A stretch of DNA of 64,000 bases from Opitutales bacterium (GTDB taxonomy: Bacteria; Verrucomicrobiota; Verrucomicrobiia; Opitutales; PNEW01). The notes beneath the pieces were generated by a model. The model was not told where the DNA came from, ran no database searches, and worked only from the letters and a program-made list of their open reading frames with translations. The stretch lies in assembly GCA_965197745.1 (NCBI GenBank), contig CBDANS010000007.1, forward strand, positions 1,760,001 to 1,824,000, read 5' to 3'. A program made the position numbers and the translations under genes. Every line of letters starts with the position of its first letter. Within the stretch, counting starts at the first letter, position 1. Shown piece after piece: positions 1-64,000 of this stretch.

Positions 1-2
1 TC

Positions 3-923
3 AGTATTATTTACATCAGTCACTTTCTTGAAGAATGCCAGGAAGTTGCTGATCGTTATACCGTGCTTCGAGATGGAATCACGGTAGAGAGTGGAGCGAT
101 GGAATCAGTAAAATTCACCGAATTAATCCATCTCATGGTAGGGAGAGAGATAAACGAAATATTTCCTAAAATCCCTCACACCATCGACGAACCGGTTCTA
201 GAGATCAGCAATCTTGCCGGGTCGAAAAGGCCACGTTCTGTGAATCTTAAATTACGCAAAGGTGAAATCTTCGGGATTGCCGGGCTCGTTGGTGCGGGTC
301 GAACGGAGACAGTCCGCGCTTGCTTTGGTCTTGATGAAGTAAAAGAGGGGAGCGTTTATGTCTATGGAAGAGATAAAACGCAAACCATACCACGAAGGCG
401 CTTGGATGAGGGAGTGGGATTTTTAAGCGAAAACCGCAAAGAAGAAGGTCTCATGCTAAATAGAGATGTGGCAGAGAACCTGACAACTACTGATTATAAT
501 CACTTCACCCACTGGGGGTTTATTAGCAAAACCAGGCAGCATGCGTCTGCTAAACAGATGATCGATCGTTTGGAAATTAAATCGCGCGAATTATCACAAT
601 CAGTGAATGAACTCTCAGGCGGCAATCAACAGAAGATCGCTCTAGGCCGTCTCTTGCATCACAAAGCTAATATATACTTACTCGATGAACCTACCCGGGG
701 CATTGATATTGTGAGTAAAGCTCAAATCTACAAAATTATGGGCGAACTGGCAAAAGAAGGGAAAGCAGTAATATTTATCAGTTCCTATCTTCCAGAATTA
801 CTGGGAGTATGTGATACCATTGGTGTTATGTGTCGCGGAATAATGCAAACATCTCGTCCAGCAAGAGAGTGGACCGAACATGAAATTTTAGGGGTAGCAA
901 TTGGCCAACAAGTTGATAACTGA
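3..923 (+). CDS. Sugar (ribose-type) ABC transporter ATP-binding protein, 5'-partial
   Basis: Frame is open from the window edge (SIIYISHFLEECQEVADRYTVLRDG). Second ABC domain has GLVGAGRTE, LSGGNQQK, LLDEPTRGID and ISSYLPEL motifs typical of RbsA/MglA. Confidence 0.93.
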   Translation, partial: SIIYISHFLEECQEVADRYTVLRDGITVESGAMESVKFTELIHLMVGREINEIFPKIPHTIDEPVLEISNLAGSKRPRSVNLKLRKGEIFGIAGLVGAGRTETVRACFGLDEVKEGSVYVYGRDKTQTIPRRRLDEGVGFLSENRKEEGLMLNRDVAENLTTTDYNHFTHWGFISKTRQHASAKQMIDRLEIKSRELSQSVNELSGGNQQKIALGRLLHHKANIYLLDEPTRGIDIVSKAQIYKIMGELAKEGKAVIFISSYLPELLGVCDTIGVMCRGIMQTSRPAREWTEHEILGVAIGQQVDN

Positions 924-931
924 AAAATCTA

Positions 932-1921
932 ATGGATACTGCTAAGGAAAATTGGTTAAGCAAAATATCATCCCAAGTCCCAATCATGGGACCTATTTTG
1001 GGCCTCATTCTCGTGGTCTTACTATTCTCTAAAACGCGAGGATTTATAACCCCCAATAATATTACAATTATTTTAACCCAGACGGTTATCGTTACCATTG
1101 CAGCGCTTGGGATGACAAAAATAATTGTCAGTGGCGGTATTGATTTAAGCGTCGGAGCAGTGGTAGCGTTTACCAGTGTGCTCGGCGCTCATGCGGTGGC
1201 TCAAGGTTTGCCCATGGTCTTAGTGATTCTCATCGCTCTCGGCGGTGGCGGACTCTTTGGGTTCATCAATGGGAGTATCATTGCCGGTTTTAAAATGAAT
1301 CCTTTCATCGTCACTTTAGGCATGATGGGGGTAGCACGAGGAGCCTCAAAGTGGTTGGGAAAAAACCAAACCGTGAATTTTGATCCTGAGTCCACCATTA
1401 ATCTCCTCATGAATAATCCCGCCCAAATAGGGAACTATATAGTCCCATTATGGCTGCCCCCGATTGGCGTTTTGATGGCATTGTTTATGGCTGTAATAAT
1501 CAGTGTGGTTATGAATAAAACGGTATTTGGCCGTCACATTTACGCCATCGGTTCTAATGAAGCTACCGCACGTCTCTGCGGAATTCGCACAGAGTTGACA
1601 AAACTCAAAGTTTATATTTTCGCAGGACTGCTTTATGGTCTGGCTGGAGTAATGCAACTGTCGCGCTTGCAACAGGGAGATCCGACTGTCGCCATCGGTC
1701 TCGAACTCGATGTCATCGCCGCCGTCGTTATCGGTGGGGCCAGCCTGAGCGGTGGAACGGGAAGTGTCTTTGGGGCGGTTATTGGAGCTCTTATCATGGC
1801 TACTTTACGCAATGGCTCCGATCAGGTGGGGTGGCCAAATTACGCCCAGGAAATTATTATTGGTCTGGTTATTGTTCTCGCTGTTGGTCTCGACCGTTTT
1901 CGGCAAAGTCGGCTAAATTAA
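932..1921 (+). CDS. Sugar ABC transporter permease (RbsC-like)
   Basis: Hydrophobic protein with GGIDLSVG, FGRHIYAIGSNE and ELDVIAAVVIGGASLSGG motifs; follows the ATPase by 8 bp. Confidence 0.93.
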   Translation: MDTAKENWLSKISSQVPIMGPILGLILVVLLFSKTRGFITPNNITIILTQTVIVTIAALGMTKIIVSGGIDLSVGAVVAFTSVLGAHAVAQGLPMVLVILIALGGGGLFGFINGSIIAGFKMNPFIVTLGMMGVARGASKWLGKNQTVNFDPESTINLLMNNPAQIGNYIVPLWLPPIGVLMALFMAVIISVVMNKTVFGRHIYAIGSNEATARLCGIRTELTKLKVYIFAGLLYGLAGVMQLSRLQQGDPTVAIGLELDVIAAVVIGGASLSGGTGSVFGAVIGALIMATLRNGSDQVGWPNYAQEIIIGLVIVLAVGLDRFRQSRLN

Positions 1922-2026
1922 GGTCTCTCATAAAAAATAAATAGTGGTCAAAAATTCCTATTTAGTTTGACAGTAGCAAATTTCGTTCAAGATAAGAGAT
2001 ACACTTTCACTTAATACATCATTGTT

Positions 2027-3028
2027 ATGTCACATGCAAAATTAGAAGAAAAACCGATTGGAAGATCGGGGTTAACGATGAACTCCATCAGTTTAGGTTG
2101 CGTTACATTTGGTCGAGAAATAGATGAAGAAGGATCATGGAAGATTCTCGATCACGCCATGGAAGCGGGCATTAAGTTGTATGACACGGCCGAAATGTAC
2201 GGGGGAGGAAACGCTAAAGAAAATCGCAAAAATTGGCTGGGTATCAATGACACCCGTGAAGTAACAACAGAAATGTATTCATCAGAAAAAATACTTTACC
2301 GATGGATGAAGGATCGTGGCTGTCGAGATGAAATGGTTATCTGCACGAAAGTCAGTGGGGCTAATAACGCTCCTGATAATATACGAAAGAAAGTAGGGGA
2401 TAGCCTCGATCGTCTGGGTACAGAGTCCGTCGAGATATATATGCTTCATGAACCGGACTCCAATGTGCCGATTGCTGAATCACTCGATGCGCTCAATGAA
2501 CAGGTCGTGGCAGGTAGAGTTAAAGTTATTGGGTGCAGTAATTTTACGGAAGAAATGCTGCAGGAATCATTGGAAATCAGTGAAAAAAAAGGATGGGCGC
2601 GATTTGAAATAACAGAACCTCCTTTCAGTCTGGCAGACCGGAGGTATGAGCCTGAATTACTTCCCTTATGTACGAAAGAAGATATTTCAACCATACCTTA
2701 CAGTCCTCTCGGCGCAGGTTTTCTCGCTGGTAAATATAGCTCGGATCGATCTAAGTTTCCGAAAGGAACTCGATTCGATATATCACCCGGGCATGCCGAC
2801 ATATATTTTAATGATCATAATTTTCGTGTTGTAGAGAGGTTAAGGGAAAAAGCCAAAGAGATGGGTGTCCCCATGGTTCAATTGGCAATGGCCTGGGTTA
2901 TGACCAATCCTCACGTCACAAGCACGCTCATCGGCGCGAGAAAGACAGAGCACATAGACAATGCCATTCTCGCCTTGGAAATGGAGCTTGATCCAGATTT
3001 ACGCGAAGAGATGTCAAATTGGGACTGA
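2027..3028 (+). CDS. Aldo/keto reductase
   Basis: DTAEMYG, ICTK, IYMLHEPD, IGCSNF and PYSPLGAGFLAGKY motifs. Confidence 0.92.
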   Translation: MSHAKLEEKPIGRSGLTMNSISLGCVTFGREIDEEGSWKILDHAMEAGIKLYDTAEMYGGGNAKENRKNWLGINDTREVTTEMYSSEKILYRWMKDRGCRDEMVICTKVSGANNAPDNIRKKVGDSLDRLGTESVEIYMLHEPDSNVPIAESLDALNEQVVAGRVKVIGCSNFTEEMLQESLEISEKKGWARFEITEPPFSLADRRYEPELLPLCTKEDISTIPYSPLGAGFLAGKYSSDRSKFPKGTRFDISPGHADIYFNDHNFRVVERLREKAKEMGVPMVQLAMAWVMTNPHVTSTLIGARKTEHIDNAILALEMELDPDLREEMSNWD

Positions 3029-3395
3029 TCTTTTTTCCAGTTGAAAGGATAAATGGAGCCTGGCTCGATATAAATACGTCCTGCTGAAGAATACCCAAAT
3101 GCCTGTTCGTCTGAGCAGATCGTGGTAAGGCATGGGAAACCGGCTCATCCATGATTAAGAGGAAAGTATAATGTAACTCAGAGTTGGATGTTGGAGATCA
3201 AGGCAACTATACTTTCGCTTATCTATTCCGCCATTGCCTCTACAGCTTCACTTTACCGGATGAGACCACGTCCTGTTTTATATCAGATTACCTCGCGATT
3301 TAAATCTATCAGGTATTGTTTGCATTCAGAATAGGAATTCATGATAGTCGCAACCCTATTCAACACTCTACCTCCTCCACATTTTAATAGATTAA

Positions 3396-4184
3396 ATGCT
3401 ATTGTATATGATATTAAATTTAAAGCGATTGTTCTTATTATCCGCGCTTCTCTTATTTATGGGCTGCAGTGGTAAGCAGATTGAGGTAATAGCCGAGACT
3501 CAGGAAAAACATTATCTTCGTGGTAAAAGCCTGCTCCAGGAAGGACGCAAACAGGAAGCTCTCGAAGCATTTCTCAAAGTTGTCGATAAACGCAATGATG
3601 CCGCAGAATCACATTTGGAAGTTGGTAGTCTCAGCCTCACTCATATCAGGGATCCCATTGCCGCTATTTATCACTTTCGCAAGTATCTTGAACTTAAACC
3701 TGACACTGAACAATCAAAGTTGGTGCGACAGCTTATAGAGACCGCGAAGAAAGATTTTGCGAGAAGCCTACCCGGAAAACCGTTTGAAAATGAGTTCGAG
3801 CGACTTGATCTAACGAATCTTATCGAACAATTAAGAAAAGAAAATCTAGACCTTAAAAAGCGCCTCGCTCATTCCATCCGTGAATACGAACAATCACAGA
3901 AGGGATACGATTTATTGCGAAAACAAATCGAGGCGCAAGCACAAGCGGAAGCGGCTGGCCGCGATCAGCCTGAAGTTGTCCAACCTGTCCTCCCGGTGGC
4001 CTCTTATAACAATGCAGATCGACCGGATATTTATATAGTGCAACCGGGAGATAATCTTAGCCGTATCAGCAAAAAATTATTCAATACCCCAGGGCGATGG
4101 CGTGATATTTACGAAGCAAACCGCAATACACTATCCAGCCCTCACTCGATCAGAGTAGGGCAGGAATTAAAAGTTCCTTTATAG
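3396..4184 (+). CDS. Lipoprotein with TPR-like N-terminal region, coiled coil and C-terminal LysM domain
   Basis: Lipobox-like FMGC. C-terminal YIVQPGDNLSRIS...IYEAN...IRVGQELKVP is a LysM domain. Start may be 3408. Confidence 0.85.
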   Translation: MLLYMILNLKRLFLLSALLLFMGCSGKQIEVIAETQEKHYLRGKSLLQEGRKQEALEAFLKVVDKRNDAAESHLEVGSLSLTHIRDPIAAIYHFRKYLELKPDTEQSKLVRQLIETAKKDFARSLPGKPFENEFERLDLTNLIEQLRKENLDLKKRLAHSIREYEQSQKGYDLLRKQIEAQAQAEAAGRDQPEVVQPVLPVASYNNADRPDIYIVQPGDNLSRISKKLFNTPGRWRDIYEANRNTLSSPHSIRVGQELKVPL

Positions 4185-4280
4185 GTTTTACGTCGAATAT
4201 ATTCGATCTGACATTATTTATTTCGGTATAGAAAATGGCTTGGGTTTTGTCTATAAGCATTTTTCAGTAAATTAATATAA

Positions 4281-5444
4281 ATGAGCTATTTTGATTATAA
4301 TGCGACAACCCCGCTGCTTTCAATTGCCGAAAAAACGTGGATAAAAGCAAGCCGAGAGCATTGGTATAATCCATCCAGCCCATATAGTCTCTCGGCAAGA
4401 GCAAGAAACTACCTCGATCACCTGCGAAGTGATCTCGCTTCCCATCTTGGTTGTGAAGCGGAGACCATCATTTTTAACTCGGGGGCTACAGAAGGAAATA
4501 ACGCGGTGTTTAATTACATGGCTAAAAAGAGTGATCCCCTTTCTCGCGTTCTTATATCGTCAATAGAACATCCCTGTGTATTAGAGTCTGCTGAAGAGAC
4601 TTTTCCAGACAAAGTTGATTTCATACCCGTATCCCATAACGGCGTTGTCGATATGGATATATTGCCCGGTTTGCTTAAAAAGGAAAAATACCAATTAGTT
4701 TCGGTGATGGCTGCAAATAATGAAACGGGTGTGATCCAGCCCTGGAGAGACATTTTAAAATTATGTCATAAATACAAGATCACCTATCATTGTGATGCTT
4801 CGCAATGGGTGGGTAAACTGCCCTCTAATGATCTCGGGCAATGCGATTTTATAACCGGTTGTGGTCATAAATTCGGGGGTCCAAAAGGAGTTGGATTTTT
4901 AAAAATAGCTAAAGAATTTAGCGATTTTAAGGACTTCCAGGGAGGGGAGCAAGAATCGGGACACCGTGGCGGGACAGAAAATATACCGGGGGTAGCTGCG
5001 ATGATTGCGGCTCTCAATGAAATTTCTATAAATTATAGAGATACTATAAATAACCAGAAAAAACGCGTAAGCGAATTTTCTGGTCTTATTCAGACAAAGG
5101 TCCCGGGGGTGAAGATCATAGGGCAGGATGTTGATCGATTGTGGAATACCCTCTCAATAATTTTACCTGATTTCGGTAATCTCCGCTGGGTCTTGCGACT
5201 TGATAAACACGGCTTTGCCGTATCGACAGGTTCAGCCTGTGCAACGGGAAAAGAAGGTCCTTCACATGTCCTGGCCGCAATGAAATACCACCCCGGTGAA
5301 ATGAACCGCGTAATTCGAATAAGTGGTGGGTGGGATACTTCAAGCGAGGAATGGCAATCACTGGTTGACGCCTTCGGGTGTGTATGGACCGAACTGAAGG
5401 AATCACAACTTGAATCGGGTAGCACCGAGATTATCTCGCTTTAA
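4281..5444 (+). CDS. Cysteine desulfurase (class I, IscS/NifS-like)
   Basis: YFDYNATTP, SGATEGNN, PLP lysine motif GHKFGGPKG and catalytic STGSAC. Confidence 0.92.
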   Translation: MSYFDYNATTPLLSIAEKTWIKASREHWYNPSSPYSLSARARNYLDHLRSDLASHLGCEAETIIFNSGATEGNNAVFNYMAKKSDPLSRVLISSIEHPCVLESAEETFPDKVDFIPVSHNGVVDMDILPGLLKKEKYQLVSVMAANNETGVIQPWRDILKLCHKYKITYHCDASQWVGKLPSNDLGQCDFITGCGHKFGGPKGVGFLKIAKEFSDFKDFQGGEQESGHRGGTENIPGVAAMIAALNEISINYRDTINNQKKRVSEFSGLIQTKVPGVKIIGQDVDRLWNTLSIILPDFGNLRWVLRLDKHGFAVSTGSACATGKEGPSHVLAAMKYHPGEMNRVIRISGGWDTSSEEWQSLVDAFGCVWTELKESQLESGSTEIISL

Positions 5445-5495
5445 ATAGGAGACGAATTGATTTGCCCGGTTCTATAGTTTATCCCTTTTAAGTGC

Positions 5496-6587
5496 ATGCG
5501 AATATCGACCCTGAAAATTCAGAACTTTAGAAATATTGAATTTGCATCTCTTCAGTTTGACTTAAATTGCCAGTATTTATTGGGCGATAATGGAGAGGGA
5601 AAGACTAACCTCTTAGAGGCCATTGGCTTGCTTACAGCCCTTAGGTCTTTTCGCACGCGGCAAACCAGGTATATCATACGCTCCAACTGTCATGAAGCGC
5701 AAATGGTGTGCGGGCTTGAGCATGAATCGCTGGGAAATACGGAAGTCTCAATAAAACTTAAAAATGGATTAAAAGATGTATCTGTCGATGGAGAAAAAAT
5801 TATTCGATTTGCCCATTATATAGGGAAATTTCCAAGCGTAGTGATGTCCTCTCAGGACATTCAATTACTTCGTGGTTCACCTCAATTACGTCGCCGTTTT
5901 TTAAATCTTACTTTTGCTGCTACAGATGGAATTTATTTTGACGCACTTCGAGATTATCATCGAGCATTGCAGGAACGGAATCGATTGCTTAAAAGAAGGG
6001 TGAGTAAAGGTGAATTAGCAGCGTTTGAAAGTATACTGGCCCCGGCCGCTAATCTGCTCATGAAAAAGCGCCAGGAAGGGATCTCGGCACTGAGTAAAGT
6101 ACTGGCAGAGAAATACGAGGGTATAAGTGATGCTAAAGAAATTACGAGATTACAATATGAGCCCGATATAAATTTCGGAGAAAATGAAGACTATATGAAG
6201 TTACTGATTGAGATGAGAGAACGAGACTATGCTCAACAGACTACCACTCGAGGGCCCCATCGCGATGATTTTAAATTCATCCTCAACGATTATGACGCAA
6301 ATAACTATGGATCTGATGGGCAACAACGAGCCCTGGTCCTGGCGCTACGTCTGGCTGAAGCGACATGGCATTATGAGCAGACAAAAATAAAACCTGTCAT
6401 TCTGTGTGATGATATATTAAACGAACTCGACGACCGCCGTCGTTCAAAATTCTGGGATTTAATTAACCCGGGAAGCCAAGTTATTGCGAATGGCACTCTT
6501 TCACCTCCAGGAGACGGCCAGATAATATGGTCTTTGTTTAGAGTGGATAAGGGGCAAATAAAAGCCTCTGAAAATGATGGACTATAA
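5496..6587 (+). CDS. recF: DNA replication and repair protein RecF
   Basis: NFRN, Walker A GDNGEGKTN, GPHRDD, SDGQQR and DDILNELD motifs. Confidence 0.95.
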   Translation: MRISTLKIQNFRNIEFASLQFDLNCQYLLGDNGEGKTNLLEAIGLLTALRSFRTRQTRYIIRSNCHEAQMVCGLEHESLGNTEVSIKLKNGLKDVSVDGEKIIRFAHYIGKFPSVVMSSQDIQLLRGSPQLRRRFLNLTFAATDGIYFDALRDYHRALQERNRLLKRRVSKGELAAFESILAPAANLLMKKRQEGISALSKVLAEKYEGISDAKEITRLQYEPDINFGENEDYMKLLIEMRERDYAQQTTTRGPHRDDFKFILNDYDANNYGSDGQQRALVLALRLAEATWHYEQTKIKPVILCDDILNELDDRRRSKFWDLINPGSQVIANGTLSPPGDGQIIWSLFRVDKGQIKASENDGL

Positions 6588-6663
6588 ACGGCTTGGAAAA
6601 TCTGCTTGGGTTTAAAGCACAGAGTTGTATAGTCGTTGAGAATACGAAAACTACGAAGTAAAT

Positions 6664-7254
6664 ATGGCGCGTAAGTCGGCGAGATTATTGTGGGCTGATA
6701 AAATTAAAGGTAAGCACCAGGAGAAATCCATCGAAAAATCTGATGGGTTAAAACTGGGGAGAACATTCCAAGGTAATGTTCTGGGCATCGATCCAAGTTT
6801 GCGGTCTACCGGTTTAGCGGTTATTCAATTCAAGGCAAATACTTCAGCGATTCTCCTCGCTAGTCGAACGGTGACATTAAAACCGAAACTTACGATGGCA
6901 GCTTGCCTGGCTGAAATATCCCGGGCGGTAACGGAAATGATTGAAACTTACCCCATCGATTATGTGGCCATGGAGCAGACTATTTATGTGCAAAATTTCC
7001 AGACGGCACAGATTCTAGGGGCAGCCCGTGGAGCAGCGATGGCCGCAGCAGCTTTAAAAAGAATTCCTGTCGAAGAATATCCTCCTTTAAGGATAAAACA
7101 AGCTGTTGTCGGGTATGGACGAGCGAGTAAAGAGCAGGTGGCAAAAACAGTGATTCAATTACTGGGGCTTAAATCTAAATCAATGATAAAAACATCTCAT
7201 GATGCTGATGCCGCAAGTGTCGCTATCTGCCACGCGCTAACTTTCAGGATTTAA
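6664..7254 (+). CDS. ruvC: Holliday junction resolvase RuvC
   Basis: LGIDPS, AMEQ, IKQAVVGYGRASKEQV and DADAASVAICH motifs. Confidence 0.93.
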   Translation: MARKSARLLWADKIKGKHQEKSIEKSDGLKLGRTFQGNVLGIDPSLRSTGLAVIQFKANTSAILLASRTVTLKPKLTMAACLAEISRAVTEMIETYPIDYVAMEQTIYVQNFQTAQILGAARGAAMAAAALKRIPVEEYPPLRIKQAVVGYGRASKEQVAKTVIQLLGLKSKSMIKTSHDADAASVAICHALTFRI

Positions 7255-7718
7255 ATGACAAGATCATTTTGACCTTCAATGCAAAGGCGTAATGGATTCT
7301 CACGATTGGTTATGGCCGAGACTAATATTTCAAATTCATCCTGCCGTGAGAGATAGCGAGCAATGTAGACCCGATTGCCATTAGTGCCTGTTATGCAATA
7401 ATACCCCAGTCCTAAGTAATTGCGCGTGTGGGCATTTGCGATTTCATTCCAGGGTATAAACAGTGATTTACCCCACCAGGTATAGCTATAAACGCCATCA
7501 GAGCTTATTTCACTTATTAAAGCCCAGACCAGTATTGATGATGTAATAAGAGATATAATCGTTATAAGTTCAAGGCTACCCGCATAATCAATACTTCCGA
7601 GTGGAACTCTGAGAAAAAAGGCTATGCGAAAGAGGTCAAACAACCACAATACGGCAATCATCCACAGTAACAGGGTTGAGTAGCAGCAGCGGTATATTTG
7701 TTTAGCTGGTACATTCAT
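7251..7718 (-). CDS. Hypothetical membrane protein
   Basis: 155-aa ORF with two N-terminal hydrophobic segments and a soluble tail (IPWNEI). Its stop codon overlaps the ruvC stop. Confidence 0.6.
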   Translation of the reverse strand: MNVPAKQIYRCCYSTLLLWMIAVLWLFDLFRIAFFLRVPLGSIDYAGSLELITIISLITSSILVWALISEISSDGVYSYTWWGKSLFIPWNEIANAHTRNYLGLGYYCITGTNGNRVYIARYLSRQDEFEILVSAITNRENPLRLCIEGQNDLVI

Positions 7719-7841
7719 CTTTAATGCTTTTGCATTTTAAAGATTTATGCCCGTTATGCGAGCAGGAAATTTAATCATTAAGATCTTTCAGTGTCGATCA
7801 ATAGACTCACAATAAACTTGTGATAAAAACTACCCGGGCCA

Positions 7842-8288
7842 TTAAATTACCTTTTCTTCTATATCATAGACATCAAACCAGGTATAAATTCTTCGGTTCC
7901 CGGGTATTACATTCTGGATATAGCTTTCAAGGAACAACTGCAAATGGGTCGGCAGATCCATGATACGTGTCTGACGCATTTTCAAATTCCAGAGTTTGAT
8001 AATTTCCTCAGAGAAATCCACCTGTTCTCTTATCCACGATGCCACTTCATTATCATCAGCGCCGCCTGAGACATAATTCTTAAAGTCAGAACTATTAACG
8101 CCCGTAAAACTAAGGAGGTAGTTGTCTAAAGGGCAGTCGAATTTATATTCACCATTAGTTCCCGCGATTACTGCCCTGCATTTATCGAGCATGCGCGCGG
8201 CTACCACGAATCCACCCAATGTTTCGTGGGGGCTGCGTGGATATTCTTGATTCAGATCCTTTGCTAATGAACTTAATTTTTTATTCAT
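7842..8288 (-). CDS. DUF5069-like protein
   Basis: PRSPHETLGG...ARMLDKCRA...GEYKFDCPLD...TWFDVYDIEE pattern recalled for DUF5069. The ORF track extends the frame to 8318. Confidence 0.75.
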   Translation of the reverse strand: MNKKLSSLAKDLNQEYPRSPHETLGGFVVAARMLDKCRAVIAGTNGEYKFDCPLDNYLLSFTGVNSSDFKNYVSGGADDNEVASWIREQVDFSEEIIKLWNLKMRQTRIMDLPTHLQLFLESYIQNVIPGNRRIYTWFDVYDIEEKVI

Positions 8289-8314
8289 ATATTGTATATT
8301 TTCTAAATTAATTT

Positions 8315-9130
8315 TCAAAAAATAGTTTTAAATATGCTGTGTTGATAATTTGTGCCGAGCTTTCCCTGATCATTCAAACCCCAATGATATTTTGCATATA
8401 TAATCTTATAATTTCCATTCAGTAAGAATTCATGATGTTCTTGAGGTCCGTAATTTGCGAGAATTCTTTTGATCCCGTCTGATTTATCAAAGTCTTCTTG
8501 AAACCATTTAAAAATAGATGATATCTCTACTTTTTCTTCATTGGGGTGATAAGCATTCATGGCATTGTTACCCAGCCATTGCCGGTAAGCGGTATCAATC
8601 AGCTGATTCATATTTTGACTGGTATAGGCGATCGGTTGCAGTGGTGGACAACTGCGCGCTGCACAGACAATTGCAGAATGAACGCGCCAGCCTATCAATG
8701 GGCGTAAATATTCATGTTCTATCTCATCGAGTGAAACAAGCTTCCCCCCAATGTTGTGACGCTTTGCGGACCATGAATCTTTGAGCAGGCGAATACTCTC
8801 GGTGGGATAATTCTGCAATATCCATTGGAGCGTGAAGGCATTATAAGCGTTTATAAGCGCAGCCACTTTTTCATTCGCCGATGCTTTAGGACCCTGCTCA
8901 TTGGCAAATTGCAACAGGTATTGATCCAGTGATCTGAGATCATCAGGGTTATTATGCCATGCTTGATAGTCAACAAGGCCATTTCCATCTACATACCGCC
9001 TAAGGAGCAGGTTAAGTTCAGAATGATCAATGTTTGCCGAGATTTCGATTGGGGATTCAGCCCGCGCAATCAAGGTTATCAAAGCCATGACCAGAAAACA
9101 CTGGATAGTGTAAGTTTTGAATTTAATCAT
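8315..9130 (-). CDS. Secreted DUF547 domain protein
   Basis: Signal peptide, GLVDY, LINAYNA, SLDEIEH, RVHSAIVCAARSCP, SSIFKWFQEDF and terminal YHWGLN motifs. Confidence 0.88.
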   Translation of the reverse strand: MIKFKTYTIQCFLVMALITLIARAESPIEISANIDHSELNLLLRRYVDGNGLVDYQAWHNNPDDLRSLDQYLLQFANEQGPKASANEKVAALINAYNAFTLQWILQNYPTESIRLLKDSWSAKRHNIGGKLVSLDEIEHEYLRPLIGWRVHSAIVCAARSCPPLQPIAYTSQNMNQLIDTAYRQWLGNNAMNAYHPNEEKVEISSIFKWFQEDFDKSDGIKRILANYGPQEHHEFLLNGNYKIIYAKYHWGLNDQGKLGTNYQHSIFKTIF

Positions 9131-9149
9131 AATCGTGTAATAGCCAGGG

Positions 9150-9887
9150 TCAGTCAGTTGTTTCCGGAATATTCTCAAGTGCGGATTTTTTCAATGCTTT
9201 ACGGGCAATTGCAGTGACAAAAACCGTAACAAAAACAGTGATGATAAAACCGATTCCTAGAAATATATATTCGAGTGAAGTTTTACCACCGCCAGAAACA
9301 GCTTCGAGGCCGGCCTTTCCCGCATATCCGAGGTAAACGTACAAAACTGTTCCAGGGATCATCCCTATCCAGCTTGCCAGCACATATGGCCAGAATTTCA
9401 CAGCCGTAAGACCGAGCAGGTAATTTAGCCACACATAGGGAAAAACAGGGCTTAAACGAAGAAGAAGAACTAATTTACTACCCTCATCGCCTATGGCAGA
9501 ATCAATCAATTTAAACTTTGCATGTTCACTCAGTTTAGCCTCAATTTTTTCGCGCGCCAAATAGCGGGCAACGATAAAAGCCAAAGCCGCCCCAAGTGTA
9601 GCTCCAATTGAAACCACGACAGACCCTCTTACCACACCAAATGCAAACCCGGCACCCAGGGTCAATACTGATCCGGGGACGAAGAAAACGGCGGACATCA
9701 TGTAGACAGCTATAAAAAGAATGTAGCCGATAACCCCTAAATCTATTACCCAGGTGTTAAAAGCTTCAAGCCATGTTCTGAGGGGTAAAAGGCGAAGCGC
9801 TGCGATTAGGGCGACGAAGGCGATAATTCCCACAACTAATTTCCAGGGAATTTTCCTACTAATCATTGCGGCATTTCTTTCCATCAA
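9150..9887 (-). CDS. TVP38/TMEM64 (DedA/VTT family) membrane protein
   Basis: PGSVLTLGAGFAFG, LLRLSPVFP, NYLLGLT and GMIPGT motifs. Confidence 0.9.
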   Translation of the reverse strand: MMERNAAMISRKIPWKLVVGIIAFVALIAALRLLPLRTWLEAFNTWVIDLGVIGYILFIAVYMMSAVFFVPGSVLTLGAGFAFGVVRGSVVVSIGATLGAALAFIVARYLAREKIEAKLSEHAKFKLIDSAIGDEGSKLVLLLRLSPVFPYVWLNYLLGLTAVKFWPYVLASWIGMIPGTVLYVYLGYAGKAGLEAVSGGGKTSLEYIFLGIGFIITVFVTVFVTAIARKALKKSALENIPETTD

Positions 9888-9914
9888 TATGGCAGAATAC
9901 TTAATATTCGTTCA

Positions 9915-11380
9915 TTAATTTAATTGGCGTTGGAATAACCAACTAAATACAGATTTTGCCCCAGGAGTAAGACGACTTCGGTTATATTGGTCGCCTATTT
10001 TGCGTGCGATTTCAGCAAAAGTAGGGTAGGCGTGAATAGTAGCGGCGATTTTTTCAAACCTATTCCATATTTCATGGCCAGCACAAATTCGTGAAGAAGA
10101 TCCCCTGCGTGTTCAGCGACAATAGTTACGCCAAGGATGCGATCTTTATTTTTCTCAGTGAGAATTTTAATAAATCCATGATCGGCGCTTTCCAAAATAG
10201 CCCGGTCCAGATCGTCCATATTTAAAGTATAAAGGTCATACTCGAGATTCTCTTTTTTGGCATCAGTCTCGTTAAGACCGACACGTGCTACCTCAGGGCT
10301 GATATATGTCGCCCAGGGGACAATCCGATAGTCCATTTTAGCGTAAAGAGCTTTAAGCGGCATCATGATATTACGCACGATAGTGCGTGCCTGGAAATCC
10401 GCAACATGCGTGAACTGGTAAGAACCTGCAATATCACCCGCTGCCCAGATATGCGGCTGGTTTGTCTGCATATATTCATTTACAATTACTCCGTGTTTAT
10501 TGAATTCAACCCCGGCTGCTTCCAGATTAAGTGATTCAGTATTGGGGATACGGCCTGCGGATACGAGAACCGCATCAACTTCCAGGGTCTCTGCGCCATA
10601 TTGATCCTGACCATTTTTTGGTCTTTCAAATTCGAGGGATATTTTACCGTTTTTATGCGTGAATTGTTTGGTCTCAATCCACGTATAAATATCTACCCCT
10701 TCCGCCTCCATGATTTTACGCGCGTAGGCACTAACATCGGGATCCTCGCGAATGAGAATTTGTGGTGCGAGATCTAAAAGGGATACTTTGATACCAAGGC
10801 GATTCATGACTTGACCCAATTCACTGCCAATGGGGCCACCGCCAATGACAATCATGCTTTCGGGTTTTTCATGCAACTCGTCAAATATTGTTTCGTTAGT
10901 ATAATAAGGTATGGAATCAAGTCCTGGAATAGGGGGGATCCCCGCTCGACTCCCCGTGGCAATAACTATATTTCTACCCTTTAATACCTGACCGTTTACT
11001 TCTACTTCGTAGGGTGAAATGAATTTTGCGTCTCCACGAAAAACATCGACGCCGAGGCTTTCAAATCTTTCCTGTGAGTCATTAGGTTCGATCTTGGCGC
11101 GTCGGGCACGCATGCTTTCGAATATGCTGGTAAACTCAAATTGTGGTTCCTGTCTATTCAGACCCCACTTATCCGCTTCGCGAATGGTTTGAATAACACG
11201 GGCAGAAGAAATAAGCCCTTTACTCGGGACACAGCCATAGTTGAGGCAATCACCCCCCATTTTTTTTCTTTCTATAAGTGCGGCTCTACCTCCCAATCCG
11301 GCAATTGCCGAAGTTACTACAAGTCCTGCTGTTCCTGCCCCAATTGCGATAACGTTGTATATTCCTTTATCTTTTGCCAT
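9915..11380 (-). pseudogene. MerA/Lpd-like FAD-dependent pyridine nucleotide-disulfide oxidoreductase with a single-base frameshift near the C-terminus
   Basis: GAGTAG, redox-active GGDCLNYGCVPSK and GGGPIG motifs. One extra A in the run at 10049-10054 restores ...GLKKIAATIHAYPTFAEIARK...RQLN* ending at 9915. Could be a sequencing error. Confidence 0.85.
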
Positions 11381-11592
11381 AAGTAAGATTCTGATACGAT
11401 AATTTGCTTAATGCGAAATATTTAAATTTTCTGGGTGGATATGAGTATTTTGCCTTATTTCATTGCCGACCGGATTTTATAATCACAGGAGCAATATAAT
11501 ATACAATCTATTCCTCTATTTAGGGTTAAGAGTTGAAAAAGGGGCGTCTTAGCAGTAAATTTATAGATAATCCCGTATTATTGGAGTTTTGG

Positions 11593-11621
11593 GGAACAAA
11601 ATCCAACTGATGATACTCTTA
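11593..11621 (+). promoter_or_regulatory. Possible ECF (RpoE-type) autoregulatory promoter
   Basis: GGAACAA-N17-TCTTA just upstream of the sigma gene ATG (11640) resembles the GGAACTT-N16-TC(T/A)AA consensus. Confidence 0.3.
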
Positions 11622-12162
11622 TTTAAAATATTAAAAGATATGTCATCAAAAATTCAAAATGTGTCGATTGATAAGGTCTTAGTGGAACGGATCAAGGACG
11701 GAGATTCCACTGCATTCGACGAGATGGTCTCCCGCTATTGGGACCGTATTTACGCCCGCGTCCTGCAATTGTTGAGAAATCGCCAAGATGCCGAGGAAGT
11801 CACACAAGACGCTTTCGTTCGGGCTCATCGTGGCCTTGAGAATTTTCGTGGTGACTCCTCATTTTCTACCTGGTTATTCCAAATTGCCACTAATCTGGCA
11901 CATAATAAATACTGGTATTGGTGGCGCCGGAAACGTGACGCATCCATTTCATTTGATCAGAACTTTTCAGACGAAGGAGATGTGACACTGATTGATATCA
12001 TTCCGGCAGAAGGACAAGATCCGTATGATGAAACAGTGACGCGAGAGTTTGTTGAACGGGTAGGGGATTGTATGCCTTTGCTAAGCGAAAAACATAAGGA
12101 AATATTAACCCTGCGTATTGTGAATGATCTGACCTATGATGAAATTTCCGATAAATTAAAAA

Positions 12163-12190
12163 CGGAATTTCCTAGTTAAGACCTTAAGTA
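12163..12190 (+). repeat. Left terminal inverted repeat of IS element 1
   Basis: CGGAATTTCCTAGTT-AAGACCTTAAGTA aligns with the reverse complement of the right end, CGGAATTTCCTAGTTTAAGATCTTAATTA (first 15 nt identical, 1 gap, 2 mismatches). Confidence 0.93.
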
Positions 12191-12293
12191 ACTTCATAAA
12201 TAAATATTATAGATCTCATAAGTAATATTACTATATTACTTTAAGGCCCTGATTAAGTATTGAGTTTTTATACTTTGTGTGTATATTAAACTC

Positions 12294-13173
12294 ATGAATA
12301 TAACACAAATATTTAAAAGTTTTCCAACTCAAGAATCCTGCATAGAACATCTTGAAAACGCACGCTGGAAAGGAACACCAACCTGCCCGTATTGTAATTC
12401 TACCAATACTGCTCCACACGAGCATCGACACCGTTGCTACACTTGCAAGACTTCATTTAGTGTAACGGTTCGCACTATTTTCCACCATACACACATACCA
12501 CTTCAAAAGTGGTTCTTAGCAATTTCATTGGTGTTAAATGCAAGAAAAGGTATTTCGGCTTTACAGCTTTCACGTGATTTAGAAGTAAACAAGAATACTG
12601 CTTGGCGTATAGCAATGCAGATTCGTAAAGCTATGACACAATTCCAACAACGTGAATTATTGACTGGTATTGTGGAAATGGATGAAACTTACATTGGCGG
12701 GAAACCAAGGAAAGGAACAAAAGGGGACGGTTCCGATGGCAAGCATAAAACAGGTGGTGGAACAAAGAAACCACCTGTAATAGGTGCAGTAGAACGTGGA
12801 GGTAAGGTAACTGCCAAAGCTACTGATAAGACTGAGATGAAGGGGGCTCACATGCGTGCTTTCGTCCGTGAACGTGTAGATACAAAAAAAACAAGGTTAA
12901 TGACTGATGAATATAAAAGCTATATTGGCATGTCTAAATTATTGCCCCATTCCGTAATTGAACATAAAGAATGGTATGTAAATGGGGATATTCATACCAA
13001 CACCATAGAGGGCTTCTGGGCGCTTTTAAAACGAGGTATGTTCGGTCATTCACAGTGTATCCCGTAAACACTTACAACGCTATGTAGACGAATTTTGCTA
13101 TCGTTTTAACCTACGCAACGATGACGCATCTAATGCTTTTGAACTCACCATTAATAGAGGGCTAGGAATATGA
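12294..13173 (+). pseudogene. IS1595-family transposase, frameshifted near 13048
   Basis: Zn ribbon CPYC...CYTC and catalytic EMDETYIGG / MTDEY / HTNTIEGFWALLKR. The conserved tail HSVSRKHLQRYVDEFCYRFN continues in another frame to TGA at 13171-13173. Confidence 0.92.
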
Positions 13174-14069
13174 AAAATAAGAAACCATTAAAAGTTGTCG
13201 CTGGAACACCAGACAAACCATTAATAATAGGAGACACTCATATTTCCTGTTATGTGCTTGAAAATGAAACCCGTGTCTTAACCCAAACGGGATTTCTAAC
13301 CGCTATTGGCAGATCTCCTTCTCCTATGGCAGGTAGGGGTGCTATGTCCGGAATCGATAACCTACCCACTTTTTTGGTGTCTAAGAACCTTAAACCATTT
13401 ATAACAAAAGAGTTAACAGCTTCGATAACTTCGATACAGTTTAGAATGAAAAAAGGAGGATATGCAATAGGGTATGATGCTAAGTTATTACCCCAAGTTT
13501 GTGAAGTTTACCTTAAAGCACGTGATGCAGGTGCGCTATTACCATCACAACTACATATTGCAGCACAAGCTGAAATTCTCATGCGTGGTCTCGCAACGGT
13601 CGGCATTATCGCCCTTGTAGATGAAGCAACTGGATATCAGAAACTAAGGGAGAAACATGCCCTTGCTACAATCTTAGAGAGATTTATAGCTGATGAACTT
13701 CAATCTTGGACTAAAACGTTTCCCTATGAATTTTACAGACAAATCTTCCGCCTTAGAAATTGGTCAGATCCTGATGGTGTCAAAAAACCGTCAGTGATTG
13801 GACACTATACAAACGATTTTGTATACGATCGCTTAGCTCCGGGGATACTAGACGAACTCAAGAAAATCAATCCTAAAACCCCAAGAGGATATAGGAAGGC
13901 AAAACATCACCAATGGTTTACACCTGACATTGGCCACCCAAGACTCAAGGAACACTTAGCCGCAGTGATTGCGCTTATGAGGGCTGCTGCAAATTGGGAT
14001 GATTTCCACAGAAGTTTAAATCGTGCCTTCCCAAAGATAAATGAAACAATGGAGCTACCTTTCGACTAA
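13170..14069 (+). CDS. P63C-domain protein (IS passenger)
   Basis: CYVLENETRVL, VGIIALVDEATGYQ, WTKTFPYEFY, YDRLAPG and KHHQW motifs match my recollection of P63C proteins. ATGA overlap with the transposase stop. Confidence 0.85.
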   Translation: MKNKKPLKVVAGTPDKPLIIGDTHISCYVLENETRVLTQTGFLTAIGRSPSPMAGRGAMSGIDNLPTFLVSKNLKPFITKELTASITSIQFRMKKGGYAIGYDAKLLPQVCEVYLKARDAGALLPSQLHIAAQAEILMRGLATVGIIALVDEATGYQKLREKHALATILERFIADELQSWTKTFPYEFYRQIFRLRNWSDPDGVKKPSVIGHYTNDFVYDRLAPGILDELKKINPKTPRGYRKAKHHQWFTPDIGHPRLKEHLAAVIALMRAAANWDDFHRSLNRAFPKINETMELPFD

Positions 14070-14093
14070 TAATAACCTAACTGAGGATAAATT

Positions 14094-14252
14094 ATGTTTA
14101 AATTATGGATTGTTTACGCATTAGCTGGATGGATATTTGGTAATGGGCTTTGTAAAATTCGCACAAGCAACACTCTCCCTAAGTATATTATGTGTATATT
14201 AGAAATAATCGGCCCTACAATTGCATTGATCCTTTATAATTATCTAGATTAA
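14094..14252 (+). CDS. Small hydrophobic protein, 52 aa (IS passenger)
   Basis: GAGGA SD before the ATG. Sequence MFKLWIVYALAGWIFGNGLCKIRTSNTLPKYIMCILEIIGPTIALILYNYLD has two hydrophobic segments. Too short for the ORF track. Confidence 0.55.
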   Translation: MFKLWIVYALAGWIFGNGLCKIRTSNTLPKYIMCILEIIGPTIALILYNYLD

Positions 14253-14259
14253 TGCTTTG

Positions 14260-14352
14260 CTATGAATTATCGTAATTTTCCCATTTCATAAGCATATATT
14301 TCAAGATCGCTGCGCCTATAAATATTAATGCTGGTATAATAATCTCTTCCAT
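14260..14352 (-). CDS. Small single-helix membrane peptide, 30 aa (IS passenger)
   Basis: Start context AAAGGAAACAAATG; sequence MEEIIIPALIFIGAAILKYMLMKWENYDNS*. Confidence 0.45.
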   Translation of the reverse strand: MEEIIIPALIFIGAAILKYMLMKWENYDNS

Positions 14353-14376
14353 TTGTTTCCTTTATTTGATTTATTT

Positions 14377-14405
14377 TAATTAAGATCTTAAACTAGGAAA
14401 TTCCG
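14377..14405 (-). repeat. Right terminal inverted repeat of IS element 1
   Basis: TAATTAAGATCTTAAACTAGGAAATTCCG followed by the duplicated AATTAAAAA. Confidence 0.93.
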
Positions 14406-14490
14406 AATTAAAAATCAGCGGCGGCACCGTGAAAAGTAGAATTGCCAGAGCGCGCAACAGCCTTCGAGGCAAACTGGGAACCGATATTAT

Positions 14491-15276
14491 ATGATGCTTT
14501 CCAGATTCCAGGAACTGATAAACTTATACCTCGATAAGGAGATATCAGAAGATCAACTTAATCTTCTAAAAAAGGAAATAGAGAAAAGTGATAAGAAGAA
14601 AAAATTATTTTCTTTTTACTGTCGCTTACATCACGCATCGAAGCTCGCTCTTGTAAGGATGCAAGCTGGAGCGGCCAGGTCTGAACACACCGAAAGCAAT
14701 AGATCTGCATATCTTGATCACGCCAAGACTATTGAAGTCGACTTTAATAACGGTAAAATTTTAAGTGGTGAAGGTCTGAGAGAAAAGAATCTCCCGAAGT
14801 AAAAAGCAAATGCGTATCTATATATTGGGTCAATAGCTGCTTCTTTCTCTATAACATTTCTCCTATTAGGCGTTGTATTAATAAACAGCACGGCTGAACC
14901 ACAGCTTAGTGATAGCCCTGTTAGCGATACGGTTATCATGGAAGTAAACAACACAGTCAGTTCTGAGAGGGAGATTCCCATGGTTCTCGCCTCAAATACT
15001 GATAACATCAGTGACGATTTATTAAAAAAAGTGTCAGATGTTGCGGATATAATTTGGGAATATGATGGTATTGAGAGCTCATTTCACAACAAGGATAGTT
15101 CATTCACTCAATTTCACAGCCGTATTGATTCGAATACGATTTTCCAACCCGAAGAAGCAATTAAAGTTTCCCCTGTATTTGATAATGGAAATATCAGACC
15201 CGTTTTATTAAGCCCCTCGGGTTCAAGGAGAAGCAACTTTAAAGCCGAATTAACGAATTTACGTTTCCAGCGTTAA
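14491..15276 (+). pseudogene. Putative anti-sigma factor with an internal TAA at 14800-14802
   Basis: ATGA-coupled to the sigma stop; N-terminus FQELINLYLDKEIS. The frame continues past the TAA through a TM helix (YLYIGSIAASFSITFLLLGVVLI) into the in-frame 14938-15276 ORF. Confidence 0.8.
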
Positions 15277-15292
15277 TAGGGAATGGGGTTAT

Positions 15293-15901
15293 TCAGTTAA
15301 GGGCAGATCGAATTAGCTCCTCCGTGCTCGCTTCTGAACCCAGTTTACTAAGCGCCCCACGAACCAGCTTGTCGGCAACGGGTGCTTTATAACCCAAGGC
15401 AACGAGAGCGAGGACGGCATCCTGTATGTGGTTGTCAGCAACCGAAGACGGTTCTCCGCTGTGACGCGCCTGCCGCTCCTCACGAGTCGATGAGGACACG
15501 AACACTGTATCCTTAAGTTCAAGGACAAGCCTTTCAGCCGTTTTTTTACCTATCCCCGGACATTTGGCAAGCAAGCTGGTGTCGGAAGCAGCGATAGCGC
15601 TTTTCAGAACAGTAACTGAAAGTTTGCTCATTATGCTGATGGCGATTTTCGGTCCAATTCCTGAGACTTTAAAAGTGAGAAGCTTAAAAAAATCTCTATC
15701 TTCAGCGTTATGAAATCCGTAAATTGCTTGAGAATCTTCACGATAAACAGTAACCGTGTATAACTTTACGCGTTCACCCAGAGTGGGAAGCTTTTCCATG
15801 GTCGTGACGGGGATGTTTACTTCATATCCCAGGCCATTTATCTCTATGACGGCAAGAAGAGGCGCGGCTTCAGTCAATATACCATCGATAGTCGCAATCA
15901 T
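15293..15901 (-). CDS. ruvA: Holliday junction branch migration protein RuvA
   Basis: NGLGYEV, VSGIGPKIA, PGIGKKTAERLVLELK and C-terminal AVLALVALGY motifs. Confidence 0.96.
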   Translation of the reverse strand: MIATIDGILTEAAPLLAVIEINGLGYEVNIPVTTMEKLPTLGERVKLYTVTVYREDSQAIYGFHNAEDRDFFKLLTFKVSGIGPKIAISIMSKLSVTVLKSAIAASDTSLLAKCPGIGKKTAERLVLELKDTVFVSSSTREERQARHSGEPSSVADNHIQDAVLALVALGYKAPVADKLVRGALSKLGSEASTEELIRSALN

Positions 15902-15938
15902 TACTGCTCTTAGTGAAAAGATTAATGATCAGAACGAA

Positions 15939-16673
15939 TCAATCTTTCAATCCTAATACATCCTGCATACTGTAACAGCCTGGAGCTTTATCCCGCACCC
16001 AATGGGCTGCATTTAAAGCTCCTTGAGCAAAAATCAGTCGATCACCAGCTTTATGTGCCAATTCAATCCGCTCACCGGGGCCGGCAAAAATAACTGTATG
16101 TTCTCCTACCTCATCACCACCACGCAACGCATGCACTCCAATCTCATCATCAGGACGCTCACCCGTTATTCCATGTCTGCCATAGCGAACACAATCCGGA
16201 GCCAGATTTCGGCTTTTTAAAATGGCTTCAACCAGTCCTTCAGCAGTTCCACTGGGGGCATCTTTTTTATGCTGGTGGTGCATCTCTACCACTTCAGGAT
16301 GATAGTGACTGTCAAGTATCTTTGCGGCTTTTGATGTAAGGTAAAAGAGCAAGTTCACTCCAATAGAGTAATTCCCCGCCCATACCATGGGAACACTGGA
16401 TGATAATTGGATTATTTCACTTCGTTCTGCATCAGTATGCCCGGTAGTTCCAATGACAATGGGTTTCCCATGATCCCTGGCCAGTTTGACAATACCGGCA
16501 GTCACTACATGAAAACTAAAATCGACAATAACATCACAATGATCGATTGCCGATGACGGGTCGTCGCCGATATCAATGGAAGATTCGATATGGGCATCAA
16601 ATTGAGGTGAAGCAGCAGTGATGGTTTGACCCATCCGGCCCTTAGCACCATTGAGTAAGATTTTTAATGGCAT
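15939..16673 (-). CDS. dapB: 4-hydroxy-tetrahydrodipicolinate reductase
   Basis: GAKGRMG, IGTTG and EMHHQHKKDAPSGTA motifs. Confidence 0.96.
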   Translation of the reverse strand: MPLKILLNGAKGRMGQTITAASPQFDAHIESSIDIGDDPSSAIDHCDVIVDFSFHVVTAGIVKLARDHGKPIVIGTTGHTDAERSEIIQLSSSVPMVWAGNYSIGVNLLFYLTSKAAKILDSHYHPEVVEMHHQHKKDAPSGTAEGLVEAILKSRNLAPDCVRYGRHGITGERPDDEIGVHALRGGDEVGEHTVIFAGPGERIELAHKAGDRLIFAQGALNAAHWVRDKAPGCYSMQDVLGLKD

Positions 16674-16691
16674 GAAAGGTTTTGCTGGAGA

Positions 16692-17588
16692 TCACGATGT
16701 TTTTAAACCAAGTTGATCCAAGGTAAGATCCAGTATTTTCTGATTAGGATCTGTCATTGCATAGAGTGGCAGGCGAACTTCTGCCGACCTGATAATTCCT
16801 GCTTGTGAACAGGCTGATTTGATGGGAACCGGACTTGTTTCGATAAAGAGGTTTTTAAATAAAGAATAGTATTTTTTGTGTAAGCTGGTTGCCTTGGCAA
16901 AATCGTTGTCGAGCGCAGCGTGAACCATTTCAACCAGATCACCTGGAATAAGATTGGAAGCCACACTGATGACCCCATTGGCGCCAACAGAGATGAAAGG
17001 TAAAGTGAGACTGTCATCCCCACTTATTACCGATAAATCGTCACCCATCGCGCCAACCAACTGGCTTACACGGTCACAAGAACCACCTGCTTCCTTGATG
17101 GTATTGACGTGGGGATATTTAGATAGCAATCTTTCAACGGTATCGACGGCAATTTCAATACCGCAGCGCGAGGGAATGGAGTAGAGAATAATAGGTTTGT
17201 CTGTAGTCTCAGCGATGACACTAAAATGTTGAAACAAACCTTCCTGGCTGGGTTTGTTATAGTAGGGGGCTACCTGGAGGAACCCATCAGCGCCCGCTTT
17301 ATCTGCTTTTTGCGTATAATGTAAAGCTTCATCCGTTGAGTTTGCACCTGTCCCCGCAATCACGGGGACACGACCGGCAGCTATTTCCACGCTGTAACGT
17401 ATCACTTCTATATGCTCATCCGGGCTGAGGGTTGGCGATTCACCGGTGGTGCCAACCGGAACAATTCCATCAATGCCCCCTTTAATCTGGCACTCGATAA
17501 GCTTCCCCAAATCTTCATAGGATACATTTCCCTCATAAAAGGGAGTAATTATTGCGGTATAAACACCAGAAATATGTGTTGAGTTCAT
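16692..17588 (-). CDS. dapA: 4-hydroxy-tetrahydrodipicolinate synthase
   Basis: GTTGESPTL, PYYNKP, LYSIPSR, IKEA and SGDD motifs. Likely start MNSTHISG at 17588. Confidence 0.96.
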   Translation of the reverse strand: MNSTHISGVYTAIITPFYEGNVSYEDLGKLIECQIKGGIDGIVPVGTTGESPTLSPDEHIEVIRYSVEIAAGRVPVIAGTGANSTDEALHYTQKADKAGADGFLQVAPYYNKPSQEGLFQHFSVIAETTDKPIILYSIPSRCGIEIAVDTVERLLSKYPHVNTIKEAGGSCDRVSQLVGAMGDDLSVISGDDSLTLPFISVGANGVISVASNLIPGDLVEMVHAALDNDFAKATSLHKKYYSLFKNLFIETSPVPIKSACSQAGIIRSAEVRLPLYAMTDPNQKILDLTLDQLGLKTS

Positions 17589-17722
17589 AATGATTTTGGT
17601 GTAAACATATTGTTGTGGTTCAATCGAATGATAAGAAAGGAGAGGAATATTACTAAAGTCTTTTAAATTTCTTTCATTACAATATGTAAATCTAATTATC
17701 AAATCATATCAATTAAATATCC

Positions 17723-18829
17723 ATGACAGAAGCCATCGATACTTTTAACAGTCTGCTATCTCTCGCAGTTGAAAACGGCGCCAGCGACATTCATATTAAA
17801 ACTGACAAAGCCGCTATGCTCCGACTCAACGGTAGCCTCCAATCAATAGATATGGATCCCCTTACCGGAGAAATGGTAAACGATTTTATTGAGACCACAT
17901 GTCCTGAACAGTTTATCGAAAACTGGCATGATGATAACCAGGTTGATTACTCCTATAGTTTGGACAGCCTGGGCCGATTCCGCGTTAATGGGTTTTATCA
18001 GCGAGGAACCATCAGTATGGTCTTTCGCCATGTAAATGACCGTCCTCCTACATTTGAAGATCTCAATCATGACTCGGAGACACTGATTACCCTGTGTAAT
18101 AACAAGGATGGTATTTGTCTCGTATGTGGTGCAACCGGGTCGGGTAAGAGTTCAACCCTGGCTGCCATGTTGAACTGGATTAACCATAATATGGATAAAC
18201 ATGTGGTGACTTTAGAAGATCCGATTGAATTCACCTATACCGATGTGAAAAGCGTATTTAATCAGCGTGAAGTAGGTATCGATTCCCCAACTTTCGGACT
18301 CGGAATGAAAGCCGTCCTGCGTCAGGATCCCGATATTATACTCATTGGTGAGATGCGCGATAAGGAAACATTTACTACCGCATTATCAGCAGCAGAGACC
18401 GGGCACCTTGTATTTGGAACCCTTCACTCCTCGAATGCCCAACAGGCTGTGCAGCGTTTATTTGAGTTTTTCCCTGCAGATCAGCAGGAAAATATGAGAA
18501 GACAAATTGCAGGGGCCCTGAAAGCTACAGTATCACAGCGGTTGGTGCCAAATTTGGATGGAACAGGGCGTGTGCCAGCACTCGAAATATTTGTTGTCGA
18601 TTCCTTGGGACGAAGAGTCATTGAGGATGGAGAATATGAAAAAATTAATTCAGTCATCGATGCAGGAAGCAAAGATTCGGGATCGAAATCTTTCAACGCT
18701 GATCTCTATCGCTTGATCAAGGGGGGTATGGTCACCAAAGAAGATGGTTTGGCTTACTCACCCAACGCCAAGGCATTAGAAATGAATCTCAAGGGGATAT
18801 TCCTGAGTACTGGCGGTATTGTGGGTTAG
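17723..18829 (+). CDS. PilT/PilU-family type IV pilus retraction ATPase
   Basis: [35 protein letters not shown] and AAETGHLVFGTLH motifs. Confidence 0.93.
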   Translation: MTEAIDTFNSLLSLAVENGASDIHIKTDKAAMLRLNGSLQSIDMDPLTGEMVNDFIETTCPEQFIENWHDDNQVDYSYSLDSLGRFRVNGFYQRGTISMVFRHVNDRPPTFEDLNHDSETLITLCNNKDGICLVCGATGSGKSSTLAAMLNWINHNMDKHVVTLEDPIEFTYTDVKSVFNQREVGIDSPTFGLGMKAVLRQDPDIILIGEMRDKETFTTALSAAETGHLVFGTLHSSNAQQAVQRLFEFFPADQQENMRRQIAGALKATVSQRLVPNLDGTGRVPALEIFVVDSLGRRVIEDGEYEKINSVIDAGSKDSGSKSFNADLYRLIKGGMVTKEDGLAYSPNAKALEMNLKGIFLSTGGIVG

Positions 18830-18850
18830 TAAATACAACCAGGCTTTTAA

Positions 18851-19828
18851 ATGCCGAAAATTTCAGTCTATCGAGCCTTGTTCTGGCTTCTGTCATTTAC
18901 CTTGTGTGTGGTAATTGTGCTTTTTGCAGATGAAAACACAGATCGGGAATTCTTAAAGAATTCCCGGGATGAGCTGAAACGTCTTAAGGAAATTTCGCAA
19001 AAGCCCGATAATGTATCGGAAGTAGGAGATAGTCCCTTTGCACGTCCGTTTAAACAAGCTCCGGTCCTTCCTATGCCAGGCATCCGCACTCTTTCAGCCA
19101 TACAAGAAAAAATGAATAATGAATCTCAATCAAGTGATAAAGAGAATAACTGGCTGCTATCAGGAATTAATAAACTTTCCGGCGTAGAGACACCCACCGA
19201 TGAAGAAAAGAAGGACCTCCTGGAAATGAAAGGAGAATTGAGTCTGCTGGATCGTTTTGTGTTGGAGCAGGAGCTGACCAAAAATAATGATCGAATCGCA
19301 CTGGTTCATGAATTGGATGATGAATCCAATGGTGATATTTTCGAGCAGAGCAATATTATGTTTGGCAATAGACCCGGAGGTGGCTTTTTTGATCTGGGGA
19401 ATATAGAGTCTCAAAGCGATCACACCTTTTTGGGTGAGCCGTCAGACCTCGCTATTAATCCTTATCTGGATAATCTTGAACGTTATTTTTTGACGATCGA
19501 TCTTCGAGGCAATGCTCCTTTATCCTTGAACATGCAAACAGATCATAACCCACAGGATTGGCAATTACCAAGCACTAGTGCGACAAGTGGATTACGCGAA
19601 GGATCAAAATCCCTCAAGTTTAACAATTCCTATTTGCGCGAGAGATCGTTTGCCATTGAATTATCTGGTCCGATGCCTGGTAGAAATGAAAATTTAACGA
19701 GTAAAAATAAATATTCCAGGCCTGATCGTTTATCTGAATCACTCGATCCTCATCACTCACCTGTCAATACGAGAACAGTCAATGAGCGCACTTATAAGCC
19801 ACCCGAGGATAATTTAAAGAAATGGTAA
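18851..19828 (+). CDS. Hypothetical exported or membrane-anchored protein; native C-terminus displaced by IS element 2
   Basis: N-terminal hydrophobic segment. Removing the IS and one direct-repeat copy gives ...DNLKKYMPQLDSF* (stop 21168-21170) instead of ...DNLKKW*. Confidence 0.75.
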   Translation: MPKISVYRALFWLLSFTLCVVIVLFADENTDREFLKNSRDELKRLKEISQKPDNVSEVGDSPFARPFKQAPVLPMPGIRTLSAIQEKMNNESQSSDKENNWLLSGINKLSGVETPTDEEKKDLLEMKGELSLLDRFVLEQELTKNNDRIALVHELDDESNGDIFEQSNIMFGNRPGGGFFDLGNIESQSDHTFLGEPSDLAINPYLDNLERYFLTIDLRGNAPLSLNMQTDHNPQDWQLPSTSATSGLREGSKSLKFNNSYLRERSFAIELSGPMPGRNENLTSKNKYSRPDRLSESLDPHHSPVNTRTVNERTYKPPEDNLKKW

Positions 19829-19847
19829 TTAATAGATTAGGGCTTGA
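19824..19847 (+). repeat. Left terminal inverted repeat of IS element 2
   Basis: GGTAATTAATAGATTAGGGCTTGA; overlaps a TTGACA hexamer at 19844-19849. Confidence 0.95.
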
Positions 19848-19893
19848 CAAAATGGATAAGATTCACAAGCTTAGGATAAAAGGAGAAAATAAA

Positions 19894-20763
19894 ATGAACC
19901 TAATATCCGTATTAAAAAAATATCCTACTCAACAAGCTTGCATCGACCATTTAGAGGTTGTCAGGTGGAAAGGAAAACCGTGTTGTCCGCACTGTGAAAG
20001 CGATCATGTAGCGCGTAAGAAGGAAAAAAAGAGAGTTGGCCGATGGAACTGCCACGATTGCCAGAACAGCTTTAACGTGCTTTCAGGGACAGTATTTCAG
20101 GGAACTCACGTCCCGCTTCAAAAATGGTTCCTTGCAATTGCGTTGATGGTAAATGCAAAGAAAAGCTTATCGAGTTGCCAGTTGGCTCGCGATCTGGAAC
20201 TAAATCAAATGTCTTGCTGGTATATGCAACAGCGTATTCGTGCGGCTATAGCAAGCAAGGAGCGTCGTTTCCTGAATGGTGTAGTTGAAATGGACGAAAC
20301 TTATATCGGTGGGAAGCCACGACGCAGTAAGGACGATGATGACCTTCCAAAGCGTGGTAGGGGAACCAAGAAAACTCCTGTTATAGGCGCGGTAGAGCGT
20401 GGTGGTAAAGTTATAGCCAAAGTTGTCGATGATCTGAGCAGATTTGGTGTACTACGTTTTATTAACAGCGCAACCGATGCTGATGAGACTATCTTAGTTA
20501 CCGATGAATTTCCCGCATACAAGATTCTCGATAATCTCTTGGCTAGGGTCACTATCAATCACAGTGAGAGCTATGTAGACGGTGATGTTCACACCAACTC
20601 AATAGAAGGGTTTTGGTCTCACTTGAAACGTGCTTGGTTTGGTCAGCACCACCATTATAAAAAGCTTTACATGCCTTTATACATCGCTGAGGCATGCTGG
20701 AAGTATAATCAACGGGAACGCAATGACGGATTCAGTGCATTCCTTAATATGGCGATGAATTGA
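19894..20763 (+). CDS. IS1595-family transposase (apparently intact)
   Basis: AGGAGA SD before ATG 19894; CPHC...CHDC zinc ribbon; EMDETYIGG / VTDEF / HTNSIEGFWSHLKR; tail YIAEACWKYN. Confidence 0.95.
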   Translation: MNLISVLKKYPTQQACIDHLEVVRWKGKPCCPHCESDHVARKKEKKRVGRWNCHDCQNSFNVLSGTVFQGTHVPLQKWFLAIALMVNAKKSLSSCQLARDLELNQMSCWYMQQRIRAAIASKERRFLNGVVEMDETYIGGKPRRSKDDDDLPKRGRGTKKTPVIGAVERGGKVIAKVVDDLSRFGVLRFINSATDADETILVTDEFPAYKILDNLLARVTINHSESYVDGDVHTNSIEGFWSHLKRAWFGQHHHYKKLYMPLYIAEACWKYNQRERNDGFSAFLNMAMN

Positions 20764-20777
20764 AAGGAATTAATACA

Positions 20778-21097
20778 ATGACAGAAGAAGAGAAAGATCG
20801 TGAGATTGGTAAAATGTATCGCGAACATGGAGAACAAAAAAATCACTTGAAATGCCTTAGATCAAAGGCAAGATCAATGAAGCAAACTATATAGATGGGG
20901 TTAGCAATCTGCTTGACGAGCGTCCCTTTAATTACGCCGTGGGAAGAGGGAAATTATTGTATTTCGTGCCAGGAACAGGTGGGGCGCGTAAGGAAATTTC
21001 TTGGGCTTCCGAAGAAGAACTTTGCCAGCTAATAGAAGAGATTGATTCGACGAAGCAGAGAATTGATGAGCTTAAAAATGAGTTGGGTCTAGATTGA
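20778..21097 (+). pseudogene. Frameshifted ~105-aa coiled-coil passenger protein
   Basis: AAAGGA SD. MTEEEKDREIG...MKQTI stops at 20892-20894, but deleting one TA from ACTATATAG joins it to DGVSNLL...IDELKNELGLD*, which ends just before the right IR. Confidence 0.6.
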
Positions 21098-21112
21098 AGC
21101 GCGTATTAAACA

Positions 21113-21136
21113 TCAAGCCCAAATCTATTAATTACC
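21113..21136 (-). repeat. Right terminal inverted repeat of IS element 2
   Basis: TCAAGCCCAAATCTATTAATTACC followed by the duplicated AAAGAAAT. Confidence 0.95.
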
Positions 21137-21155
21137 AAAGAAATATATGCCCCAA

Positions 21156-21181
21156 TTGGATTCCTTTTGAAAGGAGTCCAA
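21156..21181 (+). terminator. Hairpin over the original stop codon of the 18851 gene
   Basis: TTGGATTCCTT-TTGA-AAGGAGTCCAA, an 11-bp stem with one G-U pair; no clear U-tract. Confidence 0.4.
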
Positions 21182-21239
21182 TCTTGCAAATATTCCCGAT
21201 TGATCTTTTCGGGTATGGGCTTATTAGTTCTGAGGGATT

Positions 21240-22145
21240 ATGTCGATAGGTCTATTCTTTTCAGGGCAGGGCTCACAAAAAATTGGGATGGGAGCAAGCC
21301 TGTATGAAAACTCGGCAGTGGCAAAAGATTTGTATGAAGAAGCCGCTAATATCCTGGATTGGGATCTAGCCAAAATATCTTTTGAAGGCCCAGAGGATCT
21401 TCTTATGGAAACGAGGATCTGCCAACCCGCACTCTTTGTCTGCGGGTATGCGATTTACAAATTATTGCACGATTCCGGTAAATTAGAAGACTTAAAGGTG
21501 GTGCTAGGATTAAGTTTGGGAGAGATAACAGCACATGCCGCAGCGGGAACTTTTGATTTTGCTTCAGGGCTTAAAATAGTAGCTGAACGCGCTCGATTGA
21601 TGCAGATGGCTTGCGAATTAACAGATGGCGCCATGGCCAGTCTCATTGGAGGGAATAGTGAATCCATCGCTGAGCTATGCGCAAAATATGACGTAGAAAT
21701 TGCCAACTTTAATAGCCCCGGGCAAACCGTTATATCGGGTGAAATAAAAAAAATTGAAGCAGCGGTTGAAGCGGCGAGTGATGGCGAATTTCGCATGGTC
21801 GTGCCTCTTAAAGTTGCCGGAGCTTATCACAGCCGATTAATGAATTCAGCAGCGGAAAAATTTGAAAACTACTTGAAGAACTACACATTCAATGAACCAG
21901 CAGTTAAAGTTTTATCGAATACCACGGGTAAAGCGGTATCTGGTCCCGAGGAGGTTGCTGATTTATTGGTTAAACAGATCGTTACTCCAGTCCAGTGGGT
22001 CAACTGTATGCGGTATGCCGCCGCTGAGGGTGTTACTCAATTTTTTGAATGCGGTCCGGGAAAGGTCCTGACCGGGTTGGCGCGGCGGACGGAAAAATCC
22101 TGGAAAGTGTCAAGTCGCTATGAGTACTCTGATATAATCCTTTAA
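21240..22145 (+). CDS. fabD: Malonyl CoA-ACP transacylase
   Basis: FSGQGSQ, QPALF, GLSLGE, ANFNSPGQ and AGAYHS motifs. Confidence 0.95.
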   Translation: MSIGLFFSGQGSQKIGMGASLYENSAVAKDLYEEAANILDWDLAKISFEGPEDLLMETRICQPALFVCGYAIYKLLHDSGKLEDLKVVLGLSLGEITAHAAAGTFDFASGLKIVAERARLMQMACELTDGAMASLIGGNSESIAELCAKYDVEIANFNSPGQTVISGEIKKIEAAVEAASDGEFRMVVPLKVAGAYHSRLMNSAAEKFENYLKNYTFNEPAVKVLSNTTGKAVSGPEEVADLLVKQIVTPVQWVNCMRYAAAEGVTQFFECGPGKVLTGLARRTEKSWKVSSRYEYSDIIL

Positions 22146-22230
22146 TCTTGAATATAATTATATATGAATTCGCAGCGCAGTATTTTAAGCGATATACGCT
22201 AAATTTTGCCCCATCTATAAATTCCCCTAT

Positions 22231-24030
22231 ATGTCAAATTTAAGAGAAACTAGAAATTTTTGTATTATTGCTCACATCGACCATGGGAAAACTACGCTCT
22301 CTGATCGTCTCTTAGAAATGACGCAGTCGATTGAGCAACGTCTGATGAAAGAACAGTTGCTTGATTCCATGGACTTGGAACGCGAGCGAGGCATCACGAT
22401 CAAGAGCCATCCTGTAACGATGTCTCATCATGGGCGCGATGGTAAAAATTATTCTTTAAATCTTATCGATACCCCAGGGCATGTTGATTTTTCTTACGAA
22501 GTTTCGCGAAGCCTGGCAGCTTGTGAAGGAGCTCTACTGCTAGTTGATGCGGCGCAAGGCGTAGAGGCCCAAACAGTAGCGAATGCACAACTGGCGATTG
22601 AGCAACACCTCACTGTAATTCCAATAATTAATAAGATTGATCTGCCCAATGCAGACGTGCCTGGGGCGAAAAGCCAAATTGAAGAAATTCTGGCCATACC
22701 CGCTGAGGACACCCTTCAGGCCAGCGCGAAAAAAGGGGTAGGCATCGAGGATATCCTTCATGCTGTAGTGTCACGAATTCCTCGACCACGGTGGATGGAT
22801 TATCCCCAAACACGGGTGCTGATTTTTGACAGTATTTTCGACACCTTTAAAGGTGTCATTTGCTTTGTTCGCGTTTTTTCCGGCTCCCTCAAAAGTGGGG
22901 ATACGATACTCATGATGAACGATATGCGTAAGGCCGAAATAAAGGAAGTAGGGTGGTTTTCTCCAAATATGCAAGTTAGCGACCAACTCACTGCTGGAAG
23001 TGTTGGTTATATCGTTACCAACATTAAAGACGTTTCTGATATTAGAATAGGGGACACTGTTACGCATTCAAATGAACCGGCAGCGGAAATGCTCCCCGGT
23101 TATAAAGAAGTAAGACCAATGGTCTACAGTGGGATATATCCCCTGGATACCGGTGATTATGTTAAACTTAAGACAAGTATGGGGAAATTGCGCCTGAATG
23201 ATGCCGCTTTCATTTACCAGCAGGAAAATTCAGCGGCTTTGGGTTTTGGCTTTCGCTGCGGTTTCCTCGGGTTACTCCATATGGAAATTGTTATGGAGCG
23301 AATTAGGCGTGAGTACGATCTTGATATAATCTCTACCTATCCGAGTGTTATTTATAAAATAAAGACAAACCGTGGAGATGAAATTGAAATAGAAAATCCG
23401 CTTTCATTTCCGGATCCCACAGAAATTGCGTCCATCCTTGAACCGACAATTCTCGCTATTATCCATACTCCAAATGAATTTATTGGTGATATTTTAAATA
23501 TAGTTATGGAGAAAAGAGGTTCCTGCGATCATACCGAAACGCTCGATCAAAATAGGGTCATATTGCATTGCCTCCTTCCGTTAAATGAAATCCTTGTCGA
23601 TTTCAACGACCGCTTGAAGAGCATTACGCGCGGTTATGGGTCCATGGATTATGAGTATGGTGATTTTGTCGAAGCAGACCTGGTTAAACTGGATATTCTG
23701 GTAAACGACGAGCCGGTCGAAGCATTTTCTTCAATCTGTCATCGGGGCAAAGCTGAATACAAGGGGAGAGCGCTTTGTGAAAAGCTCAAGGAAATCATCC
23801 CACGTCAACTTTATAAAATCGCTATTCAGGCCGCGGTGGGAGGAAAAATCATCGCGCGTGAAACACTGGGAGCAATGCGTAAAGATGTTACCGCTAAATG
23901 CTATGGGGGAGATATATCACGCAAGCGAAAGCTGCTTGATAAACAGAAAGAGGGTAAAAAAAGAATGAAGCAGATTGGTGATGTCGCTATACCGCAAGAC
24001 GCCTTTATCAAAGTATTGAAATCCAGTTAA
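22231..24030 (+). CDS. lepA: Elongation factor 4
   Basis: IAHIDHGKTTL, GFRCGFLGLLH and KDVTAKCYGGDISRKRKLL motifs. Confidence 0.98.
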   Translation: MSNLRETRNFCIIAHIDHGKTTLSDRLLEMTQSIEQRLMKEQLLDSMDLERERGITIKSHPVTMSHHGRDGKNYSLNLIDTPGHVDFSYEVSRSLAACEGALLLVDAAQGVEAQTVANAQLAIEQHLTVIPIINKIDLPNADVPGAKSQIEEILAIPAEDTLQASAKKGVGIEDILHAVVSRIPRPRWMDYPQTRVLIFDSIFDTFKGVICFVRVFSGSLKSGDTILMMNDMRKAEIKEVGWFSPNMQVSDQLTAGSVGYIVTNIKDVSDIRIGDTVTHSNEPAAEMLPGYKEVRPMVYSGIYPLDTGDYVKLKTSMGKLRLNDAAFIYQQENSAALGFGFRCGFLGLLHMEIVMERIRREYDLDIISTYPSVIYKIKTNRGDEIEIENPLSFPDPTEIASILEPTILAIIHTPNEFIGDILNIVMEKRGSCDHTETLDQNRVILHCLLPLNEILVDFNDRLKSITRGYGSMDYEYGDFVEADLVKLDILVNDEPVEAFSSICHRGKAEYKGRALCEKLKEIIPRQLYKIAIQAAVGGKIIARETLGAMRKDVTAKCYGGDISRKRKLLDKQKEGKKRMKQIGDVAIPQDAFIKVLKSS

Positions 24031-24080
24031 GAAGAATATTATAACGATTAACACAAAGAGATAATATTAAAGAGAGTAAG

Positions 24081-25361
24081 GTGAAGAACGGAAAGGTAAG
24101 AAAGCTTGTTAAAGATGCAGGCTACTGGCTGCGCTTAGCGAGCAAAGTATATAATTACAGGCATGACATATTAAATGAAAAGCAGCTTAAGCTGTTACAG
24201 GCTGCTTCCCATGAATTAGAGCTATCAGCAAATCAGCAGCCTGCAGAAGAAAAAAAACTAAGGCAATCAACTGACAATCTAAAAAAAATACTTAAAAGCA
24301 CGGGTGGCAGCTTTTTTCGGCGTAGCAGTTGGGCGGAAAATGTGGAAACTTTCCTGGTTGTAGCCATTCTCGCCATAGGCGTTCGCACCTTTTTTTTTCA
24401 ACCCTTTAAAATTCCCACGAATTCAATGTATCCCACCTATAACGGGATGACTTTTAAAGTATATGGAGAAAATAAGAGTAAGCCTCATATAGCGAAGCGA
24501 ATAGGGAATTGGATCCTTTTTGGAGCAACACATTATGAGGTATCGGCTCCGGCCTCGGGTGAACTGCTCCTTCCTCTGTTCAGCCAGGATGAACTTGGAG
24601 AATTTTATGGATATTTTAAAAACGAACGCGCTAGGCGGCGAAGTTTGTTGTTCTTCCTTGGTCCACGGCGGGAATACACTTTTTTTATAGATAAAACCGA
24701 GGTGAATCTATCGGTCCCTGCAGATTTTTCTGTCTACAAAGTTCTTCGTGAAAAATTTGCCCCTGAGAGTTTGAATATGTCGGATTGGCTTACTGCTAAA
24801 GGAAGAAATGGCAGTATTATCTATGAATCGGGTATACCCCTGCTAAAAACGGGCGCCTTCTTCAAAAAAGGGGATACGGTCCTTGCCTTTGATATCCTGA
24901 CCGGTGACGCCCTCTTTGTGGATAGGTTAAGTTATAATTTTTCACGCCCCAAGATCGGAGACCCCTTCGTTTTTCGGACAAGAAATATACCTGAACTAAC
25001 ACGCATGAACGGCGGCCAGCCGGATGACAAATATTATATTAAACGGCTCGTAGGTAAAGGCGGTGATACTCTTGAAATCAAAGAATCGGTCCTCTTGAGA
25101 AATGGGGATCCAATTGAAGGAGCCGATGCTTTTGTCAAAAATGCAAACCGCACAGATGAATATGAAGGGTACACTAATATCCGTCGATTAAGCAGCCAAT
25201 CCAAGGAAAATATTCCCCAAGATCATTATTATGCCATGGGGGATAACTCGGATGAAAGTTCAGATAGCCGCTATTTCGGTTATGTTCCCAGCCGGGAGGT
25301 AGTAGGTAAGGCTATTTTCATTTATTATCCCTTTAGCAATAACTGGGGCTCCGCTGAATAA
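24081..25361 (+). CDS. lepB: Signal peptidase I
   Basis: FKIPTNSMYPT (catalytic Ser), YYIKRLVG (Lys) and GDNSDESSDSR motifs; follows lepA. Confidence 0.93.
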   Translation: MKNGKVRKLVKDAGYWLRLASKVYNYRHDILNEKQLKLLQAASHELELSANQQPAEEKKLRQSTDNLKKILKSTGGSFFRRSSWAENVETFLVVAILAIGVRTFFFQPFKIPTNSMYPTYNGMTFKVYGENKSKPHIAKRIGNWILFGATHYEVSAPASGELLLPLFSQDELGEFYGYFKNERARRRSLLFFLGPRREYTFFIDKTEVNLSVPADFSVYKVLREKFAPESLNMSDWLTAKGRNGSIIYESGIPLLKTGAFFKKGDTVLAFDILTGDALFVDRLSYNFSRPKIGDPFVFRTRNIPELTRMNGGQPDDKYYIKRLVGKGGDTLEIKESVLLRNGDPIEGADAFVKNANRTDEYEGYTNIRRLSSQSKENIPQDHYYAMGDNSDESSDSRYFGYVPSREVVGKAIFIYYPFSNNWGSAE

Positions 25362-25488
25362 ATACTCTAAATTGCACGTATCCCAGTATTTCCCTCACCC
25401 TTTGCTATTCGCACAATATACATTATGTCTAATTATCTAAAATCAGGGTATACTCCTATAACAAACTGTTAAGCTTAATTATAAGGCC

Positions 25489-27012
25489 ATGCCTACCCCA
25501 TTATTCTCATGGTTAAAAGAAAGAGGTGCGGGAGTATTGCTCCACCCGACTTCATTACCTGGGAGCACTGGAATAGGTACTTTTGGGAATGAAGCGATTG
25601 ATTTTATTGAGTTTTTGCGCAACAGCGGAATCACCTATTGGCAAATATGTCCTTTGGGGCCAACCGGGTATGGCGACTCACCCTATCAGAGTTTTTCCGC
25701 GTTTGCGGGAAACCCCTACCTTATTGATTTGGATTCATTAATACCCCTGGGGTTGTTAAAAGCTGGTGATTTGAAAGACTTGCGAAGCTTATCACTCGAT
25801 TCGGTGGATTTTGGGCGACAATATTTTTTGCGATGGCCCGTATTGCGATTAGCCTTCAAACAGTTTTTGAGGAAAAAAAATGAAATATCAGAATATGGCA
25901 GTTATAAACAGTTTAAGAAGGATAATACCTCTTGGTTATATCCCTTTGCCTGTTTTATGGCTCTGAAGGGATATTTTAAAGGTAAATCATGGCAGGATTG
26001 GGATTCAGCTTACCGCTCATATGAACGCGCAAAAAACAGTTCCCTTCTCAAAAATCTTTCGGAAAATATCGAGGCCCACCAGTTTTTCCAGTACCTGTTT
26101 TTTGGACAATGGCGATGTCTGAAGAAGTTTGCTAATCAAAACGGGGTTTCGGTTATCGGGGATCTGCCGCTCTATGTATCTCTGGATAGCGCAGATGTAT
26201 GGACTCACCCTGAATTATTCCAACTTGATAAGAACGATAAACCAGCAGCTGTAGCTGGTGTCCCAGGAGATTATTTTTCACCCACGGGACAGCTTTGGGG
26301 GAATCCTCTCTATAATTGGAAAGAATTAAAATCCAATGACTATTCGTGGTGGATGCATCGGATAGATCACAATTTTAAATTATTTGACGTGCTCCGGCTC
26401 GATCATTTCCGAGGCCTGGAATCTTATTGGCGGGTGCCAATAGGATCGGTTGATGCCCGCAATGGCAAGTGGGTTCGGGGGCCTGGACTCGATATATTCA
26501 AAAGGATTAAATCAAAGCTTCCCGAGGCTCGGTTTATCGCCGAGGATCTGGGGATTATCACCCCGCGGGTTAAAGACCTCCTGACCAAAACCGGTCTCCC
26601 GGGAATGAGTATATTGCAATTTGCTTTCGAAAGCGATGAGAAGGATAACTTATATTTGCCACACAACCTGCAGACAAATAGTGTATTTTATCCAGGAACC
26701 CATGACAATAATACAGCCTGGGGTTGGTATCGCTCATCATCGCGGGATATAAAGCATCATCTTCGGCAATATCTTCGTGTCCCGGGTGATGACATAGCAT
26801 GGGACTTTATTCGTGCGGCTTATTCGACAGTTAGTCGGCTTGCTGTTATCCCAATGCAGGATTTGCTGAATTTGGGTATGGAGGCACGTATGAATTATCC
26901 CGGGAAAGCTTTGGGAAACTGGCAATGGCGGTACAAACGTGAACACTTTGACAATTTGTGTCAGACAGGCACAGAATATTTAAAAGAACTTGGTACTATT
27001 TATGGAAGGTAA
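25489..27012 (+). CDS. malQ: 4-alpha-glucanotransferase (GH77)
   Basis: GVLLHPTSLP, DSPYQSFSAFAGNP, GQLWGNP, RLDHFRG, IAEDLG and GTHDN motifs. Confidence 0.96.
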   Translation: MPTPLFSWLKERGAGVLLHPTSLPGSTGIGTFGNEAIDFIEFLRNSGITYWQICPLGPTGYGDSPYQSFSAFAGNPYLIDLDSLIPLGLLKAGDLKDLRSLSLDSVDFGRQYFLRWPVLRLAFKQFLRKKNEISEYGSYKQFKKDNTSWLYPFACFMALKGYFKGKSWQDWDSAYRSYERAKNSSLLKNLSENIEAHQFFQYLFFGQWRCLKKFANQNGVSVIGDLPLYVSLDSADVWTHPELFQLDKNDKPAAVAGVPGDYFSPTGQLWGNPLYNWKELKSNDYSWWMHRIDHNFKLFDVLRLDHFRGLESYWRVPIGSVDARNGKWVRGPGLDIFKRIKSKLPEARFIAEDLGIITPRVKDLLTKTGLPGMSILQFAFESDEKDNLYLPHNLQTNSVFYPGTHDNNTAWGWYRSSSRDIKHHLRQYLRVPGDDIAWDFIRAAYSTVSRLAVIPMQDLLNLGMEARMNYPGKALGNWQWRYKREHFDNLCQTGTEYLKELGTIYGR

Positions 27013-27013
27013 A

Positions 27014-27898
27014 CTACCCTTCCATGCGCTGAAGGAATTTTCGTATTAAGGGCAGAATATCATCGGTGCTATCTTCGAGTACATAATGACCTGCTTCTGA
27101 GAAGCGATGTACCTCGGCCCGAGGGAAGTAGTATAACCACATCTTCAAAAAGTGATGATTAAAGCAGAAATCACGTTCTCCCCAAAATATGGAAATGGGA
27201 TGATCTTTAAATTTAACTAGACCATCTTGAATTTTTTGCATTTGGGCATAGCTGAAATGATGAGGATGCATAGGTATATCTTGAACAAAACGCAATTGAG
27301 CGATCCGATTATGCCAATTATTATAGGGAAAAAGGTATCCCTCTTTAATATTTCCGGTGAGTCCGCCTTTTCTTCCCGAAGCCATAGTTAAAGCACAACG
27401 AGAAAAAAAATTTAAAAGTCGTATAACCACGGGCCCCAAAAAAGGGGCACGGCATATATTAATACGGAAAGGGATCCGGTGAGATAAAAAAGCGGCAGAA
27501 TTAAGGACTATAATTTTTCCTACTCTTTCCGGCATCAATTCTGCTAATCCCATTCCAATGGCAGCGCCCCAGTCATGTATAACGAGATGAAATTGTTTAA
27601 GGTTTAGATCTTCAACAAGCTTGCGCATATTATGAATATGAGTAGTAAGCCTATAAGGATAATCCTGAGGTTTGCTCGATAAACCGCAACCCATGTGATC
27701 GGGTGCGATGCAGCGATACCCATTGCGAAGGTCGAGGACTAGATTGCGATAATAAAATGACCACGTAGGATTTCCATGCATCATGAGCACGACCTCCCCC
27801 TCCCCTTCATCTAAATAATGTAATTTATTATTATCTATATCCAGATAGTTTTTTTTAAATGGATATATTGAGTGTAGCGATTCGGGGATAGTGTGCAT
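27014..27898 (-). CDS. oleB: OleB-like alpha/beta hydrolase (haloalkane dehalogenase-like; beta-lactone decarboxylase family)
   Basis: HGNPTWSFYYR, nucleophile elbow HDWG, FVQDIP and AGHYVLED motifs; lies 7 bp downstream of oleA. Confidence 0.8.
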   Translation of the reverse strand: MHTIPESLHSIYPFKKNYLDIDNNKLHYLDEGEGEVVLMMHGNPTWSFYYRNLVLDLRNGYRCIAPDHMGCGLSSKPQDYPYRLTTHIHNMRKLVEDLNLKQFHLVIHDWGAAIGMGLAELMPERVGKIIVLNSAAFLSHRIPFRINICRAPFLGPVVIRLLNFFSRCALTMASGRKGGLTGNIKEGYLFPYNNWHNRIAQLRFVQDIPMHPHHFSYAQMQKIQDGLVKFKDHPISIFWGERDFCFNHHFLKMWLYYFPRAEVHRFSEAGHYVLEDSTDDILPLIRKFLQRMEG

Positions 27899-27905
27899 AT
27901 ACAGG

Positions 27906-28940
27906 TCACATTGATAATGCCATCATCATGCAGCTGAGACCGCTACCGATTCCCAGTAAGGCTGTATTGGATCCAGGTTTCATTAATCCTTTTTCTCTAG
28001 CCATAGCAAGGGTCAAAGGTAGAGAGACGGAACCAACATTGCCCAAAATATCGAAAGTTGAATAATCTTTCTTTAAGTCTAGATTTAACGCTTCATAGAG
28101 CTGCCGTTGATGTGCCCTTCCTACCTGGTGACAAATAGTATTATCAGGTGTCGATTCATCCCACCCTGTTGCCGTTTTAAATTTATCCCATGCGCTTTCG
28201 GCAACACGGATACCGGCAATAAGGAGATTCTCGGAATCTGTTTGCATTTCCAGGGCATCATCGTCGGCCGTATCACCTTCGCATAATTCATTGTGTTGCG
28301 TATCGGTTTCGACTATGGCATTCAATATCCTGGGTGTATCTTCAGAAGCGAGCGAGGCATGGCAAAGTATAAAAGCGACAGCTCCGGCGCCGATTGTTAA
28401 ATTCGCAAAATATGGCTTAATTGAATTTCGATTCAGTTGGGGGTCGAGCAGCCGTTTTATCGTTCGTTCCACAAGGGGCCGTCCATTTTCACCCGCGACA
28501 ATCATAGCTCTGCCGATCTGCGCATTTTGAATCATACTGCTTGCCAGAGTGATGGCATTGAGAAATCCCAGGCAGGCATTGGAAACATCAAATATTTGCG
28601 TGCCCATTCCCAGTCCAAGCTCACGATGAACATATGAAGCGCTGGCGGGTTCCAAGCGGTCTCGGCAAACGGCAGCATGAATGAGCATATCAATTTCTTC
28701 TTTTTTGAATCGCGTTTTGGAAAGAACTTTCTTTCCCGCCAAGGCACTGGCTTGTGAAGGTAATATTGGAAAGTCCCAGAATCGCCTCTCCTTGATACCG
28801 GTCATCATTTCGAGTCGACCAAAGGGAAGCCGTAACCGTTCATAAAGAGGGGCAAGTTTTTTCTCGATATCTTCAGAACTCCAGCATTCAGGAGGGAGAG
28901 CGTAAGCCATCGATTCAAGGCAGACGTCTTCGAACCGCAT
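27906..28940 (-). CDS. oleA: OleA-like thiolase-fold acyl-CoA condensing enzyme (KAS III family)
   Basis: RDRLEPASA (catalytic Glu), DVSNACLG (Cys), HQVG (His), GNVGSVSLP (Asn) and LGIGSGL motifs. Confidence 0.85.
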   Translation of the reverse strand: MRFEDVCLESMAYALPPECWSSEDIEKKLAPLYERLRLPFGRLEMMTGIKERRFWDFPILPSQASALAGKKVLSKTRFKKEEIDMLIHAAVCRDRLEPASASYVHRELGLGMGTQIFDVSNACLGFLNAITLASSMIQNAQIGRAMIVAGENGRPLVERTIKRLLDPQLNRNSIKPYFANLTIGAGAVAFILCHASLASEDTPRILNAIVETDTQHNELCEGDTADDDALEMQTDSENLLIAGIRVAESAWDKFKTATGWDESTPDNTICHQVGRAHQRQLYEALNLDLKKDYSTFDILGNVGSVSLPLTLAMAREKGLMKPGSNTALLGIGSGLSCMMMALSM

Positions 28941-28944
28941 TTTC

Positions 28945-29754
28945 TTATCTGTGGGTGGGACGCATCGCCTGCTCTACCACATCCTTATCAAAATAATTAA
29001 GATCCATACCCGCATTGACGGTGATGCCTTGTCCGTTTATTCCACTCGATCGTTCACTTAAAAGGAATACCGCGGTATCCGCGACTTCTCTCGTCTCTAC
29101 GGCACGTTTGCGAAAAGTGAGTTTTTCCGCGAAGAGGAAATTTTTAAGGTACCCCGGTATTCCTGCCGAGGCGCTTGTTTTTAAAGGAGCCGCATTAATG
29201 GTATTAAAACGAATTTCGGTATCGAGGCTAAAGGATTTAGCAAGATTGCGGACACATCCAGCAAGTGCTGATTTAATTGGTGACATATATCCATAATTTT
29301 CTGCGGTTACCAGATCAGAAGATATCCCAATGGATACGACAGAGGCATTACTAGCCAATAGAGGTTTAAATGCTCGGACTATTTCGACAAGAGAAAAAGC
29401 AGAAATCGCGGTAGCCTGTAAAAAATCCTTTCGTTTCGTCTCGTGAAAAGGTTTAAAACCACCGCTATAATTAGCATAGGCAATTGAATGGACGATCCCA
29501 TGCAGGGGGCCCGAATTCTTTTTTATTTCCTCAGCAATTTTATTTATCTGATCTACCTGTTCAACGTCACAGATGTAAACAGGTTTATTGCCAAGCAGCT
29601 TTGAGATTGTCGTTTTACGTTCATCAGAACGCACACTGTAAATAACTTTTGCTCCTTCCGATTCCAGTATTTCGCTGATGTGCCAGGCGATACTTTTTTT
29701 ATTGGCAACACCAAACACGAGAAAAGTCTTATTTTCTATACCAAGATAACTCAT
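28945..29754 (-). CDS. Enoyl-ACP reductase (FabI-like SDR)
   Basis: GVANKKSIAW, HSIAYA, catalytic YGYMSPIK (YxxMxxxK) and PLKTSAS motifs. Likely start MSYLG at 29754; the ORF is open to 29811. Confidence 0.9.
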   Translation of the reverse strand: MSYLGIENKTFLVFGVANKKSIAWHISEILESEGAKVIYSVRSDERKTTISKLLGNKPVYICDVEQVDQINKIAEEIKKNSGPLHGIVHSIAYANYSGGFKPFHETKRKDFLQATAISAFSLVEIVRAFKPLLASNASVVSIGISSDLVTAENYGYMSPIKSALAGCVRNLAKSFSLDTEIRFNTINAAPLKTSASAGIPGYLKNFLFAEKLTFRKRAVETREVADTAVFLLSERSSGINGQGITVNAGMDLNYFDKDVVEQAMRPTHR

Positions 29755-29832
29755 GCCTGAATATGATTGTAGGGGTAGCTGATAACTCCTTTCAAGGTGT
29801 ATGGTAGGCACCTCAAGCTATATTTGATAACC

Positions 29833-30270
29833 TCAATCCTCTTCTTTGATCAAGGCAAGGGCAAAATCAAGGCTTAATACAAGCTTATCTTTCTTCCTTA
29901 TCGTGCCATGCAAAAAATGAAAATGACTCAAGGTTTCTTTGAATACGACATTTATTGTTATTTTATCACCGGGCCGCACGATCTCTTTAAATTTAGCTTC
30001 TTTAATTCTCGAAAGAATGGGAGTAAGGCCCTCTCTTGATTTTTTGCCAGAGTCTAATTTCCTGGTAAGATAAATGGCGCCCGTTTGAAAAACTGCTTCG
30101 CAGAGCAACACTCCCGGCATTATAGGATTTCCCGGATAATGCCCATCGAAAAAAAATTCGCCCGCTTGAATCTCTCGTGTTGCCGTGATACTTTCAGCGG
30201 TGATTTCCGATATATCATCAACAAAAAGAAACGGGGGACGATGGGGGATGCTTTGAAATATTTCCTTCAC
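29833..30270 (-). CDS. 3-hydroxyacyl-ACP dehydratase (FabZ-like)
   Basis: IPHRPPFLFVD, FFDGHYPGNPIMPGVLLCE and VRPGD motifs. Confidence 0.92.
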   Translation of the reverse strand: MKEIFQSIPHRPPFLFVDDISEITAESITATREIQAGEFFFDGHYPGNPIMPGVLLCEAVFQTGAIYLTRKLDSGKKSREGLTPILSRIKEAKFKEIVRPGDKITINVVFKETLSHFHFLHGTIRKKDKLVLSLDFALALIKEED

Positions 30271-30336
30271 ATGGATAAATGTAAGACCCCCTCCCCTCTC
30301 AGTCTTTTTTCCAACAGAAAGTGGAAAGTTTACACT

Positions 30337-31812
30337 TTATACGGATGCTTTATTTTTCCGCAACCCCCTATTTACGCTATACTTTATATCGCAAAGAAAT
30401 TTATCAATTTTGTTGGCGGTGATAACGCCATAATTAATCGTTCCCAACCAGCCGGACATGATGATGCCTACAGAACCGGCGTGATAAAGGCCCTTGAGAT
30501 AATTAGGGAGGTCCATTGAAACTTTAAGTCCTTCAAATTTAGTGCCAAATGAGGTTCCCCCCAGGTGCTTAGTATAATGGTTTATGGTCCGGGGAGTAGC
30601 CGCTTCCACATGATCGAGTTTGCTTCTAATGTCAGGTATCAATTTTTCCAAGGTACGCAGTGAATCTTCAATAATGCGTTCTTTTTCGCGTTTATATTCT
30701 TCATCAGAAAGAACACTCCAATCCTCCCAATTACTATTAAGAGAACATACAATGCTGTACCTGCGTTCTTTGAGATGGGGCCGGGTTTCCGGGTAGTATA
30801 TCGAAAATGTCCTGCTCGTAGTATGCATATCTATGAGCTCTTCACTGGTAAAGTTTTCTGCATCCGAAGTAAATACGAGGTCACCGATAAAAGGTATGCT
30901 CTCTCCACGTTTTACCCCTAAATAAACCTGGCAGGAACTCGAATTGACGCGAACTTTCTCAGCTTCTTCAACAAACTCGGGAGGGAAATTTTCAGGACCG
31001 ACAAGCCGTTCAACGGTGTTTTTAATATTCGCGTTTGAAAGTATCGCTTTGCACTTTATCTGTCTGCCATTTACCTGCACCCCGGCAATTCGCTGCGTCG
31101 TATCATCTTTATTCGTGATTATCTTTTCGACGAGACAGCGTTTGCGCAGATCAACACCGTTTTTTTCCATTTCCTTAACCATATTTTTTATCAGCACATC
31201 GGTTCCACCCCTGAAAGTATAAACTCCCTTGCTCATAAAATTTGAAAAAACGATTCCATATGTGATTGCGGGATCATCAAGAGAGGACCCGTTGGCATAA
31301 GCTATGGGCTCCATAAGCAATCTTTTTATGTCATCACGGCCCGGGAAAAATTCATCAAATAATTCTCCCGTGGTCTGTTTAATTTCGTCATAAAAATTCA
31401 TGCTTTTCAGGTGATTGAAAAAGCCTTCTACCCGATCTCTTGCCACTTTGAAGCGATCGACAAATATTCGGGTAAAATCGCTGCGGTCAAAAGTCGTCCA
31501 TATATTAAACTGGGGATTTATAAAACGGATGTTGCTTAGTTGAACAATAGAATCTGCAATTTCCTTCGTCCAATATTTACGACAGGATTTAATCATCCCT
31601 ATAGGGAAACCATGGAGAGAGATATCAAAAATGTGGCCACCGCGCCTGCGAAACCAGGTTGCGAGGCCACCGTACTGATAGTGGTGCTCCAGTAAAAGTA
31701 CTGAATGACCGCACTTTGCTAGATAATTGGCACCCGTCAAGCCCCCTAAACCACTGCCTATGACGATTACGTCATAATAATCCGATATATCCTTCAAAAA
31801 GTCTCTAGCCAT
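30337..31812 (-). CDS. Phytoene desaturase-like FAD/NAD(P)-dependent oxidoreductase
   Basis: [10 protein letters not shown]...[11 protein letters not shown]ossmann motif, EAATPRT and C-terminal GLYHAGS, typical of the CrtI/CrtISO/RetSat superfamily. Confidence 0.85.
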
Positions 31813-31924
31813 ATATACGATAAATGCTTACGTATAAAATATAGTTTCGCAACAAGTTTCGCACAATAAATCTATCCTCTGCTGCAAACTAAGATTCCCC
31901 AGTCTAGTCTTGGGCAGCTTATTA

Positions 31925-33175
31925 TTAAATACCCAGGGAAATACGATTAATGATGAAGAGCAGACCAAAGGTGGTAAAATATACCAATCCCAGGATACTC
32001 AATACCCGCATACCTTTACCTGGCCTGTGCGCTTCAGGGGTGTGAGAGGAAGTGATAAGACGATAATTCAGGTAGGCAAATGCAGGTGCCGCGAGAAAAG
32101 CTATTATGGTGGCAAGGTCGACGAGTGCCGTGAGGCGATTAAGAAAAGAATTAATAATGGTAATACTGATCAGGCAGCCAACTCCTATCCCTATCCACTG
32201 TAAATGACGGCTGCTTGTTTTAATATTTTTAAAGGCCAATTTAACGCCAACTGCCAGTGAACGAGGATAGGCATCAATGACCGTTAAAGTCGTTGAAAAC
32301 ATGGCCGTGAGGGCTGCTATAGCTATAAAAGGAGTAGCCCATTGGCCGAGATTATGGGTGTAAAGATTGACGATTTGGGCGGCAAATTTTGATCCCGATT
32401 TTTCAATCACTTCCCCTGATCCATGCATCACGAGATAACCCAGCATTAGAAAAATAACCGCTAATATAACGGTTAAAAAAAATCCGAAATTAAAATCAAA
32501 TTTCGCCTCTTTAATTGATGTTCGTCTCCCCAAATTTTTCTCATTAGCCATGATCCAGAGTGACTGCCAGACAGAAAGCTCAATGGGGGCAGGCATCCAA
32601 CCCATAAGGGCTATGATAAATCCCAGGCTCGCTCTGTTCCATGCGGAAGGGCTGTTAAATTCGCTTGCTGCGACCGGGCCGTGAATAAATGCCATGAGAA
32701 AAGCAATAATTGTGGCTAGAAAGAGGACAAACATGGTTGTTTTTATGCAATAGTCTAACCAAGTATAATGGCCGACTATTATAATGGTTGCGCAAATCCC
32801 CATAAGGATAGCACTCCAAATAGTCCCATTTAAATCAATACGAAAAATATTCTCCATTAGTCCGGCAGTGACAAAGGTTACAGCCGCGATACTGACAATT
32901 GCGCTTATTAAATTAAGGAGGAGGAATACATATAAAAAACCAGGACCTAACCGTTGGTAGCCGTGCAGTAAACTCTCTCCAGTAGCAACCGCATACCTAT
33001 GTCCGTATTGAAAAAAGGGGTATTTGAAAAGGTTTGCGAGTAGAATAATTACTATTAATTGAGTGCCATAATCGGCCCCAGCTCGTGTTGACTGGACTAG
33101 ATGAGACACACCAACGGCCGCGCCGGCCATTAGTATGCCAGGTCCTATCGTTTTAATAGCATTAAATTTAGGCAT
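31925..33175 (-). CDS. NRAMP-like divalent cation transporter family protein
   Basis: GPGILMAGAAVGVSHLVQSTRAGA, GWMPAP and AMFSTT motifs; roughly 11 hydrophobic segments. Confidence 0.8.
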   Translation of the reverse strand: MPKFNAIKTIGPGILMAGAAVGVSHLVQSTRAGADYGTQLIVIILLANLFKYPFFQYGHRYAVATGESLLHGYQRLGPGFLYVFLLLNLISAIVSIAAVTFVTAGLMENIFRIDLNGTIWSAILMGICATIIIVGHYTWLDYCIKTTMFVLFLATIIAFLMAFIHGPVAASEFNSPSAWNRASLGFIIALMGWMPAPIELSVWQSLWIMANEKNLGRRTSIKEAKFDFNFGFFLTVILAVIFLMLGYLVMHGSGEVIEKSGSKFAAQIVNLYTHNLGQWATPFIAIAALTAMFSTTLTVIDAYPRSLAVGVKLAFKNIKTSSRHLQWIGIGVGCLISITIINSFLNRLTALVDLATIIAFLAAPAFAYLNYRLITSSHTPEAHRPGKGMRVLSILGLVYFTTFGLLFIINRISLGI

Positions 33176-33649
33176 TCAGGCTTTTACTTCACAACAAAAC
33201 ATAGACGTTATGGTCGAGATAAAAATTTCCCCTGGCGCCCGGACAATAAAAAATTGCAAGCTTCCTGCCAATGAGAATCCCTCGAAAACAGTCCGTGTTT
33301 GGCTGCATCCTGCTTAATGAATCTCACCAACACCGAGGGAGTCAGCGGTTTTCTTCTTTTCTTCTACTATTGTAAATTCCCCTACTGCAGGATCATAAGT
33401 CAGGATCTCAGACCTCCGAATCGGATACAGACACTTAATTTTGCAATGGATTTTAATTTATCTTCCATTCAATTGAAAGCAATCGAGCTATAAACTTTAT
33501 CCATAAATTAACCCAGAATAATTGCATATTCGTGAAAGTAAATAATTTGTGAATCTCAAATAAAACGTAAATTATTATTGCAGAATGGGCGTAAATTCTA
33601 AGATTGTTAAATTAGCATTTTATTTATAGAGTATTGATAAATTACCTGT

Positions 33650-34312
33650 ATGAAAAGCGTTGTTATTATTGAAGACCAGACTGCAGTTCGGGAAATGGTT
33701 GCCCAAATCGTGCAATCGGAGCCTGGGTTTGAAGTGGTAGCGGAAACGGGGGACGGTCAAGTTGCCTATAATCTCTGTATGGATCTCAAGCCGGATTTTG
33801 TCATTCTGGATATTATGCTCCCGGGCCTTAATGGGGCCGAAGTCCTGCGACGTCTCACAAAACACCTCAAAAACACCCGTGTCCTCGTTTTTTCCGGATA
33901 TCAGAACCACAGCCTGGTGCGCGACCTCCTGCAAGCTGGAGCTCATGGATTTGTAGAAAAATCAGCCCCCCTCTCAGAATTGAAAAAAGGCATACAGGTA
34001 GTAGCAAGTGGAGGCAGTTATTTTGGTCCTGAGGTCGCCCAATTTCTTCGTGAAGCAGTTGCTAATCCCTCAACCTCAAAAGCCCCTAGTATTGATGTTT
34101 TAACCGCCAGAGAACGGGAAATCCTTCAACTCATTGCGGAAAGCAATAGCACCAAAGAAGTTGCAGCAAAGCTGAGTATTAGTGTCAAAACGGCGGAAAA
34201 TCATCGCACTAATCTGATGAAAAAATTAGATCGGCATGATGTTGCAAGCCTGACCCGTTACGCTATCGAACAGGGCTTAATTGAGAGTACGAGTATCAGT
34301 AATAGTATTTAA
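33650..34312 (+). CDS. NarL/LuxR-family response regulator
   Basis: IIEDQ and LDIMLP receiver motifs; LTAREREIL...[13 protein letters not shown]. Confidence 0.95.
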
Positions 34313-35158
34313 CTCCTGCTCTAATCGCTCTTTTAAAAGAGGTATCAATTTTTTTTCCTGACCGATAAGACCCGTTAGGTAGGTTGTTAATTCCAGGTGC
34401 TTTTTTTCTGCCCTCTGGCAAATGATGGCGATATCGCCGTTTGCCGCGGCATGATGCCCCGGTGAGAAGAATAACAAAGCTATTATGACATCACCTTGGC
34501 AATATCGTTCTTCATCCAATAAGTGTTCCAGTAAAGGATCATTAAATGAATATTTATCACCCGCTCTTCTTTCCATTGAGGCACTTGCTATCTCCCTCAC
34601 TTTACCTCGCAGTGATGTGTTCAATTGCCGGGTAAGGTAAATGCGCACTTTATTAACCGCTGGCTCCGGAGTTCCATGATCAACGAGAATGACGGCTGGA
34701 TTTTTCAGATTATTATTCTTTATAACGCGAAGAATTCCTTCGGTCAGTATATGTGACATGGAAAAATCAGTACCCTCATCAACATCGACAAGGTGCTTGG
34801 CAATGCGAATTTTTAATTGAGGATAAGTTTTTTTAAGATGTGTTATGCGATCGGGTAAATAGCGTGTTAATGCTCTACTGGGGCCAAAAAAAAGTGGAAT
34901 TACGATGAAATTGAAAACTCCATCTTGTGCCAAGGATCTTACCGTTGGTTCGAATAATTCTGCTTTTTGACAATTCAACCGATCAATCTTAATAGAACTG
35001 GAATGAAGCAATGATATCGGTCTTATCTTATGCCCTGATAATGCTGTTAATTGTTCTGCAATGTGCCTTAAGTTTAAAGTAGCTTCAGGTTTTAGTGACC
35101 CATTATCCATTAGCAAGCATACCGGCTCATTGTTAATCCCATGTGATTGTCTTGCCAT
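34277..35158 (-). CDS. CbiX/SirB-like chelatase-fold protein (two domains)
   Basis: LMDNGS...PLFFGPS domain followed by a LVDHGT...FFSPGHHA domain. Confidence 0.75.
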
Positions 35159-35241
35159 TTTATAATTTCATCGTCTATTAAATTGCTTGCACCCTTAACA
35201 GTTTAAATATAGTAGATAAACTTTCATAAAATTTTCAAATC

Positions 35242-35790
35242 ATGATAAAGCTTTGTAAATTTTCAATAATCGTTACTCTTTCCTTTTTATTTCTGCTTGC
35301 ATGCTCGCAAACGGTTCCACCAAGTCCGGGGGATACGATGGGAAGCAGCCAGACAGGTAACCGAAAGGATTGGGTCGACGCTACTGATATTTATGGTTCC
35401 GGTGCGGCAGGTTTGGAATTGCGGGGTGATGGCATATCGGGGAATTATGTTGAAGGCATATTGCCTACCATATTTTTTGATTTTGACCAGTCTTTCATTC
35501 GACCCGGTGAACGCGATAAAATTGTCCAGGCTGCAAATTACCTTAATTCCAGCCCTCAAGATCGAATTCTCATTGAAGGTCATTGCGATTGGAGGGGCAC
35601 TGCGGAATACAATCTTTCTCTGGGTGATCGACGCGCCAACAGTGTAAGTGAATATTTAGCTACCCTTGGAATTGAAGCAAACCGTATTGAAACTGTTTCA
35701 AAGGGAGATCTTGAAGCAATTACAGATAGCAGTGAAAATCAAATGCAGGAAGATCGCAGAGCGGACCTGATTGTCATTCAACCGCTATAG
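35242..35790 (+). CDS. pal: Peptidoglycan-associated lipoprotein (Pal/OmpA family)
   Basis: Lipobox LLAC, IFFDFD and IEGHCDWRGTAEYNLSLGDRRA motifs. Confidence 0.88.
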   Translation: MIKLCKFSIIVTLSFLFLLACSQTVPPSPGDTMGSSQTGNRKDWVDATDIYGSGAAGLELRGDGISGNYVEGILPTIFFDFDQSFIRPGERDKIVQAANYLNSSPQDRILIEGHCDWRGTAEYNLSLGDRRANSVSEYLATLGIEANRIETVSKGDLEAITDSSENQMQEDRRADLIVIQPL

Positions 35791-35895
35791 TCGCAGTCAA
35801 AAGAAATAGCGGCCATTCATTTCGTATTCTATCCTTTCTTCGGGGAAAATTTTTCTTCAGCGCAATGGATGAAATAAAAATCTATAGAATACTTT

Positions 35896-36681
35896 TTAAT
35901 TATCAGCCAGTTTACTTTTGGCAATGGTAACGAGCTGAATAAAAGATTTTGTTTCAAGAGAAGCACCGCCAATCAAGCCGCCATCGATGTCAGGTTGATC
36001 AAGTAATTCTGAAGCGTTACCGATATTCATCGAGCCACCGTAAAGAATTCTAATTTTTGATGCGGGCAATTCTCCGAAGTGCGAAGCGAGTGTTGCTCGC
36101 AATGCCAGGTGTGCTTCCTGGGCTATTTCCGGTGTTGCATTCCGGCCCGTACCAATGGCCCACACAGGTTCGTAAGCTATTACCAGTGAAGTATCTTTAT
36201 TAATGGTAACCCCTTTCACGGCACCGTCTAGCTGTCCCTTCAGAACCGCCATAGTTTTCCCCTGCTCCCGTTCCGCTAAAGTTTCACCAATGCAGATAAT
36301 GGGTTTGAGATTATTTGCTAAAGCAGCCAGGACTTTGGCATTGATGAAACTATCGGTCTCTCCAAATGAGGTGCGTCTTTCACTATGGCCGATAATAACA
36401 TAATCGCAAAAGAAACTCCGGAGCATCTCCGCCGATATTTCACCGGTAAAAGCACCAACGGATTCGGAGTGCATATTTTGAGCGCCAAGCTCAATGTTAG
36501 AGTGTTCGAGAACATTTGCGACACGCTCAAGGGCGATAAAAGGAGGACATACAATCACCGTGATATCTGTTTCTTCACCCACTGCATCAGTAATTTCAGC
36601 AGCGAGTACACCCGCTTCGACGGGTGTTTTGTTCATCTTCCAGTTACCGGCAATGATACATTTCCTGAGTTCGCTATTCAT
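35896..36681 (-). CDS. tpiA: Triosephosphate isomerase
   Basis: AGNWKM, GHSERR, AYEPVWAIGTG and YGGS motifs. Confidence 0.98.
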   Translation of the reverse strand: MNSELRKCIIAGNWKMNKTPVEAGVLAAEITDAVGEETDITVIVCPPFIALERVANVLEHSNIELGAQNMHSESVGAFTGEISAEMLRSFFCDYVIIGHSERRTSFGETDSFINAKVLAALANNLKPIICIGETLAEREQGKTMAVLKGQLDGAVKGVTINKDTSLVIAYEPVWAIGTGRNATPEIAQEAHLALRATLASHFGELPASKIRILYGGSMNIGNASELLDQPDIDGGLIGGASLETKSFIQLVTIAKSKLADN

Positions 36682-36710
36682 AACATATTTAAAATTTGAA
36701 AATTGCCTTA

Positions 36711-37913
36711 TTACTTTTTATCGAGAATTGAAACACCGGGTAAGATTTTACCTTCGAGGAACTCCAAGCTCGCGCCACCGCCCGTGCTGATAAAGGAAAC
36801 CTGGTCTGCATACCCACTTTTCCGCATGGCGGTCACTGAATCTCCTCCCCCCACAATTGAATTGGCTCTGTTGTTTTCCGACACTGCTTGAGCCATAGCA
36901 AATGTTCCTCTATTACAGGAATCAATTTCAAATATACCCATGGGGCCATTCCAGAGAATGCTATTTGCTTTGGCTATCTCCGATTGAAATAGTTGAATGC
37001 TTTTGGCTCCTATGTCTACACCTTCCCATCCATCCGGTATATCACCGGTGACTGCTTTGATTGTTCCCACTGTCCCGTTATCGAAATCAAGGGTGTCGGT
37101 AATAAGGTTGTCGACAGGAAGGATTAATTTAACCCCAAACTTCTCCGCTTTTTCCATACTGGATCTAGCCACTTCAATTTTGTCAGGTTCTACTGGGCTC
37201 TTCCCAGTTTTCCTGCCTTCAGCCAGGTAAAAAGTATAAGCCATCGCTCCACCGATAAGGATGGTATCTGCCCTTTCGATGAGTGAATTGATAACATTAA
37301 TTTTGCCACTTACTTTTGCTCCCCCCAGGATGATAACATAAGGTTTCTTTGGGGTCTTTGTTTGCTCCCCCAAATAAGTAAGTTCTTTTTCCATGAGAAA
37401 TCCAGCAACTTTAATCGGCATATATTTTGGGGCGCCGCTAATAGAGGCATGTTCCCGATGAGAGGCTCCAAAGGCATCGTTTACATAAATCTCACCTATT
37501 GCCGCCAAAGCTTCGTTGAATGTATTTTCATTCCCCTCTTCTTCTGCGTGGAAGCGTAAATTCTCAAGGAGGATAACCGAGCCAGATTTCATGTTTTTCG
37601 CGGCTTCTTCTACCTCAGCACCGATACAGTCATCAAGGAATATTACCGGACGACCTATTTTCGCGGCGAGATCAGCGGCAACCGGTTTGAGACTGTATTT
37701 GGAATTTCGTTTCCCCTTGGGTCTTCCTAAGTGGCTGCAAAGAATCAGTTTTCCTTCATGCTCAAGGATGTATTTAATGGTCGGTAATGCCGCTTCTATA
37801 CGTGTGCCATCTGTGATCTTGCCATTTTCGTCCAGAGGGACATTGAAATCAACCCGTAGCAGTACGCGCTTGTCAGTTAGATCAACGGACCTGATAGATT
37901 TAAATTTTTCCAT
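36711..37913 (-). CDS. pgk: Phosphoglycerate kinase
   Basis: RVDFNVP, SHLGRP, LLENLRF, WNGPMG and STGGGASLE motifs. Confidence 0.98.
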   Translation of the reverse strand: MEKFKSIRSVDLTDKRVLLRVDFNVPLDENGKITDGTRIEAALPTIKYILEHEGKLILCSHLGRPKGKRNSKYSLKPVAADLAAKIGRPVIFLDDCIGAEVEEAAKNMKSGSVILLENLRFHAEEEGNENTFNEALAAIGEIYVNDAFGASHREHASISGAPKYMPIKVAGFLMEKELTYLGEQTKTPKKPYVIILGGAKVSGKINVINSLIERADTILIGGAMAYTFYLAEGRKTGKSPVEPDKIEVARSSMEKAEKFGVKLILPVDNLITDTLDFDNGTVGTIKAVTGDIPDGWEGVDIGAKSIQLFQSEIAKANSILWNGPMGIFEIDSCNRGTFAMAQAVSENNRANSIVGGGDSVTAMRKSGYADQVSFISTGGGASLEFLEGKILPGVSILDKK

Positions 37914-38015
37914 TTCTGAGCGGCAGTTTTCCGCAGTTTGCTAATTTATATTATTTCTTGATAATATAAAAAGAGATGGCATCGACTAATGATCATTATA
38001 TTATACATCGAATGC

Positions 38016-39941
38016 TCAGACAACGGTGGCTAATGCTTCAGCAATTGGTCCTTGTGAGACGCCATCTATACGTAATTCTGCAGTTACGAGCTGACGACCA
38101 TGGCCATTGCCTGATGGCGCCCGCATTTTTAATTTGATCTCACCCCGGGCTTGGACATCCAGAGTAATAGAGACATATTCGTTTGATGCGATCCACCCTT
38201 CAGGAGGTAAAAGTCTCGCTTCGTATGTAGTTTGACGATCAAAATTATTTCGAAGAAGAAGCACGTAATCCAATTCCTTATCTGGTTCCACTTCTGCGAC
38301 ATAGGGCAACATCCTGACCCAGAATAAGTCAATATAGTGATCGGCGGGAGCGGCGACAAGGTTTCGGAAGGCCCGCTCTTTACTTATAATGAAGTTTGCA
38401 TACTCATCCAAAACCGACTTATCACAATTTAAAACATCATTATGACCTGGACAGATTAATTCCGGAGAAATTTTACGCATTACTTCTATGCATTGGCGAT
38501 GCATGTCCAACTGAAAACTATTACGCAAAACGGTTGTCTGGAAGGGTCTGCTTTCAGTTTTCAGCCCTACTAAAACATCCTGAAAGAAAATATTATCTCC
38601 AGTGAATGCGACTTTTCGGCCATCAATCTGGCCGGAAATTATTGAATGATATTCTGTCTGACCGGGAGCAAAGCAAACATCGAAAGAATATTCTTCCCAT
38701 TCAAGTCTTTCCTTATCCTTCAATTGACGGTCAATACGAATAGGTTGATGAAATGTACAGGGGGTAGATGCCCAAGCAGCCGGATCTTTCAATACTTGTG
38801 CTACTTGCTCTAAGGCAAAGCATTTTGTGCCGTAATATTTCTGCAAATGAGGAATACCACAGGTGTGATCATCATGAATATGTGTGGGGACCGCCAGGTC
38901 GATTGCCGTCACATCATAGTCTTCACGTAGTTCTTTCAAGTGATGTTCAATGAAGCGCATGGATTCAAAGCCATCATGATCAGAGCCAATGTGCATATTG
39001 GGTATAAATGCGTGCCCGTAATCGATGAACATCGCCTTGCCTGAATTGGAAAGAATGACATAGAAGTTGGAACAAGTCCAACTACCGCCCCATAAAAGAT
39101 GGGGTGAAAGGCGAACGAATTTCGGATTTGGTAGAAATGTTACTTCAGGATTGGATGATTTATCATTTGATATTCTTAATCCCCGCCCCAGAGATGCCAG
39201 GTCCATCAGTCGGGCTTCGAGCTGATCGATATCTTTCAAAGGTTTTTCTATGGGATCGCCATGCGAAGGTAAAAATAGTGGGGCCTTTTCAAAATCGCTA
39301 TTTTTCCATGATCGTCCGGCTACTATATCGCCATTGAGACAGTCTCTTAAGGCTTGAATAGACTGCAGTGTAAATATTACTCCTATCATATCGCCATAAG
39401 TATATTCCATGGCATGAAGTTGATAGAGGTGTCCCCCCATTGTCATTAAATCTCCGGTAAATCCAATCAGACACCCATCTATTGAGACCAAAAGCGTGAT
39501 CGAACCCAAGGTGTGGCCCTTTCCCGGTAAAATATAAAATTCATATCCTCGCCACTCAAAGCTTTCATAATCTATCAGCGTTGCCGATACGGGAATATTC
39601 TGACCTATAGAAAAGAACGTGTTGCGGTCATTGTAATTATCAAATACACGACGTGATTGCCAAAAAACCTCTGCTTTATCGAAAAGATGCTTTTCATATT
39701 GGGGTACCGCAATTTGCGTCCCGCCTGCAATCAGTTTGGAATCACCCCAGCACTGATCACGGTGATGATGGGTATGAAGTATCCACTCGATTTTACGACA
39801 CCCTATTTCAGAAAGTTTTTCCGCAACTATACCGGATCCGCTATCTATTAATAGGGCCGCATCACCTTCCTTAATTACGTAGACATTACAAGTATCTTTA
39901 ATCAGCCATAAATGTTCTGATAATTGTTTTAATTCCTGCAT
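38016..39941 (-). CDS. Tandem metallo-beta-lactamase-fold hydrolase
   Basis: Two MBL modules: THHHRDQ...GHT...FTGD...PSHG and THIHDDH...FTGD...PGH; beta-rich C-terminal domain. Confidence 0.85.
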   Translation of the reverse strand: MQELKQLSEHLWLIKDTCNVYVIKEGDAALLIDSGSGIVAEKLSEIGCRKIEWILHTHHHRDQCWGDSKLIAGGTQIAVPQYEKHLFDKAEVFWQSRRVFDNYNDRNTFFSIGQNIPVSATLIDYESFEWRGYEFYILPGKGHTLGSITLLVSIDGCLIGFTGDLMTMGGHLYQLHAMEYTYGDMIGVIFTLQSIQALRDCLNGDIVAGRSWKNSDFEKAPLFLPSHGDPIEKPLKDIDQLEARLMDLASLGRGLRISNDKSSNPEVTFLPNPKFVRLSPHLLWGGSWTCSNFYVILSNSGKAMFIDYGHAFIPNMHIGSDHDGFESMRFIEHHLKELREDYDVTAIDLAVPTHIHDDHTCGIPHLQKYYGTKCFALEQVAQVLKDPAAWASTPCTFHQPIRIDRQLKDKERLEWEEYSFDVCFAPGQTEYHSIISGQIDGRKVAFTGDNIFFQDVLVGLKTESRPFQTTVLRNSFQLDMHRQCIEVMRKISPELICPGHNDVLNCDKSVLDEYANFIISKERAFRNLVAAPADHYIDLFWVRMLPYVAEVEPDKELDYVLLLRNNFDRQTTYEARLLPPEGWIASNEYVSITLDVQARGEIKLKMRAPSGNGHGRQLVTAELRIDGVSQGPIAEALATVV

Positions 39942-40087
39942 GATAAATACTCTCCATTTAAATTACCTATCTGTGTTATTAATGAGAAGCTGGATGGCGC
40001 AATTAAAATTTCAGTTAAATTGCCTATATCTTCCCCTCTCAATCTTTAATTGAGGAGAATTAAGTTCAGGCATCCTGAGAAAATCGT

Positions 40088-41137
40088 TTAATTCGATAAA
40101 ATCTCAGCAACCTTTTCTATTAATTCTGCGCAGCGACAACTGTATCCCCATTCGTTATCGTACCAACTAATTAATTTAAAGAATCGGCTATTGAGCTCGA
40201 TCCCGGATCCTGCGTCAAATATGGAAGAGGCAGGGTCATGAATGAAGTCTGTGGAAACCACTTCGTCTTCGGTATAGACCAGAATCCCCTGCAACGGGCC
40301 TTCTGCTGCTGCTTTCATTTTATCGCATATTTGCGTATACGAAGTTTCTTTAACTGTTTTTACAGTGAGGTCGACCACCGATACGGTCGGTGTAGGGACG
40401 CGAAATGACATGCCGGTAAGTTTACCTTTTACTTCCGGTATGACTAAACCAACGGCCTTAGCCGCACCCGTAGTCGCCGGGATAATATTAATGGCCCCAG
40501 CACGGCCCCCTTTCCAGTCTTTACGGGAAGGGCCGTCATTTGTAAATTGCGTTGCCGTGTAGCTGTGAACCGTCGTCATCAACCCTTCGTCTATACCAAA
40601 ATTATCAAGAACAACTTTTGTAATGGGGGCCAGGCAATTAGTGGTGCAGGATGCATTGGATATAATCTCATCATCCGATGTGAGTGAATCATCGTTCACT
40701 CCAATGACTACGGTCTTTACATCTCCTTTAGCGGGAGCTGAGATAATAACTTTTTCAGCGCCAGCTTCGATGTGACCTTTTGCCTGGGTATCCTCAGTGA
40801 AAAGACCGGTTGATTCTAAAACAATCTCTGTGCCTAGCTCTTTCCATGGCATGGCGGCAGGACCGTCTCTTACGGATAGACATTTTATTTTATGCCCATT
40901 GACTACTAAAGTGTCATCTGCTTCTGCCTCAGGAGATGATTTTTCGCTGCTGACAGTTCCCTTGAAACGTCCTTGAACGGAATCATACTTAAGCAAGTAA
41001 GCAAGATTATCAGCAGGAACAAGATCGTTCAACGCAACGACTTCTAATTTCTGGTCGAGTAAATTTTTCTCGATGAGGGCCCGAAAAACGAGTCGCCCAA
41101 TACGGCCAAAACCATTAATTGCAATTTTTACTGCCAT
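40088..41137 (-). CDS. gap: Glyceraldehyde-3-phosphate dehydrogenase (type I)
   Basis: [21 protein letters not shown] and WYDNEWGYS motifs. Confidence 0.98.
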
Positions 41138-41308
41138 CGTTCTCTTTTATAAATACCAATTGTTATATTCTGATCCCCTGATTTATTTATAATGAACGGA
41201 CAAAAAAACTTACTCCTCTACTTTTGGCAAGCGTCATTTACTCCTGAAGTAAGAATTCTTCTAATTGGGTCCTCGTCAAATTAATATCCCTTTCAGAGAG
41301 GATATCAG

Positions 41309-43738
41309 CTAAAAATGTTCTACCCATAACCCACAGCTTAATGGGGGCATGATTAGCTCTCTCCCTGAGAATTCAATTGTTGCCTTCAGCATTCCGTTTT
41401 CGTCAATACATTCGTGGTCAGCTATTTGCAATAATTTTGAAAAATCTAAACCCTCGGACGTAATTTTTACTGGCTGCATGTGAGGATTGATGGCAAATAA
41501 AATCCTCTCTGCATCGTAACTGAAATCCGCATTGTAGAGCGTGGCGACAGAAGTAAATTCTCTATTTGCGAAAAATTTAAAATATGCAGGTCTGGGACGA
41601 TCTCCGAGGCGAAATAATTTACCTCTATCGCTGAGGCGAAAATGTATCCACTGACGAAAATAATTATGGGTCTCTGAATATACTACTGCTCGCTGGTAAT
41701 CTATGGCGTTTAGATCTCCCTCCCGGTATGTATTCTTGTGGCCCCTCTTCGAGTGTAACATATCCTGACCTGAAGCAAGCATGGGAATACCCAATGAGCA
41801 CATTAGAATAGAGATCATAAGATGAGTCCGCCTGCGATCATTGGGAGTCGGTTCGTGTCCGTCGTGTTTCGGATTTTCCGTAATACTATCTATCCAGCAA
41901 TAATCATCATGAGAAGCGAGATAATTGACCGATTGGGCCGGCCAATTGGCGTGATAATCAAGTGAACCTGCAAGGTAATAGCGAATGCCCTTTTGACTAC
42001 CTTGCCCTAGAAGGTATCCTTTTATAAAATCGCGATAACCATCATTCCAAAACGCATAACCTGTATTTTTAAGGGGGCGGGCAATATGGCCGCGAAAACT
42101 CCATGGCTCAGCGATGAGGATAATAGAGGGTTTAATTCTTTTTAATTCCCGCTCTATTTCTTTGAGTGTTTTTATCCCCAGTAACTCGGCCAAATCAAAA
42201 CGAAATCCATCCACATCATAAATTTCAACAAGATGTGTGAGGCTATCGATAATTAACCTGCGCACCATAGGTGAGTTACAACGCAATGTGTTACCCGTGC
42301 CGCTCCAGTTCGTGAATTCACCATTCCAGTCGAGATCAAAATAATAATATTTATCTATATATTTGAGATGATTAGGTTCGCCTACATGGTTAAATACGAC
42401 ATCGATTATTACCGCCAGCTCCTGGGCGTGAAAGGTTTTTACCAAAGATTGAAACTCTTCAATTTGCGAACCTCTAAGGGGATCACTGGCATAACTGCTT
42501 GCAGGTGAAAAGAAACTAACCGGCATATATCCCCAATGATACTGGGTGGGATCATATCCATCGAATTCGAGGATTGGTTGTAATTCTACTGCATTAATCC
42601 CAAGTTTTTTAAAATAATTATCGTCCCTTTGCAGCCATTTACTAAGTCCCTTAAACCCTAGGCGGTCTTTATCTTCTAATTCAATAGGCGCGTTGTGCAT
42701 GATGTCACGAAGATGGGCTTCGACAATCACCAGATCATGCCAAGAGGGGGGATTAAATACTGTTTCCGGTTTTTTAATCTTATTCTTTTCCCATATAATA
42801 GCGGATTCTGCAGGACCCGTGGTGACGATAGCATAAGGATCAAGAATCTTGAATGATGAGTCAAAATGGGTGTATGGATTAATCCTATCACCAGCTGCCT
42901 GGTAATAATAATAGTAGCCCTGTAGATTTTCGGGGTAACTCTCCTCCCATACATTTCCATCAATTTTCTTCATATTCAGTGACTGTCGATCTGATTTATC
43001 CGGGTTTCGATAAAAGGTAACGGTTACCTGGCGCGCTCGTGGAGCAAACAAGCGAAACACTGTTTTCTCACCTTCGATAAGAACTCCCAGAGTCGAATCA
43101 GAATTTACTTTTTGATAAAATATACCTGGTGAAATAGACGCGACTTCTTCATAATCCCCTTCTGCCCACATCACCTGAGTTTCAGTGTCAGCTATCATCT
43201 GATGGGGCAATGAAAACCTGAAGAGGTGATGGCCTGTTCGTATTGGATCTATTTCATAATTCAAGGACATATTGTTCACGAGAACCGAATTTGATGCTTC
43301 CGCGGGAACTTCCTGCCACTGCCGGTCGTCTGTTACAAATTTGAAATTTGCGGGTTTCTTTTCGTAAACAAGATTACTGCGAACCTTCAATTGATAGTAA
43401 GTTTTTTCAACCTTTTTAGAGGCGTTCATTCTCCATTGCTTGTCCCCTATCGCCTTGGACCAACCATTGAAGTCACCTGCCACATACAGGGGGAGACTTT
43501 CCACGTCCAGATTCTGATAGCGATCTGGATCGAAAATAAATGTTGTCCATTGGTTTTCGGAGTAAAAGGCGCATAAATCAGCATTCTTTTGCGGCGGCGT
43601 TTTTTTCAGTTTATGAAGAGGGGTTCGCATTGGATATAAATATAAGGGGGGTAACTCATGGCTCTTCCAATCGCTTGATAATTCGACCATCCCGGACTCA
43701 TTATCAATCCAGTAAGCCGATATAATTTTATTTTTCAC
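41309..43738 (-). CDS. GH13 pullulanase/isoamylase-like debranching enzyme with CBM48-like N-terminal domains
   Basis: YVAGDFNGW, FRLFAPRA, YHWGY, DVVFNH, DGFRFDL, AEPW and SHDD motifs. Confidence 0.88.
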   Translation of the reverse strand: MKNKIISAYWIDNESGMVELSSDWKSHELPPLYLYPMRTPLHKLKKTPPQKNADLCAFYSENQWTTFIFDPDRYQNLDVESLPLYVAGDFNGWSKAIGDKQWRMNASKKVEKTYYQLKVRSNLVYEKKPANFKFVTDDRQWQEVPAEASNSVLVNNMSLNYEIDPIRTGHHLFRFSLPHQMIADTETQVMWAEGDYEEVASISPGIFYQKVNSDSTLGVLIEGEKTVFRLFAPRARQVTVTFYRNPDKSDRQSLNMKKIDGNVWEESYPENLQGYYYYYQAAGDRINPYTHFDSSFKILDPYAIVTTGPAESAIIWEKNKIKKPETVFNPPSWHDLVIVEAHLRDIMHNAPIELEDKDRLGFKGLSKWLQRDDNYFKKLGINAVELQPILEFDGYDPTQYHWGYMPVSFFSPASSYASDPLRGSQIEEFQSLVKTFHAQELAVIIDVVFNHVGEPNHLKYIDKYYYFDLDWNGEFTNWSGTGNTLRCNSPMVRRLIIDSLTHLVEIYDVDGFRFDLAELLGIKTLKEIERELKRIKPSIILIAEPWSFRGHIARPLKNTGYAFWNDGYRDFIKGYLLGQGSQKGIRYYLAGSLDYHANWPAQSVNYLASHDDYCWIDSITENPKHDGHEPTPNDRRRTHLMISILMCSLGIPMLASGQDMLHSKRGHKNTYREGDLNAIDYQRAVVYSETHNYFRQWIHFRLSDRGKLFRLGDRPRPAYFKFFANREFTSVATLYNADFSYDAERILFAINPHMQPVKITSEGLDFSKLLQIADHECIDENGMLKATIEFSGRELIMPPLSCGLWVEHF

Positions 43739-43852
43739 AATACTTTAAATTAATGCCCGCCCCGGAATTCAAGGTGAGGGGAAATATTAATTATTAGTTC
43801 TTGATATTATTTGGATCAATTTATTGTTTAAAACTTAATCAATCTATTTCAA

Positions 43853-44923
43853 ATGAAGAAAATTCTGGTTGCCATGTCAGGTGGCGTAGATAGCAGTGTT
43901 GCCGCTCTCTTATTAAAACAAGAGGGATATCTTGTCTCTGCTGCGTATATGAAAAATTGGATAAACGAAGAAAATATATTTAGTGATTGTCCGTGGCAAC
44001 AAGATATAGATGATGCACGCGCGGCAGCTGATATAATAGGAGTTGATTTTCAAGTGATTAATTTCATTAAAGAATATCACACCCATGTAGTAAGTTATCT
44101 CGTAGATGGTTACCGGAAAGGATTTACTCCCAATCCTGATGTGATGTGTAACCGTAAGATGAAATTTGGTCTATTTTTAGATTATGCTTTAAATCATGGC
44201 TATTCCGCCATTGGAACAGGTCACTACAGCCGAATTAAAAATAACGCCGATGGCAGCATCGATATCCTCGAGGGTGTTGATAAAAATAAAGACCAGTCTT
44301 ATTTTCTATCGATGCTTAATCAACACCAACTAAAGCATGCTCAATTCCCTATTGGTCATCTGGAAAAAAAGGAAGTGCGTGAAATCGCCCGTCGTGAAAA
44401 ATTGCCTAATGCCGATAAAAAGGACAGCCAGGGGATATGTTTCATTGGTAAAGTAAATATCAATATATTTTTAGAACACTATCTACCGGAAAACCCAGGT
44501 GAAATTATAAATACTGATCAGACGATAATCGGACGACACCGGGGTTTACATCGATACACACTGGGGCAGAGAAAGGGCATAGGGATACCATCAAACACCG
44601 ATCATAAAAATTATGTAGTCGTAGGTAAGGATCTCGCTCATAATCGATTAATAGTTGCTTTTGACGAAGAAGAAGCCGCTGGCCTGTATACGAAAAGGAT
44701 AAAAGTGCATTCATTGAGTTTTACAAACTATAGCTTAAAGAAGGAAGCCCTATGCCTTGCTAAACCGCGTTACCGCGATCCATCCCAAGGCATTATATTC
44801 AAGGAGCAGAGGAAAAGCGAAGCACAGATTATCTTCGAGCGAGCACAGCGCGCATTGGCTCCGGGTCAGATCGTGGCTTTATACGATGGCGAAAAACTGC
44901 TGGGTGGCGGAATATATCATTGA
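43853..44923 (+). CDS. mnmA: tRNA-specific 2-thiouridylase
   Basis: AMSGGVDSS, TPNPDVMCN, KDQSYFL, KKDSQGICF and YTLGQRKG motifs. Confidence 0.97.
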   Translation: MKKILVAMSGGVDSSVAALLLKQEGYLVSAAYMKNWINEENIFSDCPWQQDIDDARAAADIIGVDFQVINFIKEYHTHVVSYLVDGYRKGFTPNPDVMCNRKMKFGLFLDYALNHGYSAIGTGHYSRIKNNADGSIDILEGVDKNKDQSYFLSMLNQHQLKHAQFPIGHLEKKEVREIARREKLPNADKKDSQGICFIGKVNINIFLEHYLPENPGEIINTDQTIIGRHRGLHRYTLGQRKGIGIPSNTDHKNYVVVGKDLAHNRLIVAFDEEEAAGLYTKRIKVHSLSFTNYSLKKEALCLAKPRYRDPSQGIIFKEQRKSEAQIIFERAQRALAPGQIVALYDGEKLLGGGIYH

Positions 44924-44972
44924 AAAGATAATCTGGTAGCCTATATTATTTTGTCCCTGGTCGATCTTCAAT

Positions 44973-46733
44973 TTAGGAATTTTTTTGAAGAGCATATTCT
45001 TTATGCAGTAAATTAAGATCTTCCATGTCGGGTGGCACTGTAGCAATGGCTTCTTCCAGTGAGGTTAATCCCGCCGCAACTTTTTTCATGCTATCCTGGT
45101 GCAAGGTGGACATTCCATTGACAACCGCAATGCGCTTAATTTCTGCAGTTTCCGCTTCATCATTAATCCCCTTAACTAATGCTTCACTCGTGGCCATTAC
45201 TTCGTGAATTCCAATCCGACCTTTAAAACTTGATCTTCCACAGCTTGGGCAACCCTCTGGGTTAGGTTTAAAGATCTGTCCATCGTATTTTATTGCTTCA
45301 TAAATAATATTCGCTTCATTCCCCTCCGGCGAGAATGATTGTTTACAGTTTTTACACAATCGTCGAATTAACCTTTGGGCGCAGACACAAAGAAGTGATG
45401 TCGAGATCATAAATGGAACAACATCTAACTCAGTGAGTCGTGAAATAGTACTGGGAGCATCGTTTGTGTGAAGCGTACTGAAAAGCATATGGCCGGTAAG
45501 GGCTGCCTCTGTCGCTATGGAGGCAGTCTCTTTATCTCGAATTTCACCAACAAGAATGATATCCGGATCTTGTCTTAAGAAAGCACGGAGGGCTAAAGCA
45601 ATGGTAAGCCCTATTTTTCTATTCATCTGCATTTGCAAGAGCCCAGGTAAGGTATATTCAATTGGGTCTTCTGCGGTGCGAATACAGCGATCGGGAGTGT
45701 TAATCTCAATTAAAGCTGAGTAGAGGGTCATTGATTTCCCCGAGCCCGTTGGACCGCAGTGAAGTATCATCCCATAGGGGCGTTTTATGAGCTCACTATA
45801 AGTCTCCATATTTCCAGGTTCAAATCCCAGGGATGTTAATGGCAGGGTGCTTTTCTGCTTGTCGAGAATACGCATAACTACACCTTCCCCATAATTTAGG
45901 GGTGCCGTAGATACACGTAAGTCGATGTCGATATCTTTTTTCGTATACTGCTTGAAGACAATACGCCCATCTTGAGGAAGTCGTTTCTCTGCAATATCGA
46001 GATTTGACATTATCTTAATACGGGCCACCAGCCCATTTAACACTTTGAACGGCAAACTCAGTATTTCATTGCATTTCCCATCAATTCGAACCCGCACAAG
46101 AGTAAATTCCTCGAATGGTTGAATATGAATATCACTCGCGCCCGAATAATAGGCATCTTCGATAATTCGATTGGCCAATTGAACGATGGGGGCTGATTCC
46201 TCTTCGAGATCAGCTTCGGTGAGGTCACCGTCCTCGCTCTCGAAATCCATGTCCAGGGCGTCAACAACATCGCCAAATCCTAAGCTTTTCGACATCACTT
46301 CTTTTTCTTCGAGGAATGTATTTATATCACTTTCCAGAGCTAAAAGAGGTGACACTTTAAGTTTTGTCATATCTTGGATTTTATTGATCACATTGAGATT
46401 AAATGGGTCCGCTAAAGCGATAACCATAAAATCACCTGCCTGTCCCACCGGGAGTATTTTATTTTCTCGACATATATCCATATCAAGTTTTTCAAATGTG
46501 GTTTCATCCCGCTCATAATTTTTGGCATTAAAGGGGGTAAGATCAAAAGCTTTGCTTTCAGCGACAAGTATTTGAAATTCAGTAAGGTTATAGTCATTCA
46601 TAAGAAGACTTTCCAATGCTTCTCCGGATAAATCATGAGGAGAATTTTTAATCTCACTGGTTTGATCTTCGGTCAACCGTCCCAGATCACCCAGCTTATT
46701 AATGATTCTGGTCTGAATTCGCGCTAATGGCAT
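44973..46733 (-). CDS. PilB/GspE-family assembly ATPase
   Basis: [28 protein letters not shown] and tetracysteine CKNC...CPSC motifs. Confidence 0.94.
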
Positions 46734-46741
46734 CTCACTGA

Positions 46742-47260
46742 TTAATTAAGGGCGACTGCTCTCTCGGTTTCGTTGCGATCTCTGCGTTTCTTCAACGAAT
46801 CCAGTTTGCTGCTAAGACGGTTAAAATGACTTACATACCAGATGATGTCTCCGTCCAGAGATTCCTCCCAAAATTTTCTCACGGCAGGACTTAAATAGTA
46901 GGCACTGGAAACAAACCAAAATCCGGAAATACAATCGATGGGCATTGACCAGGTGGATAGACAATCGTTAAAATTGATCTGCTCCAATACTTCTTCGGAG
47001 ATATTGTATTTATCCAAGTCACAGTAACCGAGACCAAATTCCTCAATTTGATAATTAAGCAAATCTTCCTCCTTAAGTTTCTCTACATCATATAAAAGAA
47101 TCTTAAGAATGGATGCATCTTGGGGATCTTCTGAACGAAGTTTTTCAAGAAAATGAGAATTGGCCGTTTCCAAATCTTCCAGGTCGATAATGTTCGAATC
47201 GACAATTTTCGCCCCAAACATTCGATTCGCTTTGATTAATAAATTTTGACCATTTCTCAT
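46742..47260 (-). CDS. Hypothetical protein resembling a stand-alone MshEN/GspE N-terminal domain
   Basis: [21 protein letters not shown] resembles a degenerate MshEN motif; lies 8 bp upstream of the PilB-like gene. Confidence 0.55.
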
Positions 47261-47373
47261 AGTCTATATTTTATCTTTTTAGATCCAATTAGACAATAGA
47301 GCCTAATCCCCAATTACCGTTAATAATATGTAAAAGTGATCGTCTCTGAAGTTTGTATTGCATTCTCCAATTG

Positions 47374-48768
47374 TTATATCAATGCCTGCGAAACCTCTTC
47401 CTCAAGAATTTCTGGATACAATAAATCAAGATCATTTAAGGTCATATCATTTTCAATTAAATCAGGATTTTCTCCTATGGCAATGAGTGCCGCTTTAGCA
47501 TTACCACCAATTATATCTTTAAGGGCGGAAAGGTACCCTGCCTGTTTTTGCTGCAGATACTGGGGGAGATGAGGTGAATAAAGATATCGATCTATCTTGC
47601 TTCCGTTGCGTCGCAATATTCTTTTTAAATCGGCGCTCTTCACTTTGCCTGGGTGTCCTGTAATTACTGCATTTCGTAGAGTATTTACGAGTTCGACAAA
47701 GTTACCGGGCCATTGATAAGTGAGAAGAAACCCCACTGCTCCGAAACTGAGGGTTTTCTTTTCTGGACGTTTCTCCTTTTCAGCATAAAACGCGAGATAC
47801 CGTGACGTGAACAACGCGAGGTCAGTAATTCTCTCTCTTAGTGGGGGAATATTTATAATTTCATTTTTATTGAGAAGCGCTGATAGAGCATCGGTTCTTT
47901 TATTTGCTAGCTTTATAAGTTTGGGAGCATTCAAATTTACTATAAATGTCAGATTGTCGCAGTCATCTGATAGCCCATCTGCAAGTAACTTGATTATCTT
48001 AATCGAGCCGCATAAATCATTTCGAAATACATTTTCCGAATCAATAATGGCAACTACATTGCTAAGTGCCGCATCTGAATTGATTGACTCCAGTAATTTT
48101 ATAGTGTCATGCGAAGGTAATGATGAAGTAGACAGATATAGGGATGGTTTTCCATCGAGAAACTTCGCGAACGACCAGCTCAAATTCTGACCCTGAAGGA
48201 GCATTCACATAGTGAACGTGTTTCTCATTGCTACTGTTCCATAGCATTTGAATAAATTCTCTGGATGAGGAATGAGCATCAGCGAGATAGCTGAGTTCTT
48301 GAGGATAAGTATTCTTTTTATTTTTGCTTTGTTCATTATTCCCTGAGCGCAGCATGCTTGTAACACCCTTATTTTCTTTTATTTGTTTTTTTTCGTCTAT
48401 TAAAGGGAAGGCGTACTTTCTGACATGATTGATAAAGTTTTGAGTATCGAAAGGTTTTTCCAAAACCACGGAAACCCCGATATTAGCTACTTTAACAAGT
48501 TCTGGAGTGTTCATGTGTCCAGAGATCATGATCACAGGGATAGATGGATCTATTTTGCGGGCGTGTTCTAAAAATTCGGCTCCTCCCATAACGGGCATAT
48601 TATAATCAGAGATAATGAGTGCATACCTTTTCTCTCTAAAGCTTCTAAAGCTTCCACCGGTTTAGTGATTGTATCCACGCAAAAGTGATGGGCGCACAAC
48701 AAATCGTTGAGCATCGCTGCGTAATTTTCCTCATCATCGAGAACTAATATATCACTGCTCAACATCAT
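47374..48768 (-). pseudogene. Receiver + degenerate AAA+ (NtrC-like) regulator broken by two frameshifts
   Basis: Three overlapping ORFs join into one protein: ILVLDDE...ERK | YALIISDYNMP (shift near 48626) and ...VSRWK | PSLYLS (shift near 48148), then IPPLRER and WPGNFVEL. Confidence 0.8.
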
Positions 48769-49450
48769 TTTTGCCTAGAGTGCTATTAAAAAATTGTCAG
48801 GTATGAACCTACTTCAGCAGACAGTTTGCTCCCCATGTGTGTGTAATTTTCATGTTCATTAAATTTGTTTGTTCAGGTATATTTATTCTTTCTTCTTAAT
48901 AATAATGGACGATATACTCCTTAATTGAAGTGGTGTTCTGATTAGCGATGTATTTATTGTAAACCCTGTCAAAAAATTCACAGGTTATTTTATACAAGTC
49001 ATTAGGCAAGATAAGACAAGTATAGTGAGAAGTATTTACCTTCTCTTTACATGCTGATTGGCAATGAATCTGAGTTAATATAGTGCCGAAACTGCGTTAC
49101 CAAAAATTAAAATATTGTAACAATACAAGGCAACTGGATTATTATCCAAATACTACATCTTATCAACGCATGAGAATAAAATAAACGTGCCGATTGGTTT
49201 TATAAATTTTCCCGTAATACTTGAAGTCCCCCGTTCTATCTTCATAAAAAATTTACATCAGAATTCACTTATTAACATCTCTTTTACATGCTAAAACAAT
49301 TCGCCCCGTTCAATTACAGAATATTAAATCAGAACTAATGAATTATATAAACTTACTCTGACTTCGGGGTGACGAAAGAGGAGGCTTAACTCCCACCGGC
49401 ACAGCAAAATGATGCAGGGAAATAAATATCACCCGCAGAATATGCGGTAA

Positions 49451-50752
49451 TCAATTATGGAGACAATTAATGAGTGCTTCAATTTTTTCAATTCGAAGCC
49501 CCAAAACTCTTGCTGTCTTATTGACATTCCCTCCGCAAAGATGAAGGACAGCCTGTAAATATTCATCGCGCGCGTCGCGCAAGTGACTTTCAAGTTGTTG
49601 AAATATAACCCGTGGTTCTTCACCGTTTAATTCATGGGTCAAATGTAAATCATCGTAAGATATTGTTGCTCCTTGAGAATAGCGAATCGCTGCTTTAATG
49701 GTTTGTTTCAACTCTAAATTATTTTCATCCCAATTTAGATTTTCAAGGTAGTCTAATCCTTTAGGTTCGATAATTAAAACTACCTCATACCCCTTTTCTT
49801 TAACCACATTATAAATAATTTGCTCGGTTAAAATTGCAATATCTTCCCGGCATTGGCGCAGAGGAGGAACGTGCACTTCGGTGGTCCCTAAAAAAATATA
49901 AAGATTTTCATCTATCAGACCTTGGTCATATAATGCATCAATATCTTGGCGCAAAGAATAGACAAATCGGATATGCGCCTTTAAATCATGAAATGGCTTC
50001 TCCCTGTTGGCTATTTTTAAAATGATTTCGGTTTTATATGAGTCCAAATGTTCTATGTCCATAACGGCAACGGTAATACGTTCTACCCTTTCTGCTTCTT
50101 TAATCTTTATGGTTTCAATAAGTTTCGAATCTTCAAAATTGTCATCGCACAAGTAAATTAATTCTTCTTTTAGACCTTCAGCAAATCCACATATATCCTC
50201 ACAGATTTCCTTAAAGGGAACCCCTTTTTCACCAATTATCATCAGATTTGATTTAAAATTTCTTATCGCAAAAAGTTTCTTGGCAAAGGCTGCGGATTTG
50301 ACAGCTCTACAGGGATAAGATCTGAACTTAAACCCGAGAGAGTTATTAAACTTCGGTCCCGAAGTTTCGGTAACTAGCTCTTTTTCACCGTTTACCGAAT
50401 TTCCCAATAATTCAGCTGTTCTTTTCAGGAGAGAAAAAATATTCAGTGGTTTTAGAAAAATTCCGTTTACCCCATTATTGATGAGCTCGCGAATGGTATC
50501 ATGCTCTAAGAAACCCGAAACCATAATGATCGGCATATTTTCATGGATGCTTCTAATCTTGCGAAAGAACTCGAGACCGGAGAGATGGGGCATGCGCTGA
50601 TCGGTAACGATGAGATCAACGGGTTCTTCTTTTACAATATCCAGCGCTTGTTTTGGATCGTGAGAGGAAATGACTTCATAATCAGCATGTGTAAATACAT
50701 CTGTTAATAGAGTATTAAAATCTGCGTCATCATCTAATATTAATATCTTCAT
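49451..50752 (-). CDS. Receiver + degenerate AAA+ + Fis-HTH (NtrC-like) regulator
   Basis: ILDDD/TDQRMP receiver, VPPLRQCREDI and GGNVNKTARVLG HTH. Walker A and GAFTGA are not conserved. Confidence 0.85.
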   Translation of the reverse strand: MKILILDDDADFNTLLTDVFTHADYEVISSHDPKQALDIVKEEPVDLIVTDQRMPHLSGLEFFRKIRSIHENMPIIMVSGFLEHDTIRELINNGVNGIFLKPLNIFSLLKRTAELLGNSVNGEKELVTETSGPKFNNSLGFKFRSYPCRAVKSAAFAKKLFAIRNFKSNLMIIGEKGVPFKEICEDICGFAEGLKEELIYLCDDNFEDSKLIETIKIKEAERVERITVAVMDIEHLDSYKTEIILKIANREKPFHDLKAHIRFVYSLRQDIDALYDQGLIDENLYIFLGTTEVHVPPLRQCREDIAILTEQIIYNVVKEKGYEVVLIIEPKGLDYLENLNWDENNLELKQTIKAAIRYSQGATISYDDLHLTHELNGEEPRVIFQQLESHLRDARDEYLQAVLHLCGGNVNKTARVLGLRIEKIEALINCLHN

Positions 50753-50988
50753 CGAATTTTTATTAATACTCTAAGTTTGGCACTATAATAAATGGCACGA
50801 TTCAATACCTATGTTTAAAATTATATCATTATAATTTTTAGGCAAATCCATATTAGCAATGTCGATGAAATTCAATTCCAGGAGGAAAATCATGTGCGCT
50901 CAGAAATAGGACTCCCCTATGAAGTTATATTTATCGAGATATTATTATCATATTTAATAAGAAACTTTTTTTCCGCATTATGCATTCA

Positions 50989-52050
<1,062 letters not shown>

Positions 52051-52110
52051 TCAGATTTTTAAAATAATATTATATATTATTTTTCTTAATTTATTTAATT
52101 TGATTTATAA

Positions 52111-52491
52111 ATGACAAAAAAACAGCATCCCTTAGAATGGGTTATTGAGCCACTCATTGATAAACCAAACTTTTTACAAAAAGCAATGTTTGGATGCGAG
52201 GGCTGCTATTTTAACGGTCGATTAGTACTGTTGCTCGCTTCGCGTGGTTCAGAGCCCTGGAATGGCCTACTGATTCCAACGGAAAGAGCGCACCATAGGT
52301 TTCTCATGAACGATATCCCTTCATTAATAAAACACTCCGTGATAGGTAAATGGCTTTACCTGAGTGAGGGAAAAGATGATTTTGAAAAAATAGCGGGACA
52401 ACTAATAAAGATGATCGAGAACAGTGACCTGCGAATTGGTATTTCTCCAAAACCAAAAAAGAGGAAAAAGAATACACCCTTTAAGGGGTGA
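52111..52491 (+). CDS. Hypothetical protein (TfoX N-terminal-like)
   Basis: KAMFGCEGCYFNGRLVLLL resembles the TfoX_N MFG motif; basic C-terminal tail. Confidence 0.55.
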   Translation: MTKKQHPLEWVIEPLIDKPNFLQKAMFGCEGCYFNGRLVLLLASRGSEPWNGLLIPTERAHHRFLMNDIPSLIKHSVIGKWLYLSEGKDDFEKIAGQLIKMIENSDLRIGISPKPKKRKKNTPFKG

Positions 52492-52528
52492 AGCCTCGGA
52501 TTATCCAGCTCGAAAGAGGGTGTAGAAA

Positions 52529-53953
52529 CTAATATTTATAGTGAGATGATTTATAGGGACCTTCGACAGGTACTCCAATGTAGTCAGCCTGTTCACTGGT
52601 GAGCTTAGTCAGCTTGACTCCAATCTTCTCAAGATGGAGACGGGCCACTTCCTCATCCAGGTGCTTCGGTAATATATAAACGCCAGGAGAATATTTTTCT
52701 AAATTTTCCCATAATTCAATTTGCGCAAGCACTTGATTTGAAAATGAATTAGACATGACGAAAGAAGGATGACCCGTAGCACAACCCAAATTCACTAAAC
52801 GTCCTTCTGCCAGTAAGTAAACGGAATGGCCATCGGGAAATGTGTAGCTATCCACCTGCGGTTTAATATTCTCTTTTATTATACCCGGAGTGTTCTCTAG
52901 TTCGCTGACCTGGATTTCATTATCGAAATGACCTATATTGCAAACAATTGCCTGGTCTTTCATTTTTTCCAAATGTTCCACTTTGATAATGTCGATATTA
53001 CCAGTAGTCGTTACATATATATCAGCCCATCCCAAGGTATCTTCGACAGTCGTTACTTTATAGCCTTCCATAGCGGCTTGGAGCGCACATATAGGATCTA
53101 CTTCTGACACGACAACCTGAGCCCCCATTGCCATAAGCGCTTTTGCGCAACCTTTTCCCACATCGCCGTATCCGCAAACGACCCCGACTTTGCCTGATAT
53201 CATTACATCGGTTGCACGTTTGATCCCGTCTATCAGTGATTCACGGCAACCATAAAGATTGTCAAATTTCGATTTTGTTACCGAGTCATTTACATTCATG
53301 GCGGGGACTAAAAGGGCCCCTTTTTCTTGCATTTGATATAGCCGATTGACTCCTGTTGTTGTCTCTTCGGAGACCCCTTTCCAATCATTCACGATATTAT
53401 GCCAATGATCTGAGCTTTCAGAATATATTTTTTTGAGCAGAGACTTAATGACAGCTTCTTCTTTGCTGCCGGCAGTTTCATCTGCCCATGTGCTACCATT
53501 TTCCAGTTCATAGCCTTTATGGATAAGCAAGGTAGCGTCTCCCCCATCGTCGACGATTAAATTAGGCCCTTTGCCATCCGGCCAAGTGAGGGCTTTGAAA
53601 GTACAATCCCAATACTCCTCTAAACTCTCCCCTTTCCAGGCGAAAACCGGCGTTCCGCTTTTGGCAATAGCGGCGGCGGCATGATCCTGGGTAGAAAATA
53701 TATTGCAGCTGGCCCAGCGGATATCAGCTCCCAAGTCTTTAAGTGTTTCTATAAGGACCGCGGTTTGAATCGTCATGTGAAGCGAACCGCTGATACGAAC
53801 CCCCGATAAGGGTTTTTTTTCAGTGTACTTTTCACGCATGGACATGAGCCCCGGCATCTCTTTCTCTGCTATGGCAATTTCCTTTCTTCCCCAACTGGCC
53901 AAACTTATATCCTTAACCTTATAATCCTGCTCAACTTCTGTATGTGTGCTCAT
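52529..53953 (-). CDS. ahcY: Adenosylhomocysteinase
   Basis: [27 protein letters not shown] and GHPSFVMS motifs. Confidence 0.98.
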
Positions 53954-53973
53954 ATTGAATAATGTCAGATCTT

Positions 53974-55140
53974 TTATCTTATTGCTTTTAGTAAATCTCT
54001 TGCTTTACCCGTGTCTTCCCAGGGTAAACCTCTCTTAGCAAAATGCCCGTAATTTGTTGTATCCCGATAGATTGGCCGGAGCAACTTGAGTTGTTTGATA
54101 ATATCGGCAGGTTTAAAACTAAAGACCTTTTTTACCGCGGAGACGATAGTATTATCATCAAATTTTCCGGTCCCAAAAGTATCGATATGGATGCTTGTGG
54201 GGAGAGGATGCCCTATTGCATAGGCAACCTGAATCTCTACGGCAGAAGCAAGCCCGGCCGCGACAATATTCTTTGCCGCCCATCGCGCCATATATGCTGC
54301 AGATCTATCTACCTTCGAAGGATCCTTTCCTGAAAAAGCGCCTCCGCCGTGACGGGCCCAACCGCCGTAAGTGTCAGCGATAATTTTTCGTCCGGTTAAT
54401 CCTGCATCTCCCTGGGGACCCCCAATAACAAACTTCCCTGTTGGATTTATAAGAAATTCGGTATTTTTCGATAATAAATTATCTGGCAATACTTTTTTAA
54501 TAATTTCATTTCTACAAAATTTATCGATCTTGTGATGAGGCATTTCCGCAATGTGCTGGGTAGAAATAACAACGTTTTTTATTCTCGTTGGCTTCCCATT
54601 TGCGTATTCTACCGCCACCTGAGACTTACAGTCAGGCCTTAGCCATCGGCCATTTTTACCGTTTCGTTCTTTTGCTAATCGACGATTTAACCGGTGCGCA
54701 AACATTATCGGGGCAGGCATTTTTTCCGGGGTATCATTGCATGCATAGCCAAACATGATGCCTTGATCGCCCGCGCCCTGCTGAGCGGTCTTTTTGCCCC
54801 TCGCTCTTTTCGCATCGACACCTTGTTTAATGTCAGACGATTGTGAAGTTATATGATTAGCGATAAACACCTTATCTGCATGAAAGATATCATCATCATT
54901 TGTGTAACCTATTTCACGAATCGCGTTCCTTATAACTTTTTCATAATTCAATTTTGCTTTCGTCGTAATTTCACCCGCGAGAATGACACAGTTACTCTTA
55001 ACCATTGTTTCACAGGCTACGCGGCTTTTCTTATCTACGGCCAGGCAGGCATCAAGAATGCTATCTGAAATATAGTCGGCAACTTTATCGGGATGGCCTT
55101 CACCAACTGATTCGGATGAAAATATAAAGGTATCGGCCAT
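53974..55140 (-). CDS. metK: S-adenosylmethionine synthetase
   Basis: [17 protein letters not shown] and [16 protein letters not shown] motifs. Confidence 0.98.
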
Positions 55141-55180
55141 AAAAATTAGATTAGTATTCGCACATTGTTATCAATCTAAT

Positions 55181-56992
55181 TTACAGCCGACTCACCAGTA
55201 GCTCGCGTTCATAGCTCATTTCGTGAGGCAGGCGATCAAAGAGTTTCAGGAAAAGCGCTTCATGCTGCAAGGTTTGCATTTTAGCTTTTCCCCGATCGAA
55301 ACTCATAAGCTGGTCCCATTGCTCCCGGCTGTAGGCGAGGCCTCTCCAATCAATATCTTCGTAGCGTGGTATCCATCCAAGCGGTGACTCTTTAGCCTCT
55401 ACCCTGCCATTTGCGCGTTCGACAATCCATTTGAGCACGCGCATGTTCTGCCCATAACCTGGCCACATGAAAGTCCCATCATCATCCTTGCGAAACCAAT
55501 TAACATGGAAAATGAGCGGTTTTTCTGATGAAGCCTTTCCCATTTTAATCCAATGTTGAAAATAATCCCCCATATGGTAACCACAAAAGGGCAGCATTGC
55601 CATCGGGTCATTGCGAAGTTCGCCGACTTTACCTTCTGCCGCAGCGGTTCTCTCTGATCCCATAGTGGCACCAACATACACCCCGTTTGTCCAATTGAAT
55701 GATTGATAAACGAGGGGTATATCCGACATGCGTCGTCCGCCGAATATAAAGGTTTTAATGGGCACCCCTTTCGGGTCTTCCCATGCCGGATCGATAGTGG
55801 GACATTGGTTCGCAGGTGCGGTAAAACGCGCATTGGGGTGGGCTGCTGGATGGTCGCTATCGGGGGTCCAATCGTTACCGTGCCAGTCGATAAGATGAGC
55901 GGGCGTCTCTTTCGTCATCTCTTCCCACCACACATCGCCATCATCGGTCATCGCAACATTAGTGAAAATAGTATTAGCTTTCAACGATTCCATTGCATTG
56001 GGATTGGTATCATAGGACGTTCCAGGTGCTACGCCAAAAAAGCCCGCCTCAGGATTGATGCCATAGAGTTTGCCGTCTTCACCAGGATTGATCCATGCGA
56101 TGTCATCGCCAATTGTTGTAACTTTCCAACCCGCAATCTCTTGAGGAGGGACAAGCATGGCGAAATTCGTTTTACCGCAAGCGCTGGGAAAAGCGGCGGT
56201 CACATATGTTTTCTCCCCTTCTGGGGATTCCACACCAAGGATAAGCATGTGTTCGGCAAACCACCCCTCATCACGCGCCATGCAGGAGGCAATGCGTAAG
56301 GCAAAACATTTTTTTCCTAAAAGTGCGTTTCCCCCATAGCCGCTTCCGTATGAATAAATCGAGCGTTTTTCTGGAAAATGGACAATATAGCGATTATCCG
56401 GATTACAGGGCCAGGGGACATCTTTTTCATTATCCTTCAATGGCATACCAACCGAGTGCAGGCAGGGAACATAAAATCCTTCATCCCCAAGCGCCTCGAT
56501 CACCATGTCCCCTACCCGCGTCATGATATGCATACTTACAACGACATAGGGAGAATCGGTGACTTCCACACCGATTTGAGAAATTGGAGAACCGACAGGC
56601 CCCATACTAAAGGGAATAATATACATAGTGCGTCCGCTCATACACCCCTGGTATAAATTTTTTAATGTCTTCCACATTTCCTCTGGATCCAACCAGTTGT
56701 TTGTCGGTCCGGAATCTTCTTCTTTTTCACTGCAAATAAAGGTTCGGTCTTCTACACGTGCGACATCACGAGGGTCAGAACGACAGAGAAAGCTGTTGGG
56801 ACGTTTTGCCGGATTTAACTGAATAAAAGTACCGCTCTCAACCATTTGCCGGGATAGTTGATCATACTCTTCTTTTGATCCATCACACCAGTAAACATCT
56901 TCCGGTTGGCATAAGGTGATGAGATCATCAATCCAGTTTAATAGATTTTTATTGTTCGTTTTGAGATTTTTCTGAATATTAACTGCGCACAT
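55181..56992 (-). CDS. pckG: Phosphoenolpyruvate carboxykinase (GTP)
   Basis: [29 protein letters not shown] and HPNARF motifs. Confidence 0.97.
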
Positions 56993-57155
56993 TGTGTTCT
57001 TAGCTGCTCTCGATTAATTAATTGTTTCTTCATTATGAGGATCGTTGTTTCCAAGAAGAAATAAGTCCTCTCAATACTGGCAAACTGATAAAATGATAGA
57101 CTATTTTTACATGGCCATAAAGAGATAGGAGAAAAATGCAATGACCAAATGGAAA

Positions 57156-57446
57156 TTAGTTTTGCCTCTGCTCCTGCTTTTGGCGATGTGCTTTAATAAA
57201 ACAGAGGACAATAGCGATGCCGGGCGCCCAGATAAGAGCAAGGTGAGAAAGGTCTGCAACGCCATTTTGAGCCATCAAATATAGAGAATAGTCAAACCCT
57301 AATAAAATTCCAGTCAGGGGATAGAGGATGCCCCCAAGAATTGCTGCGGTGGTAATAATTGCCGCTGAATAAACTGTAAATAAGGATATCCAGTAAGCTA
57401 TTATTTTGAATAGTTTAATGGATAATATAAATTTAGCATTCTTCAC
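57156..57446 (-). CDS. Small hypothetical membrane protein
   Basis: 96-aa, highly hydrophobic ORF filling the gap between pckG and the thioesterase. Confidence 0.55.
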   Translation of the reverse strand: MKNAKFILSIKLFKIIAYWISLFTVYSAAIITTAAILGGILYPLTGILLGFDYSLYLMAQNGVADLSHLALIWAPGIAIVLCFIKAHRQKQEQRQN

Positions 57447-57457
57447 ATTATAAATCC

Positions 57458-57856
57458 ATGTATATTTCGGATACTAAAATTCGTGTTCGCTACGCTGAAA
57501 CAGATATGATGGGCGTAGCTTATTATGGCAATTTCTTTACCTGGTTTGAAGTTGCTCGAATTCGGATGCTCGATAAGATGGGTATGCCCTATCGGGAGAT
57601 GGAACTCCAGGGCATACGACTGCCCGTTCTTGAAGCCAATGCGGTGTATAAATTTCCTGCCCGATTTGATGACGAAGTAGAAATAAAAACATTATTAAAA
57701 AATATACCTGCCGTCCGCTTTAAAATTGATTACGAACTGTATATCGAAAGTAAATTGATTGCCACGGGGTTTACAATCCATGCTTTTACAAATTCTAAGG
57801 GCCAGGCGACAAGACCTCCTAAAGATTTTATGGCCCGGATGAAAGAATACTTTTAA
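57458..57856 (+). CDS. YbgC/FadM-family acyl-CoA thioesterase
   Basis: RVRYAETDMMGVAYYGNFFTWFEVAR and PARFDD motifs. Confidence 0.92.
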   Translation: MYISDTKIRVRYAETDMMGVAYYGNFFTWFEVARIRMLDKMGMPYREMELQGIRLPVLEANAVYKFPARFDDEVEIKTLLKNIPAVRFKIDYELYIESKLIATGFTIHAFTNSKGQATRPPKDFMARMKEYF

Positions 57857-57883
57857 CGGGGCGTATTCTCAGGTATCTGAAAC

Positions 57884-58432
57884 TCAGAAAAAAATCTCAG
57901 CCTGATTATCATAAATACGCAGAACGTGTTCTACAATTTCAGAAATAGATCCATTGTCGGTGTATATTCCCGTCCCTGCTTGAAGGTAAATTGGTTCACG
58001 TTCAGCCAGTAGTTCACGAATTTTTTTTTCGGGGTCATCAACATTCAAAAGCGGCCGGTTTCGATTGCTGGAGATTCGTTTTAATATCGTGCTGACCGAG
58101 GCAAAGAGACAGATCAGCACTCCTTTGGACTTTAAGATACTGATCATGTCGGGTTGGATTATAAGACCTCCTCCGCATGCAACGATACATCCTTTTGGGG
58201 GATGCCCGGATTCAACAAACTCCCGTTCCATTTTTCGGAATTCCTTTTCTCCCTCTTCAGAAAAAATCTCCTTAACAGATTTGCCCGCGATCTTGGCAAT
58301 AGCAGAATCAGAATCCAGGTATTCCATCTTCATCTTCTGGGCTACCTGGCGACCAATAGCAGACTTGCCGGTACCCATAAATCCGACAAGGTACAAATTT
58401 ATATTTAAATTAGGATCGTCAGGCATGAGCAA
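57884..58432 (-). CDS. aroK: Shikimate kinase
   Basis: LVGFMGTGKS, GEKEFR, ACGGG and RPLL motifs. Confidence 0.95.
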   Translation of the reverse strand: MLMPDDPNLNINLYLVGFMGTGKSAIGRQVAQKMKMEYLDSDSAIAKIAGKSVKEIFSEEGEKEFRKMEREFVESGHPPKGCIVACGGGLIIQPDMISILKSKGVLICLFASVSTILKRISSNRNRPLLNVDDPEKKIRELLAEREPIYLQAGTGIYTDNGSISEIVEHVLRIYDNQAEIFF

Positions 58433-58495
58433 AGATTAACGCATGACATAAGTCAGCATGCAATAACGCTGAAATTAAGTGATGATCAATATTAT

Positions 58496-59875
58496 TTAAA
58501 TATCGGAAATCGAAGATAAAATACGCTCGATGGCATCAGTAGCTTTATTCATGAGCTCCAGGTTAAAGCTTTCATTCGGCGCATGAATATTATCTTCAGG
58601 AGTGACTAAACCTAACATTAGAGTATCCAAACCAACGACTTTCTTTAAGTCCGCGATAATAGGGATGCTTCCTCCTTCGCGCAGGTACAAAGGAGGTTTA
58701 CCGAAAACGTCGGTTATTGCCACTTCGGCAGAACGAAATGCCTGAGTCAATAGCGGGGATTGATCCGATTGTGAATTGGGACGATCAGGAGGGACAACAA
58801 GATAAGGCGATCCTCCATGACCTTCCCTCAACTCCAGAGAAACATGGGGAGGGCATCGCTCTTGAATCGCCTCTGAGATTAATTTTTTGATTTTATCAGG
58901 ATCCTGATCAGCGACCAGTCTACTGGTTATTTTTGCAAAAGCCTTTTTAGGGATGATCGTCTTATTACCTTCTCCCTGATAGCCACCACCAATACCATTA
59001 AACTCTAAAGTCGGGCTAAATCGTGTTGCTTCGAAAGGTGAATATCCCCCACTTGTATGAAATTTTTTTACTCCTAAGATTTGTGCGAATTCGTGTTCGC
59101 TTAATTCTATGCCTTTCAGTTCTTGGAATTCCCAATCAGGAACTTCGCGAACATCATTATAAAACCCCTCTATATTTACACTGCCATCCTCATTATGCAG
59201 TGACGCACATATATCTGAGACAACTTGTATAGGATTAAGGACCGCACCCCCATAAAATCCCGAATGAAGATCGGAGTGCGCTCCTGTTATCTCAAACTCA
59301 ATACCCACCACTCCTCGTAGTCCGATGGTGATAACAAGTTGGTCTGAATTAATACATCCGGTATCAGAAAGAAGGAGAAAATCCCCCTGTATTCTATCTT
59401 TATACTCATTGAGAAACCCGGCAAAGCTCGGGCTTCCGGTTTCCTCTTCCCCTTCAATGAGAAATGTGATGCGCAACGGCAAATTGTTGTGTTTATCTAA
59501 TAATCGAGCAACCGCTGAAATAAGGACCAGCAGTGGGCCTTTATTGTCAGCTGCACCGCGTGCGTAAATGCGACCGTCACGGATTTCAGGTTCAAATGGG
59601 GGACTGGACCATAAATCAAACGGGTCGGCTGGTTGCACATCGTAATGGCCATAAATTATCACATGAGGCCAGGAAGAATCGCCATTAAGGGTAGCGAGAA
59701 TAATCGGGTGCAAGGGTGTTTTAATGACTTCAACCGAACAACCAATACTATCCAGCAGACCACTGATATAGCTCCTGGCTCCCTCCATACCATCTTTATA
59801 ATCCGGATCGGTTGAAACACTGGGAAAGCGCAAATAATCCTTGGCAACTTCAATAGGATCGAACATGGGGGACAA
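58496..59875 (-). CDS. M20 family dipeptidase (CNDP/DapE-like)
   Basis: YGHYDVQP, ARGAADNKG, EGEEETGS, GGSIP and IHAPNE motifs. Confidence 0.92.
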   Translation of the reverse strand: MSPMFDPIEVAKDYLRFPSVSTDPDYKDGMEGARSYISGLLDSIGCSVEVIKTPLHPIILATLNGDSSWPHVIIYGHYDVQPADPFDLWSSPPFEPEIRDGRIYARGAADNKGPLLVLISAVARLLDKHNNLPLRITFLIEGEEETGSPSFAGFLNEYKDRIQGDFLLLSDTGCINSDQLVITIGLRGVVGIEFEITGAHSDLHSGFYGGAVLNPIQVVSDICASLHNEDGSVNIEGFYNDVREVPDWEFQELKGIELSEHEFAQILGVKKFHTSGGYSPFEATRFSPTLEFNGIGGGYQGEGNKTIIPKKAFAKITSRLVADQDPDKIKKLISEAIQERCPPHVSLELREGHGGSPYLVVPPDRPNSQSDQSPLLTQAFRSAEVAITDVFGKPPLYLREGGSIPIIADLKKVVGLDTLMLGLVTPEDNIHAPNESFNLELMNKATDAIERILSSISDI

Positions 59876-59987
59876 CTAGGTTTAATTGGTTGTTTTAATA
59901 AGTATCCCGCGCCGATCCGCTGTAAACGAAAAAGATATAGCCACACGGCTGGAAACACACCAGGAACATTAATTAAAAATAGAATTA

Positions 59988-60812
59988 TTACTGAATAATT
60001 CGAATTTTCGGCTTACCTGAGCTACCTTCAAAAACTTCTACAGCTTCGGGCATATGCCTGTGCAATAACAAGATACGATCCTGATGTGAAGGGTGAGTGG
60101 AAAGCCATTGAGGGGGGACAGGTTTCCCTTGAGTCTCCTTGTGCATGCGCTCCCAAAAATCTATAGCTAACTCAGGATCATAACCAGCGCGGGCCATGTA
60201 TATAAGTCCTATATAATCGGCTTCAATTTCCTTTTTTCGAGTAAAAGCATAGGTCCCTAACTGGCTCCCCAATCCATATGCGTCCATGACCGCATTTCGA
60301 ATTAACACCTCTTGGCCACCCGTAGCAACTGCCGCAGCAATACTACCCCCTTTGATAAGTATGTCCTGGGATAGTCTTTCATTTACGTGTTTTGCCGCTA
60401 CGTGGGCAAGTTCATGCCCGATGACAACAGCTAAATCCTCTTCACTTTCTACAATTCGGAAAAGACCGGAAAAGACCCCTACCTTGCCACCCGCCATGGC
60501 AAAAGCATTTATTCTATTTGGATTTTCAAAGACGACAAATTCCCAATCGGCATTGAGCATATCCCAGGAGATGGCCTTAGCCATTCGCTCACCGACTTTA
60601 TTTACTAAGGCAATATGTTGATGATTTCTTGATTGACCATACCGAAATTTCATCTCCGCAAAAGCGGCGTTACTCATTTTTATCACTTCCTCGTCAGAAA
60701 CGATATTTATGGCAGAACGCCCTGTAACCGGCACGGTGTTGCAGGCTGTAATGATTATGGAGAGGCATAAAATGCCACATCCTACACAGAACTGTGTCTG
60801 TCTCGTGATCAT
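59988..60812 (-). CDS. M48 family zinc metallopeptidase (lipoprotein)
   Basis: IITAC lipobox, NAFAMAGG, HELAH, EADYIG and STHP motifs. Confidence 0.93.
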   Translation of the reverse strand: MITRQTQFCVGCGILCLSIIITACNTVPVTGRSAINIVSDEEVIKMSNAAFAEMKFRYGQSRNHQHIALVNKVGERMAKAISWDMLNADWEFVVFENPNRINAFAMAGGKVGVFSGLFRIVESEEDLAVVIGHELAHVAAKHVNERLSQDILIKGGSIAAAVATGGQEVLIRNAVMDAYGLGSQLGTYAFTRKKEIEADYIGLIYMARAGYDPELAIDFWERMHKETQGKPVPPQWLSTHPSHQDRILLLHRHMPEAVEVFEGSSGKPKIRIIQ

Positions 60813-60914
60813 AGATCAGGGTTTATTCAATCGAAGCGGTAACTATAATATTGAAAAATTACAGGCCGATTTATAATTTATATAGACACTTTTTTAAGAT
60901 CAAAGTTTCACTTA

Positions 60915-62462
60915 TTAATGCCGAAAGTGTCTCGTTCCAGTAAACACCATAGCCATATTCTGCTTATTAGCTGCCTCAATTACTTCATTATCACGAAGGG
61001 ATCCACCCGTCTGAATGACCGCGGTAGAACCAGATTCTGCCGCGGCTATTAACCCGTCAGCAAATGGAATCAATGCGTCTGAAGCCATTATTGATCCATG
61101 CAAAGAAAGATCAGCTTCTCCAGCTTTCCAAATAGCAATTTTTGAACTGTCCACTCTCGCCATTTGACCTGCGCCAATTCCCAGTGTGCGTTCTCCTTTG
61201 GCATAAACAATAGCATTTGATTTAACATGCTTCACTACACGCCAACCGAATAACATTGCCTCCCATTCGTCTGATGTCGGCTTTCGCTCCGTAACGACAT
61301 TGAAGTCTTTTACATTAACTGGTTTTAAATCTCTTTCCTGCACGAGGATGCCCCCTGCTACTGTTCGAATTTCCTCAATCGTTTCCTCTTTCAAAGCACC
61401 CTTCCATACCATTAATCGCAGATTCTTCTTTTTCTTAATAATGTCTCGTGCTTCTTCGGTAAAATCGGGAGCAATGATAATCTCACAAAATATTTCCCGT
61501 ATTTTTTCGGCGAGGCCGATGTCAAGCGTCCGGTTAGTTATGATAATACCACCAAATGGGGCCTGTCTATCGGTGGCAAAAGCCTGTTCCCATGCTTCCA
61601 GAGTATTTTCCGCACTCGCTACCCCACAGGGGTTGGTATGCTTTAATATCGCGACTGTGGGTTTTTCAAATTCTCTTAAAAGATTACTCGCTGCCGTTAT
61701 ATCCAGGATATTGCAAAAACTTAAATCTTTTCCCTGAAGCTGATCATAGCAGTCAAAGAATTTTCCGTAGAGGGATCCCTGCTGATGGGGATTTTCACCG
61801 TAGCGCAAAGTTGCAGAAAGAGGAAGCGTTAAGGTGTAATTTTGAGGTGTTTTAATTGCATCCACGCGATCCGACCTGTCGCTATTCTTCTCAAGATATT
61901 GATTAATTACCTGGTCATATTGTGAGGTGCATTTAAATACTTTTAAAGCCAGTTCTTTACGCAAAGAAGGAAGTGTTTCCTCATCTTTAAATCCATTAAG
62001 GACTCGATCGTAGTCAGCGGGATCACATACAACGGTAACACTTGAAAAATTTTTGGCCGCGCTGCGCAGCATGGAAGGTCCTCCGATATCAATATTCTCT
62101 ATGGCTTCTTCCTCTGACACCTCCGGGTTTGCCACCGTCTCTTCAAAAGGATAAAGATTGACGACGACGAGATCGATGAGATCGATCTTATGTTGTTCAG
62201 CTTGACTGAGGTGTTCCGGTTTGTCTCGCCGGCATAGCAGTCCCCCGTGAATTTTTGGATGGAGCGTTTTAATTCGCCCTTCCATCAGTTCGGGAAATCC
62301 TGTGTAATCACTCACCTCGGTAACGGGCATGCCATTATCTTTCAACATTTTAGCGGTGCCTCCTGTCGATAATATGCGATAGTCGTAGTGATTGACCAAA
62401 GTCTCCACAAAAGGCAATAATCCCGTTCTGTCACTGGCTGATATAAGTGCTGTTTTTCCCAT
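60915..62462 (-). CDS. purH: Bifunctional AICAR transformylase/IMP cyclohydrolase
   Basis: STGGT, KTLHP, IDIGGP, LRYGENPHQ, KHTNPCG and FTGTRHFRH motifs. Confidence 0.98.
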   Translation of the reverse strand: MGKTALISASDRTGLLPFVETLVNHYDYRILSTGGTAKMLKDNGMPVTEVSDYTGFPELMEGRIKTLHPKIHGGLLCRRDKPEHLSQAEQHKIDLIDLVVVNLYPFEETVANPEVSEEEAIENIDIGGPSMLRSAAKNFSSVTVVCDPADYDRVLNGFKDEETLPSLRKELALKVFKCTSQYDQVINQYLEKNSDRSDRVDAIKTPQNYTLTLPLSATLRYGENPHQQGSLYGKFFDCYDQLQGKDLSFCNILDITAASNLLREFEKPTVAILKHTNPCGVASAENTLEAWEQAFATDRQAPFGGIIITNRTLDIGLAEKIREIFCEIIIAPDFTEEARDIIKKKKNLRLMVWKGALKEETIEEIRTVAGGILVQERDLKPVNVKDFNVVTERKPTSDEWEAMLFGWRVVKHVKSNAIVYAKGERTLGIGAGQMARVDSSKIAIWKAGEADLSLHGSIMASDALIPFADGLIAAAESGSTAVIQTGGSLRDNEVIEAANKQNMAMVFTGTRHFRH

Positions 62463-62657
62463 ACATTTGTTTTGATCAGGATTAATTTCTTGGGCAAGGA
62501 AAAACCTGTTAAGAGAGCTTAATCCAATATAAATATGGGCAGGCTTCTTTTATAATTGATCTACACCATCACTCGCTGTCATTTCCTCTTTATTAATTTA
62601 CAAATCTTCTACTTATACTAGATTTAGATATAGGCAGAATTTTAGATCTAAACTAAT

Positions 62658-63452
62658 ATGTTCGAATCATTACAGGTAGAACCACTGAAGATAGCTGACC
62701 GTGTTTTTTCCTCTCGCCTTCTGGTGGGGACCGGGAAGTTTTCCTCGGGGGAAGCAATGCGCGACAGTTTAGATGCATGCGAAACGAGCATGGTAACCGT
62801 GGCCTTAAAAAGAGTTAATCTTAATGCTGAAATAGATCCTTTCGCCAATATCCTGGATTTTCTCGATTCAGAGAAATATCTTATTCTCCCCAATACAGCC
62901 GGGGCAATGAACGCAGAAGAAGCAGTGCGCATAGCGCGACTGGCAGCAGCAGCAGGTCTTCCGCAATGGGTGAAACTGGAGATTCACCCCGATCCCAATT
63001 ATCTCTTACCGGACCCTATCGAAACTTTAAAAGCCGCTGAAATTCTTATCAAGGAAGGTTTTGTTGTTATGCCTTATATTAACGCAGACCCTGTTCTTGC
63101 GGCACGATTGCAGGATATTGGCTGCGCTACGGTAATGCCTTTAGGATCCCCAATTGGGAGTAATCGCGGCATCGAGACGCGTGCTCAAATTGAAATAATT
63201 CTTGAACAAGCGCGGGTGCCCGTGGTTGTTGATGCCGGGCTAGGGGCTCCATCCCATGCGGCTGCAGCTATGGAGATGGGTGCTGATGCGGTTCTTGTGA
63301 ATACCGCCATCGCCATTGCCGCAGATCCCATTAGAATGGCGCAGGCATTTGCTGCTGCGGTGCAAGCAGGACGTATTCTACACGAGATAGGGACGACAGG
63401 AGCGAGCAAGATGGCTAAAGCCACGAGTCCTCTTACAACATTTCTCGATTAA
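62658..63452 (+). CDS. thiG: Thiazole synthase
   Basis: [29 protein letters not shown] and VLVNTAIA motifs. Confidence 0.97.
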
Positions 63453-63543
63453 GTATCAACACCGCTTTATAAATATATTACTCTGCGGATTGATATAATT
63501 TTTATGTATATATATTGAGTATAGGTAAAGAGCAGTAACAAAC

Positions 63544-64000
63544 ATGCATAATTTTTCAGATATCTATCAGACGCTCCCTGTTGAGTCCTGGGTCCGACAA
63601 TCACTCGATACCAGTAATCGAACACTGGCTCCCCTCTTGCGTAAAGGTAGAGCAGAGACTTTGGCCGATTTTGCCGCCCTTATATCCCCTTGTGCTGCTC
63701 AGTATTTAGAGGACATGGCTCTTCACTCACAATTGATTACTCAGCGCCATTTTGGAAAGACGATCCGTCTTTTCGCCCCCATTTACCTTTCCAATGAATG
63801 TATCAATATTTGTAAATACTGTGGGTTTTCACGCGATAATGATATTCCCCGCATTACCATTCCTGTCGATCAAGTTGTTGCGGAAGTAAAATTATTAGCG
63901 AAACAAGGCTTCCGATCATTGCTTATTGTCGCCGGAGAACATCCAAAATATGTTTCCAACGGTTATGTTGAAGAATGTATTAATCGTTGCATGGATATCA
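63544..64000 (+). CDS. thiH: 2-iminoacetate synthase (radical SAM), 3'-partial
   Basis: Hand translation gives ...LEDMA...FGKTIRLFAPIYLSNECINICKYCGFSRDN (CxxxCxxC) and LIVAGEHP. Follows thiG and runs off the window end. Confidence 0.92.
   Translation, partial: MHNFSDIYQTLPVESWVRQSLDTSNRTLAPLLRKGRAETLADFAALISPCAAQYLEDMALHSQLITQRHFGKTIRLFAPIYLSNECINICKYCGFSRDNDIPRITIPVDQVVAEVKLLAKQGFRSLLIVAGEHPKYVSNGYVEECINRCMDI

Follow-up and report, generated by a model that had tools for sequence, protein, structure and literature searches.

What oleA and oleB do in an operon with a carotenoid-desaturase-like flavoprotein and two enzymes of the fatty acid synthesis type is the question raised by positions 27014-31812 of the window, the whole 64-kb stretch of Opitutales DNA analysed here. 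The initial annotation described five co-oriented genes with short spacers (4 and 7 bp), and both the ORF listing and our reading of the sequence agree with it. The five ORFs lie on the minus strand, within exactly the outer coordinates first given:

30337-31812, minus strand: CrtI/CrtD-fold FAD flavoprotein (491 aa)
29833-30270, minus strand: FabZ-like 3-hydroxyacyl-thioester dehydratase (145 aa)
28945-29811, minus strand: FabI-like SDR enoyl-thioester reductase (288 aa as an ORF from GTG 29811)
27906-28940, minus strand: OleA, acyl-CoA:acyl-CoA alkyltransferase family, head-to-head Claisen condensing thiolase (344 aa)
27014-27898, minus strand: OleB-type alpha/beta hydrolase, haloalkane-dehalogenase-like subfamily III (294 aa)

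In the window sequence, 66 bp separate the flavoprotein gene from fabZ, 4 bp separate fabI from oleA, and 7 bp separate oleA from oleB. The start of fabI is ambiguous (GTG 29811 or ATG 29754); alignments of homologues favor ATG 29754 (269 aa), and with that start 78 bp, not 21 bp, separate fabZ from fabI. The best explanation of the locus, which we hold tentatively and at somewhat less than an even chance, is an Opitutales lipid operon that joins OleA and OleB orthologues, in one transcript, to a specialised module for tailoring acyl chains.

The gene identities first assigned were correct by domain, profile, and structure-database matches, and the catalytic motifs had rightly been called intact: those of OleA, OleB, FabI, and FabZ are conserved, and the flavoprotein keeps its dinucleotide motif, GSGLGG. 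OleA scored 426.2 bits against NF006720, over the cut-off of 285, and matched Xanthomonas campestris OleA (3ROW) over its full length with an E value of 5e-62, compared with about 1e-15 for FabH. Its residues C123, E97, H271, and N301 correspond to C143, E117, H285, and N315 of the X. campestris enzyme, and some of its homologues carry the JGI name acyl-CoA:acyl-CoA alkyltransferase. The OleB-type hydrolase contains Abhydrolase_1 (2.5e-25), while the haloalkane dehalogenase models scored under their cut-offs; its top PDB match was 8CKP/8OOH (DhmeA, HLD-III; E 4e-43), and the conserved N43, D109, W110, D243, and H271 correspond to the DhmeA pentad given in an excerpt of PMC10503415. Judged by their sequences, OleA and OleB are bona fide members of their families.

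The FabZ-like protein contains the FabA-like domain PF07977 (3.8e-24) and scored below the NCBIfam equivalog cut-offs for NF000582 (107.5 bits, cut-off 113) and TIGR01750 (101.6 bits, cut-off 155); its catalytic H44 and E58 do not vary among the 19 sequences of alignment A3. The window FabZ is a predicted divergent paralogue type. For the FabI-like protein, adh_short_C2 matched at 7.3e-56 and the top FabI model reached 179.4 bits against a cut-off of 370, while Staphylococcus aureus FabI was matched with an E value of 2e-39 and the Y-x6-K motif is conserved; median identity is 62.6% over 51 loci. Both enzymes are divergent, falling under every NCBIfam equivalog cut-off with their catalytic residues intact.

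The flavoprotein carries the Pfam domains Amino_oxidase (2.1e-12) and NAD_binding_8. Against NCBIfam, it scored 116.6 bits for CrtISO (cut-off 586.9) and 79.1 bits for crtI_fam (cut-off 238.1), with a weak match to CrtD as well. Its AF2 model (pLDDT 88.3) was matched best by Foldseek to 4REP (CrtD; E 7e-24, TMq 0.72), with 4DGK at rank 15, and identity to solved CrtI-type structures is 15-19%. The protein belongs to the CrtI/CrtD/CrtISO (amine-oxidase fold) superfamily, in which it represents a distinct Opitutales/Planctomycetota subfamily. This family is small (195 representatives at E<=1e-30), and the closest relatives beyond Opitutales bear Pirellulaceae/Planctomycetia names. A relative is encoded in 592 of the 595 candidate stretches of the species-level genome set. 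Identity across the related loci is 61-72%, and the median of 67.7% exceeds that of OleA (56.4%), OleB (46.9%), MalQ (51-58%), and FabD (54-58%), so a core membrane-lipid role would fit the flavoprotein too. Two natural flavoprotein-FabZ fusions were found, P0242 (625 aa) and P0391 (644 aa), with both halves orthologous; their C-terminal FabZ parts are 42% (E 2e-33) and 45% (E 1e-42) identical to the window FabZ, respectively. Because of these fusions, the flavoprotein appears tied to the acyl-thioester stage.

The initial annotation had suggested mapping the conservation of the linkage, and in Opitutales the linkage proved conserved. The 80 related loci comprise 38 with the complete gene order, 11 cut off by contig ends but agreeing with that order, 4 with part of it, 23 in which the flavoprotein has no partner of the four within 6.5-10 kb, and 4 too short to classify. 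Since the order recurs in 38 of 80 loci, all with oleA and oleB adjacent, and in 11 consistent contigs, the gene adjacency goes beyond chance. The estimated median gaps in the related loci are 15 nt for flavoprotein-FabZ (n=53), 11 nt for FabZ-FabI (n=50), 6 nt for FabI-OleA (n=45), and 5 nt for OleA-OleB (n=38). The linked state is seen in several deep clades, namely both Opitutaceae clades, the window/Moanabacter, DG1235, and Chordibacter clades, and others, with varying flanking genes, and the tree requires at least nine switches between linked and unlinked states. Two loci (L059 and L079) keep flavoprotein, FabZ, and FabI while missing OleA and OleB, so the triad can exist apart from Ole; in L004, flavoprotein and FabZ are the last pair still linked, and in the Cerasicoccus loci (L002 and L035) the flavoprotein is unlinked. 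In 17 Opitutaceae loci, the genes immediately upstream encode a FabF-like ketosynthase (KS; about 315-320 bits, cut-off 494), an ACP (37 bits, cut-off 71), and another CrtI-like protein. This second CrtI-like flavoprotein is present in 24 loci.

The surroundings bear on what such an operon could make. Of the OleABCD set, oleA and oleB alone are present: a domain and profile scan of the ORFs found no oleC (AMP-ligase) or oleD type gene in the 64-kb window, nor did an OleC-like gene turn up within 10 kb in the 80 loci (AMP-binding families, 85 representative ORF families of 440-720 aa). The olefin pathway therefore cannot be completed from the genes observed at these loci. No carotenoid genes had been noticed nearby, and a scan of 58 ORFs spanning the 64 kb turned up no phytoene synthase or lycopene cyclase family. 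The window also has no pfa-type gene, its FabD matching PfaA in the AT domain only, and the operon itself contains no thioesterase or ligase gene.

We hypothesize, at slightly under an even chance and from sequence comparisons, that a flavoprotein·FabZ unit and FabI together adjust the double bonds of acyl chains carried as thioesters, which OleA would then condense. The FabZ-like dehydratase, whose family and catalytic residues are observed, would produce an enoyl thioester on a presumed acyl substrate. The CrtI/CrtISO-like flavoprotein, whose physical association with the dehydratase is supported by the two fusions, may introduce, shift, or preserve a C=C bond beside the enoyl group, by desaturation or flavin-dependent isomerisation, and the FabI-like reductase would act on the 2,3-double bond only, so that elongation continues. 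The Opitutaceae module would run with its own FabF-like ketosynthase, ACP, and second CrtI-like flavoprotein, while the window's lineage would borrow their housekeeping counterparts. OleA would join two unsaturated acyl chains head-to-head, and OleD and OleC encoded elsewhere, followed by OleB, would yield a long-chain (poly)unsaturated olefin. The OleABCD olefin pathway is known from Xanthomonas and Shewanella; characterised OleA enzymes take acyl-CoA, while FabZ and FabI act on acyl-ACP. In an operon lacking a thioesterase or ligase, this difference counts against the hypothesis. Parts of the Ole pathway are described in excerpts of PMC7064751 and PMC6463001.

The earlier proposal that a dedicated FAS/flavoprotein module feeds OleA thus stands in part. 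The conserved linkage, the divergent FabZ and FabI, the two fusions, and a parallel in anammox bacteria favor it, while the window lacks oleC and oleD and, in 23 of 80 loci, the flavoprotein occurs without any of the four partners. The fatty acids reported for cultured Coraliomargarita strains are ordinary, chiefly iso-C14:0 and C18:1w9c (PMC10288369), which also counts against it, and the literature searched held no Opitutales hydrocarbon analysis. The conserved arrangement may mark a route to unsaturated hydrocarbon lipids.

The main rival, which we consider unlikely, is that flavoprotein, FabZ, and FabI (with KS and ACP in Opitutaceae) form a route to unsaturated membrane fatty acids, replacing FabA/FabB or the flavoenzyme FabX, while oleA-oleB only share the lipid operon and draw on the general acyl pool. 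A near-universal flavoprotein better conserved than FabD or MalQ speaks for such a role, as do its occurrence alone in 23 loci and the retention of only FabZ/FabI beside it in L004, L059, and L079. The top family-level match is a carotenoid isomerase, and a dehydratase-isomerase fusion would mimic FabA; C18:1w9c is abundant in Opitutae (PMC10288369). However, this rival does not account for the close and widely kept linkage of fabI with oleA-oleB (median gaps 6 and 5 nt), housekeeping synthesis of unsaturated fatty acids needs no dedicated ACP, and a flavoprotein-fused FabZ and sub-cut-off FabZ and FabI are unlike the principal enzymes of FAS. In its range (Opitutales and Planctomycetota), the flavoprotein family moreover matches the PVC groups reported to bear ole genes, Opitutae and Planctomycetes (PMC7158056, PMC5673642, PMC10176705). 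The lack of oleC and oleD in the window, with no OleC-like gene found in the 10-kb flanks of any of 80 loci, would instead suit a product other than an olefin, perhaps a ketone with long chains, an acid with a 2-alkyl branch, or some other condensed lipid. OleA would then carry out the last condensation in a small type II FAS/PKS-like set, and the OleB-type hydrolase would serve for release or hydrolysis. The Opitutaceae KS, ACP, DH, ER, KSIII-like enzyme, and hydrolase do resemble a self-contained assembly line. We regard this as distinctly unlikely, given the full HLD-III/OleB-type pentad of the hydrolase, the OleA-specific Glu, and the OleA product, a free beta-keto acid that is a poor substrate for FabZ and FabI. 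Ketones did arise from OleA expressed alone, according to an excerpt of PMC6463001, but oleC, or the whole of oleABCD, is stated for Opitutae/Opitutaceae genomes (PMC5673642, PMC10176705).

The CrtD/CrtI fold (4REP, with 4DGK also matched) of a flavoprotein widespread in a class reported with ole genes raises the idea that it works after condensation, desaturating or isomerising the long-chain olefin near its central cis double bond, while FabZ and FabI merely supply ordinary acyl chains. CrtI acts on 15-cis-phytoene, and phytoene and Ole products are both head-to-head condensations with a central cis bond. Yet the tightest and last-retained partner of the flavoprotein is FabZ, not OleB, with two FabZ fusions; in Opitutaceae, the flavoprotein adjoins KS and ACP, and it is often unlinked from oleA-oleB, which makes this reading quite improbable. 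That the flavoprotein is a carotenoid enzyme in a functionally meaningless neighbourhood is extremely improbable. Its family-level matches are carotenoid enzymes, and a title cited in PMC10288369 describes some Opitutae, such as Cerasicoccus, as producing carotenoids; against this, the scores lie far under all carotenoid equivalog cut-offs, the 64 kb lack carotenoid genes, synteny with tiny spacers is kept in 38-49 of 80 loci, two fusions join the protein to FabZ, and it is in Cerasicoccus itself that the flavoprotein is unlinked. The analogous anammox proteins, Kuste3336 and Kuste3607, made no lycopene (PMC4790861).

Compared with known systems, the flavoprotein shares fold, FAD dinucleotide motif, and overall length with CrtI/CrtD/CrtISO but differs in its low identity (15-19%), its scores (79-117 bits, where the cut-offs are 238-587), the lack of carotenoid context, and its fusion or adjacency to FabZ. 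FabA/FabB and FabX serve anaerobic unsaturated fatty acid synthesis, FabX of Helicobacter pylori being an FMN enzyme of another fold. Like these, the Opitutales set would couple a dehydratase to acyl-ACP double-bond isomerisation or dehydrogenation, with a dedicated KS alongside in Opitutaceae; unlike them, its flavoprotein has a different fold and its genes are linked to oleA-oleB. The OleABCD systems of X. campestris, Shewanella oneidensis, and Micrococcus likewise have a full-length OleA, an HLD-III-type OleB, and adjacent oleA and oleB, whereas the Opitutales operon has a CrtI-like flavoprotein, FabZ, and FabI in place of oleC/oleD, a combination seen in 0 of 3 genome contexts in PMC7064751. 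A dedicated unsaturated acyl source feeding OleA is also the principle of the Pfa-OleA route of Shewanella/Photobacterium to a C31:9 hydrocarbon (excerpt of PMC6463001); there a multidomain PKS-like megasynthase supplies the chains, a task that in Opitutales would fall to discrete type II enzymes and a flavoprotein.

A further parallel is with Kuenenia stuttgartiensis (kuste3603-3608, kuste3335-3352) and Desulfotalea psychrophila, where type II FAS genes (ACP, FabZ, FabF paralogues) stand with non-carotenoid phytoene-dehydrogenase-like flavoproteins. The core idea is not new: in an excerpt of PMC2649909, Rattray et al. 2009 put forward, as a hypothesis, a comparable "extended FASII" pathway leading to polyunsaturated hydrocarbons for Kuenenia and Desulfotalea, whose FASII clusters contain phytoene-dehydrogenase-like genes; D. 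psychrophila makes hydrocarbons of the C31:8 and C31:9 types, although its genome showed those authors no PUFA pathway of the polyketide kind. The products suggested for these clusters are polyunsaturated chains or hydrocarbons, formed independently of Pfa (Rattray 2009; Javidpour 2016). The anammox parallel drawn at the outset is real, since Kuste3603-3608 comprise ACP, FabZ, two FabF, and a phytoene-desaturase-like protein (PMC4790861), to be set beside the Opitutaceae KS, ACP, and second CrtI-like gene. In Opitutales, by contrast, FabI lies in the cluster (elsewhere in those two organisms), oleA-oleB is directly attached, and no radical-SAM genes were seen at the loci. The Opitutaceae version shares KS, ACP, two CrtI-like genes, and FabZ with the "extended FASII" clusters, a likeness of gene content.

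The five genes occupy consecutive open reading frames on the minus strand of the window, and the ORF listing showed that the outer limits proposed in the initial annotation (27014 to 31812) coincide exactly with the ends of these frames. The operon is laid out as follows.

30337-31812, minus strand: flavoprotein (491-aa ORF)
29833-30270, minus strand: FabZ-like dehydratase (145-aa ORF)
28945-29811, minus strand: FabI-like reductase (288-aa ORF; homologue alignments fit a start at the ATG at 29754, giving 269 aa)
27906-28940, minus strand: OleA (344-aa ORF)
27014-27898, minus strand: OleB-type hydrolase (294-aa ORF)

The spacers, read directly from the sequence, are 66 bp between the flavoprotein gene and fabZ, 4 bp between the stop codon of fabI and the ATG of oleA, and 7 bp between the oleA stop codon and the ATG of the OleB-type gene. 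The downstream neighbor, malQ, is convergent with the operon. The G+C content of the region is not unusual, and a promoter and terminator scan returned 20 promoter-like sites against 18.1 expected, the consensus scan being no richer than that of shuffled sequence. A gene for an Nramp-like transporter (a weak match of 43 bits; 31925-33175, same strand) is found 112 bp upstream of the operon, a position that it keeps in only the two closest loci, L004 and L015, among 80 related loci retained from a scan of one genome per species.

Among the other 53 ORFs of the window, Pfam identified housekeeping genes (fabD, lepA, lepB, malQ, tpiA, pgk, gap, metK, ahcY, pckG, and others), and we found there no carotenoid gene, AMP-dependent ligase (OleC), OleD-type reductase, ketosynthase, or Pfa-type protein. 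ARAGORN detected no tRNA or tmRNA gene in the 64 kb, where all Rfam families also stayed below their gathering scores. About 100 bp upstream of fabD (21240-22145) is a complete IS1595-family element (19823-21137), which encodes a transposase of 313 aa (19822-20763) and has 25-nt terminal inverted repeats with 96% complementarity. A second IS1595 transposase (262 aa, within 12279-14069) shares 49% identity with the first and seems to lack its C-terminal end; the neighboring P63C-domain protein (13170-14069) may be left over from mobile DNA. Two overlapping minus-strand ORFs at 47374-48598 carry, respectively, an AAA lid domain (47374-48204) and only the latter half of a receiver domain (48107-48598); they resemble an NtrC-type regulator that has been split or frameshifted, and an intact paralogue is alongside (49451-50752). 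A 641-aa protein composed of two metallo-beta-lactamase-fold halves (38016-39941) is located between pgk-tpiA (35896-37913) and gap (40088-41137), and a small 4HBT-fold thioesterase (57458-57856) is about 26 kb from the operon. Elsewhere, pfaT thioesterases of the 4HBT superfamily are described as linked to pfa/ole operons (PMC6463001).

The flavoprotein has an amine-oxidase/NAD_binding_8 architecture and a GSGLGG FAD-binding motif, and it falls short of the family cut-offs of CrtISO (116.6 bits versus 586.9), CrtD (105.7 versus 549.7), and CrtI (TIGR02734; 79.1 versus 238.1). For its AF2 model (pLDDT 88.3, pTM 0.87), Foldseek ranked the structure of CrtD (4REP) first (TMq 0.72, E 6.9e-24, 19% identity) and that of CrtI (4DGK) fifteenth. 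The assertion that no carotenoid genes lie nearby holds, since there is no phytoene synthase or cyclase in the 64-kb window; the annotated neighbor families of the related loci contain none either. When a library of 1.84 billion cluster representatives was searched, 195 representatives, mostly fragments, were recovered at E<=1e-30, including a handful of full-length relatives with 39-52% identity. Because the representatives are so few, and full-length ones fewer still, we regard the protein as belonging to a narrow subfamily of the large CrtI-like superfamily. The closest homologues of both the flavoprotein and OleA are from Opitutales (Coraliomargarita, Lentimonas, Opitutaceae, and Didemnitutus), while the next flavoprotein relatives beyond this order bear Pirellulaceae, Planctomycetia, or Aureliella names; in an Atlas search, the nearest flavoprotein clusters were from Verrucomicrobiota and Planctomycetota. 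At least 592 flavoprotein relatives were found among 595 candidate stretches from one genome per species, and the best 80 of these, which are 61-72% identical to the flavoprotein, formed our locus sample. The taxa named among these best 80 loci are all Verrucomicrobiota, mostly Opitutales families.

The FabZ-like dehydratase is a FabA-like hot-dog protein (PF07977, 3.8e-24) that narrowly misses the FabZ equivalog cut-offs (NF000582, 107.5 bits versus 113; TIGR01750, 101.6 versus 155.15), and all 19 orthologous sequences compared keep its catalytic H44 and E58. Similarly, the FabI-like reductase matched adh_short_C2 (7e-56) and Staphylococcus aureus FabI (E 2e-39) and reached the cut-off of none of the 14 FabI/InhA models listed: its score against the best model, NF006369, was 179.4 bits with a cut-off of 370, and the FabI equivalogs require 299-477 bits. 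The Tyr-x6-Lys pair is kept (Y173 and K180 in the numbering of the 288-aa ORF, aligned with S. aureus FabI). Its Atlas matches are generic FabI clusters (Planctomycetota, Verrucomicrobiota, and Bdellovibrionota) in which a housekeeping copy and an extra copy are indistinguishable. With the FabZ profile, no second fabZ was detected in the 64 kb of the window or in the 2.4-22 kb available per relative, except for an ACP-FabZ didomain protein in locus L051 (14832-15920, minus strand; 362 aa). This protein joins a phosphopantetheine-binding (ACP) part to a FabZ-like part, stands beside a hexapeptide-repeat transferase, and is 3.4 kb away from the unlinked flavoprotein of that locus.

By its family model and predicted catalytic residues, the fourth operon protein is OleA (EC 2.3.3.20 thiolase). 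It passed NF006720 (426.2 bits, cut-off 285) and scored 81-102 bits against the FabH models, far under their cut-offs; likewise, it aligned end to end with the Xanthomonas campestris OleA structures at E 5e-62, compared with about 1e-15 for FabH structures. The residue test covered the Cys-His-Asn triad and the OleA-specific Glu117 that is supplied in trans, and the alignment, with an offset counted by hand, placed C123, H271, N301, and E97 at C143, H285, N315, and E117 of the X. campestris enzyme. The fifth protein is a haloalkane-dehalogenase-like hydrolase that scored below every cut-off of the NCBIfam haloalkane-dehalogenase models. Its best solved relative is DhmeA (8CKP) of subfamily III, for which an Asn, Asp, Trp, Asp, His pentad is described and to which the X. 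campestris OleB also belongs (PMC10503415). The pentad is intact in the operon protein, where N43, D109, W110, D243, and H271 correspond to N63, D129, W130, D258, and H286 of DhmeA, and the gene adjoins oleA in the window and in 38 related loci.

In contrast to the complete OleABCD long-chain olefin pathway, the 64-kb window lacks OleC, the AMP-dependent beta-lactone synthetase, and OleD, the reductase. When 85 representatives of the ORF families with lengths of 440-720 aa in the 80 loci were searched with Pfam, none had an AMP-binding domain, and a PROSITE-style AMP-binding signature, run against all locus ORFs and the six frames of the window, yielded no OleC; the lone match was a PP-loop/TilS-family ORF. 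A family-12 epimerase beside the cluster was considered as OleD and rejected, as it is a GalE (416.7 bits versus 262) and scored 71.7 against the 580 of the OleD model. From Opitutae, oleC or oleABCD has been reported (PMC5673642; PMC10176705).

The linkage of the gene set was scored by tblastn of the window proteins against the 80 loci.

State of the five-gene linkage in the 80 related loci
Full order flavoprotein-FabZ-FabI-OleA-OleB: 38 loci
Contig ends early, begins in the same order: 11 loci
Too short to tell: 4 loci
Partial despite room: 4 loci
Flavoprotein without partners, although 6.5-10 kb is available: 23 loci

In this Opitutales-centered sample, the linkage proved to be conserved, with the full order in 38/80 loci and 11 further incomplete contigs consistent with it, and the median extrapolated gaps along the operon are 15, 11, 6, and 5 nt. 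The loss of linkage is nested, as FabZ is linked in 53 loci, FabI in 51, OleA in 45, and OleB in 38, counts to which contig ends contribute. The partial loci are L004 (FabZ only), L049 (through OleA), and L059 and L079 (FabZ-FabI), and the 23 loci with the flavoprotein alone include Cerasicoccus, Coraliomargarita, and a freshwater clade. On a quick IQ-TREE phylogeny of the flavoprotein (83 rows), linked loci are spread over the two Opitutaceae clades, the window/Moanabacter, DG1235, and Chordibacter clades, and further ones. Unlinked loci cluster mostly in a Coraliomargaritaceae clade (9 of 10 rows) and one freshwater clade (6 of 6); in the Cerasicoccus group, to which L051 belongs, three of the four rows have the flavoprotein alone and one is undeterminable. 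At least nine changes between the two states are needed on this tree. The flanking genes vary among the clades, meaning that the five-gene block has been kept as a unit. OleA homologues are present in Coraliomargarita along with an unlinked flavoprotein, indicating that the genes are dispersed, not lost, in this genus. In several non-Opitutaceae loci, a conserved protein of about 240 aa without a Pfam family (L033, 2-727; homologues in L022, L039, L059, L066, and L075) is encoded immediately ahead of the flavoprotein and in the same orientation; the window encodes no homologue of it.

In Opitutaceae, the block is extended. Directly upstream and on the same strand, 17 loci encode all three of a FabF-like ketosynthase (315-320 bits versus a cut-off of 494), a small divergent ACP (37 bits versus 71), and a second CrtI-like flavoprotein that is 23% identical to the first. 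Examples are L021 (6902-9951) and L012 (6813-9934), to which 15 further Opitutaceae loci are added. The second flavoprotein occurs in 24 loci, with two copies in L018, and galE lies divergently upstream of the set. An apparent second ketosynthase, "KSb" (L012, 5781-6812), was rejected as an antisense ORF of galE without Pfam, PDB, or ketosynthase similarity. By tblastn, neither the ketosynthase, the ACP, nor the second flavoprotein was found in the window.

Natural flavoprotein-FabZ fusions make up two of the 120 proteins listed, and in each both halves are orthologous to those of the operon. P0242 (625 aa), from a Planctomycetota-like branch, has a FabZ part 42% identical to that of the window (E 2e-33), and both of its halves are named by JGI; P0391 (644 aa) is Opitutaceae-like and has 45% identity in its FabZ part (E 1e-42). 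A Met remains at the P0391 junction, so that a read-through or a misassembly could explain this fusion, while the P0242 junction bears no sign of either. In the AF2 model of P0242 (mean pLDDT 84.7), a low-confidence linker joins two confidently modeled domains, and the pTM of 0.72 means that an interface between flavoprotein and FabZ cannot be claimed from the model.

Taken together, the way the operon is built and conserved, the divergence of FabZ and FabI, the Opitutaceae ketosynthase and ACP, and the fusions suggest a specialized module that would tailor chains at the thioester level. The flavoprotein and FabZ would form its core, and the module would be coupled functionally to OleA and OleB. 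Our best reading, plausible although still tentative, is that the flavoprotein-FabZ pair and FabI tailor the acyl chains that OleA condenses. FabZ would form an enoyl thioester, the CrtI/CrtISO-type flavoprotein would desaturate or isomerize beside the enoyl group, and FabI would remove the 2,3-bond only, so that an isolated double bond would be left in the growing chain. OleA would dimerize such chains, and OleD, OleC, and OleB would complete the olefin. This three-step FabZ/flavoprotein/FabI scheme is the most economical chemistry. Against this reading, we count that oleC and oleD are unlinked and that the genes are dispersed in a quarter to a third of the sampled genomes. In addition, to our knowledge, known OleA enzymes take CoA thioesters, not ACP thioesters.

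Two further observations also count against the acyl-tailoring reading: the triad of flavoprotein, FabZ, and FabI occurs without oleAB in two loci, and sequence conservation is higher in the flavoprotein than in OleA, OleB, FabD, or MalQ. The main rival is a role of the triad in making unsaturated membrane fatty acids, where it would functionally replace FabA or FabX and oleAB would simply share its operon; we consider this explanation rather unlikely. That the operon makes a product other than an olefin is quite improbable, and it is slightly more improbable again that the flavoprotein acts after the condensation. We give very little credence to a carotenoid role or to chance adjacency.

A broader form of the acyl-tailoring reading is speculative, and we doubt that it will stand in full. 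It holds that growing acyl chains in PVC bacteria, meaning Opitutales and probably planctomycetes of the Pirellulales type, might receive double bonds independently of oxygen and of Pfa. The work might be done by a special FabZ to which a flavoprotein of the CrtI/CrtISO fold is docked or fused, acting with a selective FabI and, in Opitutaceae, a dedicated ketosynthase and ACP, and the products might pass directly to OleA to give polyunsaturated long-chain hydrocarbons. The same logic might underlie the anammox and Desulfotalea clusters, and the operon might be the missing genetic link to head-to-head condensation.

How C31:8/C31:9-type polyunsaturated hydrocarbons arise without a Pfa megasynthase has been unsolved since at least 2009 (PMC2649909), as has the role of the phytoene-desaturase-like genes in the anammox "ladderane" clusters (PMC2649909; PMC4790861). 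The operon joins a flavoprotein/FAS module of this sort physically to oleA-oleB, whose enzymes are now known to build such hydrocarbons, and its compact five-gene form is repeated in dozens of species-level Opitutales genomes, including some of cultured genera. Because an old question becomes testable with five genes, we consider the operon to be of moderate to good interest. A new flavin-dependent desaturase or isomerase of acyl thioesters might come to light, which would be of use in engineering unsaturated hydrocarbons; should the triad instead serve membrane fatty acids, it would be a new bacterial route to unsaturated ones.

We found no description in the literature of ole genes linked to a CrtI-like/FabZ/FabI module, and no lipid data on hydrocarbons of Opitutales. 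Ole genes as such are known from reports on Planctomycetes and, within Verrucomicrobia, on Opitutae specifically (PMC7158056; PMC5673642; PMC10176705), and a survey of OleA records homologues in Opitutae and lists three genomic contexts, none of them with FAS or CrtI-like genes (PMC7064751). Rattray et al. (2009) described FASII clusters with phytoene-dehydrogenase-like, fabF paralogue, and radical-SAM genes in Kuenenia and Desulfotalea psychrophila; they showed that C31:8/C31:9 hydrocarbons are made by Desulfotalea, in which they detected no polyketide PUFA pathway (PMC2649909). According to Javidpour et al. (2016), the Kuenenia stuttgartiensis proteins Kuste3336 and Kuste3607 cannot replace CrtI in lycopene synthesis, and a product could not be reconstituted (PMC4790861).

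Compared with these systems, the anammox/Desulfotalea extended-FASII set (FabF paralogue, ACP, FabZ, and phytoene-dehydrogenase-like protein) is found together in 17 Opitutaceae loci, whereas the window, by tblastn, has neither ketosynthase nor ACP, and the radical-SAM partner of the extended-FASII clusters was not seen beside the Opitutales cluster. The Ole enzymes, their presence in Opitutae, and the idea of a CrtI-like "extended FASII" are already known. What appears to be new is the direct, conserved operonic junction of the Ole and flavoprotein/FAS systems, the flavoprotein-FabZ fusions, and the definition of a narrow Opitutales/Planctomycetota subfamily of flavoproteins.
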